A DNA stretch of 54,386 nucleotides, filler included, from Xylographa opegraphella (taxonomy: Eukaryota): assembly GCA_022813865.1 (NCBI GenBank). It is 10 parts of 10 records of this genome, joined end to end, with 100 filler letters (N's around TTAATTAATTAA, not from the genome) between each part and the next. Parts side by side here need not be neighbours in the genome. Positions count along the whole stretch, not along the records: positions 49,362 to 54,386 come from JALDZX010000241.1; 9 more parts are not named here. One strand, written 5' to 3'. The position numbers and the translations under genes were made by a program. Below the pieces are notes generated by a model. It did not search any database. It worked only from the letters and a program-made list of their open reading frames with translations, and was not told where the DNA came from. Positions 1-54,386 of the stretch are shown one piece after another. The number at the start of each line of letters is the position of its first letter. Position 1 is the first letter of the stretch.

Positions 1-84
1 GGCGCATGGGGTCGGGCCGTCTCACGACCGGGCGCTAGTCCCCTAGTGTCTTAGCCCTACCCTGTGAAGGTGAGAACCTTAACA
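1..84 (-). mobile_element. Partial LTR (family C-related) inserted in gypsy integrase
   Basis: Ends TACCCTGTGAAGGTGAGAACCTTAACA, identical to the end of the solo LTR at 48548-48906. Integrase-like codons resume at 85. Confidence 0.8.
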
Positions 85-1100
85 AGTACTCCATTATTAT
101 TCCCTTTAAAGAAACGTTTACAGCAGAACAGTTGATATTCCTCTTGTTAAACAGATTAATGAAAGATTATGATTTCTCAGCTGGAATTATTTCCGATAGA
201 AATAAATTGTTTACATTCAACTTTTGGAAGACTTTAATATTTAAACTAGGAGTTAAACTAAAAATATTAACAATTTATTATTTACAAATAGATAAACAAA
301 CTAAAAGAATAAACCAGAACTTGGAAGTATACCTACGACACTTTATAAATTTAAAATAAAATAATTAAGTATTATTATTGCCTTTAAAACAACTGGCACT
401 AAATGAAAAGCAATCTGCGACCACAGCACTGTCGCCTTTTTTCGCAAATTCAGGACGTTATTCTTAATTATTTAAAAACAAGAGATCAGGGCCTAATGCA
501 AACAAAGTAATAATATTAGCTAAAGATTTGAAGACGACGCATAAGGCGTTATTCAAGAAAATTAAATAAAATAACGAAAAGATCGCCGCAACAAGGTATA
601 AAAATAGCAAGAATAAATTTTAGTTAAAAAAAGGGGATAAAGTATACCTTCTTACGAAAAACTTAACAATCAGTAAGAAACAGAGCAAGAAGCTTAATTA
701 TGTCAAAATCGGACCATTCTTAATCAAGCAAGTCAGAGGACCAGTTAATTACCTTCTCGACCTGCCCAAAGATGCGAAAGTACACCCAGTGTTCTATGTA
801 TCCTTATTAGAACCTGCGGACGCCAGTACTCCAGTATAAACAACCTTTCGATATAAAAAAGAAGAAGAACAGAAATTCGAGGTAGAAAGAATCCTGGACA
901 AGCAAGGTCAGAAATACTTGGTCAAATGGAAGGGTTACCCAGAATCGGATAATACTTGGGAACCACTTACTAGCCTTGGGAATTGCCGGGAACTTTTTCA
1001 ACAGTATTACCAAGCAGAGCAAGAATCTCAGAAGAGGAAGCTTTCAAAGCCCCAGGAGGAAGAAAGGAAGGAGAGAGGGCCCCGTAGGAACCGCTGGTAA
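85..1100 (+). pseudogene. Degenerate Ty3/gypsy (chromovirus) pol 3' end: integrase core and chromodomain
   Basis: IISDRNKLFTFNFWKTL integrase motif, GPF..., VHPVFYVSLL, chromodomain [30 protein letters not shown]. Several TAA stops. Confidence 0.9.
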
Positions 1101-1482
1101 AGGCTTCCGCCTCTTGACGTTTATCATCTTCCAGGGCTTCGATGTTAAACATTTCGCGTTAAAATATTTCCCGTTCCTCGTCCTTAACATCCAAAAGCCG
1201 ACGTTTCTCTCGGCCTAGAGCCTTTCTTAATTTAACCACGCGACGTTTTATTTTATTCTTTCATTTCTTTAAATCTTGACGGTCGGTTTTGGTAATAATT
1301 AGAAAACATTGAGCTTTAACCGCTACGCAGTTCACGCAGAATTCGAACTTCGAAGAAATCGTATAGAAAAAATATTTCTTAATATAATAATTATAAAGGT
1401 GCATTGTGAATTTTCCTTTGTCGTGAATACTATACGACTGAACCTTTCGGCGATAAACGCTGATCAATTTGTGTTTTGGCAT
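970..1482 (-). pseudogene. Antisense accessory ORF of the gypsy element, Zn2Cys6-like cluster plus coiled coil, RIP-damaged
   Basis: ORFs 1261-1482 and 970-1152 share a frame. YNYY-x6-Y-x8-CVNC-x6-C gives C-x2-C-x6-C-x8-C-x2-C-x6-C if three TAT codons were TGT. A charged helical segment follows. Confidence 0.6.
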
Positions 1483-1538
1483 GATGCAGAGAAGCTGCTG
1501 GAATTCTTTCCGAGCAAGAATCTGGCGGGGGGAGCTAG

Positions 1539-2090
1539 TAATAAGGTTTTAACCAATGTTGTATGGAACAAGGATCGGGGGAATCTTATTTCGACTGCCT
1601 CCTCTGCCTCTGTAGGAGGCATAGGAGAAATGACTTCTAGAGCCTCGGTGGCCTTCTCGGGAGGCATAAAAGGCATTTCAAAATAGGATTTTTATATAGA
1701 GCGGAGGATTTCCTTACTGTAAAAGGCGTGTTCAACTTATGCTATAATCTTAGAATAGTAGGCTTCAATACAAACCTCTTGTTGTGACGGCTATGACATC
1801 AGTCACAAGTAATAGGGGTCGGGCTGGATCAGGACTAGCACCTTTAGTATATAGTCTCGCCCATGGAGCAGCCTCATCGCTTCTCCATCTTAATCTGGGT
1901 TGAAATCGTCCACCTAAAGCTTACGTTCTAGGCGTGCTTGCGTGGTGAGTTGATGAGCCATAACACTTGTACGAAAACTATTAGTTTTGTAAGAATTATT
2001 AAACTGTTACTGTGCCTTTCTATTCATTCATTGACGAATCAAACCCAGATCCTTAATCGAACTTTACTAGTAAGAAACAGGATCGTAACA
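1539..2090 (+). mobile_element. 3' LTR of the gypsy element (family C-related), interrupted by a solo LTR
   Basis: Purine tract GGGGGGAG at ~1527-1534, then TAATAAGGTTTTAACC (cf. TGTTAAGGTTCTCACC). 1690-2090 aligns with the reverse complement of 48548-48775 and ends GATCGTAACA. About 364 bp without the insert. Confidence 0.75.
1783..1965 (+). mobile_element. Solo LTR, family A (183 bp)
   Basis: TG...CA termini, 5-bp TSD CTTGT, multiple near-identical copies in the window. Confidence 0.92.
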
Positions 2091-4233
2091 ATGCTATTAT
2101 TTTATCGGCTAGAATAGTCACTTTATAAAATCTTTAAATAATATTGGGGTTAAAATAAGCAAAACGACGATGTCAAAGGTCGTAATTCTTTTATATAAAG
2201 CTTGTTGAGGGGCTTGTGGAAACCATAGGTATCGTATTAAGGTTGTTTAAACTCCCAGGTATTACATCTAAAAGGTCGGCATTATTAAAACTCTCGGCAT
2301 CCATGGCTGCATTGTTATTACCGAATTAACACATCTGATTATAAACATTTAAAACGAATTCTTGATTAATGATTTTGTATACCTAGTTAATTATATACAC
2401 TCCCCCAAGCTTCGTGGCTTTAATCATCGTTCGGCCAGAAAAAATCTTTATTTTTAAAGTATTTTTTATTAAAGCTCCCTTCAAGACCTCCCCTGCATAG
2501 CTTTATCCCTGACAGAAGATTTATATTAAAACCAGGGACATAGTAGACCCATAACAAAATAAGACGACTTCCATTGTCGGCTTTTAACACTGTCTCCCTT
2601 ATTTTATTAGTATATAGTTTTCCTTCTCCGACCTTTATCGTCCGGCGAAGAACTAATGTCAAGGCGCTGCTAAATAGTTAAAGATTGTTGATTATATAAT
2701 ATAATGCCCCGGAGTTCGCAATTTATTTTAAATAAAGAATTTTACTGGCCGCGTCGCGAGAAACAGCAGCAACCTCGACATTTTTATTGTCGTCGGCATC
2801 ACTGCCATTTAGGTCCCCCTCGCTAGTATCTGACTCAGCGTCGTAAGTATGTCGCTTCTTCTTATTTTTATGATAGCGATGAGGTGTACGCTCGCGGGAC
2901 TTCTTGACGGGTTTTCGCTGACTTGATCTTGAAAGCTCTCGTTTAGCATAGCTCTGGGCATTCGATAGGAATGGGCATGCCACCACGTAGTGGGTCGCAT
3001 CCTTGCAGATAAAGCATTTGGTCCTGGGTAAGTCACTATCGCTTCCTGATGATTGACTACGTCGCGATTTTGAACGCTTCTGGGGTTGCGAGCGGCGTTC
3101 GTCCTTTTAAGTAATTAGGAATTTCGACTGTTTTGCTGCCATTGCTTGCTTAGACCTTTTGAGTTCATCTTTTTTATCGCGTAGCATTCGGAGCCTGTCT
3201 TCGACGGTGATGTTTATCAGGGTTCGAATATTATCGCGTATAATGGTGTATTTATATAAAAGACCGCGAAGAAGAATTTGAAATAGCTCTTCGTTTTTAA
3301 ATACAATCTTTATAGCCGGTAGGGCCTTAATCACTTTGCTGCGTATTCGTTTTAGATCAACCCATGCTTCATTAATTGTTTTTCCATTTTGAACCTTATA
3401 TGTCGTAAGCTCGTTGAGTGAAGTACTTCCTACTGAGGAATAAATATCGAAGTATTTGCCTTTAAGGTGCTCCCATATCTTTTTTGCCGTTTTTATGCCT
3501 AGTATGTCCTTTTTATCGAACTCCCCCAGTCCCCCACGAACGATGACCTTCGCTTTAGCGTTTTCCTGCTTCCATTTTTGTTCCTTCTCGATATTTAGAG
3601 TCTGTTTAGGGAACTAAGAGGATGTATCGCGATTTTCGTCTGATGGGGTTAATACGTTTAAAGATGAAGATGTTGAAGCATCGATAGTAAAAAGTTTTTA
3701 AAACTAAGCAATCAGGCAGTACGACTTTCTAGTAGTGGTAAGTATATATTCGATGCCATTTGAATTAAGGATATTTTCGACCTGAATAAACCATGACGTG
3801 TAATTATCGCGGGCGAGCTGAGGTAGTAGCGGAAACCTGTCCTGGCTATTCTAATAGGCCATTGTAAAAGCAAAAAAAAATTAAAAGAATCGAATGTGTT
3901 GAAGAAAAAATAGTTTATTGCGTTTGTAGCAAGCTACCCTTTCTGCTTGTTGTTCTATAGGTATCAAGCTGCTCTGGTACTCGTTATTCTATTGATATCG
4001 AGCTGCCCGTTCTCTCCTTATATAAATAAACCAGTCCTTTAGGTCACCTTCCAACAGCTACAGCACGCGTAAATCGTTCGAATTACTGCTAAGCGTTACG
4101 CTGATCTCTAGGAGGTATTCACTATTCTGCCTCGTTCGCTCGAGGGTACGGCCGCGTGAATATTAGCGGTAATAAAACCTATTCTGCTGGATCTAACGTT
4201 TATTACTACCTAGGCTAACCCGGGTTTATAACC
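2091..4233 (-). pseudogene. Degenerate Ty1/copia gag-protease-pre-integrase, cut by the gypsy insertion
   Basis: LPQLARDNYTSW gag start, zinc-knuckle remnant (C..C...HYVVAC), YVPGFNINLLS protease C-terminus, HRRFA-like pre-integrase motif near 2150-2175. PBS GGTTATAAACCC resembles the fungal copia GGTTATGAGCCC. Confidence 0.85.
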
Positions 4234-4424
4234 TATTAAAAGATACGTGTATTTGGATCAGGGCGGGGGCAATAGTAATCGTATATTCGATGAGGTTCGG
4301 TATAAACCACGAGAACGTGATATATACCTTCTGCGCTAGTACTGAACTACGCTATACATAAATAGAACTAGCCTTCAGGTATTCCTTTATGCTTATCAGC
4401 AAGTGATGCTATTACCAATTAACA
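4234..4424 (-). mobile_element. 5' LTR of the copia element, family B (191 bp)
   Basis: Directly precedes the PBS on the minus strand. Homologous to the solo LTR at 36879-37069. Confidence 0.88.
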
Positions 4425-4582
4425 TTATTAAACTTTTTTCGATACGATAAATATATTTTTAAATATAATATTAATTAATATATTTTTATATCAAAATATT
4501 TCTTATTCAACAATCGTAAATAAATTTTTTTCAAATTTTCAGGCGGAATTACAAAATAATGACTTCGTTAATATAAAATTAT

Positions 4583-4814
4583 TGTTACGGCTCGCTATCT
4601 CACCAGAAAAGCAGGCCTAGAACCACAGCTATAGGTGAGCGATTTCAACCTAGAATAATANNNNNNNNNNNNNNNAGTAATACACGTAGAAGTTTAAAAT
4701 AAACAGTGCTAACGCCAAGACTCCTAACCGCTTTCGAACTAGCCTGAGTCCCGGACGCGCTTTAGTCCCGTTCCGTCTATCACTTGTTAAGGTGCCATGT
4801 AACACGCCGTTACA
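4583..4814 (-). mobile_element. Solo LTR, family D (~232 bp)
   Basis: TGTTAC...GTTACA, TSD ATTAT. Copies at 22018 and 40717. Confidence 0.9.
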
Positions 4815-5482
4815 ATTATATATCAAAAAAGATTTTTAAAGTAATCGTAATTAATTTTTACTTCAAATAATCGATTATAACTTTATTTTTAAAAGGTCGC
4901 TATTTTTTTAAATATACGTATAAAACGAATTCGCTAATAAAACTAAACGCTTTATTATTATATTCAATATAAATCGATTTACCCAATAAAGTCAAAATTT
5001 AATTATTAATGTCGATTTAAAATTTTTACTATTTATAAACGCGTTTAATTTTGGCCGTAATCTTTAAATTAATATATTTTACGAAGGCATTTCTCTCAAA
5101 ATTTTATATATTTAAATATATTAACCTTCGCTCGTAGTACTTTATTTATATCGAATTTTTAAAATGATAAAAATTACCATTTTATCCCCTACACCTAAGT
5201 TAATACGTTATATAATAATAAATAAATATCGATTTTTTATAATTATTGATCGTAGTTGTTAAGGCCCTCCTGTAGTTAATATTTAAATTTAAATAAAAAA
5301 ATTAAATTATAATATAAAAAAATAAACCCTCGTATAATATAATAATTTAGCAATAAATTAATTTTTCAATATAATTAAAACGTAGCCGGGTTTATAATTT
5401 ATTAAATTTAAAAGATATAAAATTAATTTTTATAAAAATAAAAAATATTTAGGGCGAAACTTTCAATATATTTTATATTAAT

Positions 5483-5545
5483 TGTTGAAAATCAGGGCGT
5501 TAGCAGTCTGTGTTGTTGGTCCTTTACTATAGCGGATTAGGCCTA
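5483..5545 (+). mobile_element. Partial LTR, family E (contig end)
   Basis: Matches the reverse complement of ~10025-10085. Confidence 0.85.
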
Positions 5546-5645
5546 NNNNNNNNNNNNNNNNNNNNNNNNNNNNNNNNNNNNNNNNNNNNTTAATTAATTA
5601 ANNNNNNNNNNNNNNNNNNNNNNNNNNNNNNNNNNNNNNNNNNNN
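5546..5645. other. Artificial contig linker (N44-TTAATTAATTAA-N44)
   Basis: Same 100-nt cassette at 11188, 16797, 22256, 27689, 33115, 38516, 43906 and 49262. Stop codons in all six frames. Confidence 0.97.
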
Positions 5646-5746
5646 TTCTGGAGCCCCGTCTCCAGAAGAACTCTTCACCTTCTTAGTGATTAAGCAATGC
5701 ACTGTTACCCGCTGCCATTACCTGTGCCTAGTGATTAGTTTCAATA
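5646..5746 (+). mobile_element. Partial LTR, family E (contig start)
   Basis: Matches the reverse complement of ~9898-9998. Confidence 0.85.
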
Positions 5747-6526
5747 TAAATTAAATTATCAAAAAAATACTTTTAAATTAAAAAAATAATATAAAAGACC
5801 AAATTCATACGCGTTAATACTTATAAAATTTAATATATTTTTAAAATAAAAATAGAATATAAAAAATAGTATTTCCAGCTTAAAAAAATAAATAATGTAA
5901 TGGATTCGAAACGGGTTTTTTAAGCGTGTTTGGATTTGAAGCTTTCTTCTTTATATATTTTTTATATAGCGATAAAGCAGCAGAGCCACAATCATAATTT
6001 TTTTTTTACTCTCTGTCAAACGAATAATAACTTTATTTAATAAAGATTTACTTCAGCTGCGAATTTAATTAATTTATTTTTTTATTTATTCAATTAAACT
6101 GTTGTAAATTTATTACGAATTTTTTTTATAATTAACGACTACGGTGCGAATCGATTATATATTATTAAAATAATAATAAAAAATTGGGGGCCGGTAATTA
6201 ACCTTAAGAAAAGAAAATGCAATAAAAAAATAAAACGTTATATTAATTATTTGCGAAAAGACATTAAACGGCGTATTAAAAATCAAAAAGAATTAAAAAT
6301 AAAGCGGAAAATCGCGTAATAACAATGAAAGCAAGGGAAAATTTAATGAAGAAAAAGAATAAATACAAAAAAACAAAAAAAACGAGGAAAGAGCGATAAA
6401 AAGAATTTAAAAATTTTTAATTTTTAAAATTAACTCGATTATCGTAGTTAGTTATTAATTTAATATCAATTTTTATTAATTTTTTTTAATTTTTTTAATA
6501 TTTATAAAATTTAATAAAATCGTATT

Positions 6527-6710
6527 TGTTACGGCTCATCAACTCACCACACAAGCACGCCTAGAACGTAAGCTTTAGGTGGACGATTTCAACCCAGATT
6601 AAGATGGAGAAGCGGTGAAGGCTGCTCCATGGGCAAGACTATATACTAAAGGTGCTAGTCCTGATCCAGCCCGACCCCTATTTCTTGTGACTGATGTCAT
6701 AATCGTCACA
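6527..6710 (-). mobile_element. Solo LTR, family A
   Basis: TG...CA, TSD GTATT. Confidence 0.92.
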
Positions 6711-8391
6711 GTATTAATTGAATTTAATCTTGATTTTTTTAATTTATTAACTTTAAAGAATATTGTTCGTTTATTTTATTGATAATATTTTTATTTACTG
6801 CGATACTGCAGATTAATATATCGGAAAATACAATTTAAAATTTATCGTCGATGCAAATAAAAATAAAAATAATATATTCAAAAACTTTTTTACTTTTGCT
6901 TAAAACGCTTAATACGTCGTTATTAATAAATTCGAATATTTTTTGAATTTATATAAATTTAAAAGATTTTGTACTTAAATTATAATCTGTCGACCGAAAG
7001 ACAAGTACGTTAAATATTATTTTATTACATAAAATTAATTAGAAATAATATTAAAGCGCTATAAAAATACGTGAATTAAAATTAAAATTCGTTTAAAAGA
7101 TTTTTTAAACGAATATTTTAATTAAAACGAGGGCTAAAAATATATATTTATAAATTCTTTTTAAATAGTATAAAAACGAGGCGAAGGTTAATAAAATTTC
7201 GTTAAAATAATATTACCGTTAAATTCGCTCGATAGCGATAATTTTAACGGAAAAAAAACTTGTGAAATCCAAGAAATATTTATGATTTTTATAAAGATTT
7301 GACGAAAACAAACGCGCGAAAGTAATTAAATATTTAAAATTTAAATCAAGAAATTCGAGTTCGTTTTATATAATAAACGCTATTAAAAAAACGAGTTTTG
7401 AAAATAAAGAAAAACGAGGGGCTTAAATTGCTGCGAAAAAATATTAAAAACAAGAAAAATTTAAATTAATTAATAAAAATCAAAATAGCGAATTAATTAA
7501 AATCGTTTAAAGAATTAACTTTAAAGATTTAAAAAAAATTTATCGTTTCGACTATTTCGATAATGGTTAAAAATTCGTTAATTGAAAAAATTAACGATTT
7601 GATTAAATCCTTTAAGAATTTAATATTTTTAATTTGAATTAAATTAAACGAATTGAATTAACGCCTGAAATAAAATATATATACGATTAATAAATTAATT
7701 ATTTAAAGCCAGCCGATTTAACTATATTTTAATAATAATTATTAGCGAAAATCTTCGTATATTTATAATAATTAATAAAATTACGAGTTAAAAAATATTA
7801 TTACGGTCAAAAAAATATATAAAACGTATAATTTTTATTTAAAATCGAAGTATTTTAAGCGCGGTTGTTTATATTTAAAAAAAATTAATTATCGACGAAG
7901 CGATAAATATAAATAAAATCGCTTACGAAAAAAAGGAAGAATAAAATAAAATTGCCTTTAAAAAATTCGATACGAAAATTAAATTAAATTAATCGTTTAT
8001 TAAAAAATAATTATAAACAAAAGCAGTAATTAAGGAATAAAACGTAAATCAATTACTTTGAATTAGCGTTAAATTTTAATACAAAAAAACGATTATTTTA
8101 AATATTTGATATTATTCGTTAAATAAAAAATAAAAAATAATATAATTTAAATAAAATAAAATAAAATATTCGAATCGAAAATCGAGTCGACCCCCAAAAG
8201 TAAAAATATTAAATAAGAATATTCAAATAGTAAAAAATAAAATAAAAAGGGTAAAAGTTTTACGAACTATTCGCACGGAAAATTATATAAATTTTAATTT
8301 CTTTAGAATATTCGATCAATTCGATAAATTATAAAACGTCGAAATAAAAAATAGCTAGAAAATCGTTTAAAATACGCAGAGAAATGCGGAT

Positions 8392-8478
8392 CAAAAAATA
8401 AAGGTAACAAATCAAAAAATAAAGGTAACAAATAAAATAATAAAGGTAACAAATAAAAAAATAAAGGTAACAAATAAA
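8392..8478. repeat. Tandem repeat, ~21-22 bp unit x4
   Basis: AAATAAAGGTAACAAAT(C/A)AAA repeated. Confidence 0.85.
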
Positions 8479-8814
8479 GAAATACAACAATAATAAATAT
8501 TAAAGAATATTAAATTAATTAATATTCTAAAGCAAGCCGCTATAAATAACCCGGATTTCGATGTTATAAAAAATATCTAAAGTTGTCGTTTTTAAGGTTA
8601 TAATGAACGATATATTTTTTGGAGATTTTAATTTATAAAATAATATTTAAGTCGAATAATCCTTCGATAACAAAAAAGATATATATAAAAAAGTATTTTA
8701 TTAAATACAAAATACGTATACAATATTATTATTAAATATTCTTTATTTGTTGTCGAGTTCTCGAATTTAAATTAATTAAAATTAAAATTTAAAGGTCTTG
8801 ATATTATTAAATAT

Positions 8815-9014
8815 AGTTGAAATGAGTGGGTGGAATCAGTATGGTGGAACCAGTGCTTCATTGAACTATGTGTCAAGATGCGTAAGAAGGTTGCTTTCTT
8901 CTTAAGGAAGAAAGCTCCCTTATATACGGCTACGCTAGTNTAGAAGCAGGTTAGCGTCTATGTTGCCTGCAGGCAACATAGAGGGCATTCTGCCAGGCAA
9001 CGCTATTTCCAACA
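8815..9014. mobile_element. Solo LTR-like insertion, family F (200 bp)
   Basis: GC-normal island AGTTGAAAT...ATTTCCAACA flanked by TSD AATAT. Only one copy in this window. Confidence 0.75.
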
Positions 9015-9897
9015 AATATCGAAATTTAAATTAATTTTATAAAAAAAATTGCTTGAAAATTAAATTTGTTTTATAATATCGACGATTGCCTAAAGTTGAT
9101 AAATATTAATAATAACGAGACTATATTAAAAGAAGTTCATAAAAACGTAGAAATAAGCTTTGATTTAATATTTATGATTTAATTTTTATTAATAATTAAA
9201 AAAGTAAATTAATTAAGAACATTAAATATATCGTACGTATTTATGATTAATATAAAAACGTTAATAAAAAAGAGTTATATATAAATAAAAATAACGAACT
9301 CGAAATTTTATAAATTCGTAAGATTTTATAATATTTAAATAAAAAAAGTTTTACGTATTAAAAAGCTATTTTATTTATATTTTAATACGTAGTTCGAATC
9401 TTTAAACGATTAATAAGTTTAAAATCGATAAAAAGTTTATAAATATAAATTAAATAAATATTATTAAAAAATAATAAAGATTCGTACTTTGATTTATTAT
9501 TTGTTTAAACGCAAAATAAATAAAAATTAGCTATCGTATATAATTTAACGTATTAATTTCGACTTTTAAATTCGTCGCAGGCTAAAGCTGCTCATTTATT
9601 TTAACGTTAAAAGAAAAAATTCGATTTGTAGTATAAATACAGTTTTTAAATTATTTATAAATAAAAGATTAATAAAAATATAGCTCGTAAATAAATCAAA
9701 TTTTAAAGGAAAAAATTTATTACAATTTATTAATTAAGAAAATAAATACTAACGAAATAAAACTTTATGTTTTATTAGCTTGATTTGTAGCTATTCGAAT
9801 ATTTATTTTTATTACGTATTAATATATTAATAAAAGGCGTTAAATTAATCTCGAACTGTATAAGCAAGTTTAAAATAAATTAACAATTATTCGCTAT

Positions 9898-10085
9898 TAT
9901 TGAAACTAATCACTAGGCACAGGTAATGGCAGCAGGTAACAGTGCATTGCTTAATCACTAAGAAGGTGAAGAGTTCTTCTGGAGACGGGGCTCCAGAAGA
10001 CTCCTCTAGTTCTGCACTAAGCTAGGCCTAATCGGCTATAGTAAAGGACCAACAACACNNACTGCTAACGCCCTGATTTTCAACA
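9898..10085 (-). mobile_element. 3' LTR of a young copia element, family E (188 bp)
   Basis: Follows the PPT TGAGTGGGAG (minus strand, 10086-10095) after the RNase H stop. Confidence 0.92.
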
Positions 10086-10092
10086 CTCCCAC

Positions 10093-11187
10093 TCAGTCTT
10101 TGTCGTAGCGTCCTCTGCTGACTGAAGAACTCCCACTGCTTGACATACCTAGAAGCCTCATGAACTGACTATGCTTGGTGGGATTCAGAAGCTTAGTTAG
10201 TCCGTCCGCGGCCATATCTTCTGTAGGCACATAGGTCACCTTGATCCGGTTTTGCTTAGCCAAGTCCCGAATATGATGATACATGACATCGATGTGCTTT
10301 GACCTTTCATGAAGATGCGGGTTCTGGGTTAATGCTAGGGAACCCTGGTTGTCCCCTCTAAGGTCCCCGCAGTATGGGTTCCGCCCTAAGTACTGAGGGT
10401 ATCCTGACTCACGGAGGAGCTGGGTTAGCCATTGCGCCTGGCGAGCTCCCACTGACAATCCAACGTACTCGGCTTCCGTAGTTGAGGTAGATACCGACTT
10501 TTGCTTCCGGCTTGCCCAGGACACGGGACCTCCTGCCATCTTGAAAACGTACCCGAATGTTGACTTCCGATCCTGCTTATCGTCGGCGTAGGCTGCGTCG
10601 GTAAAGCCGTGAAGATTTCTTTCTTCTTCCGGTTCTGGTCCAAAGGTTATTCCAACGTCAGCGGTGCTTCGCATGTACCTTAACAGATGTTTGGCCCCCA
10701 TCAGGTGGTGCTCAGCTGGATCGCTCATGAATTGACTCAATTTACCAAGAGCAAAGGCAATGTCTGGGCGGGTATAAACTTGAGCATGCATTAGACTTCC
10801 GATAAGCTTCTGGTATTCTTTTACGTTTACCCTTTTGTCGTCAGGATTTGCCGGGCGTAGATATTCTTCGCTGTTAAGAGGAACTTTGGTGGGCTTGTGC
10901 TTGTCGGTCACCATACCAACGGATTCCAATACCTTTTGGATATAGCGGCTTTGACTAAGCTTGATGGTACGCAGCTTGCGGTCGCGGGTGACTTCTATGC
11001 CTAGGATCTTCCGAATCTCCCCCAGGTCCTTGATCTTGAAGACACCAGCCATCTCAGTTTTGAACCACCTAATTTGCTCGGTAGTCTTGGCGGCGATACC
11101 CATATCATCGACGTAAAGTAGCAACAGGATTCCGCGTTCCCTGTGAAGTAGCAGACACGGGTCGACATGGCTTTGAACGAAACCCAT
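10093..11187 (-). CDS. Ty1/copia pol, reverse transcriptase C-half and RNase H (5'-truncated by contig end), uninterrupted
   Basis: LLYVDD, IKDLGE..ILGIEV, TRPDIAFA, GFTDAAYADD, SWASRKQKSVSTSTTEAEY, DNQGS, SKHIDVMYH, ADGLTK. Confidence 0.96.
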   Translation of the reverse strand: MGFVQSHVDPCLLLHRERGILLLLYVDDMGIAAKTTEQIRWFKTEMAGVFKIKDLGEIRKILGIEVTRDRKLRTIKLSQSRYIQKVLESVGMVTDKHKPTKVPLNSEEYLRPANPDDKRVNVKEYQKLIGSLMHAQVYTRPDIAFALGKLSQFMSDPAEHHLMGAKHLLRYMRSTADVGITFGPEPEEERNLHGFTDAAYADDKQDRKSTFGYVFKMAGGPVSWASRKQKSVSTSTTEAEYVGLSVGARQAQWLTQLLRESGYPQYLGRNPYCGDLRGDNQGSLALTQNPHLHERSKHIDVMYHHIRDLAKQNRIKVTYVPTEDMAADGLTKLLNPTKHSQFMRLLGMSSSGSSSVSRGRYDKD

Positions 11188-11287
11188 NNNNNNNNNNNNN
11201 NNNNNNNNNNNNNNNNNNNNNNNNNNNNNNNTTAATTAATTAANNNNNNNNNNNNNNNNNNNNNNNNNNNNNNNNNNNNNNNNNNNN

Positions 11288-11288
11288 A

Positions 11289-11351
<63 letters not shown>
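11288..11351. repeat. (TAAA)n microsatellite
   Basis: Direct reading, at a contig start. Confidence 0.97.
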
Positions 11352-11625
11352 GTAAAAGGTTTTAATTAAAATCGTAATTTCGCAAAGTTTTTATTGAAAA
11401 AAGATTACTATTCGTTCAACGAATAGTTAAAAAAAATTAAAAAAATTAATTATTATACAAAAACTCTTTTGATCGCGTATGTATTGTAAATAAAAAATCT
11501 TTAAAAATCTTTAAAAAAAAATAGGCCAAAAATAATAACGCTTTTTTTTACTATAATAATTTTATAAAAATCAAATTAAACTATTAATTAAATTGAAAAT
11601 TAGGCGAATACGACTTTTATTTTTT

Positions 11626-12110
11626 CGTAAATAAAAATATTATATTTAAATCGATCACTGCCCCTTGCCTTTTATATAAATAACAAAATCACGTTTAAAT
11701 CGATCGCGACCCCTTTGCTATTTATATAAATAAAAATATTATATTTAAATCGACTCGCGATTTTTTAGTTTTTATATAAATAAATAAATTACGCTTTAAA
11801 TCTGTAAAATGCAAACTTCGAAATAATTTTCGGCCTGCCTGCCTGCCTGCCGGTTTGCATTCTGGGCGTGGCTTTCGGCTGCCCGCATCCTGGGCGTGGC
11901 TTCCCGTTTAGAAAGCCCAATATGTATATAATCAGCAACTGCGGTCCTGAACACTTCTCTCCTTAGTTTCAGCTTGATAAATCAAATACGTATTGTACCC
12001 TGAGTTCAAACCTTGCATTTCACAAAATCGACCCGCGATCTTTTATTCTTTATATAAATAAATAAATTACGTTTAAATCTATGACGAGCCCTTGATTTTT
12101 TTACAAATAA
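11626..12110. repeat. Degenerate ~48-bp tandem array interrupted by a solo LTR
   Basis: Unit like TAAATAA.AAATYACGTTTAAATCGAYCGCGACCCCTTG.TTTTTATA, about 6 copies. Confidence 0.75.
11803..12024. mobile_element. Solo LTR, family G (222 bp)
   Basis: TGTAAAATGCAA...TTGCATTTCACA terminal inverted repeats, TSD AAATC. Confidence 0.88.
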
Positions 12111-15100
12111 AAAGTTTAAGGCTTTAAACAGGCAAAAAAAATCCAAAATAAACGTAAAGTTTTTTTATTTATAAAAACTTTAAGGGGTAAACGCTGTATA
12201 ACTTTATTTTCTTTAAAATTAAAACAAAAATTATTATATATTATAATAAACTGCTAATCAAAAAGTTTAATATTCAATTCGAATAATTCTTTAAGCTATA
12301 GTATTAAAAGGATATATTGAGAAGTTAATTATAGCGATTTTTAAAAAAGGTCGAATATTTAATAAATAATTAACAACGGGTCGTGAAATATTATTAATTA
12401 AATATATTAAACGAAAATGGGCGCGAAATAAACTCCGTAATATTTTGTAAAAAAGTTTAATTTTGATTTTTATATTCGCTTTATAATTTTTTTTAATTAA
12501 AAAAGTCAACCGACAATCGCTGAAATTTATAAATATAAAATATAATTTTTTTTAAAGTTTTGAAACATTAAATTTAACGCTTGTTAAATTAAATTTTTAT
12601 TCCGAAGTATATTTTAACTTTAGCGCTTATAATTATAAGTATTAAGAAATTAATATTATTTGAAAGTATTAAAAAAAATTTGTTAATAATAATTAGAGTC
12701 GTTTATATCGCTATGTTCACTGTCGAAAAAAATTGTAAAGCGATTATTTTTCGTGGAATTTTAAATTTTGAATGCGATAATTATTAATAAATTGTTATAA
12801 AAACTGTTATAAAAACTTACAAAAACTGTTATAAAAACTGTTATAAATATTTGTAATAAATAAAAAATACTTTAGACTTTTTTTATAATTTTAATAATTT
12901 TATTTTTTTTATTTAAATAGTATAGTTCTCGGTAAAATAATTAAATAATAAATAATTAAAAATTTCGATATATTTTAAACTACGCAAAAACTTATTTAAG
13001 TCGATAAAAATTTATAAAAAACTTTCTTTATAAATTTAAATCGCCGAAATTTCTTTCGTAATTTAATATTTATTTTTCATTTTTTGTAATATTTCTATTT
13101 GAATTTTGCTAAAAGTCTTGAGTTATTATTTTTATTATTTTTTGTTTCCAAACCGGGTTGCCATTATTTTTGATTATTAATAAAAAATTATATTATGCCT
13201 GTAATTTGATTATTAAAACGTACTTTTTAAAAATCATTTTAAAATATATAAATTTTTACGATCGCGATAAAGATTATTATTAATAAATTATTTATTTATA
13301 TATTTTTATTTTAACGCAGATTTTATTTTTTTTGCCCGACTGAATTACTTTAAAAATATTTCAAGATTTAACGCAATCTTTTTATATATTTTAAAGTATC
13401 GGCTTTATTAGCTTTATTGATTATTTCGACTTTTTTGCGTTTTATTAAAATAAATTATACGTTTTCGATTTTTAACCATATAAAAATGAATTAATAATTT
13501 ATTTAAAGTTGTTTTTTTATAAAAATAAATCCCACAGAACGATCGCGAGGCTTTCGAATTTTAAAATTATTTAAATAAAGATTATTATTTTTAATTATTA
13601 GTTTGATGATTTTCTTTATTAACGTATTAAAGAATTTATATTAATAAATTTAAATGAATTACGATATAAATTTTTATTAATATAAGAGTTCTCGCTAAAT
13701 TTTAAGCTACGGTTGCGCTTGTCAAATTATTCGTAATTTAAATCAAATTAATTATAATAATTTTTATAGCTATTGTTTATTTACATTTTTAATATATAAT
13801 CGCGTTTTTATTTTAAATAAAAAAATTCGAAAAGTAAATTTATTAACGCATTCGCGAGTTATTTAAAATCAATGTGATAATTTATAAAAATAATTGCAAT
13901 AATTTTAAATAATATTATAAATAAGAAAAATATTAAAAAATTAAAAAATAATAAAGTAGTTAAAATTGCGCTAATTAATTTGTTAAGCGCTAATTAAATT
14001 ATTTATATTTTTTTCGCGTTAAGAATTTTTAAAATACGCGATTATAATTTTATTTCGTAAATAATATTTTAAATTACGCGTATATTAATCTGGTTTATAA
14101 TGTAAAAATCTTTAATTTTTTATATAAACTTTTAACCTTTCGATATAGCGAAATTGTATTTATAATTTATTATAATATTAATATACAACGTTTATAATCG
14201 TATTTGATAAATATTATTATGAAAATTACGATAAGTAATAATATTTAAAGATTAATTTATTTACAAAAAATTTTAATTTAACTTTTTAAAAAAAATCTTT
14301 TGCTTTATTTAATTATACGTCAAATTTTTTTTATATTAATACATATTTCTTTCAACTTAATAAAACCCTAATTAATAAAGAATAAAAGAATTAAATTATA
14401 AAAATCGCAGTAATAATATATAGCAAAATTAAATAAATAGCGCGTATTTAATTAAAAATTATTTACTATAAGGGCAAAAAACCTGAATTAATTTATAATT
14501 AAATAAATAACATCGTAATAATAATAAACAAAGCCGCTGCTAAAAAAAAGGCAAATAATTATAGTAAAAAAAAGATTTTAAAAAAGCGACTTTCAAAATA
14601 AAAGTTGTATTTAATGGGAAAACTTTATTATTAATTATCGGGTAAATGAAAAAACCGAGACGCTATAAACCGAATAGTAAATAATAATTATATTTATAAT
14701 ACTTTTTATATTAATCCCTCGCTTAGTTTTAATATTATTATAAATTAAAAAAGAATAAAAGCTGACTGATTTTTGAATACTAAACCCATTTTTTAAATAA
14801 TTATTTAAAATATTATTTAAAATATTAATACAAAATCTGATTTACGCTTCTAGCGTATTACTTTAAACGTTTTTCAAAAATTAATAAAAAAATAAACTAA
14901 TATATTTAGAAGTCAATTTTATTAATTAATTTACATATAATAATCGCTAATAATATTATAGTAGCAAATCTTTTGACTATTTATACTAAAAAACTACTTT
15001 ATAATTTAAAAATATTTCGTTGATTAATTAGCTTTAAAAATAATAACGAAAAATTATAATTACATTAATCTTTATAGTTATTATTTCTTATTAATTAATA

Positions 15101-16050
15101 TATAAATTTATAAGCGCAGCCAGGAGAAAATTTTTGAATTTCTGTATTAATATTTTAATATAAAAAAGTTAATGCTTTATATAAATTCTATATAATTAAA
15201 TTAATTTAATTCAATTTAGAAAAAAAACCCACTTTAATTTAAAAAAACCGAACCCAGAGTGGGTTAAATTGTTTATTTAATAATTTAGCCCAATTCAACT
15301 CATGCCGCAGTATATATAAAGTTTTAAATTAACGAATATTATTCGTAAATATTCATTAACGCTGTAACTTTACAAATATTTAACGTAATTTAAAAATTTT
15401 GACGAACTTAAATTTTTTACGTAAATTTGATTTAATCACGTATTTATATTATTTATATAAATTTAGTAAAAAATTTGCTTAAAAAAATTCAAAAAATTCA
15501 AAAAAATTCAATTTATTTTTACTAATTATTTTTAAATATGTTTTTTAAACGAATTAATCATTTTTTAACTTTTTTAACTTTTTTTTTAATTTTTTTTTAA
15601 TTTAATAAAAAAGTAATTAAACGTGTTAAACGTATTAAACGTGTTAAATGCGCAAAAAATATGCAAATAATATATATAAATTAAAAATCTTGTGTTATTT
15701 CTGTAGATTTATTTTTTGCGCAAAAAATATTTTTTGATCGAATTTTCGTTTTTCCTGTTTATTAATGTAAAAAACTTATAAAAACGATTTATATTTTATT
15801 AAATTTTAAATTATTACAAATTTATCAAATTTATTATTAAACTTTGAACGATTATTAAAATATTAATATATATAAAATAGTTAAAATAATTTTTGATAGC
15901 GAAAACATTTTTTTGCCCCAAAAATATTAAAATAATCAATAAATAATGGTAAATATTTAAAGCAATATAATCGCAATAATAAATATATATTTATAAATTG
16001 AAAAAGTATTTTTTTAAAATAGTTTTTATTTATTATAATATAATTATTAT
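12110..16050. repeat. AT-rich RIP-degraded repeat DNA, unclassified
   Basis: Extremely low GC, residual C/G mostly in CpG, no credible ORF. Confidence 0.7.
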
Positions 16051-16059
16051 TAAAATAAA

Positions 16060-16368
16060 AAAAATTCAAATCGAATTTGAATCGTTAATGAAATAATATT
16101 TCCGCTTCGATCAGTATTTATTTTCTTTTCGAGTTTAATTTCAAGAGATTTTAATTTTATATTTGAACGTTATATATTTAAAGAGATATTCTTTTTGCTG
16201 AATCATTTTGTTATTATCATATTATATTGCTTTGTATTATAATACAGTATAACTGCTTTAAGAATAAAGGGGTTGAAATCGAACTTCGACTGCTAATGAA
16301 GCAGTATTTCCGCTTCGATCTGTACTTATTTCCTTTTCAAATTTAGCTTCAGGGAGGCCTTGGCTTTA
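16060..16368. repeat. Two tandem copies of a dispersed ~100-200 bp repeat also present at 21631-21780
   Basis: Shared core TTCAAATCGAAC...GCAGTATTTCCGCTYCGAT...AGTTTAGCTYCAGGG. Confidence 0.8.
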
Positions 16369-16796
16369 GGAGTTTTCCCGGGTTAATGCACGGCCCGATG
16401 CCAATGCACACCCCCGCGCCGAAACCCTACCCTGATATAAATCGAATATCTTCATCAATATGAACTCAATTGAGGCCGCGCTGGCAGATTTAGATCTGCA
16501 GAACACCCCCAATTATACTGCTACTGCGCTAAAGTACAATGTGACTCGTACTACGCTGGCACGACGTCATAAAGGCATAACGGCCGCAAAAGAGGTCCTT
16601 CCGCATAATAATCAATTGCTCAGCATCGAACAGCTCAATGGCCTTGTTAAGTACATTAATGAGCTTACCGATCGTGGCTTACCACCTACGAATGCTATGG
16701 TCCGTACATTTGCACGTAATATATGTGGAAATTGGCCAGGCAAAAACTGGGTTTATGAATTCGTAAAATCCAAGAAGAACAACCTCAAATCAGGGT
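16369..16796 (+). mobile_element. pogo/Fot1-like DNA transposon 5' end with transposase N-terminus (CDS from 16460)
   Basis: Starts right after TA. MNSIEAALADL...YNVTRTTLARRHKG (HTH) and INELTDRGLPPT...GKNWVYEF (CENP-B-type HTH). Cut by the contig end. Confidence 0.88.
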
Positions 16797-16896
16797 NNNN
16801 NNNNNNNNNNNNNNNNNNNNNNNNNNNNNNNNNNNNNNNNTTAATTAATTAANNNNNNNNNNNNNNNNNNNNNNNNNNNNNNNNNNNNNNNNNNNN

Positions 16897-16955
16897 GATT
16901 AAGCAATGCACTGTTACCTGCTGCCATTACCTGTGCCTAGTGATTAGTTTCAATA
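16897..16955 (+). mobile_element. Partial LTR, family E
   Basis: Matches the reverse complement of 9898-9956. Confidence 0.85.
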
Positions 16956-17532
16956 CAATTTTAAATTATAACGCGGCTGGGGTTTTAATTTTTATATTAT
17001 ATTAAAAAATACGTTAAAACTTACTTTAATTATTTTAATTATTTTAAATTTCAAAGCTCAGAAATCAACGACGATAATAAAAAAAAAGAAAAAGATAACA
17101 AGTTTTAATATTATATTTCTAGCGATTTTAATATTAATATCGCGATAATGTATTAAACCCTAAGCGAGTTTTATTAAATATTATGTTTACGCACATAAAT
17201 TGCACCACGAATACTACGAATTAAAATTTAATTTATTTACTAAATATAAATTTCGATTCGATTATTAAATTTATTTATTAACAATTTTATTATTATGCGT
17301 GGCTGTAAGACAATAAAATAATCAAAATAATAATGATTCAAAAAGTGGCTAAATCGCCGAGAGTGGCTGGAGACCCGCCCCCCACGAAGCGAAGCGGAGT
17401 GGGTTTTTAACCGACGGATAATGCGCCCCGTCTAAGGAACTGAGGCAACCTTCGTACTTGTTACACAACTGCAATCAGACTTTAGGGGCTCAAACATAAG
17501 AGCTGTCATGCTTTTGATTCAAATAATTGCTC

Positions 17533-18996
17533 ATGAGCACCATCAATTTGTATGCCGAGCTCTTGAGAAACATACAACAAGTGACCGTCGTCGCTACTTT
17601 GCCTTCGGAGCAAGACGGTACAACTGTGTTCGAGCTATCTCCGGACAAAGTGACTCTAACCTTGAAACACGGCAGCCAGCATGCTACTATCGTTCTTCCT
17701 GGAGTAATTGACGCTTCGAAGATCTTGGAGATTCCGAGATCGACGGATAAGTCCATATTCCTACGTCTGCAAGCGTCGCCAGATGTCGAATCGGCTGCCG
17801 CTCATGAATATCGCACCTCAAGCAAGGTTCCCTGGAGCGCGAGTTCCTTAAGTGCTCATACACGGATTGCTTGTAACTCCTGTGGGGCTGTGATCGTTGA
17901 TGGCACTGTGAGAACCTGGAAAGACCTCCCAAGTGAAAACTGGGCAGAGATGATGGATTTTTGGCACTGTCATAAACCCAGCAACGATAGCCGCCACTCT
18001 ATCAAATATTCTAAAGGCTACACGGCCGCTGACCGTATCCATACCAAGTCAGGCGTGGCGCTCGTAGATACTTGTCATGTTATAATATTTGCTGAAGACT
18101 GCAAAGGCATGAATGTAGGTCTATAATTGTTGCTCTCTTATTGTCAAGGCTTCTCGCGCTGTTCTTTTGCCCGCCAAAGGGCAGTCAGAAAGTGACTTGT
18201 TGCCACGGTTTCTCGTGGTTAATGACATGGTTACCGATACAAATGCCCAAGAATAAACACGCTTCAGCAATTGACTTGAACTCTGTTATCCTCTTTGGTT
18301 TCTCAACCATTAGATGGGTTTCTAGACTTGTCCTTGATGTGTCATGGCTGTGTTGCTGCAATTTTCGCCGTTGGACATTTGAGCATTCTGTCTTTGCGGG
18401 ATTCCTTGCTGTACAATAAACTTACAAGATATAGGATAGTAGCAGCAACAACCCAATCGTATCATGCATACATTGCCGGAAACCTCTCGGGCTCAAAGAC
18501 CCAATATTCGAAGGCGTTCGCTTAGACAAATGGAGTATTGCATTGGGGACTACAGATCACGCGGTGTGGGAACGCTATCCTGCCCAGGTTTTCGTTTCTG
18601 GCCAGCTTCTGGAGCTGCTAGACAGCCAAGGAACCAGAAAGTTTCTGGCTTATAGTGAGTCTCTAGCAGAGGCACGGGAGGGATTGCTTGTGAGATCAAT
18701 GTTGCTTAATGATTAATGGTCACTGATCGTTGTAGCTTTGGGTTTTCAATCCCGAAGTACGATATTCCACGTCCAAGAAGTTTCGGGTCTTTGCTCGTGC
18801 GATGAAGATATTGTACAGATTCATCAACAATCCACATTTAATTCTAGAGCAACACAGCTTGTCGTTTGAGGCACTGAAGCTCTCTCCATCTGTACTGAGC
18901 AAAATCCACGCAGACCTAGCCGATACCAATAGCCTTCTTCCTGAATCCGCACGAACTTTACAAGATTGGCAGGTGGGATTCTTAGATAGGTACTAA
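17533..18996 (+). CDS. Ubiquitin-conjugating enzyme E2-binding protein (HECT_2 family; Ipa1/UBE3D-like). Exons 17533-18114, 18435-18689, 18736-18996, ~365 aa
   Basis: LYAELLRNI, CNSC, WKDLPSENWAEMMDFWHCHKP, CIHC, LWVFNP, MKILY, LLPESAR..QDWQVGFL. GT-AG introns with branch sites keep the frame. Confidence 0.9.
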
Positions 18997-20558
18997 AGTA
19001 TCCAGGACCTTGTTTCTCGACCACGATTACAGCATAATTTGAGACTAAAAGTTGAAATTGTGAAATTGTGGAATCTCCACTCTTGTGGTTATGAATTGCT
19101 TTCAGTACCCAGATTCTGCCAACTTCAGGTTTCGCATACTCTACGACCGTCACAGTGTTATGAATTCACCGAGTCCCCTCGATACATTGACCTCATTACT
19201 TTTATCTACCCATACTTTCAAGATTAATCCACGACCACTGCCTCAAACACCAGACCATTGTCAGCACCCTGACTAAGTTTAGGCTTCTGGATTTGGTCTT
19301 GCTGCTACGGCAATCTTTATCTTCAACCGAGTTTGGATTGCCCAAACATAAACTCAGTTGCGACTTCTTAAGATGCTCGCAGTGTCGGCTCCTCAGTACG
19401 TGCTGCTAAATATCCATCAGTGATTCCTATTTCTGTATAGTCATGTAACTCTGGTATTGGCTTGTCACATCCATTCTTCACTCATACAGCCGCTTCTCCA
19501 TACTTACTTTGGCCCGTCGAAGTATGTTCGAAGAACAACTCAAGGCAGGACTTACGAATCTAACCATCGACCAAGTTCGCCTGCATGCTCCAATTCTCAG
19601 CCCATCAAACTGCACCGGGGACTTTGGAAGACACCACGAGTGATTCTATTACGCCCTTATTACTCGAAGTAATTCCATGTTCAGTAGCCGTTTCGCACAA
19701 CAGAACCCCACAACCTATCCCTCTGATACCGCGTTACGTCTTAAGTGCAGACCGAATTTTTCGGAACCCTATCTGGCTTCAACATTATTTTGTCAGGTAT
19801 CGCCCATCGAAGCGAGCGTCGACAATAATCCAAGCTCATATCGTGGAATTCTTCCGGCCAGTCTGTTAATCTCTCCGGTTTCATATCCTTAAACCGGTAA
19901 ATTACGCTGCTTAACCCACGATGAGCCTTGTAATTTACGGACGCCGCGCCAGGAGTTGACAACAGATCACACAGTGAGCAAAGGTACCTCCGTACTAGGT
20001 CAGAAAAAGGGTCTGCGACTCTCGGGATTATATTCTAGGAGTAGGGTAGCTCTCGCAATCGTGTGAACAGGGGATATAGCTCCGCGTGGCGGGTCCAAGC
20101 GCAAGCCTCCGGCTGCAGAGCTGGTTCTAAGAACCGATTACGAAGATAAGGAGGAGTGCTGGGATGAGAGTAGATTCCGAGGACTCGAGATGGACGAGAG
20201 GTTGCTGGAGATTGGCGGAGAACTATTCAACGTGAGGATTGGAAGTCAAGAAAAATTAAGCAGAGTCTTCAGCGACACATATTGGTGATAAAGCCAGGTC
20301 ATCGAGGATCTTCCAAGTGTCTTTTAGAGGACGGGTCGTGGTCGATCTTTCGAAATACTTACCGTACGGTTATCTGGGGGGTGCTTGGTTAAATGAGATT
20401 ACATGAAGATCATTTTATAGGATGATGCTCGTTTCATACGACAAATCTAAAGTAGTAAATCATCGACATTGCATCCAAAGTAGATTAGCATCTATCAAAG
20501 CCCAGCTTGTCTAGAAAATGCGCCGTTCTATTCCACAAGTTATAATTTGAAACCGATC

Positions 20559-21279
20559 TCAACCAACCTCCTGCATTGCTAACTCCCAAATACTTTGTCG
20601 GTCACTTGTGGCCGGAGTGCCAATGCAGTCAGTTACATAAGTCTGCCATCCGGCTAGAGTCCCCGAACGCACCCCCGCCCTTACTGCTGTTGAGCACTGG
20701 ATAGTGAAATACCAAGCCGCGGACCCAAAGTCGTAGTCGTCGTTTCCGGTCAAGAGTGCTCGAACTTGGTTGAGCTGGATGTCTGACAAAGCAGCGATAG
20801 CAGCGCCTCCAGTAATGGCGGCGATAGACGGCGCGAGTGCCGGGATGGAGTTCGCATAAAGCACATTGAAGCTGGCCGATTGCATGTTTCGTGCTAAAAT
20901 ATTGTCAGCTATCTGTTAGACAACGAGGCATAAGGAAGATTGATTTACTTCCTTGTCCCGGGTTTCCAGGAAAGTAATTATTTTGGTACTTGAAGTCCGC
21001 GGTCTCAAAAGCCATCAAGCTGATCAGAGCAGCCATTTCAGCGCTTGATACTATATCATACGTTACGAATGATCTAATAATGGGGCCCACTGCCTGCGAG
21101 GCTGTACGGCACTCGAACGGATAAGGTATACCGCCGCAAGTATCTGACTGAGGAGCGATGATCAACAGCTTGGAGGCAATTGGATTTTCGGAAGTGTTTT
21201 GCCGATGCAAAAATATCGGAACTACGGAGGACAACGTGAGGAGCAGTAATGACTCGATGCAGAAGAGTGCCAGAAGCAT
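20559..21279 (-). CDS. Small secreted fungal protein of unknown function. Exons 21279-20949, 20893-20559, 221 aa
   Basis: Hydrophobic signal peptide. A 55-nt GTAAAT...GCTGAC...TAG intron joins FETADFKYQNNYFPGNPGQG to TRNMQ. DYDFGSAAWY and four Cys. Confidence 0.85.
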
Positions 21280-21630
21280 GATGATTATGTTCGTTTTGCC
21301 GTACGTGTCGATAGTGGTAATGTTTTTGTCTGTCGAGGAAATGATGGAAAGAGTATACGCTGAAAAGGTCAGATATGCAAAGGCTCATACAGAACAGTTA
21401 TAACAATAAATAGCCTTTGTCAAGAACAAAATGACAAAGGACTCAAAGAAATCACAATTTCATTCACAGGCAAGCAATTTGAGGACAATAGGGCCAAGAA
21501 TGTATGTTATGTGCTATCAAACCATGGTGTGATTAAATGAGCTTTGTTTTGGGAAGGCGGATCACAGGATGGGTACCACTGATTTTCCAGCATATTTATG
21601 TTTCAGTACGAAGCTGTTTCATTGCAGCGT

Positions 21631-21780
21631 TGCTGCACTAAGGATGAGGGGGTTCAAATCGAACATCGGGCGCTAGTGAGGCAGTATTTCCGCTCCGATG
21701 TGTCCTTTATTTCCTATTCAAGTTTAGCTCCAGGGGGTCCCTGGCTCTTAACAACGCTGCATATTGAGCGAGAGGTATTA
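21631..21780. repeat. Least-mutated copy of the dispersed repeat seen at 16060-16368
   Basis: Direct alignment. Lies at the gene/AT-rich boundary. Confidence 0.75.
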
Positions 21781-22017
21781 CAATGTGTTAAAGTATGTAA
21801 TAATATGTCATAATTGCAGATGATTAATCAGTATAATACAATGTATAAGAAACGTAATATTATTGTAAAAATTACGTAAATAACGTTAATTATATAAATT
21901 ACTTTATAATTACGACTACTTACGTATAATTACGTATATATTACTTAATCGAATATAATATTTAATTAAAATAATATTCGATCGATCGATTCGAATATTT
22001 AATTATTAATTAATAAT

Positions 22018-22255
22018 TGTTACGACTCGCTATCTCACCAGAAAAGCAGGCCTAGAACCACAGCTATAGGTGAGCGATTTCAACCTAGAATAATANAANG
22101 AAGCAAGTTTAGTAATACACGTAGAAGTTAAAATAAACAGTGCTGACGCCAAGACTCCTAACCGCTTTCGAACTAGCCTAAGTCCCGGACGCGCTTTAGT
22201 CCCGGACGCGCTTTAGTCCCGGACGCGCTTTAGTCCCGGACGCGCTTTAGTCCCG
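22018..22255 (-). mobile_element. LTR family D, partial, with a 17-bp tandem expansion
   Basis: Matches 4583-4770. AGTCCCGGACGCGCTTT x4+ at 22181-22255. Confidence 0.88.
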
Positions 22256-22355
22256 NNNNNNNNNNNNNNNNNNNNNNNNNNNNNNNNNNNNNNNNNNNNT
22301 TAATTAATTAANNNNNNNNNNNNNNNNNNNNNNNNNNNNNNNNNNNNNNNNNNNN

Positions 22356-22415
22356 ATCGTCCACCTAAAGCTTACGTTCTAGGCGTGCTTGTGTGGTGAG
22401 TTGATGAGCCGTAAC
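22356..22415 (+). mobile_element. Partial LTR, family A
   Basis: Matches 1905-1964. Confidence 0.85.
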
Positions 22416-23137
22416 GTTGTTAAACATTTAAAATCATTAATAAAACGTTTTATTTAATTATTCTAAATAAATTGACGATTTATTTATTTAAAAAAACAAT
22501 TTATTTCATTAAATCTGTTTTTTAAATTTCGCGAACTCGACGTTATTTTAGCGTTTTATAAAATAATGTTTAATATATATATTTTTTGAAAAAAAATTAT
22601 TTTCTTTTATTTCTTTTTATTTTTTAAACGACGTATCGATTATTTTTAAACTTGTCGCGTATTTCGTATTAATACAATTAATTTGACGCGTTAAAATCAG
22701 ATTATTATAAGTATTTTACGCTTCTTATCGCAAAAAATGTATAAAAAACGTAAAAACGGCTATCATTATACGTTGAATAATTTAATCAACTGGAATATAA
22801 GTATATTTTAAGAATTTGCTTTTCCTCTTGCGTGATTGTTCCTCGAAACTTTAATAATTATATTTAAAATTAATATTTAAAATGTTACGCTTTAATTATT
22901 AATTCAATTAATAATATCAATATTTTTCCACTTTTGTAACATCGACTTTAATTAATTTATCAAGAAATTTATTTAATAATTTTATAAAAAAATTCTTTAA
23001 ATAAAATTACTCTTTTAATCAATAAATATATATTCATGGTTGCAAATGCGTTATTTTATATATTTATATTCATTAATTAATTAATTGAATCATTTTCGTA
23101 AAAAGATTTCTTCGCTATTAAAAATTATAATAATAAT

Positions 23138-23327
23138 TGTTGAATTTAATCACTAGGCACAGGGGTTTTGGCAGCAGATAGCAGTGCATTGCTTAATCAC
23201 TAAGAAGGTGAAGAGTTCTCCTGAAGCGAAAGCTTCAGAAGACTCTTCGAGTCCTGTACTAAGCTAGTCCTAATTGGCTATAGTACAAGCCGACAACACA
23301 GGCTGCTAACCCCCTGGATTTTCAACA
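23138..23327 (-). mobile_element. LTR, divergent family E subfamily
   Basis: TGTTGAA...TTCAACA, colinear with 9898-10085 with many substitutions. No clear TSD. Confidence 0.85.
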
Positions 23328-24519
23328 TGTTATAAAATTATAAAATAAAAGTTTATATTGATTATTTTAAAAACATTAATAAATATTAAAATACATTTAT
23401 TATTTTATTCGATATTAAAATATATTTTAAAATGATCGACGTTAAGGTTATAAATTTATTTTTTATATTACAATATTACGATATTTATGTTATTATATTT
23501 TTAAGTCAAATTTTAATTAATGCATATAAAAGTTACTGACATATTTAGATAAAAATAATATATTTAATTTAAATTATTAAGGAAACTCGATATATATTAA
23601 AAGCTATAAAATTTTAATTTTAATAATATATATCGATTATTTTACGATTATTATTATCGCAATCTAAATTAATTTATTAATTATAAATATTGAAAAATTT
23701 AATTTTTAATTCGTTAAAGTTTTAAAATACTTTTAAAGGTTTAAATTTATTATTAAATATAAACTCGATCGATTTCATATTGTATTAAACGTTATTTTTA
23801 AATATAAATAACGATAATACGCGCAACGATTACGATAGTTTTATAATAATTTAAATTATTTCTATAATTATTAAGCGATTATAATAAATATGTTTTTTAA
23901 TTTCAAAGCCAAATTTATTATTAAATACGAAATCAATTTTTATTAGCGTAAAACTTCTAAGAAAATTTATAACAATAATATAACAAATATATGCGCGATA
24001 TTTCTTTCGTACGAAAAAAATAATAAATATTCTTATTTAAAATTTTTTAATAATAATCGAAAAAATTATATATATTGTATAATTCAAAAAAAACGTAATA
24101 TATATAACGTAAAATTTATACGATTATCCTGAATATTATTATATTTACGAAAGAATTACGATTTTTTTATATATTCATTAATTTAAATATTAATTTAAAA
24201 TATATATTAAAATTTCTAAGCGTATTTTAAAAATTAAATTAAACGATATAAATTTTAAAAAAATTCAATCGATTTAACGCTTAATATTTTTTTATTACGT
24301 AATAACATTTTTTATTTTCGCTTTATTAAAATTATCATAAAAACACGACTGCTGCATTATCCCAATATATAAATTCAATAAAAGAATTGATATAATATTA
24401 AAAAAATATTTATACGATACAAAATTAAATTAAAGTTTTCTTACTATATTTTTAAATCGTCGAATATTTTATTTCGGAAGTTATACTTTTACTTGTGACT
24501 GATGTCATAATTGTCACAA

Positions 24520-27500
24520 AAGGTAATATAGTTCGAAATATAAAAACATTTTTCAATCTCGTTATTTCGCGTATTTAAAATACGTTAAAATAAAAAGTTT
24601 ATATAAAATAATTGAAATTTTATAGCCAATCGTCGTTCTATAAAATATTAACGATACTTACGAAATTTATATTTTTTTAAAGTTTCGAAATCAAAGAAGT
24701 TACGCCGTAAATAAATATAAATTTCAAATTTTCGTTTTAATTTTAATTAACATATATAAACTCTTATTAATATTTCGTGAAAATTATTTTTATTTTTATT
24801 TTATCGTAAATGATTATTTAAAAAAAAATTTAAAAAAAAATAATTAAATTAAAGGTTAAACGCGATCGTCGAGTGAAATAAATAAAAATAAATCGTAAAG
24901 TTTTAATTTAAAATAAAATTTATAATAATTTATAATAATAACGTTTTTAACTTTAAATTTATTTTGAACGATTATGAGTAAAAAAAACTGTCGATCGAAA
25001 AACAAGGTGCTTAAACCATAGATAAATATACATTTAAAATTTTCGATTGAAACGAAACTTAAAAAGAAAGACAATCAGCTGTTTTCATGTAAGAAAAAGA
25101 ATACGAAACTCATCTTAATTCCAAGCGATTAAATTAGTACGAACAAAAACAACGAAAAGATTAATACGCAGAGAAACATTATTTAATATCAAGAAGACAG
25201 TCCTTGGGTGGAAATCAATAACAACGAAGAAAGCGATTTAAACATTAATAGCCTGCAAGTCGAGAGGGATCTCAAGGAACAAAATGTCGAGCTAAACAAT
25301 CTCGATAATTAAATTTACAAAAAAACTGACGAGCAAAAAAAGCCGAAGGATACGGTAAATAATTACTAAAATTATCGAGTAAATCCAGAATATTCACGTT
25401 ACGATATAATACACTGTGGCACTTGTACAGGCATTTACTGTGTGACGGCTATGACATCAGTCACAGGTGATAGGGGTCGGGCTGGATCAGGACTCGCACC
25501 TTTAGTATATAGTCTCGCCCATGGAGCAGCCTCGCCGCTTCTCCATCTTAATCTGGGTTGAAATCGTCCACCTAAAGCTTACGTTCTAGGCGTGCTTGTG
25601 TGGTGAGTTGATGAGCCGTAACATACTGCAAAGTTCACTGAAAAAATCATGAGTACAACGGCCGCACAGGTAAAGCCTGTTATAAAATTTAAATTTGGAA
25701 CAGATGCTTCAAAAACGAATGCCCATGGCATTTAAAAGAAAAACGAAGGCATTTATCCTTTTTAGAATATATACAAGAATTCTGCAACAACTTAATTACG
25801 TACGGAACCCGTTTAGAAAAAAACAACTTCAGAAACCCGTTATGGCAATGGTATTTCCATGGAGAATATATAATATACATAGAGATCAAAGAAATTCACG
25901 GCTATCTCGAACAGGGAAAAAGTAATGTTATATATTATAGAAAAATATATAAAGATTAATATAATACACTTCAAGATACACCGGAAGAAGCCAGACTGTA
26001 TAAATTTTATAAAGATTTCAATTATTATAAATAATTATCGAACAACCGCGTTATTAGATATTAAAGCCAATTCAAATTATATGTTCAGCATTTTCGCGAA
26101 GAGCTGCGGCTTCGAATTATTAACTTTAAAATAGGTTCAAATGATCATGGCCGACGGGTCATCAAGGAAGGAAGAAGAACGATATATAAAATCACTTCCT
26201 GTCGCTATTCATTAATATCATAAAGAGATAGTTTTTGGTATAGTTACCATGGCCAGGTACCATATTATTTTAGGTTTATCTTGATGAATCAAGCACAACG
26301 TATCCCTAAACTGGGATAAAGGAGTATTTATCAAAAAGTATATCAATCGCGTTATTAATATATATTTTATACATCAACAGAGGACGATGATCAATAAAAG
26401 AAAGAATCGAAAACCGGTTAAAATTATAAAAATCTTATTTTCGAATAAAAACGATTTTACTCGAGAGTTCGACTTGACACGCATTAGCAAGGGTTAGTAA
26501 AACAAAATAAATTAAAGTTTGAAAAGAAGCGACGCACCTCTTGACATCCCTAAAGAATATAAAGCATGGATATGGCTTTTTCAGGAAAAGGAAGGATTTA
26601 ATACTTTATTTAAACATCAACCTTGGGACTGTGAGATCAATATCGAATCAGGGAAGAAGCCAACATTTGAATTTATATACAACATGTTAGAAAAAGAACT
26701 TCAGGATCTTCATAAATATATTGATAAAAGTCTGAAAAAGGGATTCATACGCGAATCAAAATCCTCAGCACAATATTCAGTAATATTTATATTTAAAAAA
26801 AACGAAAGCTTGAGACCTTGCATCGAATATCGGAAGTTAAACGATATTATTATTAAAAATCGATATTCACTACCGAAAATTAGCGAAATACAGAATAAAT
26901 TTAATAAAGTCAAAGTTTTTATTAAGCTCGACCTTAAAGGCGCATACAATTTAATCAGAATAAAAGAAAATAAGGAATAAAAAACTGTATTTCGAAGCAG
27001 ATATAGGCACTACGAGTATCAAGTTATACCTTTTGAATTAATTAACGCATTTATTATTTATTAGGCGCTGATCAACAACGTATTAAAAATGCATTTATAT
27101 TTAACGGTAATAATTTATTTGAACGACATATTTATTTACTCGGAATCAGCAGAGAAACATGTGAAATATGTACAGGAAGTACTTACATGCTTAGGAAAAA
27201 CAGAACTATTTCTTAAACAAGAAAAAGGCGAATTTAATAAAAACGAGATAGTCTTTCAAGAATTCATAATCGGCAAAAAAGAAATCAAGATGAATTTAGA
27301 AAAAATAAAAACTATACTCGAATGACCTTGACCAACAATAGCAAAAAAGGTCTTAAAATTCCTAGGGTTTGCAAACTTCAACTGAACTTTTATTAAAGAT
27401 TACTCCAAAAAGGCGATATCTTTAACGAATTTAACACATAAGAATATAAGCTTTAAATGGGATTCGAACTAATAACGAGCCTTTAACATTTTAAAAAAGA

Positions 27501-27592
27501 ATTGTGCACAACCATCAGTTTTAATGATATTTTAGGTAAAAAAACCTGCAAGAATAAAAACAGATATATCAAATTTAGCCATAAGGGCATGT
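24520..27592 (+). pseudogene. Degenerate Ty3/gypsy gag-pol (protease, RT, start of RNase H)
   Basis: TALLDIKANSNY (protease), KGFIRESKS, LRPCIEYRKLN, KLDLKGAYNLIRI, IYLNDIFIYS (decayed YLDD), FLGFANF. Many transition stops. The 5' boundary is approximate. Confidence 0.9.
25441..25623 (+). mobile_element. Solo LTR, family A
   Basis: TG...CA, TSD TACTG. Confidence 0.93.
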
Positions 27593-27688
27593 TGTAACGA
27601 TCCTGCCTCTCACTAGTATAGTTTGATTAGGGATCTGGGTTGGATTCGTCAATGAGTAGATAGGAAGTCACGATGCAGTCTTAATGCT
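27593..27688 (-). mobile_element. Partial LTR, family C, inserted in gypsy RNase H
   Basis: Matches 48548-48645. Confidence 0.88.
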
Positions 27689-27788
27689 NNNNNNNNNNNN
27701 NNNNNNNNNNNNNNNNNNNNNNNNNNNNNNNNTTAATTAATTAANNNNNNNNNNNNNNNNNNNNNNNNNNNNNNNNNNNNNNNNNNNN

Positions 27789-27857
27789 TATACTAAAGGT
27801 GCTAGTCCTGATCCAGCCCGACCCCTATTACTTGTGACTGATGTCATAGCCGACACA
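27789..27857 (-). mobile_element. Partial LTR, family A
   Basis: Matches ~6642-6710. Confidence 0.85.
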
Positions 27858-28313
27858 CATTGACTGTGAATTAATCGCTTAATTCTGTTTGAAATTTATT
27901 TAAATCGCTATAAATTTTGAAATTTCTATTTTTAATTTCGCGCAGATTTTAAAAAAGAAAAATTTAAAAATAAAATTTACGTAAAAGCGTTTAAGCGTTA
28001 AATAAATATTTTTCGTACGTTTGCTATAAATTGATCATAAATAATTATTAATATTGTAACGTTTTAAAATTGATTATGAATTATTTTAATCATATTTAAT
28101 TCCGGGAAACGATTAAAATTTATTAAAAAAAATTATTAAAACGCCAGATTATAGCTGTAAAGCGTATAATTATAATGAATTTATATATTATAAATATTAT
28201 ACGTTTATTATACGTTTATTATACGTTGATATTAATATGATTAAAATGGTTTAAAATATTCAAAAATTTGATAGAATAAAAAAACGTTTATTCGACAAAA
28301 ATAGAAAGGCTAC

Positions 28314-28568
28314 TGTGGTGGATTCGGGGCGGGTCTTTTGGGCGCTTTTTGATTTCGAGCTTCCTTCCTCACGCATCTACATATAGCGATAGAGCAGCAG
28401 AGCCACAACGGCAGTTAATTCGTTTTTTGTTCTTTTCACTCTCTGTCGGACGGATAGTGACCTTATTCAGAAAAGACTTGACCTAGCTGCGACCCCGATC
28501 CAATCCTTTTGCCTACCCCTTTGCCTACTCAACTAGGCTGCTGCGGACTTCCTACGAATTCCTTTACA
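28314..28568 (+). mobile_element. Solo LTR, family H (255 bp)
   Basis: Reverse complement of 31154-31410, 4-bp TSD CTAC. Confidence 0.92.
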
Positions 28569-31153
28569 CTACGACGCAGCCTTTTAATAATATTAACAAT
28601 AAAAATATAAAGAATATTATTAAAAAAACGGTTGAGATAAAGACAAAAAGGGCGAAAAAAACGATAATAAAAATTAATTAATTAATTTATATTATACGTA
28701 TATTTTTTATTTCTCGTACGCTCGCTAAATGCTGTAATAATTATATATCATAATTCTATAGTATTTTATTTATTTATATATAAATTTTTATAAAATTTTT
28801 TTAAATTCTTAATATAAAAGAAGCGTAAATTTGCAATGTTTTTTATACGATTTTTATAAGTTTACGTATTTTTCATTATTTATTATTGAATTATTGTTAT
28901 TATATGAAATTAAGGTATAATTTTTTTTAATTTTTTTAATTATAATATAAAATTTTAAAACTTTACGATAATTAAAATTATTAAGAACGATAAATAAACG
29001 ATAACGTATCTTCGTATATCGTACGTAAAATATAAATATATATTTAACAGTTTATAATCCTCGATTATAGTTATATTTCGGCGAAATTTAGTCGAAAATT
29101 TAGCGTATATATAAAAATACCATATAGATGCGTAAAAAAATTAAAATAGTATTTTTAATTTTTATTAATTTATTTTTAATAAATTATTTTTTAATATTTG
29201 ATTTTTTTATACTCGTTTAATTCTTGCTGGCATTTATTTTGTATTTAATAATTTTATTAACGTTTAATTTATAATTTTATTATTTAAATTTAAAATGATT
29301 TTATATTAAAAAAATTTCGTATTATTTTTTATACACGTTCCTGGCTTCGTTCGTATATATATATAATATACTTTTTTAATTTATAATATTTCTTTTAGGC
29401 TTGGCGACGACTTTTTTGAATTTTTTTTCGTAATTTTAACGTATTGTTCTCGCAGATTTTTTTAATATTGAATTCCCTTATTTTATCGATATTTCTTTCA
29501 ATTTTAATAAAATTAATCTTTATAAATATAAATTTATAAACGGAATAAACGATTTCGTTTTTAATACGTTAATTTTAATCGCGCGATACGTTTTTATAAT
29601 AATTTTTAAATATTCATTCTAAATAGTCGTTAATTTTTTATTTGTTATTTTTTTTTAAAATTCTTTTATAATTTTTAAATTATTTTCAACGATAAAATCG
29701 TAAAATTACATTACACGTATAACTATTAAAGATGATTATTTTGTTTTTATAAAATTTATAATTTATATTAACGTTAGTAGTTTATTTAAAATTAATTAAT
29801 AAATTGTTATTTTCTTTTCGATCTCGCGTAAATAAAGGCTTTATTTTAATTAATCGTTTGATTAAACGTTTAGAATTTTTATCAATACTTTAAAAGTAAT
29901 ACTAAATTGTTTTAAATAAATTAAAATTTGAATATTATATTTTTTTGAATATTTTTATAAAATATAAAACGTACGTTATATTTTCGTATTTATAATTCAT
30001 GTTTCCCGCGTATTTTTATTAATTTATTATAGTTATTATCTATATTATTTTTAAAAATAAAAATATTTCTATCCTTTACGAACTTTGCGATTTTACTTTT
30101 TTTATTTAATTACGTATAAATATTAATAAGTTCGACGTTAAAGAAAAGGATAAAATAAAGAAAAAAGTTTTTACGAAACTTTAAAGCGTATTTTAAATAT
30201 TTAAAATTTATATTTTAAAATTATTAAAATTATTTCTTTATTATTTAAATTTTATTTATTTATTTGATTAAGTAATTTGAAATGCGTTTCGGATTTATAT
30301 TATATAATAATCGTTCGAATTTTATATTATTAAAAACGGTTTTTTAATTTAAACAGAGTATTATAATTACTTTAGGTATGTTATACTTTTAAATAATATA
30401 TATTTATTTTATTATTGATTATAGCGTTATATTCGTGAATTTATAACGCCTCGTGTTTTTTAAAATTTTAAAAATAATATATTCGCTTTTGTTATATTGC
30501 TGATTCTGCTGGCTATTATTAATTCGAATATTCTAATTATTATGTTTAATAGCGTAATAAATTTACATATTTTTTTATTTTTATAACTCGTTTTTATTAA
30601 TTTATATAATATTATTGTTATAGCTTTTTTATATCTCGTCGAATATATTTTATACGTAATATATATATTAAATAATTTATATAAATAAAGGTTTAATATA
30701 TTTACTATAATTTTTAAAATTTTGTTAAAAGTTTAATTTAATTTAAACGCTTTTTTGCGTTTATTTTACGAATAATTTATTTATTTTATTTTATTATTAT
30801 TATTATTTATTTTAATACTTTAATTTTTAAATAAATCAATATCATTTTTGATATTTTTAAATCTCTTAACTTTGCTTTTCGAGGTTATCATAACTATATT
30901 ATTAAAATATAATTTTAATATTTATAATAATTTTAAAAGAGATATAGTTTTCGTATACATTTATTTAATTAGCTTCTAAATCTCTGTTAAGAAATTTAAT
31001 CTATTTTGGATTTTGTATTTAAAAAAAATCGTTTAAATAATAACCTTATTTTGATTTGTTATAATACAACGGTATTTAATAAAGTTTTCGTTATTAATTT
31101 ATATAAAATAAATTTTGCGCAATTTCTTCGTTTATTTAATTATAATTTTATAC
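28569..31153. repeat. AT-rich RIP-degraded repeat DNA, unclassified
   Basis: Very low GC, CpG-biased residual C, no ORF. Confidence 0.7.
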
Positions 31154-31410
31154 TGTAAAGGAATTCGTAGGAAGTCCGCAGCAGCCTAGTTGAGTAGGCA
31201 AAGGGGTAGGCAAAAGGATTGGATCGGGGTCGCAGCTAGGTCAAGTCTTTTCTGAATAAGGTCACTTTCCGTCCGACAGAGAGTGAAAAGAAGAAAAAAA
31301 ACGAATTAACTGCCGTTGTGGCTCTGCTGCTCTATCGCTATATGCAGATGCGTGAAGAAGGAAGCTCCAAATCAAAAAGCGCCCAAAAGACCCGCCCCGA
31401 ATCCACCACA
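31154..31410 (-). mobile_element. 3' LTR of a young gypsy element, family H
   Basis: Minus-strand PPT AAAAGGGGGGGGAGGAT (31411-31427) directly precedes TGTGGTGG. Confidence 0.93.
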
Positions 31411-31544
31411 ATCCTCCCCCCCCTTTTAACATAGCAGTGTCCTCACTGCTCTGGCCCCCGCCCGTCCCCTTCATTCACATGCTTCCGCCCCCGCTGGACC
31501 CTGATTTTTACTTTCCGTCCAACGGAGACTTCGGACTCTGAGTC

Positions 31545-33114
31545 TTATCCCGAATCAGAGCTGTCATCGCCAGGGCTGTTCGAATCGTAGCTGTCTTCGG
31601 GGTCCTGGCTGCTGTCCTCACGTCGTATTAACGGAATGACTATCTTGAAGTTCGGGGATCCGTCCTCATCGTCGGTCTCACTCTCACTAAGATACTGCTC
31701 TTCCAGATCCGCCAGAATCGCCGCATATTCCTCTGCTGCTCCGTCTTTCCGCTCGACATGCAGCTTCAGCCTTCTCCCAGAGACGGTGCCGGACTTCTCT
31801 GCACCATCCAATTCTTGCAGACGATATACTCCCTTGACAGGATCCGCCTTGGTGATTCGGTACGGGCCTTGCCACCAGAAATCAAGCTTTCGGTCCGACG
31901 AATAGTCGTCCTTATACCTAGTATCGTGCAGAAGGACCAAGTCTCCCGCTTTGTATATCTTGTCCCTGGCATCTTTACTAACGTCGGAGTATTCTTTAGC
32001 TTGATCCCTTATCCTTCTAAGCCTCAAAGCTGCCTCCTCCAAGTCCAGATCTCTTTGCAATAGCTGCAGGGCTCTCAGCGCGAGCAGGTCGGCTGTATTT
32101 CGAACTCGACTCCAGGGTAGGCTGGTCCAACTAGGCACCTTGGCCTCGATCGGCAGCATACACACTCTTCCATAGATAAGCTGGAATGGGGTCATACCGG
32201 TGCTTCGGCGGATACTAGTTCGATCAGCCCATAGAACCAAATGTAATAGTTCTGGCCATGTGCCTATCCCTCCATGTGTCAGCTTCGCTAGCCCATCTAT
32301 AATAGGCTTGTGCCCTCTTTCTACCATGCCGTTCGCGCCCGGATTGTATGGGGAGGTCTGTATTCGCTCAATCCCATACAGTTTCAGCAGTGTCTCGGTA
32401 TACTTCTTGTTCTCTGGCCCTCCATCTAGAACCATCCTCCCAAAGAGCCCGTGGCGAGTAATAACGTCTTCCCACAAGAACTGCGCAACCGCCTTGGAAT
32501 CTGCGTTCTTGAGAGCCCTAGCTTCTACCCAGCCTGATAAATCTTCCCGGGCGACCACTATATAGCCCAACCCTCTTCTCCGCGGCATCTTGACCACGTC
32601 CACGGCCACCTTTTCGAACAATATCTGGCTATGCGTAGCGAAGATTGCATCCGGCTCCAACTGTGAAGACCTTCGCTGACAGTCTTCGCAGGATTTGCAG
32701 TAGGCCTTGCAGTCCTTATACAATCCTTCCCACCAGTATGTAGCGGCTACCCTTCGATATGTGGTTTCCACACCCTTGTGTGCTCCGCCTACATCATGCT
32801 GGCTGGCGACAATCTCCTGCTGAACTTCCTCTTTATCTACCACTCGTCGCAAAGGTATGTTCTTACTGCCCCGTCGAAACAACTCCCCATCTCTTACCAG
32901 GTATTTCAAGGCTTCCGCTTTGAACTTCGTCCACTGACGGCCCTTATACTGGGTCGGCTTCTTCAACGATGACAGCCATACAGCATATTCCTCATGGATC
33001 TCTGAATACCCAGAGTCCGGATTCAGGACAGTGACCCATGGTCCTTGGCTGTCGCCCTCTCCTTCCTGCCTTTCCTCAGTGGCCGCCACGATCAGACTCA
33101 AAGAATGCACCCCT
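31545..33114 (-). CDS. Ty3/gypsy pol C-terminus: integrase (HHCC + DDE + GPY), uninterrupted, 5'-truncated
   Basis: QHDVGGAHKG...CEDCQ, VAVDVV, VLDGGPEN, NGMVERGH, WQGPYRI. Acidic tail with no chromodomain. Confidence 0.95.
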
Positions 33115-33214
33115 NNNNNNNNNNNNNNNNNNNNNNNNNNNNNNNNNNNNNNNNNNNNTTAATTAATTAANNNNNNNNNNNNNNNNNNNNNNNNNNNNNN
33201 NNNNNNNNNNNNNN

Positions 33215-33276
33215 CTTCACCGAATATACGATTACTGTTGCCCCCGCCCTGATCCAAATACACGTGCCTTTTAATA
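33215..33276 (+). mobile_element. Partial LTR, family B
   Basis: Reverse complement of 36879-36940. Confidence 0.85.
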
Positions 33277-36200
33277 TTTATAATTATTTTCAAAATTCTC
33301 GATTTTCATCGAAAAGAATAACTTTAAACACTTTTAAATAAAATAAATATAATCGATTTACTAAAGTTATAATTTATATTTTGCTATTAATAATTATTTT
33401 CTTTAGAAATAACTATAATAATTTTATTGAATTTATAAATTACTATTATCGCGCAATTATACTTATTTTAAAATAACTTCGATAAAATCAATGTAAAATT
33501 AATTATTAATATATTAAAAAGTCTTGAAGAAATCAGAATTAATTATAATAAGTTATAAGGTTTGTATTAAAATACTTAATAAAATTCATATCATAAATAA
33601 TATCAAATATATACGTATAAATCTTTGATTATAATCAAAATATATAAACTTTTAATTAATTTTTAACATATACGATCGTATTTTTAACAATTTAAAATAT
33701 TATAAACGAATTTAAAGGTATTTTTTAACTATAAATATACAAATATAAAAACCAAAATTTTACTCGATATCCTTAAAATAAATTAAAATTTTAATTCAAT
33801 TTTATTATTTTCAATTATCTTTCAATGAGTATTTATCGCAAACTTTGCAAATATTCTTTATTAAATTTGTTTTAAAGTTATCGTTTATTTATATTATAAA
33901 TATTCAATATGTCGATACGAATTTAACTGTATAAATAAGAATTAGGATTTTTTTTAAATATTAAATCGCGTTAAAAAATTTTTTAAAATAATACTCTATG
34001 TCGTAAATTATTTGAAAACGTAAAAGTCTAAAAATGTATTTAATATAATATTAAATTTGCAAGGTTTATATCGTACGTTAAAGTTAAATCGTGAAAAATA
34101 TTCTAAAATCGTATCAGTTTAAGATTTAATATTCTAATAAATATAATATTAAAATTTATTTATTTAAATATTTAATACGTAATGAAGTAATTAATAAATA
34201 TAATTATCGATAATTTTACGAATTTTGTTATATATTACAATTTTCTAACGATTTATATTAAATCGGAAATCTTCAATTTTGTTAATTAATATTTATATTT
34301 GAATTCAATAATAAATAAAAATAAAAACAATAAAATTATTTTTTACTTTAAAAAATTCGTGTTATTAATTATTGATTTAATAGCACAACATGCGTAAACG
34401 CCGTATTTGATTTATATAATAAATTTATATTAATATATAATTATCGTTTAGCCATAAAATACATTAATATTAATAATTTTAAAAATAATTTTTAAATTTA
34501 AAAAAACGCTATTAATTTTCTGAATATGAATACTATAATCCCTAATTTAATAAACAATTTTTTATAAATTTTCTCAACGATTTCTGCGATATTTTTTATA
34601 TAAATTTAATAAAAATCGTTTTTTAAAATTATAATAATTAAACCATTATTACGTAATAAAAAGTATATTACCGTAAATAATTTATTAATTTTAAATAATA
34701 TTTGAATAATTTTAATGATCGCGAAAATATTAATTATAATATTATTATAAACTTTTTCTTTACGATCGCTAATTTCAGAGCGTTACTATATTAATTAAAA
34801 AAGCCATTAAAATATTTTAAAAAAAATTTATTAAATAAAACGCATATATTAAATGACGCAAAAAATTTAGAAATTTCGTTAAAATATTATAAATACTTTT
34901 TTAAAAAAATTAAAAAATTACAATATCATTAACGTAAATTTTTGCAAACTTGCGACAGAAAAATTAAAATTTTATTAATTATTTTTCATATATATATCGA
35001 AGAATTTCTATATTTTATTATCGTTATATAAAAAATCTCTTGGCCTTTATAATTGGAAATTGTCGAACGATATTTATATACTTTTCTTATTAATTAATAA
35101 TAAAAAACGAACATACGTTAATAAAAATAATATATATAACGTTATTTATAGCCACGGGTATTTTCGCTTAAAAATATTAAATAAATATTTAATACCGTAA
35201 TTTTATTTACGGTTTAAATATTAATTATTATTGTATTTTTATTTTATATACTCTGATTTTTCTAAACCACAAAATATAAATAGCGAAATAATATAATATA
35301 TTTTATTTTTCAAGTATATAATTTATCGAAGATTCTATCAATAATAGTATAATTTCGTTGTTTTATTACATGTATTTTAATTTATTTTAATTTATAGTAT
35401 TTCTTTCAGTTATTTATTAAGGGTATAATTATTTATTTAAATTTAGGCACGTCCGCAGTATTTCCTTTATTTATTGAAAAATTAAAGTACTTCGTCGCAG
35501 TAAATTCTAAAAATATAATAATTAATATATTATTATAAACTATAATTCCGTTCGCAAGTTTATATTTTTAAATTATTAAAAATAAAATTATTTTTAAAAT
35601 AATAACGTTAATTAGCAGTATTATTACTAAGAGACTTTTTTATGATTTTTTAAAATATTTCGATTTCAAAGATTTTGATAAATTTACGATAAATTTTATA
35701 TTATTTAACGACGTTTTAATTATTATTATAAAATCTTTATTTATTTTGTATTTTACTCCGTGTTTGATACGTATATTTCGTGGTAAAAAAATATTTATAT
35801 CAAAATCGTTTTATACGAAAACTAGAAATATATTGAAATTAATAATATAAACAAATATTAATAATGGCTATCGAACTTTATTCGATTCGAAAAGAAATCA
35901 CGATTTTAATGAAATTAAATCTTTTTTTATTATTTTTAATAAACACAGCTTGGCGAGTATAAAACGATGTATTCGTTTTTAATTTATTAATTAAATAAAT
36001 CTCCCGTTTAATACAAATCGGTTTGTTATTATTGCCTTTAAAAAACATATTAATAATAATTTATTCATTCGCTGTATAATTGAATGAGTCAATACTACGA
36101 ACCTTTATAAATATAAATATTATTTTAATTGTTATATTAAAACAACTCAAAAGAAATTTTTATTAATAAAATTTATAATCTATTTTATATTTAAATAAAT

Positions 36201-36878
36201 ATTCTTTTTTCGTTAATTAAAAAGCCCAAGCTAATTTTAATCGTAATATGTCGTCAGTTTTTCAACTTAAAATGTTTAATCTAATAATTTATTAATTAAG
36301 AAGTTTTTTTTCGTATATTTTTTATTTAACAAAAAATATTTTATGAATTTTTGTTCGATAGAAAATAATTATTTCGTATCAATTTTAAGCGGCTTAATAT
36401 ATAAACTTTGGCGAACGTATTAATAAAGTTTATTTAATAAAAAAGGGCAATCTACATTTTTTATATTTATAAAATTTAATAATATTCGCCGCAAAATTAA
36501 CTTTCATTTTGATATGCTTCTTATTATTATTTTGACTATTTTCGTTATTATTATTGTTATAATAATTTTCATCCTGGAAATTATTTTTTTAATAATAAAT
36601 TTTTAATAAATTTTATACAAATTATTATCGTTTTTAACAATATTATTAAAGGTTTTAACAAAATAAACCTTTTAATAAAACTTCTTTAAGAAATTATTTT
36701 TATTACTTTTTAAAAATTAAGAATTTTCATTTTCTTCTTCGAATTTTTATTTAATTGATAAATTTTAACTTTTATTTTTTATTAATATCGTTTTCTAACT
36801 ATTATAATTACGATTATTTTTAAAAATCGATTTTAAAAATCTCAATAATTTGACGAAAAAAATTGAAATAAAAAAAAC
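33277..36878. repeat. AT-rich RIP-degraded repeat DNA, unclassified
   Basis: Very low GC, CpG-biased residual C. Confidence 0.7.
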
Positions 36879-37069
36879 TATTAAAAGGCACGTGTATTTG
36901 GATCAGAACGGGGGCAACAGTAATCGTATATTCGGTGAAGTTCGGTATAGGCCACGAGAACGTGACATATACCTCCTACGCTAGTACTGAACTACGCTAT
37001 ACATAAATAGAACTAGCCTTCAGGTATTCCTTTATGCCTACCAGCAAGTGATGCTTCTACCAATTAACA
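36879..37069 (-). mobile_element. Solo LTR, family B
   Basis: Colinear with 4234-4424, TSD AAAAC. Confidence 0.92.
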
Positions 37070-37086
37070 AAAACTACGATTACCAT

Positions 37087-37216
37087 ATTTATTTCTTTTA
37101 TTTATTTCTTTTATTTATTTCTTTTATTTATTTCTTTTATTTATTTCTTTTATTTATTTCTTTTATTTATTTCTTTTATTTATTTCTTTTATTTATTTCT
37201 TTTATTTATTTCTTTT
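37087..37216. repeat. 13-bp tandem repeat (ATTTATTTCTTTT) x~10
   Basis: Direct reading. Confidence 0.95.
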
Positions 37217-38454
37217 CGATTTTTAAATTTATTGATATATATGTTAAACCATTTATACTTTTAATCTGCAATACATTTGGTAAACCTATTTATAGTAGTT
37301 GCAAATATTATAAAAAAATTATTATTTTTTAGAATATTATTTAAATATTAATAAACCAATAAAACCTGAATATAATTTATTATAATAATATTTGTATTTT
37401 TGTTAGAAACTACTTTTATCCCCAGCGTGGCAGTATATATTTACGTAATACTCAAGATTATTATTTATTTTAATAAAAAAGTTAAATACTGACCGAGAGA
37501 TGCGCGAAACGTAAATAAAAAATATAATCGCAATAATTAAATAATAATAACAAAATATAATAAAACGTAAAGTTTTTATCTTTATAATTAAAATATAATA
37601 ATAATTGCAATATATGTAAAATACACATTCAACGTTGTTTTAATATATAAAAAAATATATATAAAACATAAAAAACGAGCTCTGTCTCAAAATAAACGAG
37701 TGTCGCTGAAACTACGCGAAATAATCGATTAAAAATTACGTAAAATAACTAATCGTAAAAGGTTATATTGTTTAAAACGTAAAAAGTTAATAAAATTGTT
37801 TCAATAATCGCTTAGCGTAATTAAAAAAACGAGATTTTTACCTCGATGTCGAATTTTGCGCAGCGTTTATTATCGAATTCACGCGATTTTAACTCGCGAT
37901 TTGTGTATAATAAACATAAAGTATTTAAAATAATCGATTTTAAAAGGCTATAAAAATTTTAAACGTAAAAACCGTTTATTTTAATAGTCGTTTGACGTAG
38001 CCGGGAAAAAACGCGATTTTTATTTAAATTTCGAGTTTTAAAGCCTCGCTTCGAGTTTTATATAAATATAAAATTAAATAAAAAATGAATAAAGGTATTA
38101 AATACGACTCGTATACGATTTTACGACGTATATTAATTTAATATTATTAGTATATAATAAATCAATATTTAATATCGTTAAACGCAAATTAGCTATTAAA
38201 ACCCAAACCCTTTTGAATAAAAGTATAGAATGCGCAGGATTAATATTCTATTAAATTCGAAAAAAAAACGATTTTAAAAGCGGGCTTTGTAAAACGTGAA
38301 AAAATTTAGGGAGACGAGGGTAATTATAATAATATAATATTAATAAATTATATGCAGGTCAAACGTACGAAAGACGTAAAAGAATTACGAATTCTTATGT
38401 TTTTTAACGGCTTTTTCGTTTGTATATATATATAAAAACAGATTTTTCCCGAAC

Positions 38455-38457
38455 AAA

Positions 38458-38512
<55 letters not shown>

Positions 38513-38515
38513 ATA
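38455..38515. repeat. (AAAT)n microsatellite
   Basis: Direct reading, at a contig end. Confidence 0.97.
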
Positions 38516-38615
38516 NNNNNNNNNNNNNNNNNNNNNNNNNNNNNNNNNNNNNNNNNNNNTTAATTAATTAANNNNNNNNNNNNNNNNNNNNNNNNNNNNN
38601 NNNNNNNNNNNNNNN

Positions 38616-40716
38616 TCGAAATTCGCCTTTGATCAATTACCAGGTTCGCTGTAAATGCCCTAGAAATCGTTTCGGAATTTCGAAGATTATATTCGACCAA
38701 AGGGACTGCGCGCTGTGCCGTTTTAATATATAAACCCAGCTTTTTCTTAATAAAATTGAAGTACTTTAAATAAATAAAAGTTTCACCTCCTGCTTTCGTA
38801 TTCAATAATATCGTTATATTCGCAGCCAGTTCGTTGGCCGCCAGCTTGCAGTGAGTGTTAAATGCCGAACCTTTTAAAATATCGAATATTTTCAGCTTAT
38901 TAATTATAGCTCCTTTGGTAAACTTTAATACTAAGATTTCGTTTAAAATAATTCGTTTCCCAAGTTTGAATCGAATTGCTCGTGTTTCGAATCGACGTCT
39001 TTTGCTTCGATTTTAAATCTGTCGTTCTGAGTACAGTTTAAAGCATAATGGCTCATTTAATTGCACGCATAATACTTGATATTAGTTATAAAAGGTTTTA
39101 TTACAGGCTTGATTGCTTCGTACAGTATTCCTGCAGTAATTTGCTTTCTTTTCCACTTTTGAAGTCGAACGCTTTCCTTGAAACTGATTTTTTCTTACCT
39201 TTTCTTTTTTATTTACGCGGGCCTGTTCCCTAGCAAACTGCTGCGCCTTATTATAATAAACGTTGAAAGACGTATTGTTGTCGACTACGTAAATTTCCAT
39301 TTGAACCTGTAATTAATTGTATAATTTATTGTATGGTTTTTCCTTTTATTGATTCGTGCGTATTTTTACCGAATTTGCCAGGCGCAGAAAATCGGACTAA
39401 AATGTATTAAAGTCGTTTAAATACGCCATGCATAGTTCTTTTAACTGAGCTTTAGCCTTTAAGCGTCGGTTTAAATCTTCGAAAATATTTTTAAGGCACT
39501 GAATCATCGGTCCCACGTGAACGAGGCTGCCTGCTTTTTCTTGAGCCTTTAGCTATGGGTATAAATGCTTGACTGCCTTGCCGTTTAAACGCGTCTTGAT
39601 GTATACGATTTTTGCCTGCTCGACTTTTTTAAAATCTTTTTCGTTAAACTAATTATCGTTAATACGAAGCTTGCTTTTTATCTGATTGTTTTATACGCGA
39701 AAGATCGGCTTCATCCCGTCTTTAAGAATTAATAAAGTTAGAAATTTTGCGAAACGCTTGGCTTTGCCTTCTGCGTTACTAATAAATATATTTAATATTA
39801 ACTTTTTAGCTCGGGAACCGCGCGTTTCCGAACGAAATCGCTGTTCGATTATATTTTTATGCTGTAAAAGCTTTTTTTATAAGGCCACTTGGTCTGCTAG
39901 TAATCGTACTCTCTTTTGCTAATTTGTAGCCTTTTTTTATACCTCGCGGCACGTTTTCCCTCTAATTTAATCGCGTTTTCTAGTTCGGCAATTTGTTTCT
40001 TTAGCCGTTCGATGTATAACTGATTTTCGTATATTACTGCAAAAAGCTGCTGGCCCATTTTTTTAAAGTTCGTTTCAATTCGTATAAATGTTACGGCTCA
40101 TCAACTCACCACACAAGCACGCCTAGAACGTAAGCTTCAGGTGGACGATTTCAACCCAGATTAAGATGGAGAAGCGATGAGGCTGCTCCATGGGCAAGAC
40201 TATATACTCAAGGTGCTAGTCCTGATCCAGCCCGACCCCTATTACTTGTGACTGATGTCATAATCGTTACAATAAACACTTCCTTTAGTGTTCTGGGAGA
40301 ATCCGAGGCGCCTATGGCGTTTAAATCTGGGTATATTAATACTGTATCTTGCAGCGCCTGCAAGTCGGGAGTTTCTTCTGAGGTTGCTATTTTAATTCTA
40401 CGATACCGCAAACATTTACCCCTAATACGTGGTTATCCTATTCCAGGCCCTAGCTTTTTTAAATTCCACGGAGTCTCTTGCCTATTTTATATAAAGCTTT
40501 CTTTAATCTTTTGTCTACACTGCGTGCAGGGCTGTTATTTTGATTAATAATCGCTTAATAAGTCATAGAAGTCGTTTTAAGAACACTTTGATGTCGCGGT
40601 TGACTGTAAATAAAACGCTTAATAATATAAATAAAAACTGAATTCGTTTACACACTCGTTTGTCCAAGATATATTAATCACCTTCACAGATCGGGAACAA
40701 GTTAATATTATTCTAA
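38616..40716 (-). pseudogene. Degenerate Ty3/gypsy leader, gag and protease
   Basis: Gag-like KSKLRIND...IVYIKTRLNGKA...LKNIFED...AKAQLKEL...FNTF*SDFLRLA, and a protease-like segment near 38800. Preceded by a family D LTR. Confidence 0.75.
40089..40271 (-). mobile_element. Solo LTR, family A, inserted in gag
   Basis: TG...CA, TSD ATAAA. Confidence 0.93.
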
Positions 40717-40947
40717 TGTTACGGCTCGTTATCTCATCAGAAAAGCAGGCCTAAAACCATAGCTATAAATGAGCGATTTCAACCTAGAATAATATAAGGA
40801 AGCAAGTTTAATAATATACGTAAAAGTTAAAATAAACAGTATTAACATCAAGATTTTTAATCGCTTTCGAATTAATCTGAGTCCCGGACGCGCTTTAATC
40901 CCGTTCCGTTTATTATTTATTAAGGTGCCATGTAACACGCCGTTACA
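40717..40947 (-). mobile_element. 5' LTR (family D) of the gypsy element
   Basis: RIP-shifted copy of 4583-4814. No TSD, adjacent to the internal region. Confidence 0.88.
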
Positions 40948-43837
40948 ATATCAAAATTTTTATCCTTTTTTAATATTATATTTTGTAATAATTCAATTTT
41001 ATATTGAAAAAAATTCATTACGCGTATATCGTGTTATAAAATAATTATTATTTTTAAATATATAATTTATGAAAAATTAAATATTAAATTTTAAAAATTA
41101 AAAATTTTATATTTTATATTTTCTGCCTTCGGCGCAATTATTCCTGCGATATAATTTTTTTTCGAAATCGTTTTTTCGTAAAATAAATTAAAAACGTAAT
41201 CGTTTAAATAAATAAAATAGTTACTTTTTTATTTTTTTTTTTACAAAAAATCGTTTATTGAAACAAAAGCGTTTTTTTATTATTCGTAAAATTAAAAAAA
41301 TATTTTTAAAATTTAAAAACGTAAAGAAATTATAAAAATTACAAAATATACAATCGATTTTCTTTTCGCGAAGTTCGTTAATTTTAATAATTTTTAATTT
41401 GATTTTTTCAAGGTCGAGTTCGTTATTTTTAAAACATCGTTTTTTATAAAAATCGATATTTTTTAATGATATTGTTTAATAAAAAATTTGTATTTATTAA
41501 GGTTAATTTTCGATCTTTATATATTTTTGTCACGAGTTCTGGGTTTTGAATTTTAACCTGATTTATGCTTTTTTTTGCTTTGTTTACACATTTTAACGAG
41601 CCATTATATAATAAAGTTTCTCCTTTTCATAATTACGATTCAGCTTTTTCATATCATTATATAATTATAAATCCTGTAATCAGGCGTTTACCTCACAAGT
41701 AATAACATTAATGTTATTCAATTATTCAAAACACCAGAGATAATTCATTTATTTTATAAGTTAAAAGATTTAGCCCTTCAGCGAGTAATTATTTTACAAA
41801 TCAAATTTAATATTATATCGCAAAAATCTTTGCTTATTCTTCAATTTTTTATTTACTTTATAAACATTAATACATTTGTAATGTTCAATAAATAATGTGA
41901 CTTTTTTATTTTTCCGAAAAATAAACCCTCAATTTATATTATTAAAAACATTTTTAATAAAATCTTTTACATTCATCGTAACTTTTTCGATCGAAAACGC
42001 TGCAATAATTCAAGTTTATTTTTATTTCGAAGCTTTTATTAAAATCGATTATTAATTTATTTCATACCTTATATTATCCTTTAAAAATTTATTAAACAAA
42101 TCACGATTAATAACGTTAAATTTATTAATTTTTAATCAAATTTTTTTACATCAATTAATTTTATAACCCCATTTCAAATAACACGAACAAAATTTTTAAT
42201 TTTTAATTTAAAATCAAAATTAAGCTATTAATAAAATAGCTTTTAAATTCGACGTAAAAATATTCATCGAAATTATTTTATATTTATTATTGATATTTTT
42301 ATAAAAAAATTGATATTAAAAAATTTCATTATAAGTTTTTAGTTTTTTTATAAATTTTATTATTTTCATCAATAGTCGATTAAATACTCGTAATAAAAAA
42401 TGACTCGAAAATTAAACATACTCAAATTCTTTAATACCTTAAATATAAAAATATATAAAATATAAACGATAACAGGTATTAAAATATCAAATTTAATAAA
42501 AATTAGTAAAAAAGGTTTTAAAATTTATTAATTTAATGTATATAAATTTTTACTTTATTAAATTTTTTTAATTCCCTCGATTTGTCTGGCCCAGCTAATT
42601 AAAACGATTAAAATAATGAAAACGAAAGTAAAATTTATTCAAAATTAATAGATATTGATTTATTTTATTTAAATATACCAATAAATTAAAGAGAAAAAAA
42701 TATTATTAACAATTTTAAAAAATTACCATAAAAATATTTAGAATTTTACAAAGCGATTATATATCGTAGTAAATACTAAAAATATAACAAAAATACGATA
42801 GAATTTAAACATATATTTTTATAATAAAGTTGAACTATAATAAAATACTTAATTTAATAGAATTATAAAACTCGATTTAATAGCTTATTTAAATAACGTT
42901 AAAAAAATTAAAAATTGTAAACGACTTTTTGAATCGTTATTAAATAAAATTTTTCACAAATACGTTAATACGCGTTATATTATAAAAATATACAAAATCG
43001 CCGTTATTTTATAAAATATATTAATATATTTATTATTATTACGGAAAAATATAATTAAAACGAAAATAAATTTAAATTCGTAGTTTGCGTTTAAATATAT
43101 ATTAATCTATCCTTACAAAAATTATTAAATGAATTAAACATTAATATTATTATATAAATATTTCCTGAAACCTTAAAATCGAAATAAATTAATAAATTTA
43201 ATAAATATAAATCTTTAAATCGTTCGCAGTTAAGCAATCAAATTTAGCCTAAATTTCACTTTAAATATAAATAACATCAAGGTTATTTCAATTTTTTAAA
43301 AGGTAATTTTCAGAATAATTTGAAAAATTCTAAAAATTCTCGATTACCTTTTTAGGGTTATTTTTTTATAAAATACTTTTTAACCTTTTTTTTCAATTTT
43401 TTCAATTCTTTTTTATTTCAACGTTTTTTAATTCAAAGTAGCTTAGTAGCCACGGCAATCATTATTATTTATTTAAAAGAATACGTCAAATCATTAACTT
43501 TAATCTTAAACTTTAAGTAACGCAGTTAAAAAATTATTTATTAAATTAAAACGGCTATTAAAGTGATTACTAGTCTTTAAATCAGCGATTAATAATTTAT
43601 TATAATAAAAACGCTCAAAATACGAGAAATATTTAATTGACAGCGATTAATATTAAAAAAACTTAAATAATAAATAAACTTAAGTTTATTATAATTAAAA
43701 TTATTACGAAATCTATTATAACCAGGGCTATTACGACGCGTAAAATAAACAGTTACATAATTTTTTAGAGTAAAATTTTCATATTTATTTAAATAATATC
43801 GAAGCTTTGATAAAAAACGATAGATTCGCGGCATATT
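40948..43837. repeat. AT-rich RIP-degraded repeat DNA, unclassified
   Basis: Very low GC, no credible ORF. Confidence 0.7.
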
Positions 43838-43905
43838 TGTCACGATCCTGCCTCTCACTAGTATAGTTCGATTAGGGATCTGGGTTGGATTCGTCAATGA
43901 GTAGA
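43838..43905 (-). mobile_element. Partial LTR, family C
   Basis: Matches 48548-48616. Confidence 0.88.
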
Positions 43906-44005
43906 NNNNNNNNNNNNNNNNNNNNNNNNNNNNNNNNNNNNNNNNNNNNTTAATTAATTAANNNNNNNNNNNNNNNNNNNNNNNNNNNNNNNNNNNNNNN
44001 NNNNN

Positions 44006-44093
44006 GAGCATTCCTGTTAGGGTCCTTTCCGTACCCGAACTACCCGGTGCTGGGTGGAACCTTAACACCTGTGCCTAGTGATTAGTTTCAATA
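44006..44093. mobile_element. LTR end (...GGAACCTTAACA, 44006-44067) abutting a family E LTR end (44068-44093)
   Basis: Terminus resembles family C. The following 26 nt match the family E end. Confidence 0.7.
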
Positions 44094-46049
44094 TAAATAT
44101 TGATTTTTTTTCTTTTTGGGCTGTGATTATATTATGCTGTATATTTAGCGAAAGGCCGCCTTACGCTGGACCATTTTAATTCCAGGCGATGCTTTTATAT
44201 TGATATTCTGTTCTGATGAAATATAATCATACTAAACGCAAACAACGGCGGAAGGTTTACTTTCGAAACATTAATAATTTTATTATTGTATAAATTCAAT
44301 ATGTTAACAGTGCTGATACTGTGTGTACATGCCAAGGCACTAACGTGTACAAGCACTAGTTGCCCCTGCAAGCACAGCCGTTTATTACTGTTAAGGTTGA
44401 GCTCGTTGAAACACGCTAGCCCCATCGGACATATTGAGCGCGGTTTTCAGCTTGTCACTTTCAGTCACGGCTCGAGCAAAGGCGGCCACTTCCTCAATGA
44501 TGCTGCCGTGCGGGCGTGCACCTAATGCACGAGTAGGTATATCAGTTGTGACCCCCCCTTTCGGTTCAGCCAAGCCTCAGCCAATTTCAGACATCTCCTG
44601 CAATCCAGCCAACGCCTCTCAATGTTGGCGTTCACACATGTAAATCCAATAGTGACAATGCCTTGGACGTATATATTAAGGACCCTTAGGTATTCGGCGC
44701 CTCGACCGCACTCGAGCTCTCTCATATGGCCCGCCGTGACCTGATTGTCAAGCATCACATCGGATCACCCGAAGGGCGCGATGATCGAGCGCCGCTAACC
44801 TGACATCCGGTGGTGTTGGAGGCAGTTTTGTGTTTTCCCGGCGAGCCAGCGGAGAGGTTCACTTGGTAGTCGGGCTCCAGCTTTTGAGAAGACGGTTTGC
44901 AAGCGCTCACTCTTCGATGGACCATCCTGAGTAGATAGATGAAGACAATCTATTTCCAAGCGTCCGCGTACTGCAAGTAGCGCCGCGACAAGCTGGGCCG
45001 GCCAATGTCCGTACATTCTTGTGGTCCTAGGGATAACAGTCCTGTGCTCGCTTCTGTGACACTACGTCTAGGCGCGGGATTCACCGAAAGTCAAGGGAAG
45101 GGTGAATCAACAATTCATGTTTTTGGATGCCAAAGCCGACGTGTATTTTCAGTGTATATAGAGAAAAGCGTGTCATCTCCTCTCGCTGACCATGCCTGTT
45201 GTTCCCCAACTATTTGTGTACATCTTTTACGTGTGATCGAACCCCCTTGCTTGTCATCGCGAACATCAGTTGAAGACTGCGTCTCTATATTCTTTCCGAA
45301 CTACCTCCAATAGCTCGCATCGATGCTCCGCACCGCCTCCCTCTTCCTTGTCCTCTCCACCGTCGCCCATCTCGTGTCTTCCCGAAGCCATTCATCGCCC
45401 ACACCCAATCCTTACCGCCGCTGACATCCTTCCGAGCGCGACAGCTTCCCAGGAGTCCTGGTAGATGGCGCGCCGGGGGGTGGCAGGGTAGCGTGCTCGT
45501 CTTGCGGACGGTTGGCGGCGTGGTTGGTAGGGGGGCAAGGGTGGGCAGTTGGGTGTGTGGGATGTAGGTCGGGTAGTGATGGTGCTGGTGGAGGTGCGGG
45601 GGTGGGAGAGGGGTTTGTAGGGGGAGGGTAGGTGAGAGAGAGTGGTGGATGTGGGGTGTAGATTTCGGTGGGAGGGGAGGGTGGGTTTTTGGCTGGTGCG
45701 GGTGGTAGCGGGTGGTGGTTCGGTAGGATGGAGGTAGGGTCCGAAGGGTAGATACGCGTTGTATGGGTATGATGCTTTGGGAACGTGGCGAGGAACGAGT
45801 GTTCGTTGACCAGCTGCGATAGTGTGTAGAGACCGCTGTGGGGGTGACGGGAATGGTGAGCTGGGACGGAGAGAGTACAAAAAACGAACACGTGCTCGGA
45901 AACAAGTCACTGCGCTTGTACGCCTGTCCGCTGTATGGTTTTGGTCTATGAAAAGTCATTGAAGCATGCACTCGTTAGTGTTGTAAAAACCAAGCCACCG
46001 ATCCAACCTGGTCGCCGAGCAATATATATCTATAGAGAGACTCCGGGAT

Positions 46050-47060
46050 CTATACCGTCTGAGTCGACTCCGCAACCTTCTCGCCCTTGTCCTTGACACT
46101 CGTTCCCACACCCTTTTTCTTCCCCTCACTACTCCGGCTCTCCAGATCGGCCGTGAAGCGTTTCCACAACTCGGCAACGTCCTCTTTTCTCTTGGCCGAC
46201 TTTTCCACCACGAGGTTGCGTAGCCATTTGTTCTCCATCTCCAGCTGCGTGATCCGTGCCTCTAGAGCGTCTGCCCGATCGGTCATCTCCTTGGCTGTCT
46301 TTTCGAGCGCTTGCTCGCGCTGCTTCTTCTTGACTCGGAACCGGGCAGACGCGGCAGTGTTGCGACGGCGCTTGTCTTCTTCAGCAGCAGCGCGGGATGA
46401 GGCTTCGAGAGAGGGAGAGGTCGGTGTCATGGAGGTTGCCGAGAATGGACGCTTGTCTCCCGTGTGAGGTGGCTGAGAAATACCGTAGGGCGAAGTTGGG
46501 TTGCCAAAGGCCGTAACATCGAACGGGGAAGGAGCGACATAGTTTGTGTCGAGAGGCTCTGGCAGTACAGTGGTTGGATCTGTAGCAACGAACGGAAGGT
46601 CTGGGAATTGATAGCCATCTGAAAAGAGCACATCAGCTTCAGTATCTGTATTATGCTCAATTCTCTCAGTGGCTGAGTATTCACAGCTTGTCATGGATCA
46701 AGATAAATCTGCGCGCCATGCCGCAAAGAATAGAAGTAATGATGGGCGCATGTTGGATTAGAAAAATGCATCGAAAGGAGAGCATGTGAAGCAGAGCGTA
46801 CACCCACCATTGCCATAATCTACAGCCTTCGTGTCATTATTCTTAGGAGCAGTTCCTTGTTTTGCAGGCTCTTCCAAGCTCGGATCGTAATTCTCCCCCA
46901 AATCAAAATCGAAGAACTCGGCATTGGTAAAGATTGCAAGGTCGTCATCGAGGGGAAAGCCATCCTGCCCGGTCGCAGTATCGTGGGCCGAGGGTATGGT
47001 GTTCAGATTGGCAATGTACTGGGAGACATTGGGAGCCTTCCTGGCACTGTAGCAAGACAT
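46050..47060 (-). CDS. metR: bZIP sulfur-metabolism transcription factor, CYS-3/MetR orthologue. Exons 47060-46808, 46618-46050, 273 aa
   Basis: SLEASSRAAAEEDKRRRNTAASARFRVKKKQREQALEKTAKEM...LEMENKWL matches the CYS-3 bZIP. N-terminal RKAPNVSQYIANLN. A 189-nt GT-AG intron keeps the frame. Confidence 0.92.
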
Positions 47061-48290
47061 CGCGGTTCGATGCTTAGTCTTATTGACCAGATTCGACTGG
47101 CGCTATACTCGCGCAAGAGGTCGAGGGTAAGAGGCAATGATGTCGTGATGTGGTTTTCGGAAGTACTTCCTATCCCTGGTCGCAAAGAATGATTGCGCCG
47201 ATGGCGCTACGATCTTGCGTGGTCAAAATCGCGATATGCCCGGAGCAAAAATTCCACTCAGCGTGATGTCTGTTGAACCCTATTGTTCCTATTGTTTTCG
47301 AGAGTCTACCGGTGAAAGAGATGACATCAAATAGCGGTGAATTGAGGAAAAAGGAGGAATGGGGCCGACGAACTCGACTGGGCACAAGGTGGGGTTAGCC
47401 GGAATCTGATTAGTAAAAGCGCTGGCCCCACTACGTACTACGCCCGCTAACTCCGCATCCATTACCGAATCTCCACATCATTGTTCACGATGCACCGTTT
47501 GTGTCATCAGGCACTGACTTTGGGATCATCCCTTACAGCATGTATCGAGTGGTGATGCGAGGCAAACGGCTATCTGAATGTCCTGTCTATGGTAAAAGCT
47601 TCGTTTGCCATGCAGCACTACCGTCGCAGAAAGTATCAAAATTCGATTGCTCCATTCTGCCGGTGAGCCTGCCCGTACTCTATTATTACATAGGACCAGA
47701 TACGGAGAAGATTATGATACCGAGATACTTCGCGGACCTGACGTGTGGAGGCGATTTGACCCTCTGTTTTCGGGCGCCCAGGACGCTGGTTTAAGGCGGC
47801 ACTTTCAGTTCTAATTTTAAGTCCGTAAATTATATTTCGCTACTACGGTAATTTTCAATACCAGCCCATCGGCCTTGGGAATATTAGACCTGCTAGGATG
47901 GCTACGCCGCTGTTTTGAGCTTGAGCAATATCAACCAGTCATTCGGAGCGGATCATCCCGCGATGAAACTTGTCAGCTTCGTGAGTGGTTGAGCTGGTTG
48001 TTGCGCGTCAAGGCTACAGCCAACGACCAATGAAAAGAGAGAGGGAAAGACAGGCACTATGGGCTGCGCACGATTGAGCTGAATAGTCGAGTTACACAGC
48101 GCCCATGGAAGCGCGTCGGCTTTCGATGGGCGAGGCCTCGCTGTGCTCGGAGACCAGGGACTACAGAAGGCGTTTTTGCTAAGTCGGACACAATTTTGTC
48201 TTTCACAGAAACCTTTTCAACCAAGTAACTGTTTCTTTTTATCAGTGGTTATTTCTGATTCATAAGCATTCGAGATCGAGGTCTTTCACA

Positions 48291-48395
48291 ATGAGTGGTC
48301 CACTTTCCATGGCGGCAAGCACGGCGGGATTAATCTCGCTAGGCATTCAATCGCTAGTCGACTTTTACACTTCGTATAGAGACCAGGACTCCAAC
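48291..48395 (+). pseudogene. Fragment resembling a HeLo-like N-terminal domain of a fungal NLR
   Basis: MSGPLSMAASTAGLISLGIQSLVDFYTSYRDQDS resembles the xDPLSxAASxAGLISLGIQ start of HeLo-like domains. Similarity stops after ~35 codons. Confidence 0.55.
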
Positions 48396-48547
48396 CTCAT
48401 ACCACTTAGCAACAAGAAAAGATTGCGGTTAATTATACTATCGATTGTTTCAATCGCGCCATTAATCGCCGCTTCGGTTGTTTCAAAGTTTTCGCCAGGT
48501 TATCGCAGTCTCACCGTGTGTAACGGCGAGGATATATAGTTACAATG

Positions 48548-48906
48548 TGTTACCGATCCTGCCTCTCACTAGTATAGTTCGATTAGGGATCTGGGTTGGA
48601 TTCGTCAATGAGTAGATANNNNNTCACGATGCAGTCTTAATGCTCCAGTCTAATAGTCTTCGTACAGTATTGTATTGAAGCCTAGTAGCCTAAGATCATA
48701 CATAACATGAGTTGAACACGCCCTTCTACAACATAGGAAATCCTCCACTCTATATAGAAGTCCTGTTCACGGGTGCCCTTCATGCCCTCCATGCCCTCAC
48801 ACAAGGGCATTAGTGACAACAGGGGCATCGGCTGGGGGAAGAGCCGATCCGGCCAAGCTATCCCCTCCCGGGCCTAGCTTACCCTGTGAAGGTGAGAACC
48901 TTAACA
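48548..48906 (-). mobile_element. Solo LTR, family C (359 bp)
   Basis: TGTTA...TAACA, TSD CAATG. Confidence 0.93.
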
Positions 48907-49132
48907 CAATGACAGGCAATATAATGCTATTTCTCTATGTACAGCTATGTATTTTAGACTAAAGAAGAAAAGAAAGAATGTGAAGAAGGACGAAATACTA
49001 ATAGCGCTCGAACCTCCCAATGAGGAATGGCGTAAGGTCTAGCGTGTTTATTGTGATATAAACAACGCGTTGTCGCGCCATGCTTTCACACCGTGCTGCT
49101 TACTAGCCCGAAATATCTTCGCACTTCAGCCT

Positions 49133-49261
49133 TGTGACGATTATGACATCAGTCACAAATAATAGGGGTCGGGCTGGATCAGGACTAGCACCTTGAATAT
49201 ATAGTCTTGCCCATGGAGCAGCCTCATCGCTTCTCCATCTTAATCTAGGTTGAAATCGTCC
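49133..49261 (+). mobile_element. Partial LTR, family A (contig end)
   Basis: Matches 1783-1911. Confidence 0.88.
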
Positions 49262-49361
49262 NNNNNNNNNNNNNNNNNNNNNNNNNNNNNNNNNNNNNNN
49301 NNNNNTTAATTAATTAANNNNNNNNNNNNNNNNNNNNNNNNNNNNNNNNNNNNNNNNNNNN

Positions 49362-50840
49362 CAGAGGAAGAGAAGGCCCTCGTTACGTTTCTGTTACTAA
49401 TGTCTGATCTTGGGCAACCTGTTCGAGTAAAGTACATACCTTCACTAGCCTTTAGCATCGCCCGCCAGCGGTCTTTCGTTACAACGGATCATTCAATCAA
49501 GCCTCCGAATAAGAACTGGCCTCGAGCCTTTGAGAAACGTAATCCTGAACTCAAAGCGAGAAAGGTTCGGGCGATAGATTGGAAACGTCACGAGAATAAC
49601 ATATATGTGAAAATTACACACTGGTTCGAAGTAATTGGAAGAATTATACAGGATCCGGCCATTCTGCAAGAAAATGTGTACAATATGGACGAGACGGGGG
49701 TCATGTTAAGCATGCTCGGTTCCGTCAAAGTCCTTGTAGGTAAGAACGACCTACGAGACTATAGAGGCGCAGGCGTCAAGCGGACGATGGTAACTGCCAT
49801 TGAATGTATAAGTGGAGACGGCAGGTCTTTGCTCCCTCTTATAATCTGGCCAGCTTCAACTCACCGCAGCAATTGGACGACATACCCAACCCCAGGATGG
49901 CATTACGCACATTCAGAAAACGGTTACAACAATTCCAAAATTAGCTTGGAATAGCTTACGCGTGTGTTTGATCCCCAAATCAAAGGACCAGCTAACCAGA
50001 GACCACGGGTACTAATTTACGACGGCTTCGAGACACACGAGACGCTCGAAATCTTGGAATTTTACTTTGCGAATAATATTCTCCTGTGTCGTCTCCCGTC
50101 TCATACCTCTCATAAGCTCCAGCTCTGTAATGTCGGAGTTTTTGCGCCTTTGAAGACAGCCTATTGCGACGAGGTTGAACAACTGTACCGAGGAGGTTTA
50201 GACACCGTTGGCAAGGAGCATTTCACCTTTTTATACAAGCCTGCAAGGGAAAGGTCGTTAACAAAGAGAAATATTATGGCCGAATGGCCGCGACTGGTTT
50301 TTCCCGTTCAATCCAGAGAGAGTACTCCGATATACACCGAAGCCCGCTGCTATACTTACAGTTCCAAAAGGTAATGAGGTCTTGTCTTACCCGCAAGACC
50401 AAGATCTACAAATGCCTGTAACCCCTGTAACGTCGGTAACAATAGAGGCTCTTACGTCGTTGCATAATCTGATTAAACAGGAGCTTGATGAGCCAAATAC
50501 AGACTGTATACAAAGGCACGTACAGAAGCTCGTAAGTGCCGCCAAAGTATTATTTGCCAAACAGACCCTCTTTTAGGATCAGAATCGATTCTTGTCCAAA
50601 TTAAATAATGAAGCCAAAGTTCGCCGATCGACCAGATCAGTAGTTCTGGGAAAGGCGAAGGTGATAAGCTATAAGAACCTTGAGGAGGCACGAGCGAAGC
50701 GTGCCGCAAAAGAGAAAGCGACAGCGGATAAGGGCAGGGGAAAACGCGGGCGTAAGCGCAAAAGTCCTGCGCCAGAGGAGGGTTCGTCAGTGCCAACGGA
50801 CAACGAAATGCTGGAGTCAGTGAAAGCCCCAGCGCCATAA
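49362..50840 (+). pseudogene. pogo-type DDE transposase, disrupted
   Basis: NKNWPRAF, NVYNMDETG, VTAIECIS, RVLIYDGFETH, LPSHTSHKLQLCNVGVFAPLK. Stops at 49952 and 50574, frameshift near 50285. Confidence 0.92.
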
Positions 50841-51251
50841 AGGGCCCCAGTGGCACGAATATATTAGGACAGTATTGTTGCTTCAACGTGATCTTGCGCT
50901 GGGAGTTGCATAGGCTATATAGGAAAAGAGAATAAATGCTTAACTTAGCAAATTATGGAAGAAAGCTGGGCTACAGCCAAAGCATGCTAATACACGTTTT
51001 ATTGCCAGTGCCATCCAAGCCGAACAAAGAGAACATTTTATCACTATATCGAGAAGGTTAAATGCGGAGATTGTGGCGTGGGCTCCTTTGAAACGTCGTT
51101 GCAAGTAGGTATATATAGCCAGCGTCATCGCATCGTTTTCAAGTGATACGCGGAAGGTTCTCTAGATACCACGTACATTGTTGGACAAACAGATCAAGCT
51201 GAAGAAGTCCTTAAACCACAAAGAGATTCAGATCGTTCAGTGATGCCATAC

Positions 51252-52082
51252 CTAATCGTCCCAAAAATCCTTTCCGCCATACTTGTTGCCAATAAGAGCT
51301 TTTCCATCATCATCCACCACCACGCCGTTATATATATAAGACGCCCCTACCGCCTTCCCATACCAGTCACTGCTAAAAATGTCACCAGCCTAAGCCTTTT
51401 CTTTAACTAATACGTTCAGGTATCGATGACCACTAAGAGCTTCTTTGGCAGCATTTTGCAGTAGGTTATCAATACCTTCTGCAACACTCTGAACTAACTC
51501 TAGGGCTCCTCGATCATGAAGTTCAGTCGCTTCCTGCCTGACCAGTAAAACCTGGGCTTGAGGAGCAGGGAATATTTTCTCGATGTTGTCAATAAGTGAA
51601 GAGATACCTTCAATAAGGCTCTTGAATTCGGATTTGCGATAAAGAGCCCATTGCGTGATTTTCAGGATATTACTCCTCTTCTATCGCTTGATAGCCAGCT
51701 CCCTCATCTTGTTGTTCAACGCTACGAAGGTTGAGTCCATACTATTACTGAAAAGAACAGAAAGGTCTTCGCCAGTTGTATACTGCTGTAAAAATTTTGC
51801 CGAATCGGCGAAAAGCATAAGGATCTGATACAATATATTTTTAACCGTCTGAATCTGTTCTGATGTCGCATCGGGCCTTCCCATTTTCGGATCGTTCAGA
51901 ATATCCACAGCTTGCCCTCAACGGGTCAAACGGATTCGAGAGCAGTTCAGAGTCAGCAAATCTATCTGATAGTCTCGCCCAAAGTGACGCCCAAACTGCA
52001 CATACTCGAAGCAATCGACACAGGCCGTGAAGGCGGCAGCGATGCTGACAGCACCAGCGACAATGCCAAATGCTTCAGCCAT
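51252..52082 (-). pseudogene. het-S: HET-S homologue (HeLo domain + C-terminal prion-forming domain), 276 codons, three premature stops
   Basis: Starts MAEAFGIVAGAVSIAAAFTACVDCFEYVQFGRHFGRDY, ends GKALIGNKYGGKDFWDD (Podospora HET-s ends VLIGNEYGGKGFWDN). Single frame with stops at 51918-51920, 51681-51683 and 51390-51392. Confidence 0.93.
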
Positions 52083-52405
52083 TATAATAGTGTAACAGGC
52101 AGGTGCTTTAGCCAGACGATATGCTCTAAACAGCAAAGAAGATCAGAAAATGGTTAGATTGCTTGCTGTAAGTAAAATTGTCTGCAGAATCGCGTTTGAT
52201 TGCTCTAAGAGCACAGTTTGCTGCCTAAGTCTATCCGAGGTCCTAGCCTAGCCGTAGCCTATCACACCAGAACAAGGCCAGCGCGAGCCGCTCCTACTGT
52301 AGGCCTTGTTTAGAGAATACTATAATCTTAGCAGTCAAGCCGACCGGCATGTCCGCCTAATTGTCAATGCTGCTTCCAGCGGCCACTAACTGATCCGTCG
52401 CCTCA

Positions 52406-54386
52406 ATGGCTGATCCCTCCAGGCCAGGGAATCAATACCAACACATTCGGATCGATCAAGGCGGGAAAGCTCAACTGGGCGACACGTATATTCTCCGTGA
52501 GCTTTCGCATCCCATCCGAGAAGTGATATCTGCTGACATACGCACGTCTCCTTGATCAGCGGCTCCAGCCCCTCCGTTACCTCCATCCTATCGACTTGGC
52601 TTAAATCTTGAAGATGCGCCGCAGATTGACGAGCAGCTCTTCGTCGGACGAGAGGACGAGCTTGCTCATCTACACGAATGGTTGTCTCCGTCAACGGAAC
52701 GACAGAATGTGGTGGCCATCTCGGGACTCGGAGGGATGGGTAAAACACAGCTTAGTCTGCACTTTGCGCGACAACACCATCAACGCTATTCGGCTGTGAT
52801 CTGGCTGAATGCCAGCAGCGAAGTCACGCTAAAGGCGGCATACATGTCTCTCGCGCAGCGCATCCAACGCCACAACAAGCAACGCGAGGCTGGACAGAGC
52901 GAGGTGATAGTGCAATTGAAGGAAGAGCAGGCTATCCAACTGGTTCGACAGTGGCTGTCACAAGCGGAGAATAAGACGTGGTTGTTGATGTTCGATAATT
53001 ACGATGATCCACGGCTTCCTGGCATTCGCAGCAGCACTGGATACGACATTCGCATTTTTTTTCCCTACTCCACCCAAGGATCGATCCTGCTCACAACCCG
53101 ATCTTCTCGCATTACCTTTGCGAAGTCGGGACGCCTTAACAAGTTCGATGACCTCAATCTGAGTCTGGCAGTTCTAACAAGGCGATCGGGTCGACAGGCA
53201 CACGAAGGTAAGTGTATATGGTCACTGGGGATCAATACCGACCTTGTATCTAACGACCTCTGTTGCTTAACCCAGATATAAATGCGAAGAAACTGGCGGA
53301 ACGGTTTGACGGACTTCCATTAGCGTTGGCCACGGCGGGCGACTATATCCGTCAGACGGCGGATTCGTTCGGTGAATACCTTCAAATGTACGAGCAGAGC
53401 TGGGCAGACCTGGCCGAGAACAGTGATAACTTGATGGAGTACGGCGATCGAACGCTGTATTCGACATGGAATCTATCGCTAAAGCAGGTCGCCGCTCAAG
53501 ATCCTGAAGCGGCAAAGCTGGTTCGGCTGATGGGGTATCTGGGCAACACGGATCTGTGGTATGAGCTGTTTCAGAAGGGTGCAGAATCCGCGCCGGAGTG
53601 GTTCTGCAACATCACGAAAAGCAAAGCGCGATTCAATAAAGCAATGGCGACACTGCACGGTTATTCATTGATTGAAGCGATGCCAGGTCACTACAGTCTT
53701 CACGCGTGCGTGCATGACTGGGTTTTGGAGTATCTGATCGGCAAGATCGATATAACGCTATTTGGCTTAGCGATGCATTGTGTTGCGCAGAATGTTGCTT
53801 GGGATACTACGCCCGAATACTGGGTGGTCAACAGCCGTTTAAACCATCACGCTCTTCGAATCGAGCATTGTCATCAAAGGGACGTTGTCGATTGGAACAT
53901 TGTCGATATGGACGATATTTTTAATATAGGTTATTTGAATTATATGATCGGGAGACTGAAAGAAGCGAAGGAGATGTATGTGCGGGCGCTGGAAGGATAC
54001 GAGAAGGCATGGGGTGCGGAGCACACATCGACGCTGAGCATGGTCCACAACCTGGGGAATCTCTACGCGGATCAAGGCAAGATGGCCGAGGCGGAGAAGA
54101 TGTACATGCGGGCGCTGGAAGGAAAGGAGAAGGCATGGGGTGCGGAGCACACATCGACGCTGAGCACGGTCCACAACCTGGGGAATCTCTACGCGGATCA
54201 AGGCAAGATGGCCGAGGCGGAGAAGATGTACATGCGGGCGCTGGAAGGAAAGGAGAAGGCATGGGGTGCGGAGCACACATCGACGCTAGAGACGGTCAAC
54301 AACCTGGGGAATCTCTACAAGAATCAAGGCAAGATGGCCGAGGCGGAGAAGATGTACATGCGGGCGCTGGAAGGAAAGGAGAAGGC
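52406..54386 (+). CDS. Fungal NLR: N-terminal amyloid motif, NB-ARC, TPR repeats. Exons 52406-52496, 52560-53207, 53276->54386 (3' end outside the window)
   Basis: FVGREDEL, P-loop GLGGMGKTQL, Walker B LLMFDNYD, ILLTTR, GLPLAL, LHACVHDW, 42-aa TPRs. Two phase-1 GT-AG introns with branch sites give a continuous frame. Confidence 0.93.
53950..54386 (+). repeat. Near-identical 126-bp TPR-coding tandem repeats
   Basis: GAGAAGGCATGGGGTGCGGAGCACACATCGACGCT recurs at 54001, 54127 and 54253. Confidence 0.96.

Follow-up and report, generated by a model that had tools for sequence, protein, structure and literature searches.

A probable RIP-inactivated antisense gene with a Zn2Cys6-like domain beside the 3' LTR of a Xylographa opegraphella chromovirus

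Plant Tat/Retand elements and a few retroviruses are known to have accessory genes on the antisense strand. The usual depiction of a fungal Ty3/gypsy element shows gag and pol only. What is to be made of a 171-codon frame that runs against pol in a decayed element of the fungus Xylographa opegraphella? The window analysed here is the whole stretch of 54,386 nucleotides, filler included, in which ten parts of assembly GCA_022813865.1 are joined end to end, and the frame lies near its beginning, at 970-1482 on the minus strand. An initial annotation read it as an antisense ORF with a cryptic zinc cluster. The reading favoured here, to which we give a probability of roughly 70%, is that 970-1482 (-) is a pseudogene, killed by RIP, whose parent was a genuine accessory gene on the antisense strand of fungal chromoviruses; the product of that gene would have a Zn2Cys6 fold.

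The plus strand identifies the element. Positions 63-1100 (+) hold a RIP-degraded Ty3/gypsy chromovirus pol tail with six internal stops, consisting of the integrase C-terminus, SH3_Tf2-1 and a chromodomain (Pfam E 1.1e-14 for SH3_Tf2-1 and 2.2e-14 for Chromo). This is the arrangement of a chromovirus, an SH3-like integrase C-terminal domain and then a chromodomain at the end of pol. There are 182 full-length relatives at E<=1e-10, of which those listed have RVT_1, RNase H, rve and Chromo domains. Pol ends naturally at 1098-1100, and 38 intact homologues end at the same place. Further downstream, a G-rich run at 1525-1535 (+; GGCGGGGGGAG) is a candidate polypurine tract, assigned by position alone, and a putative 3' LTR extends from TGTTG to GTAACA (1557-2090, +). 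Its 5' edge is uncertain; contigs from the same genome break at 1531-1541 and their depth hints at a repeat from ~1461. Its end at 2090 matches that of a related solo LTR at 48548-48906 (-), which has TG..CA ends (TGTTAAGG...GGTAACA) and a target duplication, CATTG. The 3' LTR measures ~346 bp without an insertion, a 183-bp TG..CA element at 1783-1965 (+) flanked by a 5-bp duplication (CTTGT, 1778-1782 and 1966-1970). On the other side the chromovirus is truncated at ~85 by another, minus-oriented LTR, of which the 5' end occupies 1-84; positions 58-84 equal 48880-48906.

The antisense frame reads from 1482 to 970, counts 171 codons including a terminal TAG at 970-972, and begins with MPK, as do the homologues described below. 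Two premature stops interrupt it: TGA at codon 74 (1261-1263, -), a position that is R in P0121 and P0122 and E in three other homologues, and TAA at codon 108 (1159-1161, -), where homologues show A, D or S. The remaining five frames of 970-1482 have 4, 9, 10, 13 and 13 stops. Because pol ends naturally at 1098-1100, its overlap with the antisense frame is 970-1100, 131 bases of dual coding in which the final 43 codons of the antisense gene and of pol face each other. Codons 30-59 (1306-1395, -) align with a six-Cys, Zn2Cys6-like region of the homologues. A long-helix, coiled-coil-like segment follows at codons ~65-125 (1108-1290, -), recognised by an alignment motif and by the model of P0121, and contains the conserved motif RE-MFNIEALEDDKRQ (1114-1158). 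In its outline, therefore, the initial annotation stands: it had described a chromovirus with a minus-strand frame of 171 codons and two stops, overlapping the pol tail and with a coiled-coil-like segment after the Cys region.

The window copy retains three of the six Cys, C49 (TGC, 1336-1338), C52 (TGC, 1327-1329) and C59 (TGT, 1306-1308). The other three positions are TAT codons, Y30 (1393-1395, -), Y33 (1384-1386, -) and Y40 (1363-1365, -), which correspond to the family's first, second and third Cys. If TAT is allowed to stand for Cys, the six positions are spaced 2-6-8-2-6 (CX2CX6CX8CX2CX6C), the GAL4-type spacing that had been claimed on the supposition that the three codons were formerly TGT. 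What if the spacer from pol to the polypurine tract simply happens to be open in this frame, and the Cys spacing is an artefact of TAT-rich, RIP-mutated DNA? Five TAT codons do indeed fall among the 12 that precede the real Cys triad, the mirror frame (+0) likewise has few stops, and of nine TAT codons in the pol tail none aligns with Cys and five align with His. However, the relaxed pattern (Cys or TAT at Zn2Cys6 spacing, with no stop) occurs once in the six frames of the 54-kb window, against a mean of 0.015 per window in 200 block-wise dinucleotide shuffles.

More decisive is the existence of a protein family. Exhaustive HMMER searching of 1.84 billion representatives recovered six homologues of 119-185 aa (P0121-P0126), which align along the whole frame with E values from 4e-20 to 5.6e-5. 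Only this search recovered them. The window's own frame has zero Pfam matches, and two word-based protein searches gave 43 candidates for the 170-aa frame, none at E<=1, and zero candidates for a 73-aa ORF, as might be expected of a frame open by chance. The four intact homologues that cover the Cys site (P0121, P0123, P0124 and P0125) nevertheless carry Cys at the positions of Y30, Y33, Y40, C49, C52 and C59, which is exactly what the supposition about the TAT codons required, and the domain alignment (A3) shows no variation at any of the six Cys. P0122 has Tyr at four of the Cys positions and in this resembles a RIP-mutated repeat. In the reverse direction, tblastn with P0121 matches 1482-979 of the window at E 1.5e-30. 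With identities of 25-44%, the six cannot be artefactual translations of one repeated DNA. The family has a common layout of MPK and a basic patch, the six-Cys domain, a short linker (LIIT..DR), a long helix, RE-F-NIE-LEEDER and an acidic hydrophobic tail. With full-length homologues that have Cys at the window's TAT sites, a chance frame is rejected as scarcely credible.

The departures of the window copy from its family have a direction as well, which again speaks against a chance frame. At least three intact homologues agree in 56 columns, of which the window matches 29 and differs in 27. Reverting T>C or A>G alone in the window codon reaches the consensus in 15 of these 27 cases, and the opposite direction of mutation does so in one. 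With shuffled targets 5.9 +/- 2.0 departures are undone, and none of 2000 shuffles reaches 15. Locally, de-RIP converts HLYNYY to the family's HPCDRC with transitions alone. Among the genomic copies, as represented in contigs of sequencing runs X1-X3, 458 of 531 differences are transitions. Judged from its sequence, the window's copy of the gene is dead, with three zinc ligands lost and two stops, and it is RIP-type C:G>T:A mutation that killed it; pol is broken too. Such mutation (TGT>TAT) is the reason why the ligands are Tyr at three of the six sites.

A real gene need not be a gene of the element. The family might be an ordinary host gene of which the element captured a copy, or its link to chromoviruses might be coincidental. 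The look-alike clusters in the Atlas are annotated merely as 'hypothetical protein' of Ascomycota, which would suit a host gene, and it is by inference that P0121-P0126 are placed inside chromoviruses. Other copies in the same genome point the other way. Depth over 1281-1440 amounts to ~2.5-3.3 copy-equivalents (contigs X1-X3), one other copy spans 1071-1531 with 63 differences and no gaps, and same-genome copies run gapless through 764-1306 and 1071-1531. At least one of these other copies has the same junction between the antisense gene and pol. The RIP-mutated appearance of P0122 also points to a repeat. Another clue comes from the overlap. Set in the register seen in the window, the tail of P0123 and the P0001 pol tail are codon-compatible for 19 codons in a row, and shuffled tails (n=40) reach at most 11, which suggests that P0123 lies opposite P0001 as the two frames do in the window. 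In this test, with the window's own overlap as the positive control, no pair among six homologues and 120 pol tails was compatible over the full overlap, and the local runs of P0121, P0122, P0124, P0125 and P0126 were not above shuffled controls.

Distant chromoviruses in metagenome contigs bear on the same point. Of 43 loci that extend 1 kb or more beyond pol, 28 show an antisense CX2CX6C triad 200-1500 nt downstream of pol and 14 have two triads, whereas the sense strand downstream of pol has such a triad in none of the 43. Two loci hold the full six-Cys pattern within one antisense ORF. In seven of 12 loci examined, a canonical intron of 48-60 nt (GT[AG]AGT...YAG) lies between the two triads and would join them in frame. 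Longest open runs downstream of pol could be scored in five loci. An opposite-strand ORF in the interval from pol to the 3' LTR is thus conserved among elements, and triads at a fixed distance from pol are hard to reconcile with a captured or coincidental host gene, an origin that we consider highly improbable. The sequence link between the window family and the metagenome ORFs is weak. An hmmsearch with the family profile against the antisense ORFs of the loci found nothing below E 0.047, and hhalign of the two alignments (A2 vs A5) gave E 0.0082 with a probability of 4.8%. Close relatives are few: the metagenome scan found one, L001 (66%), on a contig that stops inside the chromodomain, a scan of viral contigs found none, and 80 loci gave no match to the window frame in tblastn or to the spacer with the LTR in blastn. 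Still, many fungal chromoviruses seem to carry a small GAL4-like zinc-cluster gene on the opposite strand, apparently undescribed; the literature was searched for such a gene and no description was found.

The nature of the six-Cys module is a further question. A Zn2Cys6 fold is built about a cluster of two metals, with two short helices that each start at a Cys pair, and Zn2Cys6 domains, which are specific to fungi, bind two zinc ions and recognise CGG half-sites as dimers. In the AlphaFold2 model of P0121 (mean pLDDT 78.4) each CxxC is followed by a short helix, and residues 65-141 form a long one with pLDDT above 90. Modelled by itself the domain again has helices after each CxxC (pLDDT 79.2; metal atoms are absent from the model). 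Foldseek matched this domain-only model to 27 of 350,542 PDB chains at E<=10, all of them Zn2Cys6 proteins (Pho7, HAP1, GAL4, Leu3, PPR1, PUT3, LAC9, AlcR and Cep3), with Pho7 on top at a weak E of 0.07 and a probability of 0.98. An aligner independent of Foldseek put PPR1, GAL4, HAP1 and Pho7 at the head of 48,161 chains. VIA Z values were 2.0-3.7, which are weak structural scores. Among the PDB folds retrieved, the modelled Cys region thus resembles only Zn2Cys6 domains, if with weak scores.

Sequence profiles are less forthcoming. Zn_clus (PF00172) is the sole recurring Pfam family in P0121, P0123, P0124, P0125 and the antisense ORFs of L002 and L004, and these same six sequences have the pattern CX2CX6CX5-12CX2CX6-8C. 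The scores, 17.3 bits for P0125, 14.1 for P0124, 11.5 for P0121, 8.4 for P0123, 18.2 for L004 and 13.8 for L002, never reach the Pfam gathering threshold of 21 bits in homologues or locus ORFs. A profile search of PDB sequences retrieved no Zn2Cys6 chain. The earlier proposal of a Zn(II)2Cys6 cluster, to be checked with HMMER, has fared accordingly: the six-Cys pattern bears it out, the modelled fold resembles such a cluster with weak scores, and Zn_clus does not reach its threshold. The domain is therefore labelled Zn2Cys6-like here and is not filed as a member of PF00172.

These scores leave room for another interpretation, in which the gene is real and element-borne and the six-Cys module is a zinc-stabilised protein- or RNA-binding module instead of the domain of a DNA-binding factor. 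Possible roles would then be particle assembly, nuclear import, integration targeting or defence against host silencing. Besides the sub-threshold Zn_clus and the low structural Z scores, the GAL4-type consensus seems richer in basic residues than the loop that links Cys 2 to Cys 3, and no spacing of CGG pairs is enriched on the LTR side of the gene in 26 loci. A dimer is predicted, but one unlike that of GAL4. The two-copy model scores 0.51 against 0.20 for the best of three controls, a mark that 21 of 30 proteins solved as one-chain pairs attain and none of 23 solved as single chains; contacts agree among runs to at least 76%, with partner pLDDT at least 81. The residues paired, 78-110 and 92-96, make it antiparallel. 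On the other hand, Zn2Cys6 DNA-binding domains are the sole folds retrieved, the family alignment has a basic patch N-terminal to the Cys cluster, and the same succession of zinc cluster, linker and dimerising helix occurs in the DNA-binding regions of GAL4, PPR1 and PUT3. A module that does not bind DNA therefore seems rather unlikely, although its chance is appreciable.

How might a Zn2Cys6-fold accessory gene work? In intact elements it would sit between pol and the 3' LTR, with its 3' end overlapping the end of pol, and encode a product of ~170 aa with a six-Cys, GAL4-type domain and a self-associating long helix. In live elements an antisense transcript starting in or beside the 3' LTR would yield this protein, which may bind DNA as a dimer and regulate the transcription of its own element, as activator or repressor. 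As an antisense regulator it would be comparable with HTLV-1 HBZ or with the antisense ORFs found in plant Retand/Tat elements. A part as regulator or anti-silencing factor is something we infer only.

A candidate promoter element for such a transcript is the TATA element at 1691-1700, legible as TCTATATAAA in minus orientation and as TATATAG in plus. The initial annotation had called an antisense TATA in the 3' LTR and a similar one in the solo LTR. Both sites exist, and the element is kept in the solo LTR and in other copies (loose end at 1714). Its strand specificity did not survive: the octamer at 48750-48757 in the solo LTR (CTATATAG) is palindromic, so a TATA box is legible on both strands, and the element could equally well be the ordinary sense U3 TATA. 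Three out-of-frame ATGs (1676, 1667 and 1622) lie between it and the antisense start codon. Rfam found nothing in 1700-2100, and a 7-bp inverted repeat in the solo LTR (ATCGGCT-N8-AGCCGAT) is within chance by a rough count.

If the gene is what we take it to be, fungal chromoviruses would possess their own regulator, and there would be an explanation for some of the 'hypothetical proteins' and 'antisense lncRNAs' that overlie fungal retrotransposons. It would also be a clean natural example of an intron retained in a retrotransposon because it is on the antisense strand. More generally, real genes are recoverable from decayed repeats by reading RIP mutations backwards. A wider idea is tentative, and on present evidence doubtful: widely separated fungal chromovirus lineages may encode a minimal antisense GAL4-like factor, with its cluster intronless or split by an intron, expressed from the 3' LTR and binding the LTR as a dimer that switches element transcription, a counterpart of HBZ and Tas that could have seeded some host Zn2Cys6 families. 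Have mobile copies contributed to the expansion of fungal zinc-cluster factors?

The nearest known proteins are the Zn2Cys6 factors themselves (GAL4, PPR1, PUT3, HAP1, Leu3 and Pho7), with which the chromovirus protein shares the Cys spacing and, as modelled, a helix after each CxxC, a linker and a self-associating long helix. It differs from them in its sub-threshold Pfam score and its want of a PDB sequence match, in its length of ~170 aa without a fungal-specific middle homology region, and in being borne on the antisense strand of a retrotransposon; its predicted antiparallel dimer is also unlike that of GAL4. A second relative in arrangement is HTLV-1 HBZ, an antisense bZIP factor whose transcription from the 3' LTR has been demonstrated. 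HBZ is, and the fungal protein would be, a small dimerising regulator of a DNA-binding type, encoded on the minus strand of a retroelement beside the 3' LTR. HBZ, however, belongs to a human retrovirus and is a bZIP protein, whereas the fungal protein would have a zinc cluster and its transcription from the 3' LTR is presumed.

Plant Tat/Retand Ty3/gypsy elements, as far as the parts consulted of two reports go, have an opposite-strand ORF between pol and the 3' LTR that is conserved within lineages, with a coiled coil in some and suspected DNA binding (PMC4408406, PMC11963269). The position is the same in the fungal element. The plant lineages, in contrast, are not chromoviruses and their ORFs have unrelated domains (PMD, Tr28/TRP28), whereas here a fungal chromovirus has a Zn2Cys6-like one, in a spacer of only ~450 bp and with an ORF-pol overlap of 131 bases. 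Pfam scans of the six homologues and four locus ORFs found no PMD, Tr28/TRP28 or bZIP domain. The relation to known antisense ORFs is thus one of analogy in arrangement and not of homology. A fungal parallel comes from Blumeria hordei, whose Ty3/mdg4 elements give rise to antisense, polyadenylated and partly spliced transcripts annotated as lncRNAs (PMC10648671). In the sections consulted of that study no mention of a zinc-cluster ORF was found, and the transcripts had been filtered for lack of coding potential, unlike the ORF described here (PMC10648671). What the two cases share, to judge from the same sections, is that antisense spliced transcripts do arise from fungal Ty3 elements (PMC10648671).

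The chromovirus in this window is represented by a Ty3/gypsy pol tail (63-1100, plus strand), in which Pfam identifies a Tf2-type SH3 domain (E 1.1e-14) and a chromodomain (E 2.2e-14). It is cut at ~85 by the terminal 84 bases (1-84) of another LTR in the opposite orientation. This truncating LTR is of the same type as a related solo LTR (48548-48906, target duplication CATTG). The 3' two-thirds of this type, the TATA palindrome included, are common to the chromovirus 3' LTR, whereas the first ~100 bases differ. Longer relatives of the window pol comprise 182 proteins at E<=1e-10 among 2324 candidates, headed by P0001 with 53% identity. Few are named, and these all come from Dothideomycetes (Cercospora kikuchii, Cryoendolithus antarcticus, Hortaea werneckii and Aureobasidium pullulans). 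One relative, P0008, is a chromovirus pol of fungal type, with 53% identity to the window pol, that carries the source name of an uncultured cyanobacterium (Leptolyngbya); its contig is probably mis-binned or contaminating eukaryotic DNA.

Pol tails were aligned for 38 of the first 40 matches, leaving out P0014 and P0018, whose tails run on aberrantly. The aligned pols stop 15-45 residues past the chromodomain and the window pol does likewise, at 1098-1100. Therefore, 1101-1556 is spacer ahead of the 3' LTR. That LTR ends at 2090 (...GTAACA), as does the related solo LTR, and is interrupted by a 183-bp insertion (1783-1965). Its 5' edge was placed at TGTTG, 1557, but is uncertain, because the organism's own contigs break at 1531-1541, with a depth that hints at a repeat from ~1461. 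The window pol-tail frame holds six stops. Compared with its homologues it has TAA or TAG at conserved Gln or Trp and, five times, TAT at conserved His, and transitions account for 458 of the 531 places that differ between copies of the chromovirus. At the sequence level, this combination is the signature of RIP.

The minus strand from 1482 to 970 reads as 171 codons with a TGA at codon 74, a TAA at codon 108 and a terminal TAG, exactly the twice-interrupted frame that the initial annotation had described. Codons 30, 33 and 40 are TAT (Y30, Y33, Y40), and C49, C52 and C59 are genuine Cys codons. Across all six frames, the whole window holds one occurrence of a relaxed Zn2Cys6 pattern (Cys or TAT), compared with 0.015 per window in shuffles. 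What if the frame were open merely by chance? Three results spoke for this explanation. Pfam saw no domain in the frame, two word-based protein searches found no match, and none of the nine TAT codons of the pol tail corresponds to Cys in homologues. It was overturned by an exhaustive HMMER search, in which the 170-residue frame, with X at both stops, was compared with 1.84 billion representative proteins. Six proteins of 119-185 aa were recovered: P0121 (E 4e-20, 44% identity, frame 1-168 aligned to 1-177), P0122 (E 5.5e-9), P0123 (E 1.5e-6), P0124 (E 1.5e-5), P0125 (E 4.2e-5) and P0126 (E 5.6e-5). The antisense frame belongs to a real gene family. On the plus strand, the frame in codon register with 970-1482 has 4 stops against 9-13 in the other four frames and is open over 1309-1686; the codon usage of the antisense gene, mirrored on this strand, probably accounts for this, rather than a second gene.

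The four intact homologues that cover the region all have CX2CX6CX8CX2CX6C, with Cys opposite Y30, Y33 and Y40: PCDRCIEKGLVC...CASCMESKSSC in P0121, PCNNCVRLGRQC...CSSCVAGGRKC in P0123, PCDRCKENGLKC...CAYCIRAKARC in P0124 and PCDRCISLAKEC...CADCVESHASC in P0125. This bears out the GAL4-type spacing and supports the reading of the three TAT codons as RIP products of TGT. The likeness runs the full length, from an MPK start and a basic patch, through LIIT..DR beyond the final Cys, an extended charged stretch and the motif RE-MFNIE-LEEDER, to a tail ending ...PGSSQG. P0122 has Tyr at 4 of the 6 Cys positions and a composition rich in Lys, Ile, Phe and Asn, and looks like another RIP-mutated copy. 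In a protein language-model look-up P0121 adjoins three unannotated clusters of 62-210 members, mostly from Ascomycota (scores 0.94-0.95); this placement is a lead only.

The direction of the decay can be read from the same alignment. At least three intact homologues share a residue in 56 columns; the window has that residue in 29 of them and departs from it in 27. T>C or A>G reversion alone within the window codon undoes 15 of these 27 departures, and the opposite direction 1. Shuffled targets give 5.9 +/- 2.0 reversible departures, and none of 2000 shuffles reaches 15. HLYNYY of the window becomes the family HPCDRC by T>C and A>G changes only, and the TGA at codon 74 aligns with Arg in the two closest homologues. 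On this codon evidence, the window frame is a dead, RIP-decayed remnant of a gene of this family.

Four lines of evidence indicate that the antisense gene belongs to the chromovirus. In further copies from this organism the sequence continues unbroken from pol across 764-1306 and 1071-1531, differing by substitutions alone. Gene and pol overlap by 43 codons, and a codon-compatibility test, with the window as positive control, recovers this overlap. In the same test the tail of P0123 (AFPIAHETVAEAPGSSQGS, then stop) is compatible with the P0001 pol tail RNLANCRELLQQFHERSEK in the same register over 19 consecutive codons. Forty shuffled P0123 tails give at most 11 codons (mean 8.7), and among the 120 pol tails P0001 alone gets as far as 11. 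The other five homologue proteins gave no codon-compatible runs above controls.

The third and fourth lines come from distant chromoviruses, in which the same arrangement recurs. In a metagenome set of 80 distant chromovirus loci (27-66% identity in the pol tail), CX2CX6C occurs within 1500 nt past the pol match 51 times on the minus strand and never on the plus strand. Among the 43 loci with at least 1 kb downstream, 28 have an antisense CX2CX6C 200-1500 nt past pol and 14 have two; a sense-strand CX2CX6C downstream of pol is found in none. The full six-Cys pattern is present in 2 of 2300 ORFs of at least 50 aa in the 80 loci, and both are antisense, just past pol (L002 and L004). Many other loci have the first triad (...NPCERCVCAGQNCLVHPSR) followed by a stop, and the second triad ~110-125 nt on in another frame. 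Seven of 12 such split-triad loci contain a canonical GTGAGT or GTAAGT ... YAG intron of 48-60 nt whose removal would bring both triads into one frame, giving CX2CX6CX10CX2CX6C. These loci (L007, L025, L027, L033, L040, L058 and L059) have it on the minus strand, 600-1000 nt past pol, and the predicted intron lies exactly between Cys 3 and Cys 4. An antisense intron can survive retrotransposition because the sense genomic RNA is not spliced of it. The sequence link between the family and the locus ORFs is weak (best hmmsearch E 0.047; hhalign E 0.0082 over 25 columns, 4.8% probability). In tblastn of the six proteins against the loci, 21 of 22 weak matches are on the minus strand.

The Cys spacing fits the Zn2Cys6 class. 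The Pfam comparison turned out less favourably: the antisense frame has no match to Zn_clus. Among the homologues Zn_clus is the sole recurring Pfam family, always under the 21-bit cut-off (P0125 17.3, P0124 14.1, P0121 11.5, P0123 8.4), as it is in the antisense ORFs of L004 (18.2) and L002 (13.8). No zinc-cluster chain was recovered when PDB sequences were searched with a profile. An AlphaFold2 model of P0121 (six-sequence alignment, mean pLDDT 78.4) has a short helix after each CxxC and a single long helix at 65-141 with pLDDT above 90. Foldseek against 350,542 PDB chains gave 28 matches at E<=10, none at E<=0.001, the matches listed being Zn2Cys6 DNA-binding domains and one GntR regulator. 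With a domain-only model (pLDDT 79.2) all 27 matches are Zn2Cys6 proteins, headed by Pho7 (E 0.07, probability 0.98). In an aligner independent of Foldseek, PPR1 (Z 3.7), GAL4, HAP1 and Pho7 head the ranking of 48,161 representative chains, with Z values low in absolute terms, as expected for a ~35-residue module. The domain is therefore called Zn2Cys6-like by spacing and predicted fold, and is not filed as a Pfam family member.

With four zinc ions included, a two-copy model of residues 24-145 scored 0.51, whereas the best of three controls scored 0.20. Among reference proteins, 21 of 30 solved as one-chain pairs and 0 of 23 solved as single chains attain the score mark, counts that are only rough when a ligand is included. 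At least 76% of contacts agree between runs and partner pLDDT is at least 81. The predicted long helix matches the coiled-coil-like segment proposed after the cluster, and the structural inference of the initial annotation is borne out. Predicted contacts of 78 with 110 and 92 with 96 imply antiparallel pairing of the long helices, in contrast to GAL4-type dimers, which form parallel coiled coils.

The antisense protein would bind DNA as a dimer and might regulate transcription of the element, from an mRNA that may begin in or beside the 3' LTR. The distance from the start codon (1480-1482) is ~45 nt to the G-run and ~75 nt to the placed LTR edge, and therefore a promoter would have to sit LTR-ward. 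The TATA element proposed there (1691-1700) is indeed conserved in the solo LTR and other copies. Its assignment to antisense transcription is less secure, because its core CTATATAG is palindromic and fits the role of the element's ordinary U3 TATA just as well. Three out-of-frame ATGs (1676, 1667 and 1622) lie between it and the start in the mutated window copy. CGG-pair enrichment LTR-ward of the antisense gene was not found in 26 loci.

Overall, the window is a patchwork of AT-rich stretches (GC 15-25%) and remains of transposons. The 183-bp element has TG...CA ends (TGTGACG...CCGTAACA). Copies lie at 1783-1965, 40079-40275 (minus), 25441-25623 (plus), 6527-6710 (minus) and 49132-49261 (plus, cut by N), with fragments at 27789-27857 and 22356-22415. 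All four full copies checked have their own 5-bp target duplication (CTTGT, TTTAT, TACTG, AATAC). The copies are 94-98% alike and not RIP-mutated, within heavily mutated DNA. Their summed contig depth exceeds that of single-copy pieces roughly a thousandfold, although depth does not equal copy number. An Rfam search gave no match; in appearance this is a solo LTR from a tiny LTR element, too short for RIP to act on. Stretches of N that are either masked or unresolved lie inside the solo LTR at 48548-48906 (48618-48622) and at 49260-49300, cutting a 183-bp copy. An uninterrupted 537-codon frame at 31548-33158 (minus) encodes Integrase_H2C2 and rve and forms an island of ~50% GC between blocks of 15-20%. 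It is a different and apparently unmutated Ty3/gypsy element, counted as different because its integrase is only 23% identical to that of the window's chromovirus family. Further remnants are a copia gag (3110-3613, minus), a copia RT with RNase H (10096-11235, minus), a Tc5/pogo-type HTH (16436-16849, plus), a gypsy RT (26516-26977, plus) and a DDE_1 transposase split over two frames (49310-50371, plus). Between them are host-like genes for HECT_2 (17527-18123), bZIP (46053-46697) and an NB-ARC/NACHT NTPase (52556-53278).

The arrangement of the antisense gene resembles that of HTLV-1 HBZ, a known case of this kind. The window copy points to a widespread antisense gene of fungal chromoviruses, apparently without earlier description. 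No zinc-cluster ORF of a fungal retrotransposon is described in the full texts searched, which take in few subscription journals or Repbase notes, and a prior mention elsewhere is possible; the word "antisense" is absent from a survey of fungal LTR elements (PMC3248453). A similar arrangement is found in plant Tat and Retand elements, which have antisense extra ORFs encoding PMD or Tr28/TRP28 domains, in some cases together with a coiled coil; DNA binding is suspected for them (PMC4408406, PMC11963269). The Ty3 elements of Blumeria hordei also resemble the chromovirus in this respect, with antisense, partly spliced transcripts reported as lncRNAs (PMC10648671).

Follow-up and report, generated by a model that had tools for sequence, protein, structure and literature searches.

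A probable NWD2/HET-S-class amyloid-signalling locus with a broken effector and an NB-ARC-TPR receptor in a Xylographa opegraphella assembly

We analysed a window of 54,386 nucleotides, that is, the whole stretch of DNA joined from ten records of the Xylographa opegraphella assembly GCA_022813865.1, and found near its end (in the part from JALDZX010000241.1) a locus that most probably represents a fungal amyloid-signalling module of the NWD2/HET-S class, whose effector is broken, perhaps through a RIP-type process. Two divergent neighbours make up the locus: on the minus strand a HeLo gene occupies 51252-52082, and on the plus strand an NB-ARC-TPR gene begins at 52406. The HeLo open reading frame (ORF) runs in a single frame of 276 codons from the ATG at 52082-52080 to the stop TAG at 51254-51252, and as the ATG of the NLR lies at 52406, the spacer (52083-52405) is 323 bp long. 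This head-to-head arrangement and the spacer length had been proposed in the initial annotation of this DNA and were re-derived here, and the letters of the repeats R1 and R2, the GGKDFWDD tail and the R0 motif were the same as given there. Its NLR model needed one correction: exon 1 (52406-52496) and intron 1 (52497-52559) were retained, whereas exon 2 was found to end at 53207 and intron 2 to occupy 53208-53275. Without splicing, the exon-1 frame hits a stop at 52553-52555. The features of the locus are as follows.

51252..52082, minus strand: HET-S-type effector pseudogene, 276 codons plus stop (translation, Pfam HeLo, orthologue P0005)
51495..52067, minus strand: HeLo domain, residues 6-196 (PF14479)
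51918..51920, minus strand: stop 1, codon 55 TGA, Trp in orthologues (G>A in the window lineage versus L024 and L001)
51681..51683, minus strand: stop 2, codon 134 TAG, Gln in orthologues (polarised C>T)
51390..51392, minus strand: stop 3, codon 231 TAG, position 17 of the R1 motif, Gln in orthologues (C>T)
51378..51434, minus strand: putative amyloid pseudo-repeat R1, residues 217-235 (19 residues)
51282..51344, minus strand: putative amyloid pseudo-repeat R2, residues 247-267 (R2 HMM, E 9e-12)
51255..51281, minus strand: C-terminal tail YGGKDFWDD, diglycine plus aromatic residues (sequence)
52083..52405, no strand: divergent spacer of 323 bp between both start codons, presumed shared promoter region
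52406..52496, plus strand: NLR exon 1, 30 codons plus 1 nt (91 nt), encoding R0 (comparison)
52424..52486, plus strand: R0 motif, residues 7-27, 21 residues (gapless match to the R2 profile)
52497..52559, plus strand: intron 1, 63 nt, with GTGAGC donor, CTGAC branch point and CAG acceptor (comparison)
52560..53207, plus strand: NLR exon 2, NB-ARC domain, with P-loop GLGGMGKT at 52724-52747 (Pfam)
53208..53275, plus strand: intron 2, 68 nt, GTAAGT...CTAAC...CAG (RNA contigs of relatives)
53276..54386, plus strand: NLR exon 3, rest of the NOD module and TPR repeats (gene continues beyond the window end)

The NWD2/HET-S mechanism, in which an R0 motif templates the prion-forming domain and the HeLo domain inserts into the membrane, is established in Podospora anserina. 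By analogy, in an intact form of the present locus the NB-ARC-TPR receptor would oligomerise once its TPR repeats bind a ligand, and oligomerisation would gather the N-terminal R0 motifs into a beta-solenoid-like nucleus. This nucleus would template the R1/R2 prion-forming domain of the neighbouring HET-S-type protein, whose refolding would then free the HeLo domain for membrane insertion and cell death.

Effector family and motif subfamily

The proposal that the minus-strand product is a HET-S-type effector agreed well with our results. Residues 6-196 matched the HeLo family (PF14479, E 1.2e-41), and the protein was 88% identical to P0005, an intact orthologue of 276 aa. When the effector family profile was compared with structures, it matched the HeLo domains of HET-S/HET-s (2WVO and 2WVN, E about 1e-59), and its positions 234-280 aligned to the HET-s prion-domain structure 2KJ3 (E 0.0022). 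Residue 33 of the effector is His, like the HET-S chain 2WVO (GRHFGRDY; 2WVN reads GRPFGRDY); HeLo position 33 determines het-s/het-S specificity according to passages of PMC3321046.

HRAM proteins have been characterised by two 21-residue repeats with Gly at position 19, hydrophobic residues at positions 5, 8, 10, 16 and 18 and Arg or Lys at position 15, separated by a loop of 6-18 residues (PMC4518210). R1 and R2 of the window effector agree with this description: R2 has Y5, V8, V10, K15, A16, I18 and G19 in motif numbering, R1 has Y5, V8, V10, K15, A16, A18 and G19 once a 2-residue gap is introduced (19 versus 21 residues), and the loop between them comprises 11 residues. No match to PF11558 (HET-s_218-289) was obtained for either the effector or NLR exon 1 in the Pfam search (E up to 10). 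It should be noted that PF11558 is not defining for the wider HRAM family, since, among 155 HRAM proteins in the published set, it recognises only 38 and misses 117 (PMC4518210). On sequence grounds, the effector is of the HET-S type with a predicted HET-s-related prion-forming domain.

According to PMC4518210, motif position 3 distinguishes the subfamilies (His in HRAM3, Asn in HRAM1 and Gln in HRAM2), although the border between HRAM1 and HRAM3 is blurred. Position 3 is His in R1 (H219), and in R2 all 17 orthologues also have His, which a C>T change has turned into Tyr in the window; in R0 it is Asn, not His. This indicates that the motif may be placed in HRAM3, an assignment made by the position-3 rule. 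The rule in the text of PMC4518210 was used because the sequences in its supplement 2 carry no subfamily labels. Two orthologues that are 57-61% identical to the window's effector (P0087 and P0092) are represented in this supplement, their last 80 residues being letter-for-letter entries, and the supplement aligns their motif 1 with the identical gap of two residues and gives them the same tail. Among lichen fungi, Cladonia grayi has been listed with HRAM2 and HRAM5 motifs (PMC4518210, Table 1).

Damage to the effector and its possible causes

As read from its codons, the effector is a pseudogene in this copy. Three in-frame stops replace W55, Q134 and Q231 (one assembly), each being a single transition away from the conserved codon. 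The window effector was altered at 6 of the 77 columns invariant in 17 orthologues; besides the stops, three or four further invariant positions were changed, among which T40, V204, G228 and H249 are named. At stop 3, a contig from RNA run X14 of a relative (with a loose end at 51374) reads CTG on the plus strand, that is, CAG for Gln. The locus does not contain a working pair because its effector is a pseudogene, and the module in its encoded state cannot kill. Thus, the earlier claim of a matched receptor/effector pair stands with respect to the matching motifs but not with respect to function, given the three stops, the further invariant changes and a footprint of C>T/G>A substitutions.

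This footprint was strongly skewed. In the HeLo region, 43 C>T/G>A changes, 8 reverse transitions and 12 transversions were assigned to the window lineage, versus 19, 19 and 6, respectively, in the L024 lineage (Fisher p 0.0009). C>T/G>A changes outnumbered reverse transitions by 34 to 6 in the effector coding sequence, against 16 to 14 in the 5' half of the NLR (p 0.007), and in the downstream flank (51000-51251) no bias was seen (7 versus 8). The footprint therefore ends at the edges of the effector gene, being absent from both the flank and the NLR. RIP leakage from a neighbouring DDE transposon remnant was also considered and is not favoured, because the nearest stretch, 51000-51251, is unbiased.

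With regard to a possible second copy, run X1 contained two versions of 51000-54093 at equal depth, the second being about 90% identical; it could be a paralogue, or another genotype or species in the sample. At seven of the C>T/G>A sites, those among the differences listed, both this second version and X4 had the ancestral letter; where X14 and X20 gave cover, at five and three of these sites respectively, they had it as well. In a related metagenome-derived genome assembly, two NLR paralogues with R0 were found that are 86% identical. The window itself is rich in blocks of 15-25% GC with retroelement remnants, and parts of a preprint on Xanthoria report RIP and large RIP-affected regions (bioRxiv 10.1101/2025.11.25.690456). 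On the basis of these results, we lean, by a small measure, towards a RIP-type C>T/G>A burst confined to the effector gene and probably tied to the second, ~90% identical version.

A possible but distinctly less probable explanation is that the effector decayed by neutral mutation after loss of function, with the usual GC-to-AT bias and no RIP episode. By the classical RIP indices, the HeLo coding sequence lies in the unaffected range (TpA/ApT 0.72, (CpA+TpG)/(ApC+GpT) 1.42), so any RIP must have been light; moreover, no second copy of effector or NLR was found within the window, the flank and the NLR lack the footprint, and in relatives one partner or the other has been disabled in different ways, by a frameshift in L024 and by a deletion in L002. 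On the other hand, simple decay hardly accounts for the 34:6 ratio in the coding sequence when the HeLo region of L024, whose effector is also broken, shows 19:19. It also fits poorly with the preference for CpA, 21 of the 46 changed sites being CpA as compared with 160/549 (29%) in the background (p 0.013), and with the retention of the ancestral letter at the listed sites in the X4 relative, which is ~95% identical. In addition, the C>T/G>A changes in the effector were mostly non-synonymous (21 versus 13 synonymous) whereas all other changes were mostly synonymous (3:11; p 0.024), and the latter suggests that the effector remained constrained along most of the branch.

Another scenario, which we regard as unlikely, is that the whole module was duplicated in Teloschistaceae and that RIP hit the pore-former of one copy and spared the receptor, so that the NLR would signal in trans to the HET-S of the other copy. 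RIP of a fully duplicated locus fits poorly because the footprint ends at the effector edges. If this scenario were true, two sensors would feed one executioner, and the R0 micro-exon would be the unit shifted from a NACHT-WD40 body to an NB-ARC-TPR body. Under this reading, the frameshift in L024, the loss in L002 and the transposon in L001 would point to lichen-forming fungi that rewire or shed this death pathway time and again. Under the favoured burst within the effector alone, either the NLR is now decaying as an orphan or it signals to an effector from another locus.

It is very improbable that the pair works as encoded and that the three stops are artefacts of assembly or sequencing, or are bypassed by readthrough. 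The orthologues and the NLR are intact, and contigs from RNA libraries of relatives cover the effector; one contains a skip with GT..AG ends on the effector's strand. However, three independent stops coincide with the invariant changes at T40, V204, G228 and H249, contigs identical to the window were present at about 170-fold depth in X1 (although X1, the sole run with such contigs, is probably the source of the window's own assembly), and no altered code is indicated, since the NLR and other window genes are normal under the standard code.

The receptor, its R0 micro-exon and their conservation

The NLR matched NB-ARC (PF00931, E 2.8e-12) and TPR_10 (E 2.8e-30), which bears out the previous suggestion of a TPR sensor in place of WD40; the receptor type is NB-ARC-TPR rather than NACHT-WD40. 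Its visible 5' part is intact and conserved: exon 2 differs at 3 of the 119 columns invariant among 10 orthologues and contains no stop. Towards the window end (53965-54386), the gene comprises 3.3 copies of a 126-bp tandem unit with 95% matches.

Exon 1 matched no Pfam family. In HRAM numbering, its R0 motif has N3, Y5, I8, I10, K15, A16, L18 and G19. We built an HMM of R2 from 91 distinct homologue repeats, with the window left out, and searched the 2321 stop-to-stop ORFs of the window. The window's own R2 was recovered with E 9e-12, followed by the ORF of NLR exon 1 (E 0.0039), which aligned without gaps to profile positions 3-21; the next match had an E above 2. An R1 HMM also matched exon 1 (E 0.0085). 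As judged from these profiles, the resemblance of R0 to the effector repeats is confirmed as being beyond chance, and the notion of an NLR whose N-terminal R0 matches the repeats of its neighbour was upheld, exon 1 being the sole non-self match among the 2321 ORFs.

Inclusion of the R0 micro-exon in the NLR transcript appears to be supported by comparison with relatives. The donor, branch point and acceptor of intron 1 are kept in L024 and L001, and the indels relative to these loci measure 30 and 6 nt in exon 1 and 2 nt in intron 1. At the N-terminus of the gene models, R0 was present in 7 of the 10 close NLR orthologues of annotated relatives, among which at least two splice models for the micro-exon occur. 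A contig from RNA run X20 of a relative begins to fit exactly at 52560, with a different upstream sequence that could not be placed in frame, and X20 contigs of relatives show intron 2 spliced, joining ...CACGAAG to ATGTCGATGCGAAG..., with loose ends at 53207 and 53282. No exon 1-exon 2 joint was seen in the RNA of the four runs compared, X14 being without cover over 52130-52800. Thus, of the earlier model of a micro-exon followed by an intron at 52497-52559, the conserved signals, the indel pattern and the acceptor in RNA of a relative speak in favour, while an RNA joint was lacking in these four runs.

There is only a very slight chance, in our estimate the smallest among the alternatives, that the R0 likeness is accidental or that exon 1 lies outside the transcript, leaving an ordinary receptor without an amyloid motif: the motif is short, PF11558 gave no match, and the joint is absent from the RNA contigs, the X20 acceptor contig carrying other upstream sequence, but against this stand the uniqueness of the R2-profile match, an R0 exon at the same place in 16 related loci, two loci (L004 and L045) in which the R0 exon and the NACHT domain share one open frame, conserved splice signals with in-frame indels in the exon and the frame-breaking one in the intron, and the orthologue gene models that begin with R0.

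Among 64 related metagenome loci, 16 likewise have a divergent R0 exon, which is located 210-470 bp upstream of HeLo in 15 and past a transposon insertion in the sixteenth. The receptor partner in these loci is mostly NACHT-WD40, NB-ARC-TPR being the version of Teloschistaceae (lichen fungi). Effector and NLR orthologues occupy adjacent locus tags in three annotated relatives, and an X4 DNA contig is collinear through both genes. The spacer is variable: X4 carries about 122 additional letters, and 98 letters are replaced in the second X1 version. In L001 the spacer is split by a 2.6-kb Tc5/pogo insertion and both genes are still open; in L024 the effector is broken by a frameshift, and in L002 the 5' part of the NLR is deleted.

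We also analysed whether R0 follows its own R2. Among the six pairs with both motifs complete (L019, an inverted duplicate, and L009, with a truncated R2, were left out), mean identity was 7.0/21 for own pairs and 6.5/21 for cross pairs, and a sum at least as high as that of the real pairs was obtained in 96 of 720 permutations, so no significant co-evolution could be observed. A complex prediction for residues 214-276 of P0005 with the window R0 peptide, in which alignments were unused, scored 0.01 versus a mark of 0.34 and speaks neither for nor against binding.

Comparison with known systems

NLR/HET-S signalling, the HRAM subfamilies, mixed NOD and repeat types and two orthologues of the effector are already in print, and the window locus adds little to the mechanism. 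We found no paper that describes the pair in lichens, and the word 'amyloid' is absent from the Xanthoria parietina preprint. Our results suggest that Teloschistaceae keep a HET-S orthologue with an exchanged receptor, NB-ARC-TPR versus the NACHT-WD40 of more distant relatives. The swap point would be the conserved intron just past the R0 micro-exon, which offers a concrete case of the assembly of fungal NLRs from parts. Because automatic annotation handles the micro-exon inconsistently, lichen NLRs that are listed without an effector domain may hide amyloid motifs. The present locus may be regarded as a small natural experiment on the fate of an orphaned partner.

The closest parallel is Podospora NWD2/HET-S, which shares with the window the divergent neighbours, an effector with HeLo and a two-repeat domain, a GG-aromatic tail and an NLR with a single N-terminal R0 and no effector domain; His at HeLo position 33 is likewise common to HET-S (2WVO) and the window effector. 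The two systems differ in the receptor (NB-ARC-TPR in the window, NACHT-WD40 in NWD2) and in the motif, which is HRAM3-like in the window, with R1 two residues short and PF11558 unmatched, and canonical HRAM1 in Podospora. They also differ in the broken partner, as passages of PMC3321046 place the damage of Podospora het-s strains in the receptor (a transposon). An effector silenced by a gene-sized C>T/G>A burst beside an intact receptor would thus be the mirror image of Podospora het-s/nwd2.

In the 2015 HRAM set, Amore1_33010 of Amorphotheca resinae and Oidma1_134549 of Oidiodendron maius belong to a family orthologous to the window effector, and for Amore1_33010 the r0 motif lies on the neighbouring NLR (PMC4518210, supplement 2), as in the window. 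These orthologues are from Leotiomycetes, whereas the window represents lichen-forming fungi of, or near, the Teloschistaceae, with an NB-ARC-TPR body and a broken copy. NB-ARC/TPR receptors in amyloid-type pairs with another motif were described in 2012, in passages of PMC3321046. According to the same passages, the HeLo-like/NB-ARC-TPR pairs of Arthroderma resemble the window in being two-gene systems with an NB-ARC and TPR receptor, but carry a PP motif that is not HET-s-related and an effector of another subfamily. Finally, three NLRs from Coleophoma (P0135 and P0136) and Brigantiaea (P0129) are 54-86% identical to the window NLR from exon 2 onwards, their homology beginning a few residues from the exon 1/exon 2 boundary. 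In these proteins, a long N-terminal domain (PF05057/DUF676 in P0136) replaces the R0 micro-exon, and no separate effector is implied.

Organization of the divergent locus

The window ends with 3.1 kb that contain a HET-S-type effector gene and an NB-ARC-TPR receptor gene (NLR), which are separated by a short divergent spacer. Their features are as follows.

ATG 52082 to TAG 51252, minus strand: effector, 276 codons in a single frame
Codons 55 (TGA), 134 (TAG) and 231 (TAG), minus strand: in-frame stops of the effector
Effector residues 217-235: R1 pseudo-repeat, then an 11-residue loop
Effector residues 247-267: R2 pseudo-repeat, then the tail YGGKDFWDD
52083-52405: divergent spacer, 323 bp
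From ATG 52406, plus strand: NLR exon 1, 91 nt
52497-52559, plus strand: NLR intron 1, 63 nt, canonical GTGAGC...CTGAC...CAG
52560-53207, plus strand: NLR exon 2, NB-ARC (E 2.8e-12), P-loop GLGGMGKT
53208-53275, plus strand: NLR intron 2
From 53276 past the window end, plus strand: NLR exon 3, TPR_10 (E 2.8e-30)

When translated with X for stops, effector residues 6-196 matched Pfam HeLo (E 1.2e-41). The final 420 bp of NLR exon 3 in the window consist of 126-bp tandem units that are 95% alike, and the unspliced exon-1 frame terminates at 52553. The initial annotation had proposed the intron at 52497-52559. Its donor, CTGAC branch point and acceptor were conserved in comparison with L024 and L001, two related metagenome loci; the exon 1 indels (30 and 6 nt) were both frame-keeping, and the single intron 1 indel (2 nt) would be frame-breaking. 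The splice signals of intron 2 were likewise conserved. In X20, a biocrust metatranscriptome run, contigs of a relative joined ...CACGAAG to ATGTCGATGCGAAG... across intron 2, and the fit of another contig started exactly at 52560, the intron-1 acceptor. The 164 letters ahead of this point, ending ...GGTCGACTATCATATC, were unlike window exon 1 and could stem from a paralogue whose first exon differs, from another reading phase or from a chimeric contig. Therefore, intron 2 and the intron-1 acceptor have been seen in RNA-library contigs of a relative; the joint between exons 1 and 2 is predicted by sequence comparison.

A relative's contig in another RNA-library run, X14, lacked 53 nt at 51199-51251 (minus strand), immediately past the effector stop codon. 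The ends of this skip are GT..AG on the effector strand, and it resembles an intron in the 3' UTR of the effector gene; the segment was not skipped in DNA contigs of runs X1 and X4. About 400 bp past the effector 3' end lies a DDE_1 (pogo/Tc5-type) transposase remnant (49310-50374, plus strand, reaching ~50840; Pfam E 6.2e-14 for its second part) with an in-frame stop at 49952-49954.

Amyloid motifs and effector family

The exon 1 product reads MADPSRP followed by GNQYQHIRIDQGGKAQLGDTY, and its motif (R0) had been proposed to align without gaps to the effector's R2. R1 and R2 profiles were built from homologue C-termini with the window sequence excluded (101 of the 120 homologues listed ended in W[DE][DEN], giving 86 different sequences for R1 and 91 for R2) and run against the window's complete set of 2321 stop-to-stop ORFs. 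With the R2 profile, the window's own R2 (E 9e-12) was followed by the exon-1 ORF, which aligned gaplessly to profile positions 3-21 (E 0.0039), and all remaining ORFs had E >2. The R1 profile likewise matched exon 1 among the 2321 ORFs (E 0.0085). Thus, the likeness of R0 to the effector repeats is beyond chance, and the proposed match is borne out. The NLR/HET-S amyloid-signalling module was the right system to name. P0140, a more distant NB-ARC-TPR relative (source name Endocarpon pusillum; 50% identical in exon 2), has a different, Gly/Asn/Gln-rich N-terminal stretch (...NQGHALYIGGNQTAQGNINYYY...), possibly a further amyloid-type motif.

Effector relatives at E <=0.001 numbered 289 of 1453 candidates. 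The best was intact, with 276 residues and 88% identity, and it and the next named relatives were, according to their sources, lichen-forming Teloschistaceae (Gallowayella, Flavoplaca, Variospora, Xanthoria and others). An 18-member family profile matched the HeLo structures of Podospora HET-S/HET-s (2WVO and 2WVN, E ~1e-59), and its positions 234-280 matched the HET-s prion-domain structure 2KJ3 (E 0.0022). The effector and the HET-S chain 2WVO share His at residue 33, the HeLo position that determines het-s/het-S specificity according to PMC3321046. In the motif numbering of Daskalov, Dyrka and Saupe 2015 (PMC4518210), the effector repeats show the features defining a HET-s-related amyloid motif (HRAM), namely G19, hydrophobic residues at 5, 8, 10, 16 and 18, and K15, together with His at position 3, which is given there as the HRAM3 mark. 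The last 80 residues of homologues P0087 (Amore1_33010) and P0092 (Oidma1_134549) were identical to entries in supplement 2 of PMC4518210, which parses motif 1 of both with the same 2-residue gap and places an r0 on the NLR neighbouring Amore1_33010; therefore, the published HRAM data set already includes the effector family. The effector had no match to Pfam PF11558, a model that, according to the same paper, matches just 38 of 155 published HRAM proteins.

Conservation of the gene pair

Effector and NLR carried adjacent locus tags in three annotated relatives. Seven of the 10 closest NLR orthologues started with R0, two had other N-terminal regions and one was a fragment. Their predicted gene models differed from one another in the first intron: P0126 and P0127 used the intron-1 splicing of the initial annotation, P0128 was close to it, and P0130, P0132 and P0133 were spliced otherwise. 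A metagenome scan found 64 related loci. In at least 16 of them, the 30-residue exon-1 peptide had a match that lay upstream of HeLo and on the other strand; many of the remaining 48 are short or distant. Match and HeLo start were 210-470 bp apart in 15 loci; in the 16th, L001, a 2.6-kb Tc5/pogo transposon was inserted. This element is of the same type as the DDE_1 remnant in the window. Gly was present at motif position 19 in 16 of 17 alignment rows. Locus L019, a 1227-nt contig in which one stretch coding for R1 and R2 recurs on both strands, at 127-183 (minus) and 1045-1101 (plus), is probably a palindromic assembly artefact and was left out of the R0/R2 pair test.

The window, L024, L001 and the Teloschistaceae proteins have the NB-ARC-TPR receptor body. 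P0129, P0135 and P0136 have the same body with a long N-terminal domain replacing R0, and their homology begins at most a few residues away from the junction of exons 1 and 2. Seven more distant loci contained NACHT in five cases (two of these with WD40 ORFs behind it), WD40 only in one and ankyrin repeats in one. Such exchange of receptor bodies and N-termini agrees with the combinatorial make-up of fungal NLRs described in PMC3321046 and PMC9815663.

Several relatives were damaged. The L024 effector (6001-6823) had a frameshift after about residue 96, and its NLR match (4724-4909) covered just the first 62 residues of exon 3 before it stopped; in L002 (5236-5899), an NLR lacking exons 1 and 2 abutted an intact effector; and L001 had both genes open around its transposon. 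Single errors are possible in these three loci, as they are metagenome contigs. The X4 contig was collinear through both genes. Thus, the pair is conserved yet often damaged.

Degeneration of the effector

The effector is dead at the window locus. Its stops replace Trp at position 55 and Gln at position 134 (both 17/17 aligned orthologues), and position 231, which is Gln in 15 and Leu in two of 17; it further differs from orthologues at T40, V204, G228 and H249. Six of 77 orthologue-invariant effector columns were changed, compared with three of 119 in the stop-free NLR exon 2 (closer set of 10 orthologues), a rough comparison because the two sets differ in depth. Of 19 window-private residues relative to nine close orthologues, 13 require one C>T or G>A change and two more are compatible with such a change. 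DNA changes were polarised with L024 (86% identical at the protein level) and L001 as outgroups, with or without L002.

Polarised changes by region and lineage
HeLo region, window: C>T/G>A 43; T>C/A>G 8; transversions 12
HeLo region, L024: C>T/G>A 19; T>C/A>G 19; transversions 6
HeLo coding sequence only, window: C>T/G>A 34; T>C/A>G 6; transversions 8
NLR 5' half, window: C>T/G>A 16; T>C/A>G 14; transversions 6
Downstream 51000-51251, window: C>T/G>A 7; T>C/A>G 8

The excess was significant between window and L024 in the HeLo region (Fisher, p 0.0009) and between effector coding sequence and NLR (p 0.007), and included all three stop sites. Changed cytosines were in CpA context in 21 of 46 cases (29% expected, p 0.013). 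The ratio of non-synonymous to synonymous changes was 21:13 for C>T/G>A and 3:11 for all others (p 0.024), and therefore the effector was apparently constrained first and was then hit by a burst of C>T/G>A changes free of selection. At the listed C>T/G>A sites, the ancestral letter was present in X4 (~95% identical to the window) and in a second X1 version at seven of seven, in X14 at all five covered and in X20 at three. In addition, X14 reads CAG at stop 3.

We lean, with modest confidence, towards RIP, a C>T/G>A mutation process, as the cause of this damage. RIP and large RIP-affected regions have been described in Xanthoria genomes (bioRxiv 10.1101/2025.11.25.690456), and the window consists largely of 15-25% GC blocks with copia, gypsy and DDE remnants. 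Moreover, X1, probably the window's own source run (88% of the stretch's sampled words are present in it), holds 51000-54093 in two versions of equal depth (~165-195 each), of which one matches the window exactly and the other is 7-11% different, its spacer having 98 letters replaced at 52218-52232; and a related metagenome assembly encodes two R0-bearing NLR paralogues (86% identical). A duplicate serving as RIP substrate is therefore plausible, although the two X1 versions might be two genotypes. On the other hand, classical RIP indices of the effector are normal, and the footprint is absent from the NLR and 3' flank; RIP is nevertheless favored over plain decay of the effector, the less likely alternative.

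The low-GC blocks (~5000-10000, 12000-16000, 22000-25000, 28000-31000, 33000-38000 and 41000-44000) have a (CpA+TpG)/(ApC+GpT) index of 0.63-0.84 and look like large RIP-affected regions. Retroelement fragments lie between and beside them:

3110-3613: gag
10096-11235: RVT_2
26516-26977: RVT_1
31548-33158: integrase

GC-normal islands hold two ordinary-looking gene fragments, bZIP_2 (46053-46697, minus strand, E 4.4e-12) and HECT_2 (17527-18123, plus strand, E 1.6e-47).

The window locus is a broken member of an already catalogued family, and for both reasons its interest is modest. By analogy with Podospora, receptor oligomerisation in the intact form would create an R0 nucleus, which would template R1/R2, release the HeLo domain and damage the membrane. 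In Podospora, a transposon knocks out nwd2 in all het-s isolates analysed, as stated in PMC3321046; there it is the receptor that is broken, whereas at the window locus it is the effector.
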